A DNA stretch of 64,000 nucleotides from NCBI GenBank assembly GCA_964187785.1, contig OZ076409.1, forward strand, positions 29,264,001 to 29,328,000. The letters run 5' to 3'. Every line of letters begins with the position of its first letter. Position 1 is the stretch's first letter. Positions 1 through 64,000 of the stretch are shown here, piece after piece. Source of the stretch: Amphiscolops sp. MND2022 (Eukaryota). The position numbers were made by a program, and so were the translations under genes. The notes under the pieces are model-generated. The model did no database searches and was not told where the DNA came from. It worked only from the letters and a program-made list of their open reading frames with translations.

Positions 1-816
1 TCTCTATATATTACATTATAAAATTCTGAAAAAGTCAGAAATCAGCGGACTTTTGTTTGCTACTTACTTTTGTAGTTTTTGAGTGACTTCAAAACAAAAA
101 TACCACTGTAATTCGGATTGAAAATTGAGAAGGTTGTGCTCCAATGACTTTGGTGTCTATTGGTTATGCAGAAATTTATTGCGAATTGAGATTTGAAATC
201 AAGTATCTTCAGCTTTTTGGTATCCTAGTGTAGCTGCGAGCAGTTCATGAAACCTTTTACAGTTCACACCTTTTAGGTTTTGTTTATGGCTGCACGTGCT
301 AACTTTTTCTATTCACAGTCCGTTTTTGTGCGAAGGAATAAAACACAGTTTTTGTGTTGGCTCTTAACCTGCTGTTTGGAAGATGATTTGCATTTCTCAC
401 CTGGCTTTGTCGACCCATGTTTTAGTCCAATCCCACCAACTGCCATAGCAGACTTTTCCCGCCAGAAATCCTTCCAAGAACTCGTCCAACGTGCTTCCGG
501 GAGTATAGCGTTGCAACGCCCGGTTGTTCTGGTAAAAACTGAACTGACTGATGGCTGTATCTTTTGGATTGCGAACAACCAAAATATTCTTCCTGCCGTG
601 GCTGAAAATTTCGTTCGGGGCCAACTGAGCAGGCAAATGATGTTTCATGTATCTCGGAACATCTTTCATTCAGAGACTTTTTTCAAATATGGAAACAAAT
701 TGTCCAATTTAGAAAATCTCAAAGCAAGATTATGTGCCAAAATTATGTTGCCCAATCAACAACCTGATTACTTTTCTGGCATTTAAGCTAACATTTCAAA
801 TTTCCGCAAAAAATCT

Positions 817-1386
817 TCAGATACTGTAAGGAGTGTTGTCCGTGTGATCCCTCGGATCACAAGCGGACCTTGAGTCCTTCTTTGTAAATTTCGTATTTGC
901 GTTCTTCCATACATTCCCAATCCCGTCCTCATTTGTGGACGTACACGGCTCAACGCCATGTTGACTCAAAGGCAAGTTTTCCACCATGTTTTGTATTTCT
1001 GGGATAATTCTCTCACTTATGGCAGAACTAATGGCCCTGCTAATCTGTGATTGCATTAGATCCATCATGGCTTCCATCTCACGTGACATCCTAGCATTCA
1101 TTTCTCCAGACAACATGTTAATTGACTCTACTAGTCTGCTTTCTCTAACAGGCTCATTTCTACTATCAATGTCTCTGATCTCATTCTCTTGAGATGAATT
1201 TTCTCTGTTAGGAAAGGATTGAAAGTCTTGCTGCCTTTCTGGGACATTAATTAGGCTATCTAGTTCTCTCTCTATTGAGTTTGAATTTCCTTCACCTGGC
1301 ATTACGTCCATGTTGCCGTAGTCGGACAACATATCTAATTCTCTCGATTTCCTGGCTTTTGCCTTTTGTCTCCTTGTGGAGGGCAT
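817..1386 (-). CDS. LTR-encoded N-terminal part of Gag (189 aa, MPSTRRQKAK...), intact in the 3' LTR and ending in flanking DNA
   Basis: ORF track. At the equivalent 5' LTR junction the sequence reads CCT TAC A|TG GTG ACA, in frame with internal gag MVTGANEL. Confidence 0.75.
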   Translation of the reverse strand: MPSTRRQKAKARKSRELDMLSDYGNMDVMPGEGNSNSIERELDSLINVPERQQDFQSFPNRENSSQENEIRDIDSRNEPVRESRLVESINMLSGEMNARMSREMEAMMDLMQSQISRAISSAISERIIPEIQNMVENLPLSQHGVEPCTSTNEDGIGNVWKNANTKFTKKDSRSACDPRDHTDNTPYSI

Positions 1387-2551
1387 TGAAAATGATTATC
1401 CAGGAGTAAATACTTGAATTGTTTCTGTGGACAATATCAACTAGGTTTCACAGTGAATCTTGTACAGTATGTATAAGAGTAACTGAACAGTAACCGTATT
1501 ATTAAAACAATTGTTCTTTCAGGGTCAGGCTGGGCGTATTTATACCCAAATTACCATGACACTCATAATTTTAACGGTCATGTTACTAAAAATAACTTAC
1601 AAGTTATAAATATAACACGTCACCGCTAAAAATAGCATCGTTACGTCACAAAGTTCACATAAAGGCGGGTAGATCAAAGTGCCTTATTAGGCCGTGTGAC
1701 GAATAGTTAATGACACTCATATGTAGCATAATATATGCAAACACTTTTACATGTAGATAGAAATCATGTATAACACAACTGATGAGTAGCTGAAAAGGAC
1801 CTATAGTTCCTTTTAACAGCGCAAAGCAACATTACATTTGAACATGTGCATGAAGGCCCTATACGGCTATTGCCCGTTAGGGTTTTCTGATTCAATCCCA
1901 ATCATAACACGGAAAGCAACACTACTTGTTAGCGATAAACATGTTTGGTCATTGCATGGTGGGGTTACTTGTGTCTTTCCATCACTAATTAATTGAGACA
2001 CCAATTTCATATAATAGGTATACAGCATTTGAATGCTTATTGCGTCAACCGGCCGTGATAGGCCTTAATTACTGTATAGCACCAAGACAATTAGTACAGT
2101 GAGTAGGAACAGCTATGTCACATAGCCGCTTTCGTCCTATTTGTAATTACTGAATATTATTCAAGTACAGCATCAAAGCACAGTAAGGCCGGCAAAGTTA
2201 ATTGGCCGTATTGGTCCATTCTAAATAGCACTAGCGCAGTTACGTAATAAGTAATAAGATGGCTGTTATAAACTGCACTCTGATTGGCTTATTGACCATG
2301 GACGGCTTAGCTAGCTATACTGGACAGGGAAACATTTGAACACGTTTCCTTTCTGCCTGTCAGTATAGCTTGCTGTCAAATGTATTTTACATAAAGAATA
2401 ATAAAACAATTCACCAATCAACATTACATATTCAAAATAATACTAAATGTTTGAAAGTTTTAGTTTTATAATGGGAGTGTCCCAGGTAAGGCACTTGGCC
2501 TCGGATGGTCAATTGTATAGACGTTGCCATCGCAGGCGGCAGCCGGCGACA
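825..2551 (-). repeat. 3' LTR of element 1 (1727 bp)
   Basis: Direct repeat of 14747-16457 with about 20 substitutions counted by eye and one 16-bp indel; TG...CA termini. Confidence 0.97.
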
Positions 2552-3297
2552 CTCCCCCTGGTAGTAATAGGAGAGTGCCCACCTGCATTCCTTCCATAAA
2601 AGCTCTTTTGCGCGCTTCTAGCTGATCTGCCGATTCTCCCAAAATGGCCGTCTTGCGCAAATAATCTGTGACTGCTTCACGCTGGATTTGTAAGGTCGAT
2701 TTCCCACATATCACACAGTCTGAGTAATTTGCCATTGGATTGTTCGTCTCAATTCCCATTCCTTGAAAGTGGTTTGTAATCGAGTCCAAGGACTGTTGGG
2801 AAGTTCCGCCTTGACCGTCCGCCGAGTAAAAATCTTGGTCCCTGCTCTTCAGGTGGGGGCGACATCGGAGTATCCACCATAGGAATGATTTCCCTACACA
2901 GCTTGATAGGGTGATTATTGAGCACTCAGTCGTCTCGCCTTATTGGGCCATTTCCTCTCCCCAATGAGAAAAAGGATTGGTCAAGAGTAGGCCTCGCTGT
3001 AAAGCTCGTCCCGGAGGTCCCGTACCTTGGTAAGCTGTATTGGGGGGCTTCATTTCTAATTTTCAGCGCTGAGGGGGGCCCGGGTACTGGGATGGGCGAT
3101 GACAATTGCATCTCGACACATTGGGCCATCATCATGATTTCGTCATCTATTTCCTCGTCTTCCGATGACAATTCGAGATCTAGCACTGAAGTCATGCTCA
3201 GGTCACACATTTCTTCCTCTTCGTCACTAGATAGGCAGATTATGTCTACACCCGCGGGCGCTGCGCCTTGGAAGTCTTCAGGGTATAGGGCGGCCAT
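2466..3297 (-). pseudogene. Sense-strand accessory ORF of element 1 (about 275 aa; acidic SIM-like N-terminus, CxxC near the C-terminus), ending inside the 3' LTR
   Basis: ORFs 2926-3297 and 2466-2789 join through one TGA and one frameshift (...RRDD*VLNNHPIKLCREIIP...RRNFP/QSLDSITNHF). Motifs VDIICLSSDEEEE, VLDLELSSEDEE and CVIC. Confidence 0.55.
2552..2559 (-). promoter_or_regulatory. Polypurine tract of element 1
   Basis: AGGGGGAG directly upstream of the TG start of the 3' LTR on the minus strand. Confidence 0.85.
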
Positions 3298-4497
3298 GAA
3301 TTTTGCTTTTGTGGTTTTCTTAGCAATTTTTATAAGGAATTGGAGAGAGCTTTAGGAATTTTCAAACTTTGCTGGTCGACCGTTTTTTGAAAGCTTCAGA
3401 AGAGAGAATGATGACTTTCCCTTACTGAGTTCGTCTGAAATATTTTCAAGTCTTGTGATTCCTTCCCGGGGTTTTGTCTTTCCCGGCAATTGTTTCACTG
3501 ATAAAATCTCCTAAACATTCTTTGATGATTCCAATAAACCGCCTTGTTTACATCATCACTTCAGTCGTTTGCCTGATGCGGCAAAGAGCCATCAATGACA
3601 TCATTGAGTGTTTATTTGCTCTTGATATCGACTTGAGAATTTCAAGAGTGGGTAATCAAGTTCTAAGGCCACGCGCGGCGCGTCACCGCGATAGCCAATA
3701 GGAATCGCCTTAAGAGTCTGCATTTCAAAATGGTGGAATTAATGATAATAACCCAAATAAGGAAATAAATGAGATAAAATAATAATTGTATAAAATAATA
3801 AATCCATGGTGATACAAAAGTTTTGAAAAATATTTTTGTGGATTTCTCTGGCAGATTCCATCCACAGAATAATCCTCATAATTGTAAAAACATTTGACAT
3901 CAAATCCAGTTTGCCACGAACTCCAACTTTGTTCTTGCAATCACTTTCATCTTCTTTCAATTCAATAATTGTTACATTTTCATATTCGTATTTAACAATT
4001 GTTTATTCAGTATAGTAGTCAACGTTTCAATTTTGTACTTCTCTCGTTATCCCATAGAACGTCTGTGAGTCTTCTATTACTCCTTATTCCCTCTTCCTGG
4101 AACATTGTCCAGTTGCCGTACTCGTCCAAATCTTCCTTTTCGTCACTACCCGGAACTACTCTTCCCTCTTCACTGTCGTGACTTTGCCCAGTCCGGACAG
4201 TCATTTCATCCTAATCTGAATTGCAGCACAATTTCCATTCGTCAAGGATCATCTCAACGTTCTCATTCGGCTCCTAAGTGGTCAACAACTACAGGTAAGC
4301 TATCTGGTCTTTTGATTTTTGAACGGAAATAAGCTTGATCAGGGCTCTTCCTCTCGTTCATGTACTTCCTGTCCCTTTTCATCAAGACGAAACAGACGTC
4401 TTGTTTCATTTTTTCACTTCCGGAAGATTTTACCGCGGTTTTCATGGACTCGTATTCAGGAAGTTGTCCGCAACGGTTTATCTCTTTTCATTTAGAT

Positions 4498-7400
4498 ATG
4501 ACAACAGAGAAAAAGTCGCCAGAACCCACTACTACTCCAGTTGTTGAAAATAAAGAAATGGAGGCTCCAGAGACCATTGAAGTACCAGGCCTTGACAGAC
4601 CGTACCCTCAAGTGTCTGAAGGAAGCAGGTCTACCGGAGAAAGTGTGACTGCGTTTATTGAAAGAACTGTTGAAGTATTGTCTCAACCCGACACTGAGAC
4701 CGTCGATCCTTTGCCAAACCAGCAAGGTGCCACTGCTCGGATGGTCACTGTCAACCCCTCGTTTCTCAAGATTTCAGACTCTGAGCCAATTACAGTGAGG
4801 AATGACTCGACGCACATCGAAGTAGAGGCCGTAAATAGTAAGGAGGTCGACTCTACAGTAGAGGCACAAGGCCTCTACGGTGACACCACACAGGCAGAAG
4901 ATTTAATGGACAGCTCTGGCGTTGCCGTCTTCCCACCAGTAGCCCCAAATGTTATTCTTGACCCCACAATGTTTCCTGAATTTGAAGGGGCATTTCATGC
5001 AGATTCGGGACACAGTGACTCTGAGAAAGAACAATATCGCTCTAAAGTGGACGGAGCCGACAGACAACTCTCAGCCAAGGGTAAACTAATCATAAAGAAA
5101 TACTTTCAGGAAACTCGTCCCATTGAGTTACCTAGGGATCACCCTGTCATTGCCCTCACTGCAGATGTGATGCATGCCGTCCTAAGGACTGTCTCTGACG
5201 AATCTGTACTCTCGTCATATCATATGATGAAGTCCTTATTGCTTCATGCTACCCGAGGCGTTCCTCAGGACAAGAAAAGGCCCATGCCTAAACGGTGCGC
5301 AACACCCGCTCGTCCAGACGTTTACAGTTCAGGAGATGAAAGTAGTTTTGGGGGACACTCGTCAGATGGGAACATCAGTGGGGCCTTCAATACTGATGAG
5401 GATCCTTATCAATTAGGATCCATCTCTGGCACCGATTACCTGAGTGAAGCTGACCCTTTAACACTCACCCCTAAGACCCGTACAGGAGGGGTAGCAGGTA
5501 CGTCCCGGGCAGAGACTGTGACTCCAACTTCTGGGACCGGGTACAGTAGCACTGATTATCAGCCGCTCTCAACGCTTAGCCGATTGCCCGAACAGGAAAC
5601 CCAGGTCAGAAGCCCACCCCGGAAAAGGCGCAGATTACTTAGTAGGCCCGGAAAGGTGATGAAAGACGCCTATTTCAAAAGCATCCAATGGACTCGAACT
5701 TTTGTGTCTGGACCCGTTAACCCTGTCCACAATAAGTTCAAGTTTTACTGCATGTTATGTAAAACCAATGTTTCCATCTTCTCGAAGGGCGCCAGGGAGA
5801 TTCTCAGACATTACAAGACTGAAGGACATCTCCGAAAGATCAGAAATGGAGATACATCCACCTGCAAGAAACCGATGAGATTACTGGAGTCACTACCCAC
5901 CAAGTCAGAGGCAAAGACGGTTATGTCTTTACCCCCATTGAGCTAGAGCGTGAAAAGCCTCTATTCTTGGATGTTCCTCTGGTCGAAACAGGTGATCGTT
6001 TTCCATTCTACGAGGATTACATGGCCAGTATTGGAGGATTTACCAACCCCGATGATCTTCTTACCAGTACCCTCATCTCGCTGATTGGGACTTTTGTGCC
6101 ACGGGATGGTAACATCTCGCTCCTACAAAGTTTGTGGACTCGCGTGGGGGTGTTTACTAATCACCAAGCCCTGTTCTCTTCATTCGATTGGGGATCAGCT
6201 ACTCTTACAGTAAGTAGTGATTTTGTTTGCGGTATTGCTGGTAAGACCCAAAATGGCCTTTGGTTACAACGTCCCTTTACACCTTTGTGTTTTGTTTTAG
6301 AATATCTTCCATCACGTTTTTTTGAGGGGACTTGCTGATATCTCCACACACATCATGGCCACTGAGATGTACTCCATTGAGTTCACTACAGAGGGTATCT
6401 ACTGCTGTTCGTTTCTGGAGGGATGATTCACTCGTTCGGGTTGAACTGCATCGGCACCACCAAGCTGAGTCCTATCCAGGCTGTTATTTAACAGCTATCT
6501 CGTGCCTACTGTCATTTGTATCCTCGAAGCCCAACCTTGTTAGCATCTCCGGGTGCTCTTCCATGATCTTTAAACTTTGGAAACCTGTGGACTGTTCAAC
6601 CATGGGATCCAATATCCCTTTCGCTTCGAGGTCTTCTCCCTTCCTGAGTTGATGCATCCTGAGGCATTGCAGACTGGTTACATTTCGGCCGAATTGACAT
6701 CTTATCCCAGCTGAAGTTCTTAGTTGTCTACCTGCGAGGCGGACTCAGTCAACCTTGGGCCATAGAAGTCCTGAACTTTGCAAGGTTATTCACTTTCTTG
6801 ATCATAATTTTTTCACTATACATAGTCATGTTGTTCCGATGTCGACAAGCCTTTCTGGTCACTTTCATATTGGCAAATAGGAACTCTTTTCATTTGATCG
6901 TTTTTCAAACGCCATAACAGCATGTGATGTGGAATTGAAGAAGATCCCCACTATATGCACTGAGCTCGTTAAAATCTGGAAGCCCATCAAGGACTACCTT
7001 ACCAGTAAGGCCCCAACTCAGAAGATGCAAGGAGTCAAGAACAAGGTAATTATCTGTCGCTTTTCTTCTTGTCTATGTCACTTGCACTGATTCGTTGTGT
7101 TTTTGGGTGTTGTGATACTCATGAGCCGATTTCCTTTTTAGCCTCAAAGCCTGGATTGGGAGATTATCCTAGACGACTTCTTCACCATCATACTTGAATT
7201 TTTTTCCTTGCTTGTGCGCAATTGTTAGTCATTTTCTTTGTATTTGTTTGAAGTAACGGGGTAGAAGCCCTACTAAACCACGTGCCGGTCACAACTTTAG
7301 CCATAACTATGTTTGTAGCAGCTTAGGGTATTTGGTAGGTTCTGGTAATTTGCACCTAAACCTGGATTTGTTTAGATACCAAGTGTTTTGAGCGCAGTCT

Positions 7401-8222
7401 GTCCGGGCGACGGGATGCAACACTCTTCATTTACGGCCAATATTGTAGATTTGTCCGCCGGTTGTGTCACCGTGCCGTCTTGCCTAAATGCATTCCGAGC
7501 GATGCAGACTGGACTGGCCTCTTGCAATTGTGCCCTAACGATCTGAGGTTATTGTCATGTCGCGATTTCCTGAATCGACTCAAGTTAACGTGTGACCTCG
7601 ATCAGGCTTGCCAAGCAAAATTGGAGAGATCTCGCGGGGAGAGTCCTGCACCAGCTAATCAGGATGAGCTGGTCACCAAGGAAAGAGAGACCTTTGTGAC
7701 AGAAGCCCGGACGTATATAGTCTCTCTTCTATGGTCTTTGCTTCGAGATATCCACTTCTCTGCAAATATTGTGCACGGCATGGGCAGTTTCGATCCTCAT
7801 GTGTTGTTGACATTACCTCTTGAACAGGCATCTTTCTGTTTCAACGCTTTGTACGACAGTTTTCGACTTCGCGGTTGGGTGGACGAGTCTTCCCGAAAAG
7901 ACTGCTGTGATGAGTACTTCGAGTTCGTGGATTATTTCCGTAAAACTTTTCTTTCCATTAAGTCTTCACCTGGGACTGTTGCCGAGATATTGGACTTCCT
8001 TATCCCAATTCCTGCCTTCCGAAGCCGCACTGTTGTTTTAAAAGGAACTCCTGTTGTTGGCACTAGCACAGCGTCACGATGATCCTCTGTCTCGACTTCT
8101 GCTGGACGCAAGATAAATTGGGCTGCTGGTCAAGCTCAGAAGTTGGCCTATTTCGGCGACATCCCACCTAGTGAGCTTTCAAAGACTGTCCAGGAATTAC
8201 AAGAAGGAAGCTCTAAAGACTA
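4498..8222 (+). pseudogene. Spliced antisense accessory gene of element 1: long disordered N-terminus, CxxC-H-H zinc finger, hAT-transposase-like body
   Basis: ORFs 4360-5946, 5967-6338, 6332-6652 and 7462-8082 link up through GT-AG introns (about 4295-4495 in the 5' UTR, 6210-6300, further donors and acceptors near 6785/6880, 7047/7142 and 7377) plus a few frameshifts. FYCMLC...ILRHYKTEGH zinc finger; RKRRR NLS; YSIEF...VRFW...NLVSISG...HC resembles the hAT RNase H-fold region; AATAAA near 8365. Confidence 0.6.
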
Positions 8223-8400
8223 AATGTACATAATGTACATTTGTCATTCTAGACTCTTGATTTGTAAATTTCAGTTCTGTTTCTTGTTTTAGTATTTATA
8301 TAGTTAGTTTCTTTTAAGTCATGGAAGTCAGAGTAGTCCCAGTAAAAAACATGCCTACTTGGGCAATAAAATGAGTAGGGACATAATTTAACATTTCTGA

Positions 8401-11400
8401 CTAATATCTGTATTCATCTGTAAAGTTGGGGTTGGGGTTAGGTCGAAGATTATATTTCCCTCCTCTAGGGCTAGATGTTTCATTTTCTTTTTCATTTTCT
8501 GCATTATTTACATTGTCCGATATTCCGGGCACGAAATTATCCTCCCCCTGTTAGGAGAATTTCCAGTACTATCGTTGTTTTCATTCAGTGAATCCGTGGG
8601 CGTGTCACCAGTAATTTGGTTATTTCAGCTAGTGGCCGTACTCGGCCTTTTGATTTCGCTGCGTTGTTCATCCTCTGCTGCGTGCTCGTTGACGTCATTT
8701 TCGTCATGCAGTAATGGTGCGTCTCGGCTAGCGGTCGTACGCGGTCTTGTTTCATTCTCAGTAGTGGTGCGTTCATTCACTTCGGAGACGTCATTTGCGT
8801 CTCGTGCGAGTATGCCTCCTCGGCTGGTGGCCGTTCTCGGCCATACCGCGTCATCATTAGCATTATCATAAAGGACGTAATCATCGTTTGAGCCGCTACC
8901 ATTAGTGTCTGCCTGTTGTAATTCTTCATTCGGAATGTCGTCCTGTCTCGGCTCGAAGACTTGATAATCAAAGTCAGCTTCCCATGAGATGGTATACAAA
9001 TCGTCGGAATGATTATTTCATCATCAGGTTGCAATTTCTCTTTGGAATATTTGTCCTCTAAAGGCGTGTTAGGAACAAATTTTTTCAGACGAATTCGGTG
9101 TAATATCTGCGTTTTATTTGTATTCAATCGACGAACAATATAATTGTCGTTAGGCAATACTTTTTCAATTCGATAAGGACCAATCCAACGGTAATTCCTG
9201 AACGGTATTTTCGATCTTTGATTATCTGCTTTAGGCTGCAAGATGAAACAAAAATCTTGTTCTTTCAGAGGGGCTGCCTTGGCTTTGCGGTCATGATATT
9301 CTTTATATTTTAAGTATGACTGCATGATGTTTTGTTTTGTTTTGTCAATCAAAATTTGTGTTCGCTGTTGTAGTTCTTCTGCGAATTCTGTTGTAGGCAA
9401 GAAGTCCTTGTTGGGATTATTCCCAAGTTTGTGATCTAGGACGTTATAGGGGATCCGTCCATCGAAGACCTTGCTTGGCTCACAACCAATACTAGAATGA
9501 TAGGTAGTATTATAGTTGAGTACAGCCAGTGGTAAGTTTTTATGCCATTGGCGGCGGTATTCCCCTGAAGCCACTTTCAAATTTATTTTGAGTGAAGCGT
9601 GAGTCCTTTCAAGTTTGCCAATCGTTCGCAGGTGTTTAGTAGTTGCGCATTTCAGTGTAATTTCGAGGATTTTCGTTATTTCATCAATGATTTTGGATGT
9701 GAATGCGGTTCCTTTATCCGTGATAAGTGTAGTTGGCAAATAAGCGTGTTTGGTCATAATATCGATCAAGACCTTCGCTGTATTTGAAGCGGTAGCTGGA
9801 GAAAACGTCTATTGCCGTCATTATCGTTTGGTAGCCACCACTTGTTGGTAGGTTTGGTAACAAGTCAATTTGCATTGCGTCCTCAGGACCAAGGTCCTAT
9901 TCAGGCAAGTTAAGTAATTCTGGGGTTATTTAGTTGTTTGGAACTCATTTGTCTTTTGCACAAATTTCACATCCCTCTACCCATTTTTGACATGTTTAGC
10001 TATGCCTGGGTAGTAGTATTTCTGGCGTATTTCCTGTAGCATTTTGGATATGCCCGGATGTTTGTGCGCAGTTCCGTGCAGTGCCTGTAAGAGCTCTCTC
10101 AGTAAACGTTTTGGTAAGAGTATTCGGTGATATTTGACTTGCCCCGTTTTGTCATAGTACTGTCGCGTGACTATTTCGTCTTTAAGGACTAGTCGGTCCA
10201 AATTGTTGAGCTAGTGTTTGTATCGGATATCCGGCTGGAGTATTTCTTCAGAATAGTCTTCGTTCTGAATTTTAGTTTTGAGTTGGCGCAATATAGGGTC
10301 TTTGGATTGTTCGAGCAAAATCTGATTCGTTCTGCGCAATTTTTGGGAAAAGTTTGTGATTTCGTCTACTATGTTTTCAGATAGTGCGTCAATTTGGATT
10401 ACGCCTTCGTGGTCAATCAGGTTGTTACCGCTTTGCTTTTTACGTTCCCAAATTTGGGCTTCCGTCTCTTCATCTTGTTCCGTGAAGAAAATTTGTTCCT
10501 CTTCTGCCACGCCTGCCGATTGGACATTGACCTCAATGGGTTTAGTTTCTATGTTTTCGCGGATTTTTAGGACTAGTTTCTCTATGGGGTCCATTTCCAT
10601 GCGAGATAAGTAGTCGGCTGCTGTGTTGTTTTTCCCTGGGATATGTGCTATGACAAAGTTGAATTGTATTACATAGTTACATGCGTTCCAGAGTGTCGGA
10701 GGAATTATCTTTGTCTGAAAGAATCTCGTAACCGATTTGTTGTCGGTTAGGATGGTGATCGGTTCGGGTGCTCCCCAAAAAATATGTCCAAATTCTTTGA
10801 ATGCGTAAAAGATCGCTAAGAATTCTTTGGCATATATTGACATTTTGAGTTGCGATGGCGTAAAGGTTTTTGAGACATATGCGATCGGAGCATATGATTT
10901 TTTGACGGATGAATATTTTTGATTTGGGTCGTCCTCTGTGAGTATGGCATAACCAGCCGCTGTGAAGCTAGCATCAGTCATGAGGACTAGTTGTTTGTTC
11001 GGTAAAGGTTGTTTAAGAGCCAATTGGCAACACTTGTCAAGGTCTCGAATGATTTCATTAAATAGTTGTACTAGGTCTGTGGTCACTAGGACTTTTTCGT
11101 CCTTTTTGAGAAGTTGGAAGAAAGGGGCTAGTTTTTCAGATAGTGTTGGAATGTCGTTCCTGTAATAGTTCAGGAATCCAAGGTATCGTTGTAGTGTTTT
11201 CTTGGATTTTGGGAATTTGGTTTGTTCGAGGAAGTTTGTTATTCTTTCCTTTTGTGGTTTGACGCCCTCAGGGGTAATTGTTCTCCCTAGAAAGTCAATT
11301 TCCGTTGCGCCAAAGTGGTACTTGTGCATTGTTAGCTTGAAGCCTGCATGTCTGATGCATTCAAACGTTGCTCTCAAATTTTTGATAAGATGATCAACAT

Positions 11401-13578
11401 CATTGGCAGCTATGCCGATGTCGTCCACATATTGGGCACATTGATCGGCTTTGATGACTTTATCGAGGTATTCTCGCATTAAGCTTGAAAAGGCTGATAA
11501 TGCTCTGCTAAGGCCTTGAGCTAGTCTCCTGTAAGCGAAAGTGCGGCTTGCAAAGTTGAACGCAAGCATCTCAATGGACCTTTGGTCCGCCATTGCAAGG
11601 CAATGGAACGCCTGTGAACAGTCAAGTTTACAGAATAATTTCTTGCCTGCCATATGCTGTGCGGCGTCCGCTAAGGTGCTAACTGGATGATTGTTATTTA
11701 TATAGTCATCTGAAATAAGGTTATTGATTTTCCTTAAATCGACTAAAAGTCTCAGTTTCCCATTCGGCTTTTTCTGTGCAAATATGGGACTAGCATATTT
11801 AGAGAATGGCAATGTAGTTATGATGCCATATTTGTGTAAAAGGGCCAGTTCGACGAGGATGTCCTCTTTTAAACTGACTGGAGTAGGTAGACTTTGAATA
11901 TATGCAGGCGAATCGTCCTTAGGAGTTAGTTTGACTGTGAATTCTTCATTCATTCCTATGTCAAATCTGTGTCTGGCGAATATGTCGTGATATTCGACTA
12001 GGAGCGATTAAATCTTTTTGATTTCGTGCTGGTGTAGCATCGAGTCTTTCCACTCAAAGTTGCTGAGGAATTTACGACGTGACTTCTCATCGTTTTGAGG
12101 GTTTAGTTGCTCGGCCTCTTGGAGGTTGCGTAGTTCTTGAAGAATCCGTCGCTGGATAGGAGTGTGGGAATCCTCGTCCCCTGGGTTTTTTGGTGTTGGA
12201 AACCGGTACTGTTCGTATTGATCGTTGTTTCGGTTGGCCTTGAGTACACTACTGACATAGTAGATCGCGTCTTCTTCATTTTCGTGGAGAAGATGCCAAG
12301 TGGACACCGGGTCTATTGGTTTAACGTGTTTCATCTGTTCCGGCGTTAGTACTGAGAAGTTTGCTATGAGTGGACCTCTTTTAAGCTTGTAAGGTTGGTC
12401 TGAGAAATTATTGATATGGACATTAACGGTTCCATTAGTCAATGTGATTATTGCGGCACAAAATGTGATATCGCCCTCCTCATGGAGGAGATCACTGGGT
12501 TGTAACACTTCTGTGACCGTGTTTTCATTGTAGATTTGTGATTTGATTTCTACTAGAGTACGGTCATTGGGTGGTATTGTGACATCGTCCGGGTTAAAAA
12601 TAGGTTCCAAGACGTTAGAGTATTTGTGGTCAGCCGTTTTGAGTTGCATGGAGAAATAGGGGAAATTAAAGATGCCTTGTCGCATGTCCAGGACTGTGTG
12701 ATTCCTTTTAAGGAATATTAGTCCTATGATGGGGCCAGTCTGTTTTTCCATTACTATGAATATTTCATGAAATTCAATATCTCCCACCTCGAACTTGAGT
12801 TCAACAGTGCTCTTTGGGTTTCCAATTGTCCATTTGCGACCATAATTTGAAATGTTGGAGCAGGACCTTCTTTGACAATGGGTTGAGGCGCCAATAGGCG
12901 TATTTTCCTGAGATCTGCTTCCGGAATTGCACTAGATAAGGCTCCAGTGTCTATGAGGCCGTCTATGGTTAGTTCTCCAAAGTCCATCGGGAAATATAGC
13001 ATCCGTTTTTTGTATTTGAGTCCGAGGTTCGTGGATAAGGGTATGTACGCGGGTTCTCCTTCTTTAGTTATTAGGACATGCAGGAAAACTGATTCGTCCA
13101 ATAGGCCTGGTTCGGACTGGTGTCCGTTTGCAATAGCTGGATCCTCTATCTCCTGCTTATTGATGATTTCAGAGTTAGGTTGCCACAATTCGATGAGTGT
13201 CCTTGTAAGCCTGTTATCGAGGACTTCGGGGTCATCCTCGTCGTCTGTTGGTGGGTAATCGTCACATTTGAATAGCAGTTCTCTTTGGTCATAGAGGGAA
13301 TTGTCCCAGTATGGATCAACTCCATTTTCAGGATCAATGTAGTGGGGGTTATAATCTTCGATTTGTTGAAGTGGTCTGAATTGTGTTTCAAAAGCTGTAG
13401 TGTAGTCTATGTCGTAGTATCTGTCTGGGCGGTCGTTATGGACCATTTTGTACGTTTTATTGTAAGCTTTCTCCATCTGTTGCTGCCAGACAACTGATGG
13501 TGTTCCGTTGATGTCACTCTGTGATTGCTTGTAGGCGATGTTAGCTGGGTCCGATATGACATATTGTCGTATCGACAT
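8401..13578 (-). pseudogene. pol: pol of element 1 (protease, dUTPase-like spacer, RT, RNase H, integrase, acidic tail), with several frameshifts and stops
   Basis: LIDTGA (protease); LRLLVDLRKIN and QYVDD (RT); MTDAS and TDNK (RNase H); HGTAH...CEIC, QID, TDKG, KLERTH (integrase); WIGPY (GPY/F). Tail ends NLRPNPNPNFTDEYRY*. Confidence 0.95.
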
Positions 13579-13582
13579 TTGG

Positions 13583-14747
13583 TCAGAAATTTGGAGTCGT
13601 GGCGAAATTAGTTTTTTGAATCAGGTTTTTTTGAATTGGATTGGCCTGATGTAGATGTTGTTGGTTTTTCGTCTTTAGTGCGGGTGTCTTCGTCTTGAGG
13701 GGGCTCCGTATCGTTGGAGTCCTTTCTATTCCGTTTTGAACGAAGGTGGGGCCCTGCACCACGCCAACATTTGTCTGCTGGGTGATTAGTTTTGTAGCAG
13801 GTGGGACATTTTGGATAAGTTGGGCGTTGGGGCTTCTTGCCATTTTTGGCCTCCAATTCCTTCTTCTTTTTCAGTTTTGGTCAATTTTTCCAGAAATGGT
13901 CTTCAACCTTGCAGTATGAGCATTGGTTATTTTGGTTGGTATCAATGCCAGTGGATAATAGGTTTTTCGTTTTGCCTGACGATGACGCCATTGTGGCTAT
14001 GGGTAGGTCGTCAGATTCTTCTAAGGCGTTTATTTCAAGCTCTCTTTCCAAATGTGCCACAATCTCCTCGTAGGTCCCGTTTTCCAGTCGGGCCATATTC
14101 ACGGAACTTTTGAGTTTTGGGGATAATTTAGCAAATAAGAGGCTATCGATCATGCTCTTTGCGTTTTCCCCGAAGGCTTTCTCGGCACCCTGGTTGAGTT
14201 TTTCGAGGAAGTCGGGTAGTTTCATTGTGTTGGGGTCGAAAATGAGTCTGTGCCATTTATGTTTGGCCGCGGCTCGAGACTCGGGTTTAACGTACTTGCG
14301 ACGAAAAATGGCGAGTACGTCTTCCAGTGTTTGAAGGTTTATAGAGTTTATATTTCGGAAAGTTTGCAGGGCTCCTTTTCGGAGCAATGAATGAAAATGG
14401 TTTATTTTCATTTGTTCCGTCATAGCTGGCTGCATCTTTATCATTGTATGAAATAAGTCTTCTAACAATTCAAATTTTTCTGTTTTGCCGTCAAGTGCCA
14501 TGGGGTTCGCAGTGACTGGTCTAATTGTCATCGTCTGTGGTTTGTTCTGGAGATTTACCAGGACATCGGCCAGTCCGTTGATGGAGTCTTGTGGCTGTTC
14601 GGCTGTAACGGGCTCCGCCACTGGTAGAGTTGTATCCAGAGTTGTATCATGCGCGGATTCTTGTCTCTGAAGATCTGGCTGAGAGTGAATTCGTCCTGTG
14701 AGGAATTCAGGAATCGGCTGTTGGAGTTCGTTAGCTCCTGTCACCAT
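13583..14747 (-). pseudogene. gag: Internal gag of element 1 with two CCHC zinc knuckles, frameshifted near 13881
   Basis: Capsid-like region KFELLEDLFHTMIKMQP...; knuckles CSYCKVEDHFWKN(C) and CPTCYKTNHPADKC. Confidence 0.9.
14735..14746 (-). promoter_or_regulatory. Primer-binding site of element 1 (tRNA-Leu-like, one mismatch)
   Basis: TGGTGACAGGAG directly after the LTR CA end; resembles the tRNA-Leu complement TGGTGTCAGGAG as recalled. tRNA identity tentative. Confidence 0.65.
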
Positions 14748-16457
14748 GTAAGGAGTGTTGTCCGTTTGATCCCTCAGATCACAAGCGGACCTTGAGTCCT
14801 TCTTTGTAAATTTCGTATTTGCGTTCTTCCATACATTCCCAATCCCGTCCTCATTTGTGGACGTACACGGCTCAAAGGCAAGTTTTCCACCATGTTTTGT
14901 ATTTCTGGGATAGTTCTCTCACTTATGGCAGAACTAATGGCCCTGCTAATCTGTGATTGCATTAGATCCATCATGGTTTCCATCTCACGTGACATCCTAG
15001 CATTCATTTCTCCAGACAACATGTTAATTGACTCTACTAGTCTGCTTTCTCTAACAGGCTCATTTCTACTATCAATGTCTCTGATCTCATTCTCTTGAGA
15101 TGAATTTTCTCTGTTAGGAAAGGATTGAAAGTCTTGCTGCCTTTCTGGGACATTAATTAGGCTATCTAGTTCTCTCTCTATTGAGTTTGAATTTCCTTCA
15201 CCTGGCATTACGTCCATGTTGCCGTAGTCGGACAACATATCTAATTCTCTCGATTTCCTGGCTTTTGCCTTTTGTCTCCTTGTGGAGGGCATTGAAAATG
15301 ATTATCCAGGAGTAAATACTTGAATTGTTTCTGTGGACAATATCAACTAGGTTTCACAGTGAATCTTGTACAATATGTATAAGAGTAACTGAACAGTAAC
15401 CGTATTATTAAAACAATTGTTCTTTCAGGGTCAGGCTGGGCGTATTTATACCCAAATTACCATGACACTCATAATTTTAACGGTCATGTTACTAAAAATA
15501 ACTTACAAGTTATAAATATAACACGTCACCGCTAAAAATAGCATCGTTACGTCACAAAGTTCACATAAAGGCGGGTAGATCAAAGTGCCTTATTAGGCCG
15601 TGTGACGAATAGTTAATGACACTCATATGTAGCATAATATATGCAAACACTTTTACATGTAGATAGAAATCATGTATAACACAACTGATGAGTAGCTGAA
15701 AAGGACCTATAGTTCCTTTTAACAGCGCAAAGCAACATTACATTTGAACATGTGCATGAAGGCCCTATACGGCTATTGCCCGTTAGGGTTTTCTGATTCA
15801 ATCCCAATCATAACACGGAAAGCAACACTACTTGTTAGCGATATACATGTTTGGTCATTGCATGGTGGGGTTACTTGTGTCTTTCCATCACTAATTAATT
15901 GAGACACCAATTTCATATAATAGGTATACAGCATTTGAATGCTTATTGCGTCAACCTGCCGTGATAGGCCTTATTTACTGTATAGCACCAAGACAATTAG
16001 TACAGTGAGTAGGGACAGCTATGTCACATAGCCGCTTTCGTCCTATTTCTAATTACTGAACATTATTCAAGTACAGCATCAAAGCACAGTAAGGCCGGCA
16101 AAATTAATTGGCCGTATTGGTCCATTCTAAATAGCACTAGCGCAGTTACGTAATAAGTAATAAGATGGTTGTTATAAACTGCACTCTGATTGGCCAATTG
16201 ACCATGGACGGCTTAGCTAGCTATACTGGACAGGCAAACATTTGAACACGTTTCCTTTCTGCCTGTCAGTATAGCTTGCTGTCAAATGTATTTTACATAA
16301 AGAATAATAAAACAATTCACCAATCAACATTACATATTCAAAATAATACTAAATGTTTGAAAGTTTTAGTTTTATAATGGGAGTGTCCCAGGTAAGGCAA
16401 TTGGCCTCGAATGGTCAATTGTATAGACGTTGCCATCGCAGGCGGCAGCCTGCGACA
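14747..16457 (-). repeat. 5' LTR of element 1 (1711 bp)
   Basis: Copy of 825-2551 with a 16-bp deletion between two CTCAA motifs, which frameshifts the LTR-encoded gag part (ORF 14774-15292). Confidence 0.97.
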
Positions 16458-17137
16458 GATACAAAAGAGTATCAAAAAGTTTGAGAAAAGTTTCAATGGG
16501 CAATTTGTTCAGAATACTAGGAGTACATAATCTCTCTATCAACAAACTAATGACATTCCAGTAAAAGTTTGGGCAACTTGAAAAAGGTCTAAATTAAAAT
16601 GAAATTTAAAATCGAAATCAAAAGGTTCCCAAAAGGTTCCCATTCTCAAAATCCGATACTCATAAATCACTGTGAAGAAACTACTGAGGCCATTTTCTGG
16701 TCCGTTTCGTTGAGTAAACGTCCTTTAAAAAGCAGTAGAAAGCGCATCAAGAAGGTTGGGTTAAATCGAGCTTTGCTTGGAGGTACTACGTGACTCATGC
16801 TGAAAATCCAAAAAGGCCACACCCTGATAGCAACTTCGAATTTGTATCAAAAAAAAAAATTGGAAAATTTTTTTGTAAGGTCTATCAAGAATTATGCGAG
16901 GTCCAGAAAGGGCCAGAGGATTTTTACTATTTTCAACGAAAATTTTCAAGGACTGCCTAAGACAGACTGGGCAAGAAGTGATCAGATCATTAAATTTTTC
17001 GAAAGATGAAATTACGTTTGGCGGCCTTTGGAACTTCGGATATATTACTCATCATGTTCAGTATTTGAGCGAAATCAACCATTTTACATACTCCATTATA
17101 CATACTTATAATCTGCAGTTACGAGTTGCCTCCCCAG

Positions 17138-17296
17138 AATTATTATTTTCCGCCCATATATCATATGGTACAGGAAAATATTTAAACAAGCGACGTTTTT
17201 TTCACAAAATTTGCCATGTTCCAAATTTATATCCAAGGTAAAAGGTTTCACCTATAGAATTCAACTGGCGTAAATTTAGTTTCACGCGATATGTAC
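17138..17296. repeat. Diverged interspersed repeat, second copy at about 38893-39014
   Basis: Collinear similarity by eye (ttttccgcccatat...atgg...ttttcacaaaattt...catagaa.tcaactg..taaattt). Confidence 0.55.
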
Positions 17297-18099
17297 AAAT
17301 TCAACCGGACGGATCGCGGATGAAACCCTCACTAGAATTCCCCGTTCCTCCATTACTGAAAGAACTCGACTGATTCGTTGGTGTTGGCACCAGTCATTAA
17401 CGGGCAAAAAAACCGATTTGGACCTTGCTGGTTGAAAAACAAGACTTAAACTCTTTGAAACTTAGATGAAATGTTTGAGAAACATTGATCATCACAACAT
17501 CGAAAAACCTCCAGTCTGGGTTTTCTTTACACCTATTAACCCTACTTGGCACACGTACGCAGGGGCCTAACACGAACACACCCGCTAAGTTTCAATGTCA
17601 TTCACTCACTATAACCATTTTACCCCTCACATGTGTGGTATTCAAGGTCATTTCAGCCAAAAAAGCAAACATTGCTATTTACCCTTATGAGCACTTTAAA
17701 AAGTAACTCTGTTGAACTTGATGACATTCACTTTGTGTAAACATGCTTTCGCGCCCACTTACCCAACATGCCAAAATCACCACATAGTTTGTTTACATAC
17801 CTAATAACTTCAATATTTAACCTAAATGTCTTTTTTTATACAACATATTTTGATGTATATTTACTGTAGAATTGTAAACCAGATTTATACCATAACTAGA
17901 TAGAGATTTTAACGACAGAAACGCTATAGTCAAGGTGGGTCTTTAGACCATTTCAAATTTCAATTCACTTCTTCACCCCTTTTCGACTTTTCGCCAGAGA
18001 CTTAGGGCGACTAAGTTTGTTACTCTCAACTTGTGGAGAGTTGGACGTGTTAGGAGACAAGGAAAAAGTGCAAATCGGGATCATTGGAACTTTCGAAGT

Positions 18100-18490
18100 C
18101 AAGATACGGTCTTGTTAATCTACGGAGCAAGTAGTCGTTGGTAACGATTCGCAGTACGGAATTCAGGGCGGCGTAAGGTTTGGTCAAGTGAAGGAATCAA
18201 GCAACCGTTACAGCTGTGTGAGTATTTACTACTCCAAGTGACTTGGGGATTTTGCGAAAATAACAACTCCAATGCTAAACGCGAAACGAGACAAAAAGCT
18301 TCCACTTGACACTAAGGTCATACGCAGCATAGAAACTATTAAACGGGTCGTATCGAAAGCGGCATTGTAGATGCCAGACAAGACGAAGCCCTTTGTGCTC
18401 AAAACAGATGCCTCGGGCAACGCAATTGCCGCGGTCCTAACCCAAAACAGTCAGCCAATAGCCTTCTGATCTCAAAAACTTTCGAATCAA
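18100..18490 (+). pseudogene. Short decayed Ty3/Gypsy RT-thumb/RNase H fragment
   Basis: Reads YYSK*LGDFAKITTPML...MPDKTKPFVLKTDASGNAIAAVLTQNSQPIAF. Confidence 0.8.
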
Positions 18491-19339
18491 GTGTTGAATT
18501 GGTCAGAGATCTAAAAAGAAGCATTGTTTGGAATGATTGTTGGATTGGCACAAATGATTGTTTGGAAAAAGTGCTTCAAAATGACACCGAAATAATCGAA
18601 AGTACCGAAATTTTCCACTTTTTGACACTTCAAATGATTCCTTTATTCGAAACTAGAGATGTTTGTCAGGTAGAAACTCCAAAAAAACCGAACAACAACC
18701 CCATTTGCAGCTCGCATTTAAAAAAGTAGTACCTCCATACAAAAACGATTGCTAGCATTGTCACAGACTTTTCAAAAAACCCAAGTGTTTGACGTTTTTA
18801 TGCAGCTTTGTTGTACACCCTCTTCGCAATTTCGTTGTATAGAATAGTTCATATACTCAACAAAGGCTAATCCCGGTATCCAGTATTCGTTTCGAAAGGT
18901 ATCAAAGCATTTTCTTTTCGAGGAATCTGCGTCAGTCGAAAGCCACTCAAAATTGAAAAACATAATTTCTGAGAACTTCGGGCCAGTTTTTGTTCAATTC
19001 AGGAACTGTGTTGGAGAATAAAACTTCCATTGACATTAAAATTGAAACAATGAGCTATTCAAAACTGTACTTGGGAAAAAATAAAACATGGTCCCCGAGT
19101 TTGAGAAATACGGAATCAAAAAATCCGAAATTTCACCTTTATTGATCAAATTTTGGACCTTTTCAGAGTGTTTTCATTGAACTAGAAAATACATTGGCTC
19201 AAATGCGAAGAACGTAGCTACCAGTACGTAAAAAATCTCGAAAAAAATGTACTTTTGCAAAAAAAAATTAATACAATAAAAAATTCTCGAAAAAGAAAAG
19301 GATCGTTTTTCTTTCAACTTTTTATTTTAAAAAAATTAT

Positions 19340-19450
19340 TTTCAATAGGCTCCAAACGAAATAACTATCTATGCAGTACGCTATTCAAGGGAAGTTTTGG
19401 TAGTTTTCTAGGTAGAAAAAAGAGCAGAAATACCCCCCCCAAAAATCCAA
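19340..19450. repeat. Diverged interspersed repeat, second copy at about 42055-42170
   Basis: Shared ataacta.ctatgcagtacgc...gttttctaggtagaa...aaaatcc. Confidence 0.55.
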
Positions 19451-20589
19451 CCATTTTTAATGTTTTCTTGCAACTTTCGTAAAATTACCGATATATTTCG
19501 TGGATTATAATGGTGTAATAATTCACTATCGACTGAATGCGGTATCCTGTGGGCATTTGGAAGAGATATGTGCAGTTTCTTGCTTGAAAATCGCATTAAA
19601 GTAACCCGAAAGAGTCAAACATATCAAGTAGTGCCTGTTTTTGAAATATTTAGTGAATTTTTGTGTATGTAAACATATGAAAATTTGGTAGGCCGGGTAC
19701 CGATATCCAAACAGTTCAACAACAAAACAAGTAGGTACTTAGCGAGTTCTTAAATTAGGTGTTTCCTTTAAAAAGGGATAATTTGAAATTAAAACTGTCA
19801 AAAGTATCTTTTCCAAATTTGTTTGCAATTTCATAGTGCATTGGTTACTTTTGAGCCTCAAAATAATGTCGGACTAGTAGAACAGTTTGGTGGGGGGTCT
19901 TCAAATGCTCTGCTGGTCAGTGGGCATCTTGCTTAGAATCGAATTTTCACGCGATTTAAAATGATAACTTCATTGTAAATTAAGCAACCAAAATTGGTCG
20001 GTGTCTGTCCTTCCGGGGCGCTTTGCCGCTGGTCAATTAGTGGCACGTCGCTCTGCCAAGCTCCTGCATTCAGGGAACTATGGGTAATGAAAGTTTCATC
20101 TCTTTTGATCCGAGATAATTTTGCAAACTTTTATATTCTACTAAATTCGACTCTGCACAGCATTTCCGCAGTAGCACACGCAAGAACACATGAATAGTCA
20201 AAACCGTCACGCTAAATGTATTTAATAAGGTTTCCGAAAGTTTCCTTATAGAGAAAGCCGATATGTTGTAATGCAGACGATGATTAAACTTTGATTCTTT
20301 TTACCTACAAAATTTAGAAGAAGTCCCTGTAATTTTTTTCGCCACTTCGTGTCCAATATCATGTAAGCAGAGTTCCAAATAGGGAAATTTTTGGTTGATC
20401 TCTCTTCCGATAACCGTATCCAGGTATTCGGGGCTATTTGTCATTCCAACAATAATATTCTTTGATCATGAGGAATTATCAGAAATAACATAATTTAAAC
20501 AACATGATTTTTCGTCTCAGTGATTTTTTCAACCGCATGAATATGTAACTCGTTGATTTCCAGTTGCGGTATTCCTGCGATCAGTTTTC

Positions 20590-21030
20590 CTGTTTTTACA
20601 TTTTTACTTGCTAAGTCAGTAACTGGAAATCTAAGATCTTGAAGTTTGTCTTGACATCTTGAATGTCTTGACAAGATCCTGGATTTTGTCTTGACACCTT
20701 GAATATCCGAATTATATAAATCCACATCAACAGAGAACCTCCACCTCAGAGTAAGGACATTGTTCAGTTTCTAGAAGCGTTGGTTGCAGAAGAACTACAC
20801 GTTCGACAAATATAATCTTGGAATCTATATGGGATTTCTTGGTAAGATCTTGAATTTCATATTGGATATTTTGACAAGATCTTGTCAAGATATCCAAGAT
20901 GAAATGCAAGATCTTGTCAAGATATCCAAGATGATCTCGGATTTCTTCGAAGATCTTCCCAGAACGTGAAAGATTTTGGCAAGATCTTGGCAAGATAGTC
21001 AAGATGTCGAACGATGTGATAGTATGTAAT
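20590..21030. repeat. Cluster of imperfect CAAGATCTTG / TCTTGACAAGA palindromic motifs in SULT intron 1, probably a non-autonomous DNA transposon remnant
   Basis: Many copies of caagat/atcttg, including the near-perfect palindrome ttgacaagatcttgtcaa at about 20871-20888. Confidence 0.55.
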
Positions 21031-22247
21031 GGAGGCCTTTTCACGATTCATTCCCTGACAGGCAATTCAAAGAGGACCTTATTTTCGATAATCCCTGAGT
21101 CCAAGTGGTTCCGGTTCTAGGATAAGTGGAGAGATATATGTCGCCATCTCGACCCTGGAAGTTGGTAGTTTTATAAACACTGTGCTGGGTATAAGAGCCA
21201 TGTATCAAAACCCCATCAACCATGAATTCATTTTGCACCAAAAGATCTGTCATTGCTGAGAAATGAAGAAGTTCAAACAATAAACTGCAATCTGGTTACC
21301 AAACACCAGCACCCTTACCTAAAGACTTTTAGACTTTTCTTTTGAAACAGAGTTTGAATTTTAATCGATTGATATTAGTAGATATTAATAGTTTTGTACA
21401 TAAGTTACACATCTTGGCTTTTGTATGTTCATAAAATTTAATCTCTGCTTCGAAAGAAAGTAAGTCGCACCTAGAAACGAATAACTTGACAGTAAGTAAT
21501 AATGCGTAATGAATTCGAATCACCTGCGGTTGCCTGGCAAACTGCTCAACTTCTCTATTCATTTGAAGTTCAAGTACAATTCTCATTCGAGTGTTCTAAG
21601 TTGTTGTTTCAAGACCCGGTCAATTGATAAACGAGCAAAGCAGGTCATTATATGGATGCCTAATGGATAGCTAATCTCTGCAAAACGGATCTGATAACAA
21701 ATTAACAGAGCACACTTATAAATTGGTTTCTAATGTATCCGAATGAACGTCACAAGCTTTCAGCAATGAGATTGAAAAGTCAACCAGCATTGTGACTAAA
21801 CAAAATTTTTCGAAACCAAAAAGTTGATTAACACCTGCAACCTGTAGATGAGTTACTTTGCGGGTCCTTGCAACCCAACACGCACCTAAAACCATTACAG
21901 AAGACAAAAAACGAGAATATACCACGGCCAAACAGCCCGATAAACCCTGATAACCCGAAAAAACCCGATACACGCACACAATGAGAGAAAATATGGGAAT
22001 CGTTTTTTACCCTCTATCAGATATCATGGATCTTCGTCATCAATCATGTGCCATGTGTATCATAATGTTGGGGGGAGAAGACACACACCCGTGGTCTGCA
22101 ACGGAAGTAGGGAACCCCATACCAGCCACTATCCCAGTAGACCAGTAACAAAAAGAAACAACCAACAAACTACTCATACCAGTCACTATCCCAGTCGACC
22201 GGTAAAATTTTTTAAAGCTGCAATGATAAAGAGGTTTAAAAAATAAG

Positions 22248-22665
22248 TTATATGTAATAAATTTTTTCGAACGCATCCCTGTCGCTCACAGTTCCTAGAC
22301 TACAGGCCACATTGTCGATCTGAAGAGCCATTGACATTGAAACCTGTTGCTTCAAAAAGCTGCCAGCTCGTTGATCGTCGTGCGAACGACAGAGCACTTT
22401 ACAGAGACGCGTGATGAAAATTTCAATGCTCTCGCCTAAAAAACCCTGAACTTTCAAGGCCACCGGTTGAAAAATGTATCCATTGTCTATTAATTCGCGA
22501 TACTTCTCAATTTTACGCGCTTCAGCCTGGGTGGCGGTGGTTCCCGGGTTGCATAAAGAGCCTTGATTCAAACGGCTGGGTGCAAATCATCCACAACCGT
22601 GACATCCCACACCAGCTATTTACCCATTTCCCAAGGAATCATGGTAACACCGATTTGCTGATCTG
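22248..22665 (-). mobile_element. 3' fragment of an RLE-type (CRE-like) non-LTR retrotransposon, restriction-like endonuclease domain
   Basis: GVTMIPWEMGK*LVWDVTVVD...QAEARKIEKYREL...YIFQPVALKVQG...FLKQQVSMSMALQIDNVACSLGT matches the PD-(D/E)xK RLE C-terminus. Confidence 0.75.
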
Positions 22666-22674
22666 GTGACACCA

Positions 22675-25600
22675 AAAAGCGTCCATTCTATGAGATAAAA
22701 GTGTTGCCTTTGCATTGACAATGGTCCTTATTATGGAGTTTTGACAGCATAATTTATTCAATTTGCATAACTATTGACTCAAATGTACTAGAGACTTGAA
22801 ATTCAACAAGGCGGATATTATCAACATTAGAATTGACCTGTGTTAAGGAAAATTATTGAAATGTTTGCTATCGGTACTCATTTGAATTGTGTTTTGCAAC
22901 CCTAAGGCATACGTTAAGAACAAGGCATATCTATACTTTTTCTTTCCATGAAGGATTTAGTCCCTTTGTGGGAAAGTTATCACGTACATTCTAAACAAAG
23001 GTGCCAACTTTTGCAGTAATGTTTGGTCAAACATGAAACATTAGCCAGAGAATGCAACTCCTATTACTGGCTGGACTCAACTCATTCTTCTATTTTGTCC
23101 ACTCAATCCTACAAGACTGACTAATGATACACTTCGTGTAAGCTGTCGCCGCCACTCTCGCAACACAGCAAAAGCAACGAACGGCTGATTCCCCGCTCGC
23201 GCAAAGAATAAAAGCAAACCATGCGCACAGTTAATTACGCACTGGGACCGCTGTCCATATTATAAAAGAACAATTTTACAAAATAATAAAAGCGATACAA
23301 AACAGGAAATCAAGGAAAAAGAATGAAAACTAATGCAATGACTATTAAATGTGAGTGATTATTTTTGATCAAAGTTATATTTTCTCTTCCTGCTGCTTTT
23401 TCTGTCGGATATCGAAATTCTTTTGACCAATTCAGGGCACCACTGTTTCAGATATTCAGCGTGCTGGTACATTTCTGAGTCAGAGTCCAATTTGAAACAC
23501 CACGTTTTGAAACTGTCGAAACCTCCCAGTCGAAACTGTGCACTCCAACGTTTCTTCGTCACTCCGGGTAAAAAATTATCAAATAACTGAACAATCAGTT
23601 TCTCATTACTGATATTGCAGCAATCCCATCCCGCTAAAATTGTTGTTGTTCCCATATCAAATGTTAACACGGAATGAGTCGTTAGATGGGGAACGTGAAT
23701 CAAATCCCCTGGACGCTGGACAGCAAATTGAATATACCAGCTGTCTTTTTCTCGCGCGGCGCTCTCTGCATGCGATGAATGAAGTCGAATGGCGTCTGTA
23801 GTGAACGTTCCAGTAAAACAGCCGCGTTTAACGAAGAATAGGAAAGGCACAAATCCTAATCCCGGTCAATAAATACGCGAATCCAGCTACGCGAATCCCT
23901 ACTTCTACGTGACCCGGAGAGAACCACGAACCGCGATAAACAAGAGCGGTACTTTCAGTGACTCGTTGTCGATAAAGCAGGCGGGGTCGATGCAATCATC
24001 GCATAGCACTGTATCAGATAAAGAATTGGGAAAAGCTAACGGTTTCGTATTCATATTTAGAACAGGATGACGAACATCTGTAATACCTCGTTCCCACGAT
24101 ACTCGTCCTAGTTCCAGGTAATTCCTTAACACACCTCGGAGACACGTCATGGAAGAAGGTAGAAAACATGCATCTTCAGGCGAAATTGCACTTAGGTCAA
24201 CATTGGAAAGCGAAGGAACACGTGATCAAAATGGGTGGATAATTTTAGTGTCAATTTCAATTTTTTCTACAGGTAAAAGCGGAAGTAAATTCGAATACTC
24301 AATCAAGACTGGACTGCTACAAGTCTCTAATGACACAGAAGTTGAAGGGGCACGGTAGGGCAGCTTAGAAACTGAATTGTCCATAGCACCAAACAATGTA
24401 TGTGAGCTAGTATATGTGAGTAGAGTAACGGTAATTATGACACACTTCAGCACGGATGACTACAGAGTGTGTGTCACATGCACATGCTATCTACGAGGAT
24501 AATTGGAAAGCAGCGGACCTGCGCGTTCTCCAAATTGAGGATGTGGATTTTTTTGTGTGTTAGCCAGGGAACGAACTATAACCGCCGCCAGCATGAAGTA
24601 ACGTCAGTTTTTGCGACTGCAGAACAAAATTTTGTAATGACTTTTGTACTACTACTATGTATTAAATTTTGACTTTCTAACTTCCCCCGAATGCACAATT
24701 TTCAACATATCGACGTGAAATGCGAGGCAGACACTCATCAAAGGTAGTTCTATCGATCGTTAGAGCCACTTTTGCTAATATATGAGAAAAGTCAACTATA
24801 AACTACTTTTTAGAGTTTATAAGTATCCTCCCATACCATATTTTCACATAATGGAATAAAGTTCACTGCAATACCTTGTAGTACAATTGCAACGACATGC
24901 AAGAAAGAGAATCATGACTTTCAGGGGAGCCTGATAGAAATTTCCTAAAAAAGGAAAGGTCAAACGAGGCGCTTGAATGAGAATTAATCACTCCACCTAA
25001 CCGGTGATGCTGCGAACTATAAACGACACGACGCTTGATGTTGAAATTGCAAATACGAGTAGTTGTTCGCACGCAAGCGTCGTCGGTTGATTAACTGATG
25101 AAGAAGGGATCTACAACGAAAGAAAACGCTGCTCACGTGATAACCCGAGTCATGAAAAGGAATTTTGAAGTAACGAGGGACTGATAGGCGGCGAGGGACC
25201 GACACGAATAAAAAAGAAACAGTTGTCGCGAAATGACTGGCTACGACTGAGACCGGTGAAATGAGGGACGCGAAAAAAAACTAAACGGGACAAGTGGAAC
25301 GAAACAGGCTAGAGTGTAGGCGCCTGAAACAAATCGCAGAGTGATATTGTGGAAATCTTGTACTTTTCTGACGACAACTTGCATCTTTTCTACAGATATC
25401 TGTTTTTGATACCAGTAAAACCTTATACTAAGTGTGAGTAAAGTGTTGTTTTCTAAACGCAAATTTATTATACCTACTGTTACTTCACCTACTTGTATAC
25501 CATTATTTACGTTGCAATTGAATTTTTCGACATTATAGTTTTAATTCGCGATCGGAGTTCTGTGAGGCCAATTTCAAGCCATTCGAGGGAACACTGAGGC

Positions 25601-25737
25601 ATATATTTTGCAGAAGAGTCCACCAAAAACCCTTTGATTAATTTTGTGGAGAGAATCGCTCTTTACCTCGAGAAAGACAAATTCCCAGGGTTGGTCAAAC
25701 GAAAGACGACCCATTCCGCTCACAGTGAAAGTCTACA
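22675..25737 (+). repeat. 5' LTR of element 2 (at least 3.06 kb; left end abuts the RLE fragment)
   Basis: Aligns by eye to 34867-38642 at roughly 85-90% identity; ends gaaagtctaca followed by gTGG PBS. Confidence 0.85.
23359..24384 (-). pseudogene. JmjC-domain 2OG/Fe(II) dioxygenase, antisense in the 5' LTR of element 2 (about 340 aa, disrupted)
   Basis: PLLFIAVRG..PGHVEVG..AGFAYLLTGI(R/K)I gives the HxE iron ligands (23903-23911) and the G-x-K strand. VQRPGDLIHVPHLTTHSVLT matches the JmjC QxPG(D/E)xx(F/Y)VPxxxxHxVxN motif, with the distal His about 78 codons after HxE. C-terminal RKRK. Confidence 0.75.
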
Positions 25738-25738
25738 G

Positions 25739-25756
25739 TGGCGCTCCTGGGTGGGC
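25739..25756 (+). promoter_or_regulatory. Primer-binding site of element 2 (tRNA-Asn)
   Basis: TGGCGCTCCTGGGTGGGC matches 16 of 18 nt of the tRNA-Asn 3' complement TGGCGTCCCTGGGTGGGC as recalled. Confidence 0.8.
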
Positions 25757-25768
25757 AATCTCAGTTTA

Positions 25769-27258
25769 ATGACGAATGAAAACACCCCATTACCTGAGGG
25801 TCTCTTATCCATTCCTGCGAATTTGAATCTTTCGCGCGTCACAGATCGACGTCACCGAAGAAACTCCTATCCAAATTTAGCTTCCTCGGCAGACTTCTGC
25901 CCAGCAGTTGAAGAACAGTTCACTAGGCTCTTTACAACACGGGGTGGTACTGACTTAAAGAATATCTCCATGGATAATCTGGAACGTGAGAATAGAGTTC
26001 GTGAACAACGCATGCGAGAATTGAGGAAACAGATTGAAGCAATGTCTGTGCAACTAGAAACACTGCATGCCTTGAAAGATGAATCCACCGAAAACTCTGT
26101 ACCTCAAAGAAAAGAAAAACCAGTTTTCAGCGGGGTTCCAGTCAGACCGGGACGGTTTCCGTCAAAAGGACTCAACCGTTGGGGTGTATGGGTGAAACAT
26201 TTCAAGTGTGTCGCACAAGCAAATAGCTGGACGAATATCCAGAGCATACAAGCGATCCCGGCGTTCCTTAAAGGCTGGGCCTTGGAAGATTATGGCACTG
26301 TCACAGCCAAAATCACCGACTACCTTCGAGGTTACTCTACACCGGCGTTGGAGGCCTTGCTGACCTTTTTGACACCTGGGATGCAACAACACTGTGATGA
26401 GAAAATCTTGCGAAGTGAATTTCGCTTCTTGGCAAAACTCGCAGACGAAAGTATTCAAGACTTTGCTCGATGGATCCGGATAGCAGCAGAGGGGGCCTTC
26501 GAGTCACTCCCAGATGAAGCCAGGACCATTCACATGAAGGAACAGCCCCTCGATGGTCTGCAGGACCATGAAATACAAACGAAGATGCTGGAGGACGAGA
26601 CGGATCAGGACTTCACAGAAATTGTTCAGAGAGCGCAGCGATTAGATGCCATAAAGATAACAGCAGCTAAGCATGATATGAAACGAAAAATGGCAGAGCA
26701 GCCAAAACCAAATGTCCGATTTCTGCACAGTCAGTCTTCTGAACGGCAAGACGTAACATATACAGATTCGCAAGCCATATGTCTTGTGGCGTTTTCAAGT
26801 GACCCGGTAGAAGATTTTTCTAACCTAAAAATTTCTGTGCAGACTGTTAGCAATCGACTCGACAAACTACATCAAACAATCTGTGGGCAGAACGTTCATC
26901 TTAGTCACTCTGTAGCACATGCGGTGGCATCTACCTTGAAGCCATCCAACGAAGCAATGATATCAGCAGTCAGCAGTTTGTCCGACACTCTGGGGCGGGC
27001 AGTAGTCGACTTATCCAGCAAAATTGCCTTTTGGAATGGGGGCGCGCCGCAGAGTCTGGGTGCGGGCGACCATCGGCAGCAGATGACTAGCTAGAGACAT
27101 GGAAGCCGAAACGCCGACGAACAACATCCAGGTAGTATACCACAGTCCAAGCGGGTGAGTGGAAATCTTCCTTTTTCCGAAGCCGAATGCTACTAATGTA
27201 GGAAAAAATGCCGCTTTGCTAGGGACTGTCCGCAACGAAATCAAAATCATTTAAACTA
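25769..27258 (+). pseudogene. gag: gag of element 2, with a decayed CCHC knuckle at about 27188-27230
   Basis: Long ORF with WGVWVKHFKCVAQANSW...AIPAFLKGWAL capsid-like motif and a coiled coil; CY*CRKKCRFARDC follows after a frameshift. Confidence 0.85.
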
Positions 27259-27259
27259 G

Positions 27260-30200
27260 TTTCGGCTGAGGCGACGAAAAACTGGTCGACCCCAGTCAAA
27301 ACTCCCATAAAAACGTTTCCGAGACCTCTTCCGAATCGTAAAGTTATGACCGAGGTGAAAAATTTTTGGAGCGCTGGAGGTTTCAAAGACGACTCATCGC
27401 TAAACCCCGGATCCGTTGAAATTTTTGAAAAAACTTCTGATAGCCAATAGTATTTGAAAAAGCATCAACTGGACAAGAGAACACGCTCGCTGCAGGCAAT
27501 GCAGGCGGTACTAGAGGAACAGCGGGCTAATGGGTCCGCATCACAATTGAAAATATGAAGTGCTGGGCAAAAATAGCGACAGGCGCAAGTCGTAGCGTTA
27601 TGAGTGAGTCTCTGTCGAAATTGATTGGCAACCCTATGCGTCGCGACGATAATGATTTGACAGACCAATTGGGAACAAAATGCTTGTTCAAGGAGTTATG
27701 CACGCCGAAGTACTGTTAGGCGGCTCTCTTAAAACTAAGAACGAATTTTTGATAGTTTCTGGACTCTCACCTGACTCATTTTTGGGTCTCCGTTTCTTGG
27801 TAGAGTATAATTGTGTGGTCGACACCATGCAAAAACAGCACGTCGTCAATTGCTCGTCTGAAACGTGCAAGCTAGACATGAAAAAAACTGATCGGAGAGA
27901 CTCTGTCGAGGTAGTAGTGTTTACTGAGTCTATTCACAAATCGTTAGCAATTATTGAAAACAAAAAAACAACCTGGTAGGGTCGAAAACTTTGATGAAAA
28001 TTGGGTTGACCAGACTGCCGGTGTTCAAAGGGTTTCTAACGACTTACCAGCACTAAGTCACGCTGAGTCACTTGAGGAAAATGAACCCCGTGACGAAGAT
28101 TCTACCATTGAGTATTCATTAAAAGACCATGAGTTGGACCATGACGGATGTTTGATTATGGACGAGTAGACCTCAAAACATGGTCAAAAGTCCTCTGAGC
28201 CCAACTTTAGGGAAGAAGTGGGGGAGATTTTGAATTTAACTGCTCCGCGACTGACTAAACAGAGTACCAGAGGAAAACTGATGAGACTAGTCGAGAGATT
28301 TCTTGACGCTTTCGCGCTAGAAAAATACCATTTAGGATGCACAACCCCGGCTGAGCTTAAAATTCAAACTGGTGAAAGCCGTCCAATAAAAAAGCTGCTC
28401 ACAAAGTGGCCTCCGCCAAAATCATCGAGATTAGAAAAGAACCAGAATAAATGCTAGAAAAAGGGGTAATTGTACCATGTGAAAGTCCTTATAGTTCCCA
28501 CATCGTGATGGTCGGTATAAAGGGTGGTTCGAACCGAATGTGCATAAAATTCTGAGCACTGAACGAAGTAACGGTAAAAGATGCTTATCCAATTTCTCGA
28601 ATTGAACTGAGTCTGGATACCTTAGAGGGGGCTTCTGTTTTTTCATCATTATATCTAGCGTCTGGTTACTGGCAAGTTCAAAAAGCACCAAGTGACCGTC
28701 ACAAAACAGCCGTGTATCTCCAGATGGAGGGCTCTATGAGTTTGTCGAAATGCCTTTCGGCATCTGTAACGCGCCAGCACCATTCCGAAGGTTGATGGAC
28801 AACCAGGTTGATAAACGCTGACAGCATGACATTCAGGATGATCCAGAAGTTGCAAGAGTTTAATTTTACAATCGTGGATCGTCCAGGAAACAAACATGTC
28901 AACGCTGACGGACTTTCCAGACGCGAAGAAGACATTCCGGAATGGCAAAAAGAAGCGAAAGAAGCTCTAAGAGGCCAGACGCCAGAAGTCCTCCCACTGG
29001 AACTTGCTCTGGAGGAATCAGAAAGGAAATTAGCGAACACCTGCAACGTAGTCCGGACGAGAGACGCAAACCATCAAGGAGGATATTTAACATCTCAAAT
29101 AGGGAGGATATTGGATTGTCAAGGCGCTGTTGCCCTCTGTGTACCTCCCGACCTTTAAACAGAAGACACCGTGACCTCGTTGTTCCGAGTGAAATTCCCA
29201 ACTCTCCTTTCCATTCCTCCATCGAAAAGAGAGGTAGGCAATATTATGGTGTTTTCTCATCCTGTACAGGCACGGTTTGCGTTTTACCTGTTAACGAAAT
29301 ATCAACATAGCGAAGCCTTGAAACAACGAATGGTTTTCTCCTGTCTGGAAAAATTGAAATGACATACGAGAATTATGGGGGTGCCAGTCGTACACATTGC
29401 CAGCCCGAATTTGGGACGAGGTCCGAAGAAAAGAAAATATTCGAACAATCCGTTGTTCAAGTTTTCCGTGCTAGCAATCTGAACGTCAATATTGTCGTCA
29501 ACGATGAAACAGCGTTACACCAAGACAAGCTGAACGTGACGACTACCGCAACTCAAGCAGTAGACGTTGACTGCCAATTTTCCTGGAAAAGAAACAAAGC
29601 TAAGATCGAAGACTATCAGCTGAAAGACCACTCATTCGGACTGCTTTTGAAACAACTGGAACATCTGAGTTCTCCGTTTGAACCGAGGTACAATAACCTT
29701 GGCGCTAATCAGATCAGACGTGAAGAAGCACTGAAGTACGGTGTGGAGTTTGTTGGCTTTAGGAGTCAAGGGGAGCAGCTCGGCATTAGTAATGGAGTGT
29801 TGCATCGAAAATGGAAACCAAAGTATAGCCATCCTGAGTTTTGGCAGGTTGTTGTACCAAAGGCGCTACGACAAGTACTTCTACAACACCTTCACTGTTC
29901 TGAGGTAAGTGAAGAACACTTTGTAGTGGAGAAGACACTACTCAGGATCAAGCAATGGTTTCGGTGGCCTACAGTGGATCGAACGCGGAAAAAACCATTC
30001 TTGCGTGTGGCCCTTGTGCAGCGAAAGCTACTGGAGGCAAACAGAGAAAAGCTAATTAACACAGTTTTGCTGTGACGTCCAGATTTTCCGTTATCGCACC
30101 GGATAATTTGGGCCCGGTCACGACCGAAGGCAGCTCGAAAGCCAAACACACACTGGTGAGGACGGATATGTTTACAAAGTATGTGGTAACTACATCCGTG

Positions 30201-31503
30201 ATCAACACAGTGTCCCCGACTCTAGCGCAAGCGATTGTGGAAACATGAATCTTCCGTTTCGGGGTAACAGACACCTTGCACGCCGACCATGGTACTAACA
30301 TCAATAGGCTGTTGATCAAAGAGCTGTGTAAGCTTCTCAAAAGTGACAAATCGCGCACCACTGCCTATCACCCAGAAGGTAACAGACATGTCGAAATATT
30401 CAACAGGGTCCTTGTGGAAACCACTTCGAAGTACTGTGCCAGGAATCCCCGTGACTGGGATACAGTTCTTCCATTCATTACGTTCGTGTATAACACTTCT
30501 GTTCATCGAACTACAGGGGCGACCCCCTTCACTCCTACCTAGGGCCAAGAATGTCAGTAACCAATCGACTTGTTCTATCCGAAACCACCAAAAGAAAGAG
30601 ACAGCGTACAATTTATCGAGTGGTTAGACACCACATTCCGTGAGATTCAATTTTATGTCCGATAAACATTGGGGATTATCAGAGAAACGTGCCAAAGATT
30701 ACTATCACCGGAGAGTCTATGGTGACCCCTTTAAATCAGGGGACCTAGTATGGCTTTTCTCTCCTGACTAAGCAAAGTCGAGAAAAATTTTTCTACCATG
30801 AGAAGAACCCTTTAAGGCGCTGGACCATGTGAATTAAGTGAAATACAAAGTTGCAAACATTGGCTGCCCTGAGAGATGGCAGCTAGTCCATTTCATTCGG
30901 TTAAAACCATTCCATGCGTCCATTGAGAAACGGCAGTCACAACGAGTAAAAAAACAAATCAGCGTTCCAGTTGACGTTGAACTTCAGACTGAGGACGAAT
31001 TTTGTGAAGATGCATGGTACCAACCCATGCATCCAGCTCTAATTTCGCCCGAAGCAAGCCCTTCATATCGAACAGGCGAAGACCAGCGAATTAATTCCCT
31101 CTCAATCGCAAATACAGCCGAAATTGCGTTACCTAACGACAATGAGTCAACCTCCAATCCGTTTAGTGGAGAGTCCGCCCCCTTCTCCTAATCGCGTTCT
31201 CTTCGAACCAGTGAAACGAGCCAATTAGATGAGACAAACGAGGTTGCTCAAGATGCAATTGATGGGGTGTCCGCTGAGCATTCGCAGCACTGCGGAGAGT
31301 ATCACATTCATCAGCCGATGGATATCGAAATTCCTGAAGAGGACGAAACCGATGTACTCTTTGCTCCCGAATACGAAGAGATTGACGAGTCAGTGGTGAC
31401 AACGAATGCTCCGCCTCAGGACAACAACACCGTTCAACGATCACAACGCACACACAAACCTCCGACACGATTCGGACTCGACGAGTTTGTGCTGTCTAAA
31501 TAG
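27260..31503 (+). pseudogene. pol: Decayed pol of element 2; RT core and most of RNase H deleted at about 28800
   Basis: RT N-part (KDAYPISRI...GYWQVQK...MPFGICNAPAPFRRLMD) jumps to the RNase H end (MIQKLQEFNFTIVDRPGNKHVNADGLSRR). Integrase motifs LHCSEVSEEHF, HADHGTN, TTAYHPEGNRHVE. Confidence 0.88.
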
Positions 31504-31792
31504 TATTGTTCATGAACATATCAGGTGAGGAGCCCTGATTGGTCTGATAAACAAGACTCCTTGACAATTTCTCCGACGCAATCTGATTTATAGCGTGAGT
31601 CACGACACTCGTCGCCAAATCAAAATTGCGAACGCAGCCGCTACCTAAGTGAAAACAAACAAAATCAGTTGAAAGATAACTGATTCAAAACTGGTCGACA
31701 TCGTTTCAGTAACTTAAAGAAATCTTAATATCCTTTTTCTTCGATGATTTTAAATAAAAGGAGAAAAAAAACAAAAAACAACAAACATCTCC

Positions 31793-33809
31793 ATGAAAAT
31801 TACTTGGGTTTGGTTTTTGTGCTGTTTTGTTATTGCTACATCTGACAATGAAGAAGAAACCGAAGTAGACCCCTGGGACTTCCGTGGGGAAGAGAAGTTC
31901 AATTGTTACGCGTCATGCCAATTGAACTCATGCGATTGCTGGTGCAGCTTTCACGTCCGAACCAACTGTGACCTTGATGAGTATAACTAAGACCGTCTGG
32001 ACATATATCTTGTTCCCTTAACCTCCGGACTTGGAAGAAAAGGTCTTGTAGGGAAGCAGAAATCCAACAATTGATGGAGAAAGGTATTTTTGAAAGTCTG
32101 GGTGAAGTTTTTACAAGTCAGAAATGGTTTTTCGAAGAACTTAAGTCTGTCAAGGAAAGTATCACCGTATTTTTGAATCAAACAGTGAAAAGAATACCCG
32201 AAGTTAAAACGGACCGCTATCGCCGATGGGTAGGTACGCTAGCGCTAGCAGCTGCAGCATTAGGAGGGGAACTGTCAAGAATATTCTTGCGTCCGGTAAC
32301 TGCGGTAACTGACGAAATTCCTTGTTTTTTTGGACAGTATGGTCCTGTTTGGATCTCTCTGTCGATCTGAACAACAAAAACTTATTAAAAAACTAGCAGG
32401 ACAAGTAAGAAAGCGAGTAAAAAAACTGCAAGACGAAGTGAAAAGACTTAACGAAGACGACTTAGACACACTGCTCGTTCGCCCTAATAAAAACCTAGGC
32501 AATTGGAGAAGCCCGTCGTTAGGTTCGGAACTGGTTGCTAATTACGAGCTCTTGAACATAACAATGAAACGAATGATCAACGAAATTGAAACTATTTACA
32601 CTCAAAGTCTTTGTAGTTTCCGCCAACGGGACAAATTGCTGCGCCAAAGGTTCCGGTATACACTGATAATGAATGATGTAACATCGAATTATCGCCGCAT
32701 CGTTGCAGAGCTTGACCAGCGGCGAATTTCATTAGCGACATTGAAATCCCTCTTGATTGATGCGATGTCTTCGCTAGGTCACGGTTACATCCCAATATTT
32801 TTACTACCTCCGGAAAATTTTGTTAAAATTTTGGATGAAGTAGACAAAGGTGTTTTCACAGAAGCTATTCCTCGATTACATTTAGCAGCGTATTATACTT
32901 TTGAGCTGGTTAAGGACGCATACGTTTCGGAAAATACCCTATATCTTTTAATCGAGGTTCCTTTGTATGCGACTAATGGTTTCATAGAGTTTTTAGAGCT
33001 ACTGCGATTTCTCAACCAATTAAAGGTACTCAAAGGGCTACTGTCTACAAAGTGGAGAAAGCACACCTACTTGTGTCGTGGGAGAAGTCGAACTTTGCCG
33101 AAGTTCTCGAAGAGCAGCTCAGCACCCATTGCCGCGGGTCGCAACGCCTCAGACTCTGCAAGCAGCCTTTTGCAACCAGTCGTTCTCAGAAGACAACTTG
33201 CCTGACCGGTTTATATTTCAACTTACCTTCAACAGTCTTGAAGTTCTGCCCTCAGAAAGTACCACTTCCCCAGCACCATCAAGCCCTTTACATGTTTGAC
33301 TCTACTTACCTTTTGACCTCAGCTAAAGGTGATTTCCTCATGCAAATGATGGCGCCCCAAGGCGATGAAGGTAGGCAAGGATGACAAAGCTGTCTGGTCC
33401 ACAAACCGTGTAACGGCTGCATACAGTTGCCGAATAAAGGACTCTTCACTCCAGATCCGCTTGCTTGTGGTCCCGTGAGCCAGCAGGTAGTGCAAATTTT
33501 ACCGACATCATTGCTACAACCTTTGTTTGAAAGACTAGAAGAAATCAAGGAAACCATTCCTGAGCAAATCATAGCGGAGATCCACCAGCGTCTACTAGGG
33601 CATCTGAAAAGAACCTCGCGCCTCGCGGGGTTTCCGGACCGGGCCAGAACAGACACTATGCTGATGACAGTGTTACACCCATTTGTGGAAGAAGTTAAAA
33701 GCGAACACAAGCGGGGGTCCTCAAGCAAACAACTCTTATTTTCCTCTTTGTTGTGGTAATCACTACTATCATGATAGTTTATGTGTGTGCTGCAAGACAA
33801 CCAGAATAG
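31793..33809 (+). pseudogene. env: env-like class I fusion glycoprotein (baculovirus F / errantivirus Env type), frameshifted
   Basis: Signal peptide MKITWVWFLCCFVIATS; Cys-rich N-terminus; furin-like RYRR (32215-32226) followed by the hydrophobic peptide WVGTLALAAAALGG; heptad-rich helices; GYIPIFLLPP and LLIEVPL; Cys-rich C-half; TM segment LIFLFVVVITTIMIVYVC at about 33735-33788. Confidence 0.8.
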
Positions 33810-34135
33810 TTACACTCCTCAGAAAGCTGTATCGCCAAAAAAAACGAAACTCCTACAACGCCTGCAGACAATGTGGACGACAACATCTACTCCAGTTTGA
33901 AGCCAAAAGAAACCCGAAGAACGTACATTCCCTTGTTGGCTACAACATCTGCAACTCCAGCCCAGTAAACAAAAAAGTCCTTTTAGAGTTTTTTAAAGGT
34001 ATTTTCAAGAATATGGTTTTTTTAACTGTCGGTAGTGAATAAAACGAATGATTGTTTTTTAACGGACGTTTGAGGCTTTTCGAGAATTTTTGTCAGAAAA
34101 AAACATTTCTAATGTTCTGGCATTAACAGATACAA

Positions 34136-34671
34136 CATGTTGCCAGTCCCTTTTCAAATGTTGCGTCAGAGAATCAACACAGCAGTCCCAAATAACCTCG
34201 ACAGTGTAATGGTGAATGGGCCGTTTGCCAATTGGATCATACTACCCATAAGATTGCAGCTGGATAGCCTGGGCACTCGGTTCACCTTACACCTTGCACG
34301 CTCCCACTAATACCAATTGCATAGAGGTTCACATCGAGTTCCTGAATATTACAGAAGGCATTTGGTACCCAAGACAATGGCTAATAAGACGCCACAGTTG
34401 TTTCATGTTCTACATGCTAATGGAAGCAGTACTCTCTGCAGCTCTGACAACCCCAGATAGGGCTTCACTGATGGTGGAGTTTTGCCGATACTTGTGCCTT
34501 GCCCTACCCCATGCCCCCATGCAGCCACACTTTGATCCTTATGGTCAACAATTTCCCTTGTACCAACTACTGATGCGACACAATAACCCTGCGGTGATCC
34601 GGCCCACACCACTCTACCCCGTGAACTTCAGCTGCAACACAACTTCCAACACTGAAGCTTCCCAGCCTTAG
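34136..34671 (+). pseudogene. Unknown accessory ORF (about 178 aa, one frameshift) between env and the 3' LTR
   Basis: MLPVPFQMLRQRINTAVPNN... joins ORF 34294-34671 through one frameshift; no motif recognised. Confidence 0.35.
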
Positions 34672-35567
34672 GTTTGATAATTCCAATAGGCTTCGAGAGT
34701 TTTTCTTGTCTTTTGCTGTTTATTTTTTTTCATATGATTCATGTTACAAAAGCTGTTCTAGTCACTACTCAGAGAGTAGTTGAGTCCAGTAGGTGCGAGT
34801 GTGAAAAAGCGAGCGACTAGTGCGATAATTGATAAAAGTTAGCGAGGCGCAAATATTACGTAACTGAAAAGCGTCCATACTATGAGATAAAAGCGTTGCC
34901 TTTGCATTGACAATTGTTCTTATTATGCATTTATGACATCATAATTTATTCAATTCGCCTAATTTTTTACTCAAATGTACTAAAGACTTGTAATTTGGTA
35001 GTTAACAATTCAACAATGCTGATTTTATCAACATTAGAAATGAGCTGTTTCAAGGAAAATTATTGAAATGTTTGCTATCGGTACTCATTCGAATTGTGTT
35101 TTGCAACACTAAGGCATACGTCAAGAACGAAGCATATCTATACTTTTTCTTTCCATGAAGGATTTAGTCCCTGCGTGGGGAAGATATCCTGTACATTCTA
35201 AACGAAGGTGCCAACTTTTGCTGTAATGTTTGATCAAACATGTAATATTAGCCTGAGACTGCAACTCCTCTTACTGACTGGACTCAACTCATTTTTTCTA
35301 TTTTGAACGCTCAATCACACAAGAATGACTAATAATTTACTTGGTGTAAGCCGTCGCCGCCACTCTCGCAACACAGCAAAAGCAACGAACGGCTGATTCC
35401 CCGCTCGGGCAATGAAAGAAAGCAAACCGTGCGCATTTTTACTTACGCACGAGGACCGCTGTCCGAATTATAAAAGCACAATTTTAAAAAATAATAAAAG
35501 CGATACAAAACAGGAAACAAAGGAAAGTGAATGAAAACTAATGCAATGACTATTAAAATGTGATTGA

Positions 35568-36603
35568 TTATTTTTGATCAAAATTATACTTTCTCTTCCT
35601 GTTTTTTCTGTCGGATAATGAAATGTTTTTGACCAAGTTAGGGCACCACTTTTTCAGATATTCAGAGTGCTGGTACATTTCTGAGTCAGAGTCCATTTTA
35701 AAGCACCACTTTTCGAAACTGTCGAAACCTCCCAGTCGGAACTGTGCACTCCAACGTTCCTTCGTCACTCCGGGTAAAAAATTATCAATTAACTGAACAT
35801 TCAGTTTCTCATTACTGATATTGCAGCAATCCCATCCTGCTGAAATTGTTGTTGTTCCCATATCATATGTTAACACGGAATGAGTCGTTAAATGGGGGAC
35901 GTGAATCAAATCCCCTGGACGCTGGACAGCAAATTGAATATACAAGCTGTCTCTTTCTCGCGCGGCGCTCTCTGCATGCGATGAATGAAGTCGAGCGGCG
36001 TCTGTAGTGAACGTTCCAGTAAAACAGCCGCGTTTAACGAAGAATAGGAAAGGCACAAATCTTAATTCCGGTCAATAAATACGCGAATCCAGCTACGCGA
36101 ATCCAGCTACGCGAATCCCTACTTCTACGTGACCCGGAGAGAACAACGAACCGCGTTAAACAAGAGCGGTACTTTCAGTGACTCGCTGGCGATAAAGCAG
36201 GCGGGGTTGATGCAATCATCGTATAGGACTGTATCAGATAAAGAATTGGGAAAATCTAACGGTTTCATATTCATATTTAGAACAGGATGACCACATCTAT
36301 AATAACTCGTTCCCACGATACTCGTCCTAGCTCCAGGTAATTCCTTAACACACCTCGGAGACACGTGATAGAAGAAGGTAGAAAACATGCATCTTTAGGC
36401 GAAATTGCACTTAGGTAAACATTCGAAAGCGAAGGAACACGTGACCAAAGTGGGTGGGTAATTTTAGTGTCACTTTCAATATTTTTTACAGGTAAAAGCG
36501 GAAGAAAATTCGAATACTTATTCTAGACTGGACTGCTACGAGTCTCTAACGACACAGAAGTTGATGGGGCACAGTAGGGCAGCTTAGTAACTGAAATATC
36601 CAT
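35568..36603 (-). pseudogene. JmjC-domain dioxygenase, second copy in the 3' LTR of element 2 (disrupted)
   Basis: Same motifs as the 5' copy: PGHVEVG, LLTGIKI, VQRPGDLIHVPHLTTHSVLT. Extra 14-bp duplication at about 36080-36110. Conserved start MDISVTKLP. Confidence 0.75.
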
Positions 36604-37166
36604 AGCACCAAACAGTGTATGTCAGAAAGTGAAATTGAGTAGAATAACCGAAATTTAGGACATACTTGAGCACGGATGACTACAGAGTGTGTCTACTACC
36701 GATCTACGCGGATAATTGGAAAGCGGCGGACCTGCGCGTTCTCGAAATTAAGGATGTGGATTTTTATTGTGAATTAGCCAGGGAACGAGGGAACGAAATA
36801 CAACCGCCGCCAGCAAGAAGTAATGTCAGTTAATGCGACTGCAGAACAAAATTTTGTATGAATTTTGTACTATTATGTATTAAATTTTGACTTTCTAACT
36901 TCCCATGAATGCACAATTTTCGACATATCGACGTGAAATGCGCGCCAGACACTCATCAAAGGTAGTTCTACCGATAGTTAGAGCCACTTTTGCTAATTTT
37001 GTTTAAAAAGTCGAATAAAAACTAAATTTCAGAGTCTAAAAGTATCCTCCCATGCCATAAATTCACATAATGGAAGAAAATTTACTGCAATACTTTGTAG
37101 TACAACTGCAACGACATGCAAGAAAGAGAATCATGACTTTCACGGTAGCCTGATTGAAATTAAAAG

Positions 37167-38556
37167 GAACGATCGAACGAGGCGCTTGAATGAGAATTGC
37201 TCACTCCACTTAACCGGTGATGCTGCGAACTACAAACGACACGACGCTTGACGTTGAAATTGCAAATACGAGTAGTTGTACGCACGCAAGCTTCGCGCGG
37301 TCGATGAACTGATGTAGAAGGGATTTAAAACAAAAGGAAACGGTGCTCACGTGATAAGCTGAGTCATGAAAAGGAATTTTGAAGTAACGAGGGACTGATA
37401 GGCGGCAAGAGACCGACACGATTAAATAAAACAGTTGTCGCGAAATGACTGCTACGACCGAGACCGGTGAAATGAGGCACGCGAAAAAAACAAACGTGAC
37501 AAGCGGAACGGAACAGACTAGAGAGTAGGCGCCTGAAACAAATCGCAGAGTGATATTGTCGAAATCTTGCAGTTTTGTGACGACAATTTGCATCTTTTCC
37601 ACAGATATCTGTTTTTGATACCAGGAAAGCCTATTACTAAGTGTGAGTATTTTGTTTTTCTCCAAGCGCAATATTATTATACCTACTGTTACTTCACGTA
37701 CTTGTATACCATTATTTACGTTGCAATTGAATCTTTCGAGATTGTAGTTTTACTTCGCAATCGGAGTTCTGTGAGGCCAATTTCAAGCAATTCGATGGAA
37801 CACTGAGGCATAAATTTTGCAAAAGAGTCCACCAAAAACCCTTCATATAATTTTGTGGAGAGAACGATCGAACGAGGCGCTTGAATGAGAATTGCTCACT
37901 CCACTTAACCGGTGATGCTGCGAACTACAAACGACACGACGCTTGACGTTGAAATTGCAAATACGAGTAGTTGTACGCACGCAAGCTTCGCGCGGTCGAT
38001 GAACTGATGTAGAAGGGATTTAAAACAAAAGGAAACGGTGCTCACGTGATAAGCTGAGTCATGAAAAGGAATTTTGAAGTAACGAGGGACTGATAGGCGG
38101 CAAGAGACCGACACGATTAAATAAAACAGTTGTCGCGAAATGACTGCTACGACCGAGACCGGTGAAATGAGGCACGCGAAAAAAACAAACGTGACAAGCG
38201 GAACGGAACAGACTAGAGAGTAGGCGCCTGAAACAAATCGCAGAGTGATATTGTCGAAATCTTGCAGTTTTGTGACGACAATTTGCATCTTTTCCACAGA
38301 TATCTGTTTTTGATACCAGGAAAGCCTATTACTAAGTGTGAGTATTTTGTTTTTCTCCAAGCGCAATATTATTATACCTACTGTTACTTCACGTACTTGT
38401 ATACCATTATTTACGTTGCAATTGAATCTTTCGAGATTGTAGTTTTACTTCGCAATCGGAGTTCTGTGAGGCCAATTTCAAGCAATTCGATGGAACACTG
38501 AGGCATATATTTTGCAAAAGAGTCCACCAAAAACCCTTCATATAATTTTGTGGAGA
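37167..38556. repeat. Near-perfect tandem duplication, 2 x 695 bp, inside the 3' LTR of element 2
   Basis: ORFs 37210-37671 and 37905-38366 are identical at an offset of 695; one base difference seen. Confidence 0.95.
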
Positions 38557-39742
38557 GAAATCGCTCTTTACCTCGAGAAAGACAAGTTCTCAGGGTTGGT
38601 CAAACGAAAGACGACCCATTTCACTCACAGTGAAATTCTACACAGTTCAACAAATTGTTTTCACCTTTGATGAATATGTTCCGATAAAATGCTATGAGAC
38701 GTATTTTCCGCCTTTCAATAAATACGCGAAACACAGATCCACGCTAGCACCAGCCATTCGTTTGAATGCGGAAAATGATTTCACGTTCCGATATGTTTCG
38801 CTTGAAAAAATTCATTTTCAATAACTAGTTTGTCCAGGAGTTTTCGGAATATTTTTTTCTGAGATGTGTTAATTTTATTTGGTATACGAGATGAATTATT
38901 ACTTTCCGCCCATATTTCGTATGGAAAAGGAAAAAATTTGAATCAAACGCGTTTTTTTCCAAAATTTCACCCATAGAAGTCAACTGACATAAATTTAAAT
39001 TCATTCGATATACACTTGTAGATATTTCTGGTCTTTTTTGGTTGACCCTAATGACGCAAAAGCACCCCAAAATAGAAAAACGAATTTTCAATTTTTGACG
39101 ACTTCATGCATTGTTTTGCGTCAAATTTTCATGTATAAAACGTTCAACAACGAATGAACACTTTGGCCTCTAGGCTTTTATACAATTTTGTAATGAGAAG
39201 TTAACTTGAATTGATCCAAACAAGTTGAAAAATTCAGAAATTTCTAGTTTATTTTGCTTTTCATGCAATTATGCAATTAGTATGCAATTTTTGGAAATTT
39301 TCAAAAGTTAGAAACCTCAAAACGTTCAACGACGTATAAATTAGCTCAGGAGTACGCTTTTTGGTTTCAAAAACACTTCACAATGATGCCAGTGAGTCGA
39401 AAAACCAAATACTCCAATGTTTAACCGTTTTTAGACGCAATTTAAAAAGTGCTCGACGCTACAATAGGTATTTTTTTGAGACAGGTGAGGTTCACAATAT
39501 TGTTAAATTTTTCAACAACTTCAACTACGGAGGTTCAAAACACTCGAACCTCAGAAACTCGTCCAAAACGAAAAGAAAAAACAAAACGGACGTCCAGAAC
39601 TTCGAAAACAGTAAGGTTCCCCCGTTGGCTGTCTTGTTAATTTTCACTTAGATTTTTTTCGGGATTGACACATTTTGTTGAAAGATTTTGGATTGCACCC
39701 TTAATTTGTTTCGATATTTTGCTATTTCGCAACAACAGAATA

Positions 39743-41627
39743 CCGTATTTTTTGAAAACAGGCCGCGCCTTTTGAGATTTTCCCGTACGGATTTTGCGGC
39801 CAAAATTCGGGGCGGCTTCTTTTCGAGGGCGGTGCGTTCTTAAAGTTTGTTTCCGAGTCATTGCTGGCGGCATACAATGCACTGCTAACTCATTGTTTGA
39901 TGCTCAAACCCTATTGGACCGAGACTTGGAATGATTTCTCAGATATGGGAATTCTTTGATTTTGTTTGTGCACGTCTGTTTATCTTATCTCTCGTTCCGT
40001 TCTTTGATACGTAGTATTTCGTTTTCAGAAATAGTTGAAAGAAAATCTTACAGTTTGAAATTACAGTATAAAGCATTAGGAATGAATTATCATCTAACTG
40101 ATTAGCGGCCGATTTTTAGCAAATCAATGAGAAACAGGTTCGCAATTGGAGATATGACCAAGCCAAAATTGAATAATTGTTGCGCATTCCAGGAAATGGA
40201 GCACAAAATAAAGAACGGAAGCAGTAAGTAGGCAGTGGGCGCCACTACTTTTTGGACGAGTCGTTAAATTTGAACAACATTCAACGCAACCGTGAAAAAA
40301 TATCCACGTTTCTTGCAAAGTGATCAAATCTTGGGCCTCAAACGGAGCTCAAGCTACTCACCTTCAAAACTCTCGTGCCAGTCGAGGCTGGTTGTCTCGG
40401 TTTCTTAGAACGAAATAAATCACCAATCAGAAGACGAACGACCACTGGACAGAAGCTACCAAATCCATTTTCCCAGAAAATAGTAGACTGCCTTCTCTAC
40501 AATAAAATGCAGCGTGAATTATCTCAATTTGATTCCTCAATGATTGTTAACATGAATAACCTCTGTGGTCCGATATGCCCTCAGTACAACTGATACCGAG
40601 AAAAAGTCGAAGACTGTTACGATAATCTCGGCCATGGAAAAAATCGACTCACTGTGTGTTTTGCCGCCAGAGCGGATGGAACACACTTGTTGCCTCTTGG
40701 TGTATTTCCGAGGAAAAAGGAAAAGCTTTCAACAGAGCTCTGTTCTAGAAAGGGGTGATTGTGAGATGCTCTAAAAATGGATGAATGAGGAATTACTCCT
40801 TGTTTGGTTGAACTCAGTTTGGGGTAACTTGAGTTTCCAAAAACGATTCTTTGTGTAGGATTCATTCCTTTGCCGTATATCTGAAAAGTTAGGGCAGCTG
40901 TTAAAAGAAGAAAGGGCGTAATGAGTGTCATACCCGGAGGATGAACAAAGTTTTTGCAACCTCTTACTTCAGTCTCAACAAACCAGTGAAAGACTTCTAT
41001 CGACACTATTATGATGAGTGGTTAAGAAATGGTCCGTTTGAGTATGCACGGGGAGGAAACTTGAAATCTTGTTTCAAAACTCAAATTGAATGGTTGCTGA
41101 CAGCGTGTAGAGAAGTACCTTCCGAAGTGGTACGACGGAGTTTCGCGGCTTGTGGCATAACTCAATGCGATCCATCTGCGATTAACTACATGAAACCTGG
41201 TCGTCCGTCTTTTTTCAGCTGCAATTTTGCTGTTCAGAGAACTCAATTGAGAGACAGCGAACCAATGGAACACGGATTTGAAGACTTGTTCGTAGTGTAG
41301 CCAACCATGAACTATGGTGAGAATTGCACCAAAGAAGAAGAACTAAAAGGCGAAGACGTTTTGGAAACCATGCAAGTTGTTGAGACTTCTGTCTGAAACT
41401 AGTGATGAACTTGTTATATTGTTCGATTGATGAATACGTAACATTTCTTCAGAAAATGTAAGAAGAAATGTACGTAAGAAATTTCTTCAAAGTTTTCCGT
41501 GACGGTTTTAAACTTATGAATAACTCAATCACAAGCTGCGGCTCATTATCGGGGGCGGCTTATAAGATGAAGTTTCAGGCTAGGTGCGGCTGTCATTCGG
41601 TGTCGACTTCTATTCAAAAAAATACGG
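39743..41627 (+). mobile_element. pogo/Tigger-like (Tc1/mariner superfamily) DNA transposon, decayed
   Basis: TIRs CCGTATTTTTTGAA and TTCAAAAAAATACGG; TA on the left, TG on the right. Transposase remnants at about 40100-41395: G(W/C)L.FL.RN...RRRTTTGQKLP (CENPB-type HTH), GWMNEE, VIPGG, SLNKPVKD. Confidence 0.85.
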
Positions 41628-42511
41628 TGGATGCTAAAAAATCCCAAAGGTACCTCTTTTTACACTTTTCGGCACTGTGACATTGCTCAAAAATCTCACT
41701 TTTTGATTTTTTTTGAAAATTTCTAAAAGTCTTCAAATCAAAGCCCGTCATCAATTGTTTTCTTATTTTCCAACAAATTGGAGTTTCAGAAAGGTCAAAG
41801 GGTCCCATTTTTTAATATTTTAAAAGCCTCACTTTGAGCTTTAGATATAGCGCCGATTTTGGCCGTTGCGGCTTGTTATGCTTTTTTGAAAAGAATAGTT
41901 TGTCAGAATGTTGACAACGTTCAACAACGACTAAATTTGCTATCCAGTAGTCTTTTTTACGGAGAGATGACTCGAGATGTTTGTTGAAAAAATGACTCAC
42001 ATTGACCAAAAATTTCGAAAACGTCAAAAATTGTTTAAAAGTAGAAACATTCAAAATGCTCCGGACGATATAACTAGCTATGCAGTACGCCTTTTAAAAG
42101 AAAATTTAGCAGTTTTCTAGGTAGAATAATAATTTAGAATGACCCAAAGTAGTCGAAAATCCAAAATTTTCCAAAGTTCGACATTTTTATCGGCATTTTT
42201 ATCGGCAGAGTTCGACATTTTTACATATAGCTATAAAAGGTATCCAAAAATTTGAATAGAAAGTGTCTACAAAAAACCACTACAAAGACTCTTTTTCGGG
42301 CAATGAGCTTCCGGTGTTCAGTTTCTTTAGTTTTAGTCGACAATATCAGATCAGATTTTCCCGGTCTGTGAAAGGTTTACGTTACAACTAGTCAAAACCA
42401 GAGAGTTTGATATAAATTGTATCAGCACAACTAACGTTTTATAAACATCAAAACCTCCCATAAACAAGACAGTTCAATAAATAAGATCATTCAAATGGTT
42501 TTTGGATCGAA

Positions 42512-45500
42512 TCAACCGACATCGACTGTTGAGTTCTCAGCCCAATCGGGCCACTGATTCATTCCAAAAACAGTGTTACCCCAGGTGCAAGCCCACACTG
42601 ATGCAATGACGAAGCACCCACAGTTCAGAAATATTCCATTTTTCACCATGTCTCGCACTTTGACAGTTCCTAAAACAAAAATCGGTCAACTTTTTGGAAA
42701 GGAAACGAATCACTCTAAGTATTTTTCTAGCCAGCTGCTCTCAAATAATGTTCATTTTCACATGATGGATACCTTCATACAGAGGTTTCAAATGAAAAAT
42801 GTATTCCTAGAATTTTCAAAACGCAAAACTTTTCTGATTTCCGCAAAACGCTCAGAAAAAGCTTGCCTATGCACTGTAATGTTGAAGCAAACCCGATCCA
42901 AAAACAGAAATTTATGTTGTTGCAGGGATGTCGAATTGAACATTTCAGAGAATACCTAATTTCAGAGCACATTGGGGTCGAGAAAAAATCCTATAGAGAA
43001 TTTTTCGTTTTTTAATGAGTTTCAGAATACGAAATCAGTATAACAAGTGATGTGGTGTTCTTCCAAATAACATTTTATGGACACCATGTCAACAGGTACC
43101 TTCGTTGAAGGCTATTGCATTGGGTGGGGTAGCCACAGGCAGACAGAAGGCGAAAGAACAGGCGATTGTTGCTGGCAGGAGCAGAAAGAGGGGGTTAACT
43201 TTGATGGCACCTGCAAGTGAGCACAGAATAGGCTGGATGATTGTGGCTGTAGAAACATTGACTGTAAATTCCGTGAGGAAACCTAAAACAAGAAGAAACA
43301 TTCTCACTAATTTTAACATGGTGATTCACGCCTGAAAATATTCAATTTGAGAAATTTCTAAGCGAATCAACATGTCGTGAAAACAATTTTAAGCAGCTTT
43401 TATTGAGAATTTTGGCAATAAAAGAGATTTGAAACTTTGGCTTACTTTTCAATTATGACTTGAAATTGAACTTTTGAATTCTTTCAAAAAACGCTCCGGA
43501 AATATCCTATAGATCATATCCATTGCATACTATTTACTGTTTACTCATGATTAGTAAACTACTCGTAAGAGTAAAAACTTTCCGTGGCGTAACTTACGAT
43601 GTACGAGAAAACATGCGTAGATTTCGCAGGTCTTCACACCCTTAAATGTTTCCATATATGGAAACTCGTTTCTGGTTTCCTACTATTCTTGATACCCCGA
43701 TTTGTTGCTCTCATTCAATGCTATTTGCGAAATACATATGTTGTTCATCCGTGTTGGTATTCTATGCATTCCATGCTTGCCATGCATGATCTTGCATGTT
43801 CCATAAATGGAAAAAGCTGTTTTTTCAAAAAAGTTTCAAAAACCAAAAAAAATTCTAGAAATTTAAACCTAGAAGTTTTCGCACTCCACATAGTAGGAAA
43901 ACTACTCAGAAACGTTTCTAAAATTAAAAATTTGTTTCAAGCGCGATACATCTAGATTTTTTGCTGGTTTACAAACAGATATTTAATTTTGATGTTGTTT
44001 CTGTATTTTTTTAGTTTATAAAGTTTGCTGGAGTTAAAACAGAAAAAATGAAGGCCAAGTTAGATGGACCATGCACAATATTAAAATTGACGGTGCATGA
44101 TCAAAAAATTCTATCAAAAAATTCCATTCATGACAACTAGTTTTAGCTCATCGTTCAGTTCAGTTTCAGTTTTATTAGTGCTTGCACATTGGTCAGATTC
44201 CTCTAGTGATATTAATCTTTATTCCAGTGTTTCTGCCAATATCTTCACGAATAGGATCAATTGACGAAACAGCTGTTTGTATGTGATTCGTATCTCCAAT
44301 TCGTATCTCTCTTCTGTAAATCTTTTTCCGGAGCAAATTCAGCTTTTTTGAGATCTTGAGTTTCATGCATGAATCATGTGATTTCACACGAAAAAAAAAC
44401 ACGATGGCAATGTGCATAAATCATGTATTGAATTCACATAGACCATGCATGGAAGCTCATGGATTGTCAACATGGGTATACAATTCTGATTACTCTCAGA
44501 AGCTAAATCAGATTCACTCACCAACAAAGAATACAATAGAAGTTAGCAAAAGTTCTCGCGGTAATCCTTCCAAACGTTTCAACAAAGTAACGAGGGTGAC
44601 ATCCAAATGCGACTCTTTGACGCCGAAGGCTATTGCGAAACCACCCCCTATAAGGAAGAGCAAACTCCAAGCCAATTTCTTCTGAAGCAGGTCCCTGAAG
44701 GAAAAATTTTGTAATGAATAAAGATATCTGAATCTTCAACTAAAACATTTAGAGATGTAGTGGCTGCAGTATTTCAGTTGAAAATTAAAATTATTACTCT
44801 TTCATCCGCATTCTTGAATCTTGAGCTGGCATATTTTAATTTTTTTGATCACAATTTTCTGAAGGCATATCCGAGTTATGTTCGCAACTTCGCTACTTTA
44901 ATCAAAATCTGTCATTTAGAAGCTCAAGCAGTTGCTTCAACTTCATTGAAATTGAGCAACTGATCTGGAAAAAACTATGAAAGCATACCAAGTGATGAGT
45001 GTTCTTTGTTGCTTCGCTTTCGGGGAATCTGACACGGTTGGACAAAAGAAGAGAAACATTGCGACACCCATTGCAATTGTACCGTCAGTTACACCATCCA
45101 TACCTAGTAAATCGGCCCACCCTGAAAAGAAACTGACTGTAAGATCAAACAGGAGATAAATAGCTACTTTTGCTCTACTTCAAAATCTTGGCGTAAAACA
45201 AACATCGGTTTAACAGGCCGCTAAATTTTGTAAACTAATCCAGTTTACACTTACTGTTGGAGTTACTCCTAACGTTTCTGACGTTTAGCCGATTTTAATG
45301 TCGCTTTTGGAAATTTTTCCTGGAAAAATTGACATTTCTTTTATTCTTCTTCCAAAACGATCTTTCTTGAAAAAAAATAGCTAGAAGAAGAATATATTCT
45401 ATAATATGAAACGCTCGATATCCCAACGGGGACTACTTTGGTTCCTGAAAAATGAAAACATGACTGAACCTGGTAAGATTTGAGGAGACTTGAAGATCCA

Positions 45501-47701
45501 CAAAAATGCCAAAACAACAAATGTCACCAAAACGATCATCTCTTCACTCGCAACTGGTCCTAGTTGATTGTAGCGGCTATCGATTCTACTTTTGATTCTA
45601 TTGGCTCTCTGCAACTCCAAACTTGTCTCTAATTTTGGTCGGCGGTTTAAGAAAGGCAGTGGAAGTTGGATGGCACAAACAACCACCCACGCGAAGATCA
45701 GACAAATGAAGGATTCGGGCAAAGCGTAGATCATGTAGGTGGCAAAATTGAACCCTGTATCCTGCACAAAAGTCTTCATCAGTCGAGACGAAAAGTTCAT
45801 TGTATCAGTGCAACTATGAAGTACGATTTTTTCCTGAAAACTTTAACTTTCAGGTCTTAAACTTAGCCAGTTCAAACCTTCAACGATCTGAAAAACGACT
45901 GCCTGGATCTATGAAACTTTCGTAAAATTTTGGACCCACTTGCTGCGCTTAACCTTGGGGATTCCACTGAAACACGAAATGAGAAATATTTCAGCAGAGT
46001 TTTCCCACTTACAAGTTTAGTACCTAATCAAAGTTTACAAAATGTACTCTACGTGACTTGGTAATTATTCAACATTGAAAACTGACCGTGCCGTAGACTT
46101 CCCGAATATTTCCAGCCAAAAGAGCATTTGGACTAGTCCCTGTCAACGTCGCCGTCCCTCCTATGCTGCAAGCATAAGCAATTGAGAGGAACAAGGCCAC
46201 TTTGAACTGCTGGTAATCACGGTGCTGTCTGTTTTGCATGACTTCCGAGCTCAAGCTGCTAGCCTTTGTACTTTCTAGACTTAAGAAACAAATTCAATAA
46301 TAAACTTCAGTCTAATTCATGGATCGAACGATTTTCATTTATTAATAACTTGGAATCTCTCAACCTAAATAATGAAAAGTTTTTATCCAATTTTCACTAC
46401 TTATTACATAGAAGTTGTTATTATAAGGAACAAAAACTTCTAATTCCTGTGTCTTTGAATAGTCTTAACAAAAGACCTTGTCATAAACCAGAGTTCAGGG
46501 CTTGCTTGATCGATTGACCGCTAGTCAAAAACTGTTTGTTACTTTCTACTTTCGTGAAAAATCTGTTTTTTTTTCGAACGGCATTAAACACTCCTGCCCT
46601 GATTCCAAGAAGTAATGACACACATAGCATGACTTCTATTTATTTGATGTGTAAGAAAAGCAATTCACTGGACGAATTTTTTGAAAATACAAAATGTGCT
46701 TTGAAACAACTGTCACAAAATATAATAACTTATTTTGGAAAATGAGCTCCAAAACTATTTGAAGTAGTTAGCTGACAAAACAGAATAAATACTAATTTTT
46801 TTAAACCCCCAGAAAAGCTTCAAATTGCAACATCGATGAATTTTTTGTCACGTTTGGACCATTTTTTCCGAATGACATGATGCAACCAACAAAACTGAAA
46901 CACGCTGAAGTTTCCTAATGTTGCTGAACCAGCTGTAAACATTGATTTCATAAACATTTATGGAGACAATTTACACTAACAGACGGATTTCACATGCAGC
47001 AGAGCTTGATAAGAGTTCATCAGAAGAAGAGTGATCATTAATTTCGATGTCTTGCGGCTCTTGAGTATCTGCATCTAAACGTTCACTCTCCGTTTTGAGG
47101 TCATGATTATCAAGCATTTCTTGTTGGTGTTGCTCCGGGTCGAACTCGCTCGCAACTGCGATGGCAATGGGCATGAGCATGGCAGTGGTAGCAGTGTTGC
47201 TCAGCCACATAGACAGAAACCAGCCGATCAGCATGAAGCCCAGAATTATCATTCTTTGTTGGCTGCCGAACAGTCTGAGAGCACCTAATTAGAGGGGACA
47301 TCGGTAACTTGCGTATCTTTGAGAAATTTATTTAGAACGCAAGCAAAATGTCTGTGAGATTTTTCAAGAATTGAGGAAAAACGGAAAACTCAAGTTCTTT
47401 GTGACAGAAGTTGACCTTTGAGTTTTGAAGGGAAGTCTACTTATCGCATGAAGCTTTGACATCTTTACCAACCTAAAGCAATTCGTTTGTGAACATCCCA
47501 TTCTTCAATGGCTATTGCGACAATCAGTCCCCCTAGAATTAACACGATTATATCCTTGAAGTACTGATTGCTAACGTCAGCTCCGTCTGCAATGCCAAGA
47601 ATAGGAAACAAGACCAAGGGTAGAAGAGCGGTGACTGCCAGAGGTACGACTTCCAGTATCCAATATGATGCCATTATGCTGATCACAAAGCCACATTTAA
47701 G
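42512..47701 (-). CDS. SLC13-family Na+-coupled di/tricarboxylate or sulfate transporter (INDY/NaCT-like); exons 47701-47473, 47284-46981, about 46258-46087, 45761-45470, 45121-44989, 44694-44522, 43282-43100, 42669-42512; first exon not located
   Basis: Motifs [56 protein letters not shown] and C-terminal WPDWA. All internal introns are GT-AG with matching phases; no internal stops in these exons. Confidence 0.92.
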
Positions 47702-48471
47702 CTGAAGGCTTTCAAAAACAACTCCTAAACGAATTTGTTTCAATTTACATTCAGAATCACCAGCATGGAAAATCAAACAATGCTTACATGCACAGATATA
47801 ACAAAGAACTCAGTTGGCTTTTTTGATTTGGATCTCCTTATTTTTGTATTGTAATTCTTAAAAAGGTGAAATTAGTGTCATGTCACATCAATTTATCCGT
47901 TGCAAAATGTGATACCCTCTCACTTGTTGAACTCCTTTCCGTTAATTTTTTTGATAAACTTCATGAATACAAAACCGTAGAATGATATGAAAGAATTAAG
48001 TTCTTGCGATTCGTGTGTTCTCTGTGAATTAAAACTGTTGTTGATCTTTGGTTTTTTTGTCCTAGAACTTTCTTTCAAATGCCTCAATTTTTACTGCCGC
48101 TATCAAAAATCAACTTTCGCATTCTTCACATAACTTTTTTCGAACTGTGTTGATTGACAATTAGTTGATGCTGAGAGAAATAACAAAAGAGTAAACTAGG
48201 AGGCCAGTGGGAGCCCTAGGGTACAGCAGGTATGTTTTCACACAATGCGGGCGATCCGACTCCAAGAGAACGGGTTGGCTTTCGTATAAAAAACATATAG
48301 ACCATAAAAGTCATTTTATGGTGATATTTGATGTGAATAACAATTGTCAGAAGGTGTCTCAATGGCTGGTAATTGAATCGTTTGATTGTTCGCTTACATG
48401 AAAATAAGGGGATTTCGTTCAGCAACTTGATTAACCCGGGTTTCACTCACATACAAAAACAGGTCAATCAT

Positions 48472-49195
48472 TGTAACGACAAGCTCTCACCAAGTCGTCA
48501 TTTCGCCATAGAGCCGGAGGAACCTACAGCATGGGTGTTTGCCCGGGACAGGCTCCCATAACTATAGATCCAGTTTGCCTCCTTCGGGTAAGAGATGTAC
48601 CGTTAGAGGAGGATTCCGCCTCGTGTGGAGTACTCGCTGACATTTTCCAGTCTGTAACTGCTATCCATAGTGCGAATTACGCTTTTCTATCGAAAATACC
48701 ACTCAGACAGCTTTTAAAATTGAGATGGTGATAAAGATAAATCTGTGCCAGGTTATTGTGAAATTAGTAGCTCACGAGCTGAACATTCCAGTGAATCGGT
48801 GTTTTATCGGTAGTTTACTGCACAAATCACATGGCAAGATGATGATTAAAGGGGCACAAGCACGGATGCTTGATTGGGCAATTATGAGACGCATTTTAAG
48901 TGTTTGCAACAATTACTACCAACTTTCTAATGAAAGTGCGAAAAGACGATGAAAAGAGCCTGTATAATAAGCGAGTTTGAGTTCGTTTCTTCACGACCTT
49001 TCTGTTCTATGTTTCGCGGGGTCTCTCGTATCTATTTTTATTGTTCTGGATCTTTTCAATTCGGCTGGCAGGTCTTTTTTAAAGACACGGAGTCTTTCAG
49101 CGGAATATTCTTGAAATTGCCAAATTCCAGTTCCCTGTTTTGAGCTTGAACGAATTTTTCAGAAATTTTTCTGTCAACGATAGGTCATCATTACA
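48472..49195 (-). repeat. 3' LTR of element 3 (about 724 bp)
   Basis: TGTAA...TTACA termini; GGGAGTGA PPT-like sequence adjacent (49196-49203); about 90% similar to 63549-64000. Confidence 0.8.
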
Positions 49196-49989
49196 TCACT
49201 CCCGGGGTTAATGCTTGACGTCCCCGTCAAGCTGGCAGTGGGCAGTTGAATAAAGTGAGGCCAGATTATCATCGTCATTGATCGAACTTCCTTGCCATTT
49301 GGGTCATCATGCCGCATGCACGCAGAATTTGCTCAATTAAGCAAAATCATCCGTATACAACTTGCTACACAGCAAAGAATAGACGTTGCCTATCGTGAGA
49401 AAACTAGGCAGATAGAATTTCTTTTCGGTCTTGTAGAAAGAAATATTTTTTTTGTGACCGCTATCTGTTAAAAATTTTTTTTACGTACACATGACACTAT
49501 TCAAACATCTTTTCAGAACCCCGGGAGCTTCTCACTGCCCAGCTGAAAGAAAGCTTTTTTGAGAGCAGCTACCTTAAAAGCAGCTTATTTCCGATTAAAA
49601 CATCTATTGTGAGACTCTCTTGCATTCTCAGCCTTTGACTCAAGAGAAAAGATTATAACTTTCAGTTGGTTCCTTTTCAATCTTTCGTTTATTGTTTCTT
49701 GGTTTCTTTTTTTGTAATAAAGGGTAGTAACTAAACATAACAATGAAACTAAAATTGTTTCGCTAGCACCAGCAATTAGCACTGAGCATTCAATCTGAAC
49801 GCTAACATAAATTGCAAAATTTCTTTGCGATAGTGTAAGTTACATAAACAAACTGATAGAGAAGGCGTATCGCCTAATCAAGTTCTAGCTAAGAAGGAAA
49901 ACGAAGCCCTGGCTTCACTTCCAACAACAGAATCATCAGGTAATTGATCGTGATAGGATGAGTCATGCAATCATGTATCATGTGGCTGC

Positions 49990-52900
49990 TGGATTGTGCC
50001 TTTCCTTCTGGTGGTCGTACACATTTTCTCTGATTACAACTAGGGAAGCCTCCGTTTGTGGCATCTTTGCTCATTCTCCTCGACTCTTTCTGGAGTGAGT
50101 GCACCCTCGGGTGTGTTTGGGCCTTCGTCATCTTCCAAGAGGTTCACGATTGATGTAGGAGTTAATGGCTCGAGGGAGTGTTCTCCTCTTGTCTCCTGAT
50201 TGGTCATTGCCTGCGACGAATTGATGATTTCGGCACTTTCATTACTAGTGGTTGCGGGAATTTCAAATTCTAACTGGCTAGGGGCTGTGGAAGGGGCATT
50301 CACCGGAGTTGTTGATTGTGTTCGTGGTGATATGGCCCCTTTCTGTTTCGCAGTAATTTTCGGTCGCAGATCTTGTCTGTTTCAGAGCCCGCGGGCTCTA
50401 GACCAGTGTTCCTTGTTTTTCTTGTTTTTCTGTTCGATTATCTGACGCGATGTGCTGGAATCTTGATCAACTGGAAACTGTGATTTCCGTTTGCGTGGCC
50501 ACCCAGTGCTCACGAGCTCTCGTCAGATATGTTCTGAGACTACTCACGATCCAGCTATAACGGATTGGCATTCCTGAGGTGTCTAGTGGCGATCCGACCC
50601 AGTTTACTGGTCCTTGCTGGACTTCTGATTTTATTGTGGTGTAAATTCGAGGCACCAATAGGAATAAACCTCGTTCCACCATTCGTTGGTAGTTGTGCGG
50701 CTTTTTGTTCTTGAGGATGGAGGTGCTTAGAGTTCCCGATTTGTTTTGTTGGGTATCTGAGAATCACAATTGCACGGTAAATGGGGGTTAGCACGGGTGC
50801 TAACACTGGCATCAAGTCCTCGACTTCCGACAAAGTGAAGTCAGAAAACAGATTCGGCGTCAAGAATCCTGCAACTTCTGAAGTCAGTTGATATCTGTCA
50901 TACAGGGACTGAGAAGTGTCTATACCAGCAAACACGCCCGAAGAATATACCAGACTACAATGTATCAAATACCATAGAGACAACTTCATCATCTCCTTCT
51001 GCTTTGAGTGAGTGCCCTTGGGCATCATTTCCTCAGAATTTTGACAAATGCAAGGAATCCATCTATATCGCCCCTTGCTATCACCAGATACAAAAAGAAA
51101 CGTTCGAGGCTGCATTCCGCTATTAATTCTGTGAGGATCATCACTGGTCCTGCTACAAATCGTTGCTGGCCGAAAGCCAACATCAGGGCCAACACCCGTT
51201 GAGAGTCATTTCTCCGATTGTCAGACTCAGTTCCACGATGACGTTTTCTTCCAGTCCGAATTCCACGCAAATTACGTCTTGGCTCCAGCCCAGTCATAGA
51301 CACAGAACGAAATGGTCTGTAGTTAGCTCCAACTCTTTTGCCACGTCGGAACGTTTGCTTGCTCGTAATTATCGGTACCAACCATCGTAGGTCGTGTTGG
51401 AAGCCTGAATTTCAGCAAAAGTTTCACACGTAACCTTTGCGGCGATATGGTTCATTCCCAGTGACATCTTCGCCAGGCAGATATCCGTGGCAAATCGTAT
51501 TCTTGGGATAGCCCGTTCGACCTCGCTCGTTCAACGTTATTGACGTTCTCACCAGAGCAGCGCGCACGCTCCATCCAGTCATGCAGTCTGATGGTTTCGC
51601 ATTCGGCGATTGTCGTTTCTGGCAGCCTTCATTTGCCTTCTGCATCGAACACCAATAGTGCCATTCGTGTACCGTGTTCAAAATGAATTGCATTATCTAA
51701 CGTCAGTTGCGACTTTCCTGTGGTCTCGACTGACTGATTTGGATACTGAGGCGTTGTACCCCATGTAGGAGAGCCAAGGTGGGCGTAGATCACTGCTGCT
51801 CACTCGCATGTTTGGGTCGCAAAAACCAAAATATCCTCTACACTGGCAGATCTCTGTGACAAGATATACGAAACGCTGCAATAATGCATGCCATTGATTG
51901 TAACCAGGAGGAGTCGCGAACAAGGAAGCAGTATTCAATTTCCTATTCAATATGCATTGAGTTTTCTCTATAACTCTTGCCGGATTGATAGCTGCGTTCA
52001 AAATTACTGTCCTCTGTGCTGCTGTAAGTGTTTGTTGCTCTAGTTCGTTCGGATAGCCAGGTCATTAGTCCTTCGTATGACAGGTGATCAAGCACGTTGC
52101 TGATGATGACTCTTTTAGGAGGAGGTTCCTGATGAGTTCCTGTCATCTCCGGATCGAACATTGTCACTAGAATCGCAGCCATCTCAGGGATCCGTGAGAG
52201 TGGTACTGTCAATACCATCACATCTGAGAGCACATTATCAATAGGGTTGTTTTTTAAAAGTGGGAATCCACCAGTAAAGCGTAGCCCGCATGCTGCAACA
52301 TTTCTTTCGGCATGAGCAGTTGAGCTTCCAAGTCTCTCGACTATCTGAAGTTGAGCTCAAAGGTTTCTCCAGCTAGCAATGCGTATCGCTCTTCGAATTG
52401 GTCTCGCAAGTCAAGGTTGATTGAGTCTAGGTAAATGTCCTCAACACTGGATAGTAGATTTAACGTTCTGTTGAGACACGCAGGCTCAGTACTTTGCGTG
52501 TTTTCTGCTCGTAGCGGTCTTCCTAAGAATACCGAGACGGTCATTTCCTTCATTGTGGCATGTTCGTCGTCACTTGGAGGACACATGTTTGTCTTGTACA
52601 GCCATTCAGGGGAGACCATGACTGCTGCTTCCCATGTTCGTCTCGCATCCTTCGTTAACAGTGGTCTTTTAGTATTCTGCATTGGTGGAAGGTAAGTAGT
52701 ATGTCTGGGTACTCGTGCATAATCTCCTTCAGGGTTCGCTGGGGGTCTGGTATACCTTGGTATCCAACAGAGGAAGCTTGCGGCACTGGTGACAATTGTG
52801 AGCGAGGTGTTGACCATTGAGAGAGGGAGCTCCGCGAGGTTAATTTCTGCGGTGGATTTGGTTCCGCGAGTTGTGAGGATGGAGGTGGCGGAAGCACGGA

Positions 52901-53626
52901 TGCTTCCGACACTACTGATTCCATTTGGCTCAGCTTGCTGGCCGGCGCCTTTTCGTTGGATGCCTTCTTGTCAGGTGGCGGGTTGCTTGAAGGGCTGCTT
53001 CGCACAATTTGTGGTGCTAGGGCCATGGTTCGGGCAAGGGGAGCGCTCATTGCGCTTTCTGGATGCTGGACGGCGTTCTCCACCCCCTTTTTGAGAAGAA
53101 GTGGATGCGCAGGAAGGAGAACGACTGCGTTCAGATGCACTTGAGCAGGTAGAATTAGCAGGAATGTTCGGTATTGTGATTTGTGGCAGCATGATAGTGC
53201 GCAATAGGGGCCAGTGCTGCTCCATGGTGCGCAGGAAGTCAGAATAGTCAGGGTAAGCTGCCATGGCTTGTAGTGCGGACATTCCCTGCTTCGTAAGAGG
53301 GCGATTGGACATATCAGGAGGAGTTGGCATGCCTTCAGGAGGTGCTGGTTCCTGGGTCTGTGGAGGAAGAGCAGCGAAGAGTTGTAGGGGTCATTTTGTT
53401 GAACACCCCTGCTCGCGGAGCTATAAGAGATCGAGGCACGGTCATCATGAAAATGATGAGTCAGAACGTGGCAAGACCACGTGCCATTCTGATACGTCAT
53501 GGACCTTTGGAAACCAGGGAAGGCAGAGGTGATCGTGACGGATAGTAGAGGAGCCTGAATCTGTGATTCCATCTCAGCATCTGATATCCGATGCACAGCC
53601 GAGGTATCATAGATACGCTGTCCCAT
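49990..53626 (-). pseudogene. Long accessory ORF3 of element 3 (about 1200 codons, heavily disrupted) with an SGNH-hydrolase-like central region
   Basis: Chain of minus-strand ORF fragments covering the region. ALLVDSHF, VLTVPLSRIPEM, KRVIISNVLDHL and DNAIHF follow the order of SGNH blocks I, II, III and V. No signal peptide or TM segment, so not env. Confidence 0.45.
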
Positions 53627-53821
53627 GGTTGGCGTGGGGGGATAGTGTGATTGTTTTGATTCATGGTTAAACGTACAAGTAGGTCTGAAAAGGTGAAGGA
53701 AGGAATCAAGCAGCCTAAGGAATATTATTCATGACTATTAGATAGTCATCGTAAAAACAAATAGGAAACTATATAGTTCTGGAATAACGAAAACATGGGA
53801 TAAAAGTTATGAAGGATGGAT

Positions 53822-54972
53822 CTAGGATACTGTGTTATGCTGGCAATTGCGAGCGACGTACGTGCGGTCGTGTAATATCATGTAGGGCGGAGTATCAACA
53901 AAAACGTCCATTAAGCACAAGTGAAAATTGAGAAGATTACGTAAAGGGCTTTCGGGGTCGATAATAGAAATATGAATCTCGGAAGCATCATGCCCAGTGA
54001 TTACTGTTTTTGAGCGTTCAAGGCAGGAGAAGTGGATGTCTGCCGTCATAGGGCAGCGGGGGGTTGATCTGGTTATGAGCAAGTGGATCGTTTGAGGAAA
54101 TCCATTAATCTCTGACTGCGATAGTGTCAACACATGCCCGACTTCAGGTCGTAGTCGAAATATTGCGTCGATATTGTGCTCACAAAAAACGTAAGGGCAG
54201 CTGAAATGGTTTCCAGGTTAGCAGGGCAACATAGAACTATATGATACGGTGCCTATAGAAAATCCGTCCGGTCGTAGTTGATGAAGTCTACTATGTGTGG
54301 GCGAAGAGCACCAGGCTAGATAATTTCTCGTCCAGGTTCATTGTCCAAGAGGCCCGAGTTGGACTTGGAGCATCCCTTGTTGGTGTCTAAGTCCTGCCAC
54401 ACTGATCGTTGTAGGGAACGGTTGTCGATGTTAGCACGTGGCCATACGTTCAGAGCACTTAAGGTTGATTGAACAGGAATAGGCGGAGAGAAAGAATGGT
54501 TCCATTCATCAAGAAAACGAATACGAGGAAAGTGGGGAAGGAAAGCTATTATCAGTTCGAACCACCATTGGAATTTTACTTTCCCACGATATAAATCGAT
54601 AATATGGAAACAGAGGATTAGGTCCGGAGTTGAGACTGTGCAGAGATTTTCAAAACAGCTGCGCAAGTTTTTAGGATGCACCAAATGGGAGACTTGATAG
54701 GCAGTTCCCAACAGCCACCAATCTTGTGCTGGTTGACAGACATCACCTTCAGTCGCTGTTATTCCATATTTATTATGGAGTAAGTCAGCAGTGATACAAC
54801 GTACCATTTGAATTGGTTCTCTCTCATAATTGAAGGGTCCAAACGCGATGTTCATGGGTACAGGTGAAACGATGGCAGGTAGGGAAAATTCAAGACCACG
54901 ACGATCATGAGTCCATTCTTTGAACCTAGGACAGGGAGCCGTGGCCACCTCATATTTACTTAATTGTGTCAT
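53822..54972 (-). pseudogene. Post-integrase region of element 3 with two degenerate Macro (Poa1p/TARG1-like) domains
   Basis: MVRCITADLLHNKYGI...GDV...NLRSCFENL...WWFELIIAF and GHVLTL...IHLLITR...SCLE...IHIS...LMDVF resemble Macro_Poa1p-like HCISAD and YYLITK...SLE...ISMP...VF patterns. Confidence 0.4.
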
Positions 54973-55684
54973 GATGTGCTCTACAGGGAATGATTGGGAA
55001 CTTTCGACCCCTGTATAGGTCTTTCCAGCGCGTATGACTATCGGTTGACTAGAGGAGGTTTCATAGTTTTTTTATCATCAAGACTCCCCGGGGCTTTATC
55101 GTAATGTCCGGTTGCGTCAGATGGTTGCATGTGCAATCGCGCAGGCCACAAGTTCCACAACGATAGCGAGGGACCCTGTCGCGTCGTAGGCGATAGCATG
55201 TGTTGATAGGTTGAGCGGATAATTCCTGATTAGTGGTCACATGTGCACTGGGGTCTGAGGTGTCTGAGATAGACGTCGCTGATTCGGTTTGTTGAATGGG
55301 AATGGGAGGTCTATTTGGTGAACGGCCAGGAGGACGTTTTCGTTTTCAGATACCTCCACTACGAGTGTGTTGTGTTCTACTTGACTGAACGCGTGACCGG
55401 GGGCATTCGTGGGATGTGATGTGGCGTTTCGATATCTTCTGAGGCCGTAGTTCAGAAATCGTTAGTGATGGGTTGATCCACTTGGGGCCAAATTGGAAAG
55501 TTGCTGAGTACGTCAGTCAAGGAAGGATTGGTCAGCAATGGAGCAGAAGTACCTGTCAGGGAAGTTCCAGTTCCTATAATCGAAGATTGGGTTTGGACAC
55601 TTCGTTCATCAGTACGTGCTTCTATCATTTCGTGATCAAAGAAATAAGCATCTGGAACACGGGGTGGCGTTAGTGGCAGTTCGG

Positions 55685-58600
55685 CTATGAGGATAGCAGG
55701 GTGGCGCAGGAGTTACTGGTAATTCTGGTTCTCCGTTTGTTTCTTTTGTGCGCTGGAAAGAAGGATGTTCGACGACTCTTCATCTGAGTCAGTTGAAGAA
55801 CCAAATTGTTGATACTACCGACGGCTTCCTCCTGCACGCATTCGCGTGCGAAGACTAGTGTCCATCCAGTGTCTTTGTCTAGAGGGTAGTGATGCGTCAC
55901 TTGCCTCTGAGATTGGCTCTTCTTGAAGGTAGGAAGGTTGTGAGGCATCATCAGATATTTCCTCGGGGGATTGTTCTGGTTCCGGATCCATTATCTCAGC
56001 GACGTCACTGTTGTTTGTAGGAATTGCGGCACATTCGGTAGGTCCGCCATTATGCGGCTTTAATAGTTCGAAATGTACTTTTTGTCCTGAGTCAAGGATT
56101 TACACACGTCCTTTTTGTAGCACACGTGCTACTTTGTGAGGACCTCGCATTGCTCGCAACAGCTTGGACGTTCCCTTTTGAGGAATGTAACGACAAAATA
56201 CCCATACAGACTCGCCTACTGAACTTTAGAATGGATGTTTTGATCGTACTTCAGTTTCTGACGTCGTTGGGCTTGATGGGCATTGCGTCGTACCAGGTCA
56301 GGCGATGATAGGTTCTACATAAGCTTCGTAGACTTCGAATGACTCTGTTGCAAATTCTGGATCAGCATGTATGGTAAAAAGCCAGTGGTGGCATGACACC
56401 AGTTGTATGCACCCATTACTTCGTCTAAATGTAAGTCCAATCTCTCATGCGCCGTGAGGAAAACACTCTGAGAAGGGTCAATAGTGTCCCAGGGTCAACC
56501 AATCCCTGTGTCCCAGGGTGCCCAACAGACTAAGTGAATTTAGTAACCTGTGATGCTCGCATGAATTCGTTAGACACCTCAGCGGTCAGGTTGGGGCATT
56601 GTCTGATTGCATCCGTGTTGGTTTACTATGACGGGCAAACCATTTTTGCAGTAGTAGCTTAGAGGCTGTGGCTGAATCGTTTTCCTCATGATTGCATGAG
56701 ACTGCTTCCGCAAACTCCGAGAAATGATCGATTATGACCAAGACCTTCGGGTTTCTATTGTCGGATGGGCAGATCTTCATGTGGTCATTTTGTGCCAATT
56801 CATCAACATACGCGCTTTGGATGTTCTTCAGCTGAAATCTGATATCCTCAGGTTTGTCGCGCACCTGTTGGCAGGTCAGACATTGGTTCGCGTTTTATCC
56901 AATGGTTTAGCGAATGCCAGGCCATGTGTGACGTTCTTGGATTCTCGCCATTACTTTGGGAATACCTTGATGGCCCATTGCATTGTGAGCTTTAAAGAGA
57001 ATCTCTTGCCGGTAGAGCTGCGGCATTATGATCATGCAGGGGCGTGTGTGCAGTGCACGTTGACTTTTTGGATATTTGACACATATTACATTTGTGTTGA
57101 TTAGAAGTAGGTCTTTCTTCTGTTTATAGTAGTTTTTTTGCAAAAACACGCACCATTTTTGGGAAAAAATTCATTTTCGATGGATTCCTTTGCCACCAAT
57201 TTTTTTTATTTGTAAGACATGAACATCTCGGTTTTGCGCTACTAGCAGATCATCCACTGTATTGGTGTGTTCATGAAGTTCTAGTTTCATCTCGTTGATG
57301 GCCAAAGTCATCTTCCGTACGTATTTGGGGGCAGCGTTGACAGCCTGTTTTTCCGTGACCTTCAAGGAGTACGTGGTTCTGGAGGGCACGTTGGCAATGG
57401 GGGTTGGCAATAGATAGTCTTGCCTACATTCTTTGGTCAATTCAGTACAATCCCCTGGGTATTCAGGGTACTCCTCGAATTGGGATCGGCTTGTCCACAT
57501 GTGGCAGTGTAGGCAATGGAGCCTTCAATGCCTTCTCGCGGAATACCAGGCCTAGAGCATGATTGCGGACACGTGCCACTTTTAATGCTGCTTGTGAATG
57601 CTTGTCGGCACAGCCTTTAAGATGTTTAGGCTGTTCTGGGTTATTTGGGATTACTCGTCCTTGAACATCGAACCATTGTACAAGGGGGAGTTTGTCGTAC
57701 TCTTCTTGGGACAGAAAGTTGCACTCTCTGCAACTGGAGGTGGTTCTCCTAGTTGTTGCTCGTGTTTCTTGTAGTCGTTCATTCTCTTGCTAAGTCCATC
57801 TGCCTTTCGATGTTGGACGTGTGCTCTTTGTGCTCTTGGACGATGCTGGATAGCAAAGTGATATTTTTCTAAAGACAAGATCCATCTTTCAATGATGGTT
57901 TGATCAGTTGAGTAAGTTTTCAACCAGGCCAGGGCCTGATTGTCCACACTCAAGGTGACCTTTCAGGGGCACAAGTAGCTGTGGTTCTTCAGGATGAAAT
58001 AGTATGCAGCATACTTTTCCAGTTTCGGAGCTACGTATTTGGCCTGGGTTGGTGTCAGCTTCTTAGTGCCGAATACTATCGGTCGCAACTTTCTGTTGTC
58101 AGGGGGTCCTTGGCATTGGTGAAGAATACTTGATAGTGCTGCTGGCGTCTGTGTTAAGAACGAATTTCCATTCAGAGTCTGGTTGTGCCAAGGCTGTGGC
58201 TTCAAAAAGTGCCACTTTGATTCCGTTGAAAGCTTGTTGTTGCTCCTCCCCCCACAAAAAGGAAGTGCCAGTGCCAGTAATGGCATGCAATGGGGCAACC
58301 AGTTGTGCGTGCCAGGGAATAAAATCAAGATAGTAGTTTGCAAAGCCTAGAAAACGCTGCAACTCTGTATTGGTGCGAGGGACGTCCCAGTCGCGAAGTT
58401 TGCAGACAGCTTTGGTGTCTGGTCTGAAGCTTTCATCTGTTACTATTCGACCGAGATATTTGATTTCTGATTTCATGAAGCCTGCCTCACGTAGGCACTG
58501 AAATACTTCGTGTAGTCGTTCCATGTGGTCCTCGATTGTTTCGGCAGCAATGACTATGTCATCAATGTAGGCCACGACCATGCTTACTTCGAGATTGACT

Positions 58601-60128
58601 ATCTTTTGTAGCGCTCGCGCTATCGCTAGTTGAGAAAATGCTAAAGCGTTACACACGTCAAAGGGCAATCGGCGCCATTCAAATAACCCAAGTTCACATG
58701 CAAAGGCAGTTTTCTGTCGGTCGGCTTTTCGTACTGGAATTTGCCAGAACGCCCAGGCAAAATCAATACTAGTGTAGACTTTCGCTTTACCCAATCGTGA
58801 GAGGCTTTCATCAAAACGGGGTAGTGAGTAGACATCTTTGATTGTGATTTCATTCAGGTGTCGAAAGTCACAACAGAAACGTAGTTCACCAGAATTCTTC
58901 TTGACCATAACGATGCCACTTGCCCAAGGCGATAGCGAAGGCTGGATCATGCCAAGTGCCAATAAGTCACGAAGTTCTTGGTTAGCCCGTTCGGCCTTGC
59001 CTGGGGGCATTCTACCTCTGGCTTTACTTCCACCGGGTGCTTTGCTATTTTACATTTACCAATATCAGACTTATATTACATGAAACGATCATCCAATTCG
59101 ATGAGAAATTTTTGGAGCGTGTCGCTTGCGATCGAACCCCAAAAGTTTCGGACTTCGTCGAGTTGGGCTTCGGGGTCAAGAATCAGGGCCAGTAGTGTTG
59201 GATCGGCACGTTTTTTGACCTCGCGTTCCAATAAGCCAGGTTCGGACGGATCGGTAGAAGACAAAAACTCAAATTCAGAATTCAGAACTAGTGTCTATGT
59301 TCATTTCTTCATTAACTTTATAAACAAAATTTGCAGCAGATTTATCTTCAGTTTGTTGCTCGGGAGCAACTTCAGGGATTTTTTGTGAACTAAGACCACG
59401 GGTGCACCTTTTGATCCGTTGAACGTTGCTTGTCAGGTTACCTAGACTGACATAAAAGAAACCCGTCTCTCCCACAGTAGCGACGGTGTCTTCTAAAAAG
59501 ATGGCTTGTTTCAGAATACGAGTTGGCACGTGAAAATTGATCAAAAACTTGCCGAATATGTAAGGTTCCACATTATCAACTAGGAGTATTGCACGGAGAA
59601 TAGTGCGCTCGAACGGTTTTAAAATATTGTCTTGTGCAAGTGCCACCGAAATTGCAATTGATTCATTCCTTAACTGCGCGTGCGCGTGAAACCATACTGG
59701 TCGGGAGGGGGCGCGGACAATTATCTTCCTTGTTGTCAAGTCAACAAAGATCTGATAGGTTCGCAGAAATTTTCGTCCCAACAGAAAATCCTCAACTCCC
59801 ATAGCATCGTCAACAACAACAAAGTTGGTCTCAAGTTCATAGCCACCTAGTTAGAATTTCACATTTTCAGCCAGACCAAAGGTCATGATGGTTTTCCCGC
59901 TGGCGGCGTACAGATCGACACCATATGGTTGCATAGACTACAAGGGTGTACAGCTAATCTGTTGTAGGCGGAGAATGTTAGTATGGATACACCTGAACCA
60001 GTATCGATGAGCCCACGTAACGGTATAGGTGCTGCGTCGGGAATGGTGATTGAGACCACGAGCGACGCACGCTCATCAATTCTCGCTTCTCCCGTTGGTT
60101 CTTGTTGGTCGATGTTGTAACATCTCAA
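55685..60128 (-). pseudogene. pol: pol of element 3 (protease, RT, RNase H, integrase), many frameshifts
   Basis: LIDTGSG; LRFCCDFRHLN, AFWQI, YIDD; NTDAS, VDNQAL; AHNAMGH, IIDHFSEF, QSDNAP. Confidence 0.93.
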
Positions 60129-60345
60129 TTCTTGATGACCAGGACAAATTCCGGGGGAAAGGCATCGTTAATGAAGGTGGCTTCAAAGCGTAAGTCCATC
60201 CGGTCTATGTTGATTTTTACTGGGATAGGCGAAAATGCATGATGGGTCAAGGTAACCCCTTTTATTTGCCATTCCTCAGGTTTGGGAAGCATCAACTGTC
60301 GATCTTGTGGGTTCTCAGCTATTTCATCGATCAGTGCATCAACAG

Positions 60346-62138
60346 TCAAGTCAGGGCGCTGTTCGCGTTCTCTTGCCAGTAAAAATGAATTGACATTATC
60401 GTTCGTCCGGAAGGATCGAAGGTGGTAGGTTCAGGACTGCTTTGCATTTGAATTTTTCCACAAGTGATAGTCAAAGGTGTTGCTACATGGGCTGCCTCTG
60501 CTGGTCGCAACATCAAGACCATTTCGTTGTCGCTTGTCGTGTGAGAGGTTTTTGGCTGTGCAGCCCATAGGCTGTAGGCCAAGTCCTCTTGTACTGCAGT
60601 ATTTTGACATTGGGAAGCGGAGTGCTCAGCCATGCCATAATTTAAACAGAATAATGGGCCTGTACATTCGGAAGCTACTTCATCCTCGCGATAGTTCACT
60701 TGATCAAACTGAGTCACTGGGGGTTGTGGTTTCCTGGCCTGATCTTCAGCTGGGCATTCTCGAGCAAAGTAACCAGGTTGGCCTGTGGATTTGATGGTGT
60801 CATTGGTAGTTCCATTGGCTATTACTTCTTTTCGTCTGGTGCTGCTAGACGGGGGCCATTCATCGTTCGCGGTATGGTATTCATCAGTTAGTTCTCCCGA
60901 CGTGGCTCTGGCAGACTGGAATGTGGTTGTCATATGGGATGTGGGATTAGTACAGAGTGGTATTCTTAAGTCAGTAGCTTCCATGCTAGACCTTTCAATG
61001 GTTTTTGGATCATTCGCAGAATCTGTTTTGCCTACAGCGTTTGGGAATGGTTCCGTTTTCATCATTGCAGAAGTATGTACGCCACTCAAAGAGTTTCGTT
61101 TGTGCTTGGGTGGAGGTAGCTTTGACGTTGAGGCCTCCATTAGGGCTGTCAGTTTCTCTTTTGATTTGAGAGTTTCGTTTCTGGTAGACGATTTAGGTAG
61201 TGGGTCGTTTACGTCTTAGATTGAGTTCGTGGGTACGATGTTTTTGGCCTGAGGTTGTATGTTTCTCAATACTGCTCCCATCGTTTGATTCTACGAACAC
61301 ATCTCCATGCAATAGCTTTATGCGCACGATTACCCTCTGCCTTGTCCTCGGACAAGCGAGCAACAGTGTGTTCTGCTTCTAATTGTGCTTCCAGTAGAGC
61401 TTTGAGGGCTACAGCCGCTAAGTGTACTGCTCTATATGCAGAAGATCGTCCTGATGTTGCTTTAGATTATAGGGAAGCGGAACGTGACATACCTTGAGTT
61501 CCCGTCGTTGCGGTTTGTGCCAGTAGGGTTGGGGGCCTTGCTTTTCTTCCCTTTCCGTAAACTTTAGGATCCGTTACCTCCAATAGACGCGTTCTAGCAA
61601 AGTTCATACCTCCCACATAGGTCATTTCTTGCAATATGTTAGCCGTGGTGTCACTGGCCATGCTTGTTGCTTTTACTGCATTGATCGTATTCGAGCAGCC
61701 TGTTTACCCTGGATCATCGACTTCATCTTTAGTCCTGTTGGAGTTAGGCCACTGCCTAGGATCATCAGTATCGGAAGAATTATCATTCTGAGGGTAGATC
61801 TTGTGACCATTTCGAGGTGTGGGTTTGACTTTTTTCTTCGTCGAATGATTCCTCAACAATTCTGGCAGCCCTCGTCACCTCTTTCGATTGATATTCGTCG
61901 TACATGTCTGACATCGGGTCTGGAAAATCGGGAGTTATTTGAAAACTGTCATCAGTTGGCCAGTCTTTTTCTCTGGGATCAGAGGTATAGTCAGAAGACA
62001 TGCTGACATCAGTTCTGGTGAGCTCATGGTTTTTGGCTTGCTGGGATGCTTTGTTGTTGGTGTCCTCTTCCTCTTTTGAGAACCAATGGAGCGCAGCCAG
62101 GTATGACTCTTGCTTATTTTTTTGTTTTTGATTTCCAC
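60346..62138 (-). pseudogene. gag: gag-like region of element 3 with two degenerate zinc knuckles
   Basis: Located between the PBS and protease; STGQPGYFARECP and CLNYGMAEHSASQC. Confidence 0.6.
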
Positions 62139-62404
62139 ATTATATTGAAATTACCAATAAGGACGTCTCAGTACGTCTTGGAAAAGTCGACCTTTGATCT
62201 AGTTGTCGTCGCGTAACGAAACTTGCAGAGCGTGTTGGTGCGAATGCGTGGGGTTGAAAAATGGTCGTTAAGAGGGTCTAATTTCAAATGTATTTGAAAG
62301 TCGATACTGCAAACTACGTGACATTTTAGGAATTTATCGCCAGGCGTAAAGCCTTGAATGACACACACAAAGGGTAAAACTATTGAAAAAATCTGCTTCT
62401 TTCT

Positions 62405-64000
62405 TTTTCCGACAGAGTCTGGTCGTTCTTGGCGTCCATCACCAGAGAGTCAGTCATTTTAAGACCGTTAAGGGAAGTACTCCGAGACGTTCTCGAGAAA
62501 TGTCTCCATGTAACGAAAAGCTCTCACCAAGTCGTAATTTCGCCAAAGAGCCGGAGGAACCTACATCATGGGTGTTTGCCCGGGACAGGCTCCCATAACC
62601 ATAGATCCAGTTTGCCTCCTTCGGGTGAAAGATGTACCGTTAGAGGAGGATTCCGCCTCGTGTGGAGTACTCGCTGACTGTTTCCAGTCTGTAACTGCTA
62701 TTCATAGTGCGAATTACGCTTTTCTATCGAAATTACCACTCAGACAGCCTTCAAAATTGAGATGGTGATAAAGATAAATTCTGTGTCAGGTTATGGTGAT
62801 CTTGTGTCGATCTTGTGGGTTCTCAGCTATTTCATCGATCAGTGCATCAACAGTCAAGTCAGGGCGCTGTTCGCGTTCTCTTGCCAGTAAAAATGAATTG
62901 ACATTATCGTTCGTCCGGAAGGATCGAAGGTGGTAGGTTCAGGACTGCTTTGCATTTGAATTTTTCCACAAGTGATAGTCAAAGGTGTTGCTACATGGGC
63001 TGCCTCTGCTGGTCGCAACATCAAGACCATTTCGTTGTCGCTTGTCGTGTGAGAGGTTTTTGGCTGTGCAGCCCATAGGCTGTAGGCCAAGTCCTCTTGT
63101 ACTGCAGTATTTTGACATTGGGAAGCGGAGTGCTCAGCCATGCCATAATTTAAACAGAATAATGGGCCTGTACATTCGGAAGCTACTTCATCCTCGCGAT
63201 AGTTCACTTGATCAAACTGAGTCACTGGGGGTTGTGGTTTCCTGGCCTGATCTTCAGCTGGGCATTCTCGAGCAAAGTAACCAGGTTGGCCTGTGGATTT
63301 GATGGTGTCATTGGTAGTTCCATTGGCTATTACTTCTTTTCGTCTGGTGCTGCTAGACGGGGGCCATTCATCGTTCGCGGTATGGTATTCATCAGTTAGT
63401 TCTCCCGACGTGGCTCTGGCAGACTGGAATGTGGTTGTCATATGTTTTCCGACAGAGTCTGGTCGTTCTTGGCGTCCATCACCAGAGAGTCAGTCATTTT
63501 AAGACCGTTAAGGGAAGTACTCCGAGACGTTCTCGAGAAATGTCTCCATGTAACGAAAAGCTCTCACCAAGTCGTAATTTCGCCAAAGAGCCGGAGGAAC
63601 CTACATCATGGGTGTTTGCCCGGGACAGGCTCCCATAACCATAGATCCAGTTTGCCTCCTTCGGGTGAAAGATGTACCGTTAGAGGAGGATTCCACCTCG
63701 TGTGGAGTACTCGCTGACTGTTTCCAGTCTGTAACTGCTATTCATAGTGCGAATTACGCTTTTCTATCGAAATTACCACTCAGACAGCCTTCAAAATTGA
63801 GATGGTGATAAAGATAAATTCTGTGTCAGGTTATGGTGAAATTAGTAGCTCACGAGCTAAACTTTTCAGTGAATCGGCGTTTTATCGGTATTTTACTGCA
63901 CAAATCACAGTGTTGTATAATTAGCGAGTTTGAGATCGTTTTTCCACTGCATTTCTGTTCTATGTTTCGTGGGGTCTCTCCTGTCTTTTTTTGTCGTTCT
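62405..64000. repeat. Rearranged 5' end of element 3: leader plus partial LTR (62405-62799), copy of internal 60297-60936 (62805-63444), then leader plus LTR again (63445-64000, LTR from 63549)
   Basis: Exact offsets of 2508 (ORF end 60346 vs 62854) and 1040 (62509 vs 63549); the copies are nearly identical. Confidence 0.92.

Follow-up and report, generated by a model that had tools for sequence, protein, structure and literature searches.

Can a long terminal repeat (LTR) house an enzyme gene of its own, read against the direction of gag and pol? The question is raised by element 2, a retroelement lying in the window (the whole stretch of 64,000 nucleotides of Amphiscolops sp. MND2022 that was analysed). 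The preliminary description of this DNA had reported an ORF of about 340 aa for a JmjC dioxygenase in antisense orientation inside both LTRs of an env-bearing Gypsy element, and had suggested that its product could be an anti-silencing enzyme.

Element 2 is an old, dead Ty3/Gypsy-like LTR retroelement, and its parts are the following:

22675-38642, plus strand: element 2 as a whole, a Ty3/Gypsy-like LTR retroelement, dead.
22675-25737, plus strand: 5' LTR, with 88.8% identity to the 3' LTR by self-BLAST and edges set against the solo LTRs L003 and L010.
25634-27094, plus strand: gag open frame, 486 aa as listed.
25739-25756, plus strand: 18-mer resembling a primer-binding site (PBS), one base past the end of the 5' LTR and identical to an 18-mer at the same position in L006.
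27534-31494, plus strand: pol (PR-RT-RNaseH-IN), broken, located by tblastn and frameshift-aware alignment to the L002 and L006 pol proteins.
31814-34620, plus strand: post-pol region ('env' candidate), broken, colinear with four L002 ORFs.
34800-38642, plus strand: 3' LTR, with TG...CA ends and edges that coincide with the solo LTRs L003 and L010.
37167-38559, plus strand: two tandem copies of a 695-bp segment within the 3' LTR, 99.9% identical.

The LTRs, each of about 3 kb, are direct repeats of about 89% identity flanking gag-pol. A TG start and a CA end are found in the 3' LTR and in the solo LTRs L003 and L010, while the 5' LTR closes on ...CA at its inner end and misses about 67 nt at its outer edge. 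No target-site duplication was found around element 2, where the 5' edge is deleted; the solo LTRs of its family have such duplications, matching at 5/5 bp in L010 and 4/5 bp in L003. The PBS-like 18-mer also stands 1 nt downstream of the 5' LTR of L006, a divergent element. The tRNA scan gave no tRNA genes in the window or the related loci with which it could be compared, and the Rfam scan of the window was empty. Within the 3' LTR, the tandem duplication of 695 bp is much younger than the LTR pair. The repeats of the host show no CpG depletion, the observed/expected ratio of CpG being 0.8-1.3.

One might object that the 3-kb repeats are not LTRs at all, or that a fragment of a host gene was captured here once, since element 2 has no target-site duplication and its 5' repeat has no TG start. 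However, the 5' LTR is merely truncated, and this objection is contradicted by the PBS-like 18-mer, by the ends in TG..CA and by the target duplications around solo LTRs. Together with the flanked gag-pol, they identify the repeats as LTRs of a Ty3/Gypsy-like element, as had been claimed. Hence, the repeat pair described before is real, and its bounds are set here to 22675-25737 and 34800-38642.

The interior of the element is heavily decayed. The part of gag homologous to the gag of L006 (25949-26689, 37% identity) is free of frameshifts and stops. The pol region is interrupted by 6 frameshifts and 11 in-frame stops, and 2 large deletions have shortened it. Integrase_H2C2 is the sole direct Pfam match among the internal frames of element 2; the pol region is colinear with the pol of L006 and of L002, in which Pfam domains occur in the order PR-RT-RNaseH-IN. 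Further downstream, in the post-pol region, 3 frameshifts and 2 stops interrupt the part resembling o365, another frameshift and one stop interrupt the part resembling o211, and the rest is recognisable only in part. No Pfam envelope domain could be recognised in the post-pol ORFs of either this region or L002, where these ORFs gave weak matches of coiled-coil type and one hydrophobic segment. An env gene in element 2, as named in the preliminary description, is thus no more than a candidate.

Two copies of the gene of interest were located in the window, one in each LTR:

23359-24384, minus strand: JmjC-like pseudogene, 5' LTR copy, whose alignments to P0073, P0078 and P0084 score 369-409 and cover residues 1-332.
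35568-36603, minus strand: JmjC-like pseudogene, 3' LTR copy, with outer bounds 35616-36558 by frameshift-aware alignment and an open piece of 162 aa at 35568-36056.

These copies were traced by frameshift-aware alignment of three intact relatives (P0073, P0078 and P0084) to the minus strand of the window, which bears out the reported position and motifs in both LTRs. The outer bounds of the alignments to the 5' LTR copy are 23380/23413-24384, and the window copies cover residues 1-332 of P0073 at 33-36% identity. They encode H-x-E, G-x-K/R, QRPGD...H and a basic C-terminal tail, and the putative 2-oxoglutarate-binding lysine is substituted in one copy of the pair. The gene is indeed antisense to gag-pol and lies entirely inside the LTR (35568-36603 within 34800-38642). 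What could not be found is the open frame of about 340 aa announced for each LTR: the longest open pieces are of 163 aa and 162 aa, and the first 30-45 residues or so of the 163-aa piece are an out-of-frame translation. Used as a lone query, this piece matches 70 relatives with a best E-value of 1.5e-32, which excludes a chance resemblance.

The reading frame is interrupted by 3 frameshifts and 1 in-frame stop in the 5' LTR copy, and by 5 frameshifts and 2 in-frame stops in the 3' LTR copy. Only two frame-disrupting indels separate the copies, which is consistent with the frameshift counts, and both LTRs seem to have the three frameshifts of the 5' copy in common. Hence, the gene was probably defective already when element 2 inserted. 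Short introns were considered as the cause of the frame changes and rejected: the intact relatives are continuous ORFs, and P0009, from the lineage of the window, reads the catalytic core in one frame. The identity of the pair is 93.5% in the gene versus 89.2% in the rest of the LTR, a difference that should not be over-read. Since the gene is broken in either LTR, as are pol and the post-pol region, the system is defunct in the window.

The evidence for a functional gene must thus be sought at other loci. The protein family, of about 330-370 aa, comprises about 580 distinct sequences in 76 clusters. Many of the sequences are intact, many measure 328-368 aa, and a single cluster can count as many as 194 nearly identical ones. 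Besides the lineage of the window, at least three others have the gene within their LTRs, with protein identities of 27-59%. In L006, the ORF (10001-10999) is inside the LTR at 7240-11112, a 5' LTR upstream of gag, and its stop is 113 nt from the LTR edge. In L002, it is in the 3' LTR, downstream of the post-pol ORFs. Its orientation is antisense to gag-pol in L002, L006 and element 2 alike, and the pol frames of the former two are open as far as their contigs reach. Other intact ORFs were found in L005, L007 (two), L008 and L009, without gag or pol within 10 kb, whereas each of the four copies from the lineage of the window (the 5' LTR, the 3' LTR, L003 and L010) is broken. Next to one gene copy, we observed an exon for a p53 DNA-binding domain.

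Residence in the LTRs of several lineages, including those of L002 and L006, and in solo LTRs shows that the gene is not a one-off capture, and no cellular homologue of it was found: a profile search meant to link it to JmjC proteins of cells led back to this element family alone. No relatives turned up when IMG/VR and the JGI metagenomes were scanned with a pattern, and P0063, a bacterial Ig-like protein retained by the first search, was discarded as a spurious match. We see next to no chance that the locus reflects a single capture or repeats of another kind.

The ratio dN/dS between loci is 0.13-0.18. The preliminary description had named intact copies and this ratio as checks, and the outcome is many intact ORFs and values that are not near 1. 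As judged from these sequences, the gene is a conserved feature of the element clade and has been under purifying selection during the spread of the lineages. At the nucleotide level, the comparison of the ORF with the rest of the LTR revealed no consistent difference, the non-coding parts of the LTR being equally conserved. Because the gene is inside the LTR, each provirus has two copies of it, and one is kept by every solo LTR left by LTR-LTR recombination. The predicted survival in solo LTRs is indeed observed: L003 and L010 are proven solo LTRs, with broken copies of the gene, and intact ORFs exist in the LTR copies lacking gag and pol within 10 kb.

Such stand-alone copies raise the question of whose benefit is under selection. 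Copies in solo LTRs could have been co-opted by the host as a dispersed gene family, in which case the low dN/dS would result from selection at the level of the host. The intact ORFs of L005, L007, L008 and L009 and the large clusters of near-identical sequences are in line with this idea. However, hundreds of LTR-bound copies and the presence of decaying copies in every lineage look like the demography of a transposable element, the gene also occurs in elements with open pol frames (L002 and L006), and a young solo LTR should be intact even without selection. We thus regard host co-option as very improbable.

What does the gene encode? The matches to known families are weak. Among 48 relatives, 15 match the Pfam JmjC profile (PF02373; best E-value 6.9e-4) and 18 the JmjC_2 profile (PF08007; best 4.8e-3), both of the cupin clan, and all matches are below the curated cut-offs of 24 and 22 bits, respectively. 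The gathering threshold was reached neither by these relatives nor by any piece of the window, whose open pieces match Pfam at noise level (best JmjC_2, E=0.066). Sequence searches of the PDB with the profile and with P0073 gave nothing meaningful, and NCBIfam gave no matches. The JmjC matches viewed in detail (P0006, P0028 and P0073) extend from model positions 9-13 to position 105 of 114. In the viral library, the best matches are cupin/JmjC proteins of giant viruses.

Structure prediction and conserved residues point the same way. AlphaFold2 models of two members have a pLDDT of 52, i.e., low confidence. When compared to the PDB with Foldseek, the best 50 matches of each were all JmjC proteins (best E-values of 5e-5 and 4.6e-6, probability of about 1), with TM-scores of 0.17-0.36 for these low-confidence models. 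The residues H164, E166, K181 and H240 (numbering of P0073) are invariant in 12 intact members. When decayed copies are included (93 sequences), they are kept in 82-92% of the cases: 61 of 74 for the first histidine, 65 of 75 for the glutamate, 66 of 79 for the lysine and 83 of 90 for the second histidine. The lysine follows the first histidine at +17, which is also the spacing of KDM4-type enzymes, and the distance between histidines is 76 residues. The protein consists of an uncharacterised N-terminus of about 160 aa, the putative catalytic domain and a helical C-terminus, with a basic tail resembling a nuclear localisation signal (NLS) in several lineages. The Pfam scan of the relatives revealed no PHD, Tudor or JmjN domains.

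Hence, the protein is predicted to be a very divergent JmjC-type 2-oxoglutarate/Fe(II) oxygenase, an assignment that is well supported but remote. The JmjC claim of the preliminary description holds in this measure: the H-x-E...K...H residues, the sub-threshold Pfam matches and the Foldseek results favour it, but the similarity is only remote and the models are of low confidence. One might instead suppose that the motif and the weak matches are coincidental and that the protein is an unrelated accessory protein or an inert cupin-like fold. This would account for the unmet curated thresholds, the lack of PDB sequence matches, the pLDDT of 52 and the low TM-scores. It is improbable in our view, since two independent models each give JmjC proteins in 50 of the 50 best matches, a third of the members have sub-threshold JmjC matches, of which those viewed in detail span nearly the whole model, and the invariant columns include all four residues of catalytic type, with the lysine at +17. 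None of the four outcomes that the preliminary description had named as fatal to it (no match to JmjC/cupin, a one-off capture, no intact copies with dN/dS near 1, repeats that are not LTRs) was thus observed.

The suggested affinity to KDM6 is not supported by this analysis. In the Foldseek results, KDM6 comes first for P0084, and KDM7A and PHF2 come first for P0073, with less than a 10-fold spread of E-values among subfamilies; KDM7, PHF2, JMJD6 and FIH score about equally. The motif at the first histidine, on which the comparison was based, varies between lineages, the residues preceding this histidine in the lineage of the window being unlike those of the rest of the family, and the helical and zinc-binding domains that accompany the KDM6 enzymes are absent.

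Taken as a whole, the best explanation of these data, to which we give a probability of about 0.62, is that an LTR-resident antisense JmjC-like gene serves a Ty3/Gypsy-like clade. The LTR of about 3.1 kb holds a complete antisense accessory gene, with a product of about 330-370 aa. The gene would be located in the U3 part of the LTR, its transcription leading away from the promoter of the element and ending at a poly(A) signal just within the outer LTR edge; an AATAAA is found 3' of the gene stop in most lineages but not in all, and may occur there by chance. The enzyme may then act in the nucleus to the benefit of the element. Its most likely action would be to demethylate repressive lysine marks in the chromatin of element copies, which we would put at somewhat less than an even chance; it might otherwise hydroxylate a host or element protein. 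An anti-silencing role of the predicted enzyme is a plausible hypothesis. The most specific form of the proposal, in which a (probably animal) Ty3/Gypsy clade encodes its own histone lysine demethylase in U3 and expresses it divergently as a counter-silencing factor, with hundreds of potential stand-alone copies by way of solo LTRs, is put forward as tentative.

The same anatomy would suit another enzyme, namely a JmjC-only protein hydroxylase or non-histone oxygenase, comparable to FIH, JMJD6 or the ribosomal oxygenases, with a protein of the host or of the element as its substrate. A small protein with JmjC only and no reader domains (PHD, Tudor, JmjN) is compatible with this, the highest TM-scores come from JMJD6 (0.22-0.36), FIH is among the top matches, and the weak matches to JmjC_2, the ribosomal-oxygenase type, are as common as those to JmjC. 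On the other hand, the best E-values come from the demethylases KDM6, KDM7, PHF2 and KDM2, the basic NLS-like tails suit a nuclear role, and the models are too poor for a ranking of subfamilies. We consider a hydroxylase rather unlikely, yet to be kept in mind along with the demethylase.

How does the LTR-resident gene compare with known systems? Cellular JmjC oxygenases (KDM6/UTX-UTY-JMJD3, KDM7/PHF8/PHF2, KDM2, JMJD6 and FIH) have the H-x-E...K...H pattern in common with it. However, the family shows less than 20% identity to them and a short distance between histidines, it lacks JmjN, PHD, Tudor and zinc domains, and it is encoded in an LTR instead of being a cellular gene. Transposable elements are known to carry cargo that acts on chromatin or modifies DNA: some retrotransposons encode DNA methyltransferases (DNMTs), fungal KDZ transposons encode TET/JBP, and VANDAL elements encode VANC. 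The logic is the same, i.e., a factor encoded by the element that potentially acts on the silencing marks of the host. Yet these cargo genes are part of the internal coding region and encode other classes of enzymes, whereas the LTR gene is separate, antisense and inside the LTR.

Coding capacity in LTRs has precedents in retroviruses. The superantigen of MMTV is encoded in U3, and the HBZ of HTLV-1 is antisense and transcribed from the 3' LTR. These cases likewise involve a long U3 with coding capacity (MMTV) or expression in antisense from the LTR (HBZ), and a gene that is duplicated or retained with the LTR. But they concern vertebrate retroviruses and unrelated, non-enzymatic proteins, while the gene studied here is antisense as a whole, lies wholly in the LTR and encodes a putative oxygenase. 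Plant Ty3/Gypsy elements of the Tat/Ogre, RIRE2 and Grande types have extra antisense ORFs between pol and the 3' LTR, with no assigned enzymatic fold. These are also antisense accessory ORFs of long LTR retrotransposons, but they are outside the LTR. Finally, giant viruses endogenised in Amoebidium carry many copies of KDM4-like genes with only a JmjC domain, interpreted as interacting with host chromatin (PMC11244446). There too, a stripped-down JmjC-only enzyme is present in multiple copies in a genomic parasite; the carrier is however a giant DNA virus and the genes are clear KDM4 paralogues by Pfam, whereas the LTR family is far more divergent and resides in a terminal repeat.

In our searches of the literature, we met with no account of a JmjC gene residing in an LTR, nor of the combination seen here, an enzyme gene under selection that is contained whole and in antisense orientation in the LTRs of a retrotransposon clade. 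Its components are familiar: mobile elements carry enzymes for host marks (DNA methyltransferases, TET/JBP), and some retroviruses place accessory genes in or beside their LTRs. Should the enzyme act on chromatin, these retroelements would encode a means of their own to counter histone-based silencing. The arrangement would also imply that solo LTRs, which are usually taken as regulatory debris only, can be protein-coding genes, and the long LTRs of little-studied animal genomes merit annotation at the level of ORFs.

The window is almost entirely made of retroelements. The one of interest here, element 2, is bounded by two direct repeats of about 3 kb, which self-comparison of the window placed at 22675-25655/25737 and 34867-37864/38642 with 88.8% identity. 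The edges of the repeat unit (TG at 34800, CA at 38642 or 25737) were set by solo copies on two ENA contigs, L003 (8519-11633) and L010 (8058-11155), which are 84-86% identical to the window repeat. The target duplication is a perfect 5-bp one at the L010 solo LTR and matches at 4 of 5 positions at L003. The first ~67 nt of the unit are missing from the 5' repeat of the window, which is why it shows neither the initial TG nor a target duplication. One base past the end of this repeat, at 25739-25756, lies an 18-mer that is found letter for letter one base past the 5' LTR of a related but divergent element (contig L006), and which behaves as a putative primer-binding site. Three internal regions are colinear with the elements of contigs L002 and L006:

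25634-27094, plus strand, gag frame, open
27534-31494, plus strand, remains of PR-RT-RNaseH-IN
31814-34620, plus strand, post-pol region

Hence, given the edges, the solo copies with target duplications, the 18-mer and the gag-pol regions in between, the 3-kb repeats are the LTRs of a Ty3/Gypsy-like element on the plus strand, as the preliminary description had proposed. The element is dead, since its pol (6 frameshifts, 11 in-frame stops, 2 large deletions) and its post-pol region (at least 4 frameshifts and at least 3 stops) are broken. The protein best conserved between element 2 and L002 is a post-pol ORF of a 211-aa type, with no known domain (window 32945-33561 vs L002 6580-7215, 63% identity vs 41% for pol). 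In the 3' LTR, a 695-bp segment is tandemly duplicated (37167-38559) with copies 99.9% identical; this duplication is far younger than the LTR pair, which is ~11% diverged. The corresponding LTR part of L002 also holds tandem repeats (2612-3333).

The rest of the window holds an isolated RT fragment (18149-18577) and two larger regions:

825-16457, minus strand, element 1, a younger LTR element with LTRs 98% identical (825-2551 and 14747-16457)
48472-63909, minus strand, third retroelement-like region, with an RT-like stretch (58135-59040) 36% identical to the pol of L002

Element 1 has an intact RT-RNaseH ORF. Between its integrase and 3' LTR, an antisense ATG-initiated ORF of 528 aa (4360-5946, plus strand) matches nothing in Pfam or among PDB sequences; it may be a further accessory gene in antisense. 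Both of its LTRs carry an ATG-initiated sense ORF of 172-189 aa (817-1386 and 14774-15292, minus strand) that has no Pfam match. The third region has perfectly identical tandem duplications (60297-60936/62805-63444 and 62405-62799/63445-63839), and JmjC-like sequence is absent from it.

Each LTR of element 2 carries a JmjC-like gene in antisense, homologous to a family of proteins 330-368 aa long. Frameshift-aware alignment with an intact relative of 333 aa, P0073, placed residues 1-332 on 23413-24384 in the 5' LTR and residues 16-332 on 35619-36558 in the 3' LTR (outer bounds, both minus strand), with 33-36% identity. These bounds essentially match those of the preliminary description, and all the motifs it listed are found in the window copies. 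It had also reported an ORF of about 340 aa in both LTRs: the antisense homologue is there, but the frame is not open. The 5' copy is interrupted by 3 frameshifts and 1 stop and the 3' copy by 5 frameshifts and 2 stops, leaving open pieces of at most 163 and 162 aa. Within the gene the two copies differ by two frame-disrupting indels only; thus the three frameshifts of the 5' copy are apparently common to both LTRs, and they are probably older than this insertion. Between the open C-terminal pieces dN/dS is 0.56 (162 codons), a value that relaxed constraint could produce. The LTR pair (22675-25737 vs 34867-37864) is 93.5% alike across the gene vs 89.2% elsewhere, an excess that does not recur when the solo copy L003 is compared; it could stem from gene conversion, uneven mutability or inter-element recombination.

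We consider the protein family to be a highly divergent JmjC-type oxygenase, with a probability of about 85% from sequence and models. Pfam JmjC matches 15 of 48 members (best 6.9e-4) and JmjC_2 matches 18 of 48, all below the curated threshold. In the members viewed in detail (P0006, P0028 and P0073), the match extends from positions 9-13 to 105 of the 114-position JmjC model. PDB sequence searches and NCBIfam gave no match for the family. An H-x-E, a Lys at +17 and a second His at +76 from the first His are invariant in 12 intact members and kept in 82-92% of 93 sequences, many decayed copies included. The AlphaFold2 models of P0073 and of a second family protein, P0084, are poor (pLDDT 52). 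For each of them the best 50 Foldseek matches in the PDB are all JmjC proteins, with E-values down to 4.6e-6 and probabilities near 1, yet TM-scores of 0.17-0.36 for these low-confidence models. In a viral structure library, cupin/JmjC proteins of giant viruses rank first. The JmjC/cupin assignment of the preliminary description is thus supported, though remotely, by sub-threshold Pfam matches, Foldseek lists and conserved residues. Its suggested affinity to KDM6 is not specifically supported: beside KDM6B/UTX/UTY, the best 50 include KDM7A, PHF2, PHF8, KDM2A, JMJD6, FIH and JMJ14.

The gene belongs to a large family. Exhaustive HMMER searching retrieved 70 relatives of the 163-aa piece (best 1.5e-32), and searches with P0073 and a profile gave 76 clusters at 90% identity, about 580 distinct sequences in all. 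Many are full-length (328-368 aa), and single clusters have 194, 99, 67 and 54 members. Long-read ENA 'metagenome' contigs of up to 850 kb account for nearly all of them, the rest being from a few Logan assemblies and one contig deposited as a cyanobacterial MAG; none of the matches from these sources bears a functional name. Two intact ORFs lie beside gag or pol:

L006, 10001-10999, plus strand, intact ORF upstream of gag, PR-RT-RH and IN (all minus strand)
L002, 4074-5075, plus strand, intact ORF just downstream of pol and post-pol ORFs (minus strand)

The L006 ORF is inside a 3873-bp 5' LTR (7240-11112), its stop 113 nt from the outer edge. The L002 stretch is a 3' LTR because it is homologous to this 5' LTR. 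In L002, L006 and the window, where both LTRs have the gene, it is antisense to gag-pol. Around the copies in L003, L004, L005, L007, L008 and L009, neither gag nor pol occurs within 10 kb, and that of L010 has just an RT fragment at a distance of ~6 kb; these copies are solo or truncated LTRs. Four of these loci keep an intact ORF: L005, L007 (two tandem units), L008 and L009.

Some loci are rearranged. L007 has two complete LTR units in direct tandem (2291-9378, period 3539 bp, 99.7% identical), each with an intact 368-aa ORF and no internal element sequence in between. L008 has a partial second ORF copy (11084-11656, about residues 143-332) directly downstream of the intact one, and L001 an inverted partial copy at the contig end (1743-1919). 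The L001 contig, deposited in the cyanobacterial MAG GCA_039823025.1, is evidently a mis-binned eukaryotic repeat. In L011, 6.5 kb separate a JmjC-bearing LTR copy from a p53 DNA-binding-domain exon (3145-3546, Pfam P53, E=5.6e-33), the one hint at the nature of the host, which would accordingly be an animal or a close relative.

Between loci, dN/dS is 0.13 (L002/L001), 0.15 (L006/L004) and 0.18 (L005/L007), and between lineages 0.16-0.17. These values clearly indicate purifying selection on the protein family. The window's own lineage (5' LTR, 3' LTR, L003, L010) is all broken, and L011, the next lineage, carries a single frameshift. A one-off capture is ruled out by the 76 clusters and by LTR residence in L006, L002 and the window. 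Hence, family spread, intact copies (L002, L005-L009), dN/dS far from 1 and confirmed LTRs leave the earlier proposal standing against the four outcomes it had named as contrary: no JmjC/cupin match, a one-off capture, no intact copies with dN/dS near 1, or repeats that are not LTRs.

Mobile elements are known to carry chromatin cargo, such as DNMTs in retrotransposons, TET/JBP in fungal transposons, and VANC. LTRs can hold genes or drive their expression, as with the MMTV superantigen in U3 and the antisense HBZ, and plant Gypsy elements have antisense extra ORFs. The LTR JmjC-like gene joins two known kinds, element-borne chromatin cargo and accessory genes embedded in LTRs, and does not amount to a system of a new category. 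The literature searched yielded no description of a JmjC gene that resides in an LTR or is encoded by a retrotransposon; the nearest documented case retrieved is that of JmjC-only KDM4-like genes in endogenised giant viruses of Amoebidium (PMC11244446).

The gene is wholly inside the LTR, antisense, conserved in several lineages and selected. A sequence inside an LTR is present in two copies per provirus and one per solo LTR. The gene would be placed in U3, with transcription divergent from the element's promoter, and the antisense transcript would stop short of the outer LTR edge. An AATAAA between ORF stop and LTR edge, present in the window, L005, L006 and L007 and absent in L002 and L003, is a weak hint of such a transcript end. 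In several lineages the C-terminal tail is basic, which suggests that the protein is nuclear. The main rival reading makes the putative enzyme a protein hydroxylase; the most economical predicted function is that it strips repressive lysine methylation at element copies. CpG observed/expected in host repeats is 0.8-1.3, i.e., not depleted, and this circumstantial observation would fit silencing by histones and small RNAs over DNA methylation in the host.
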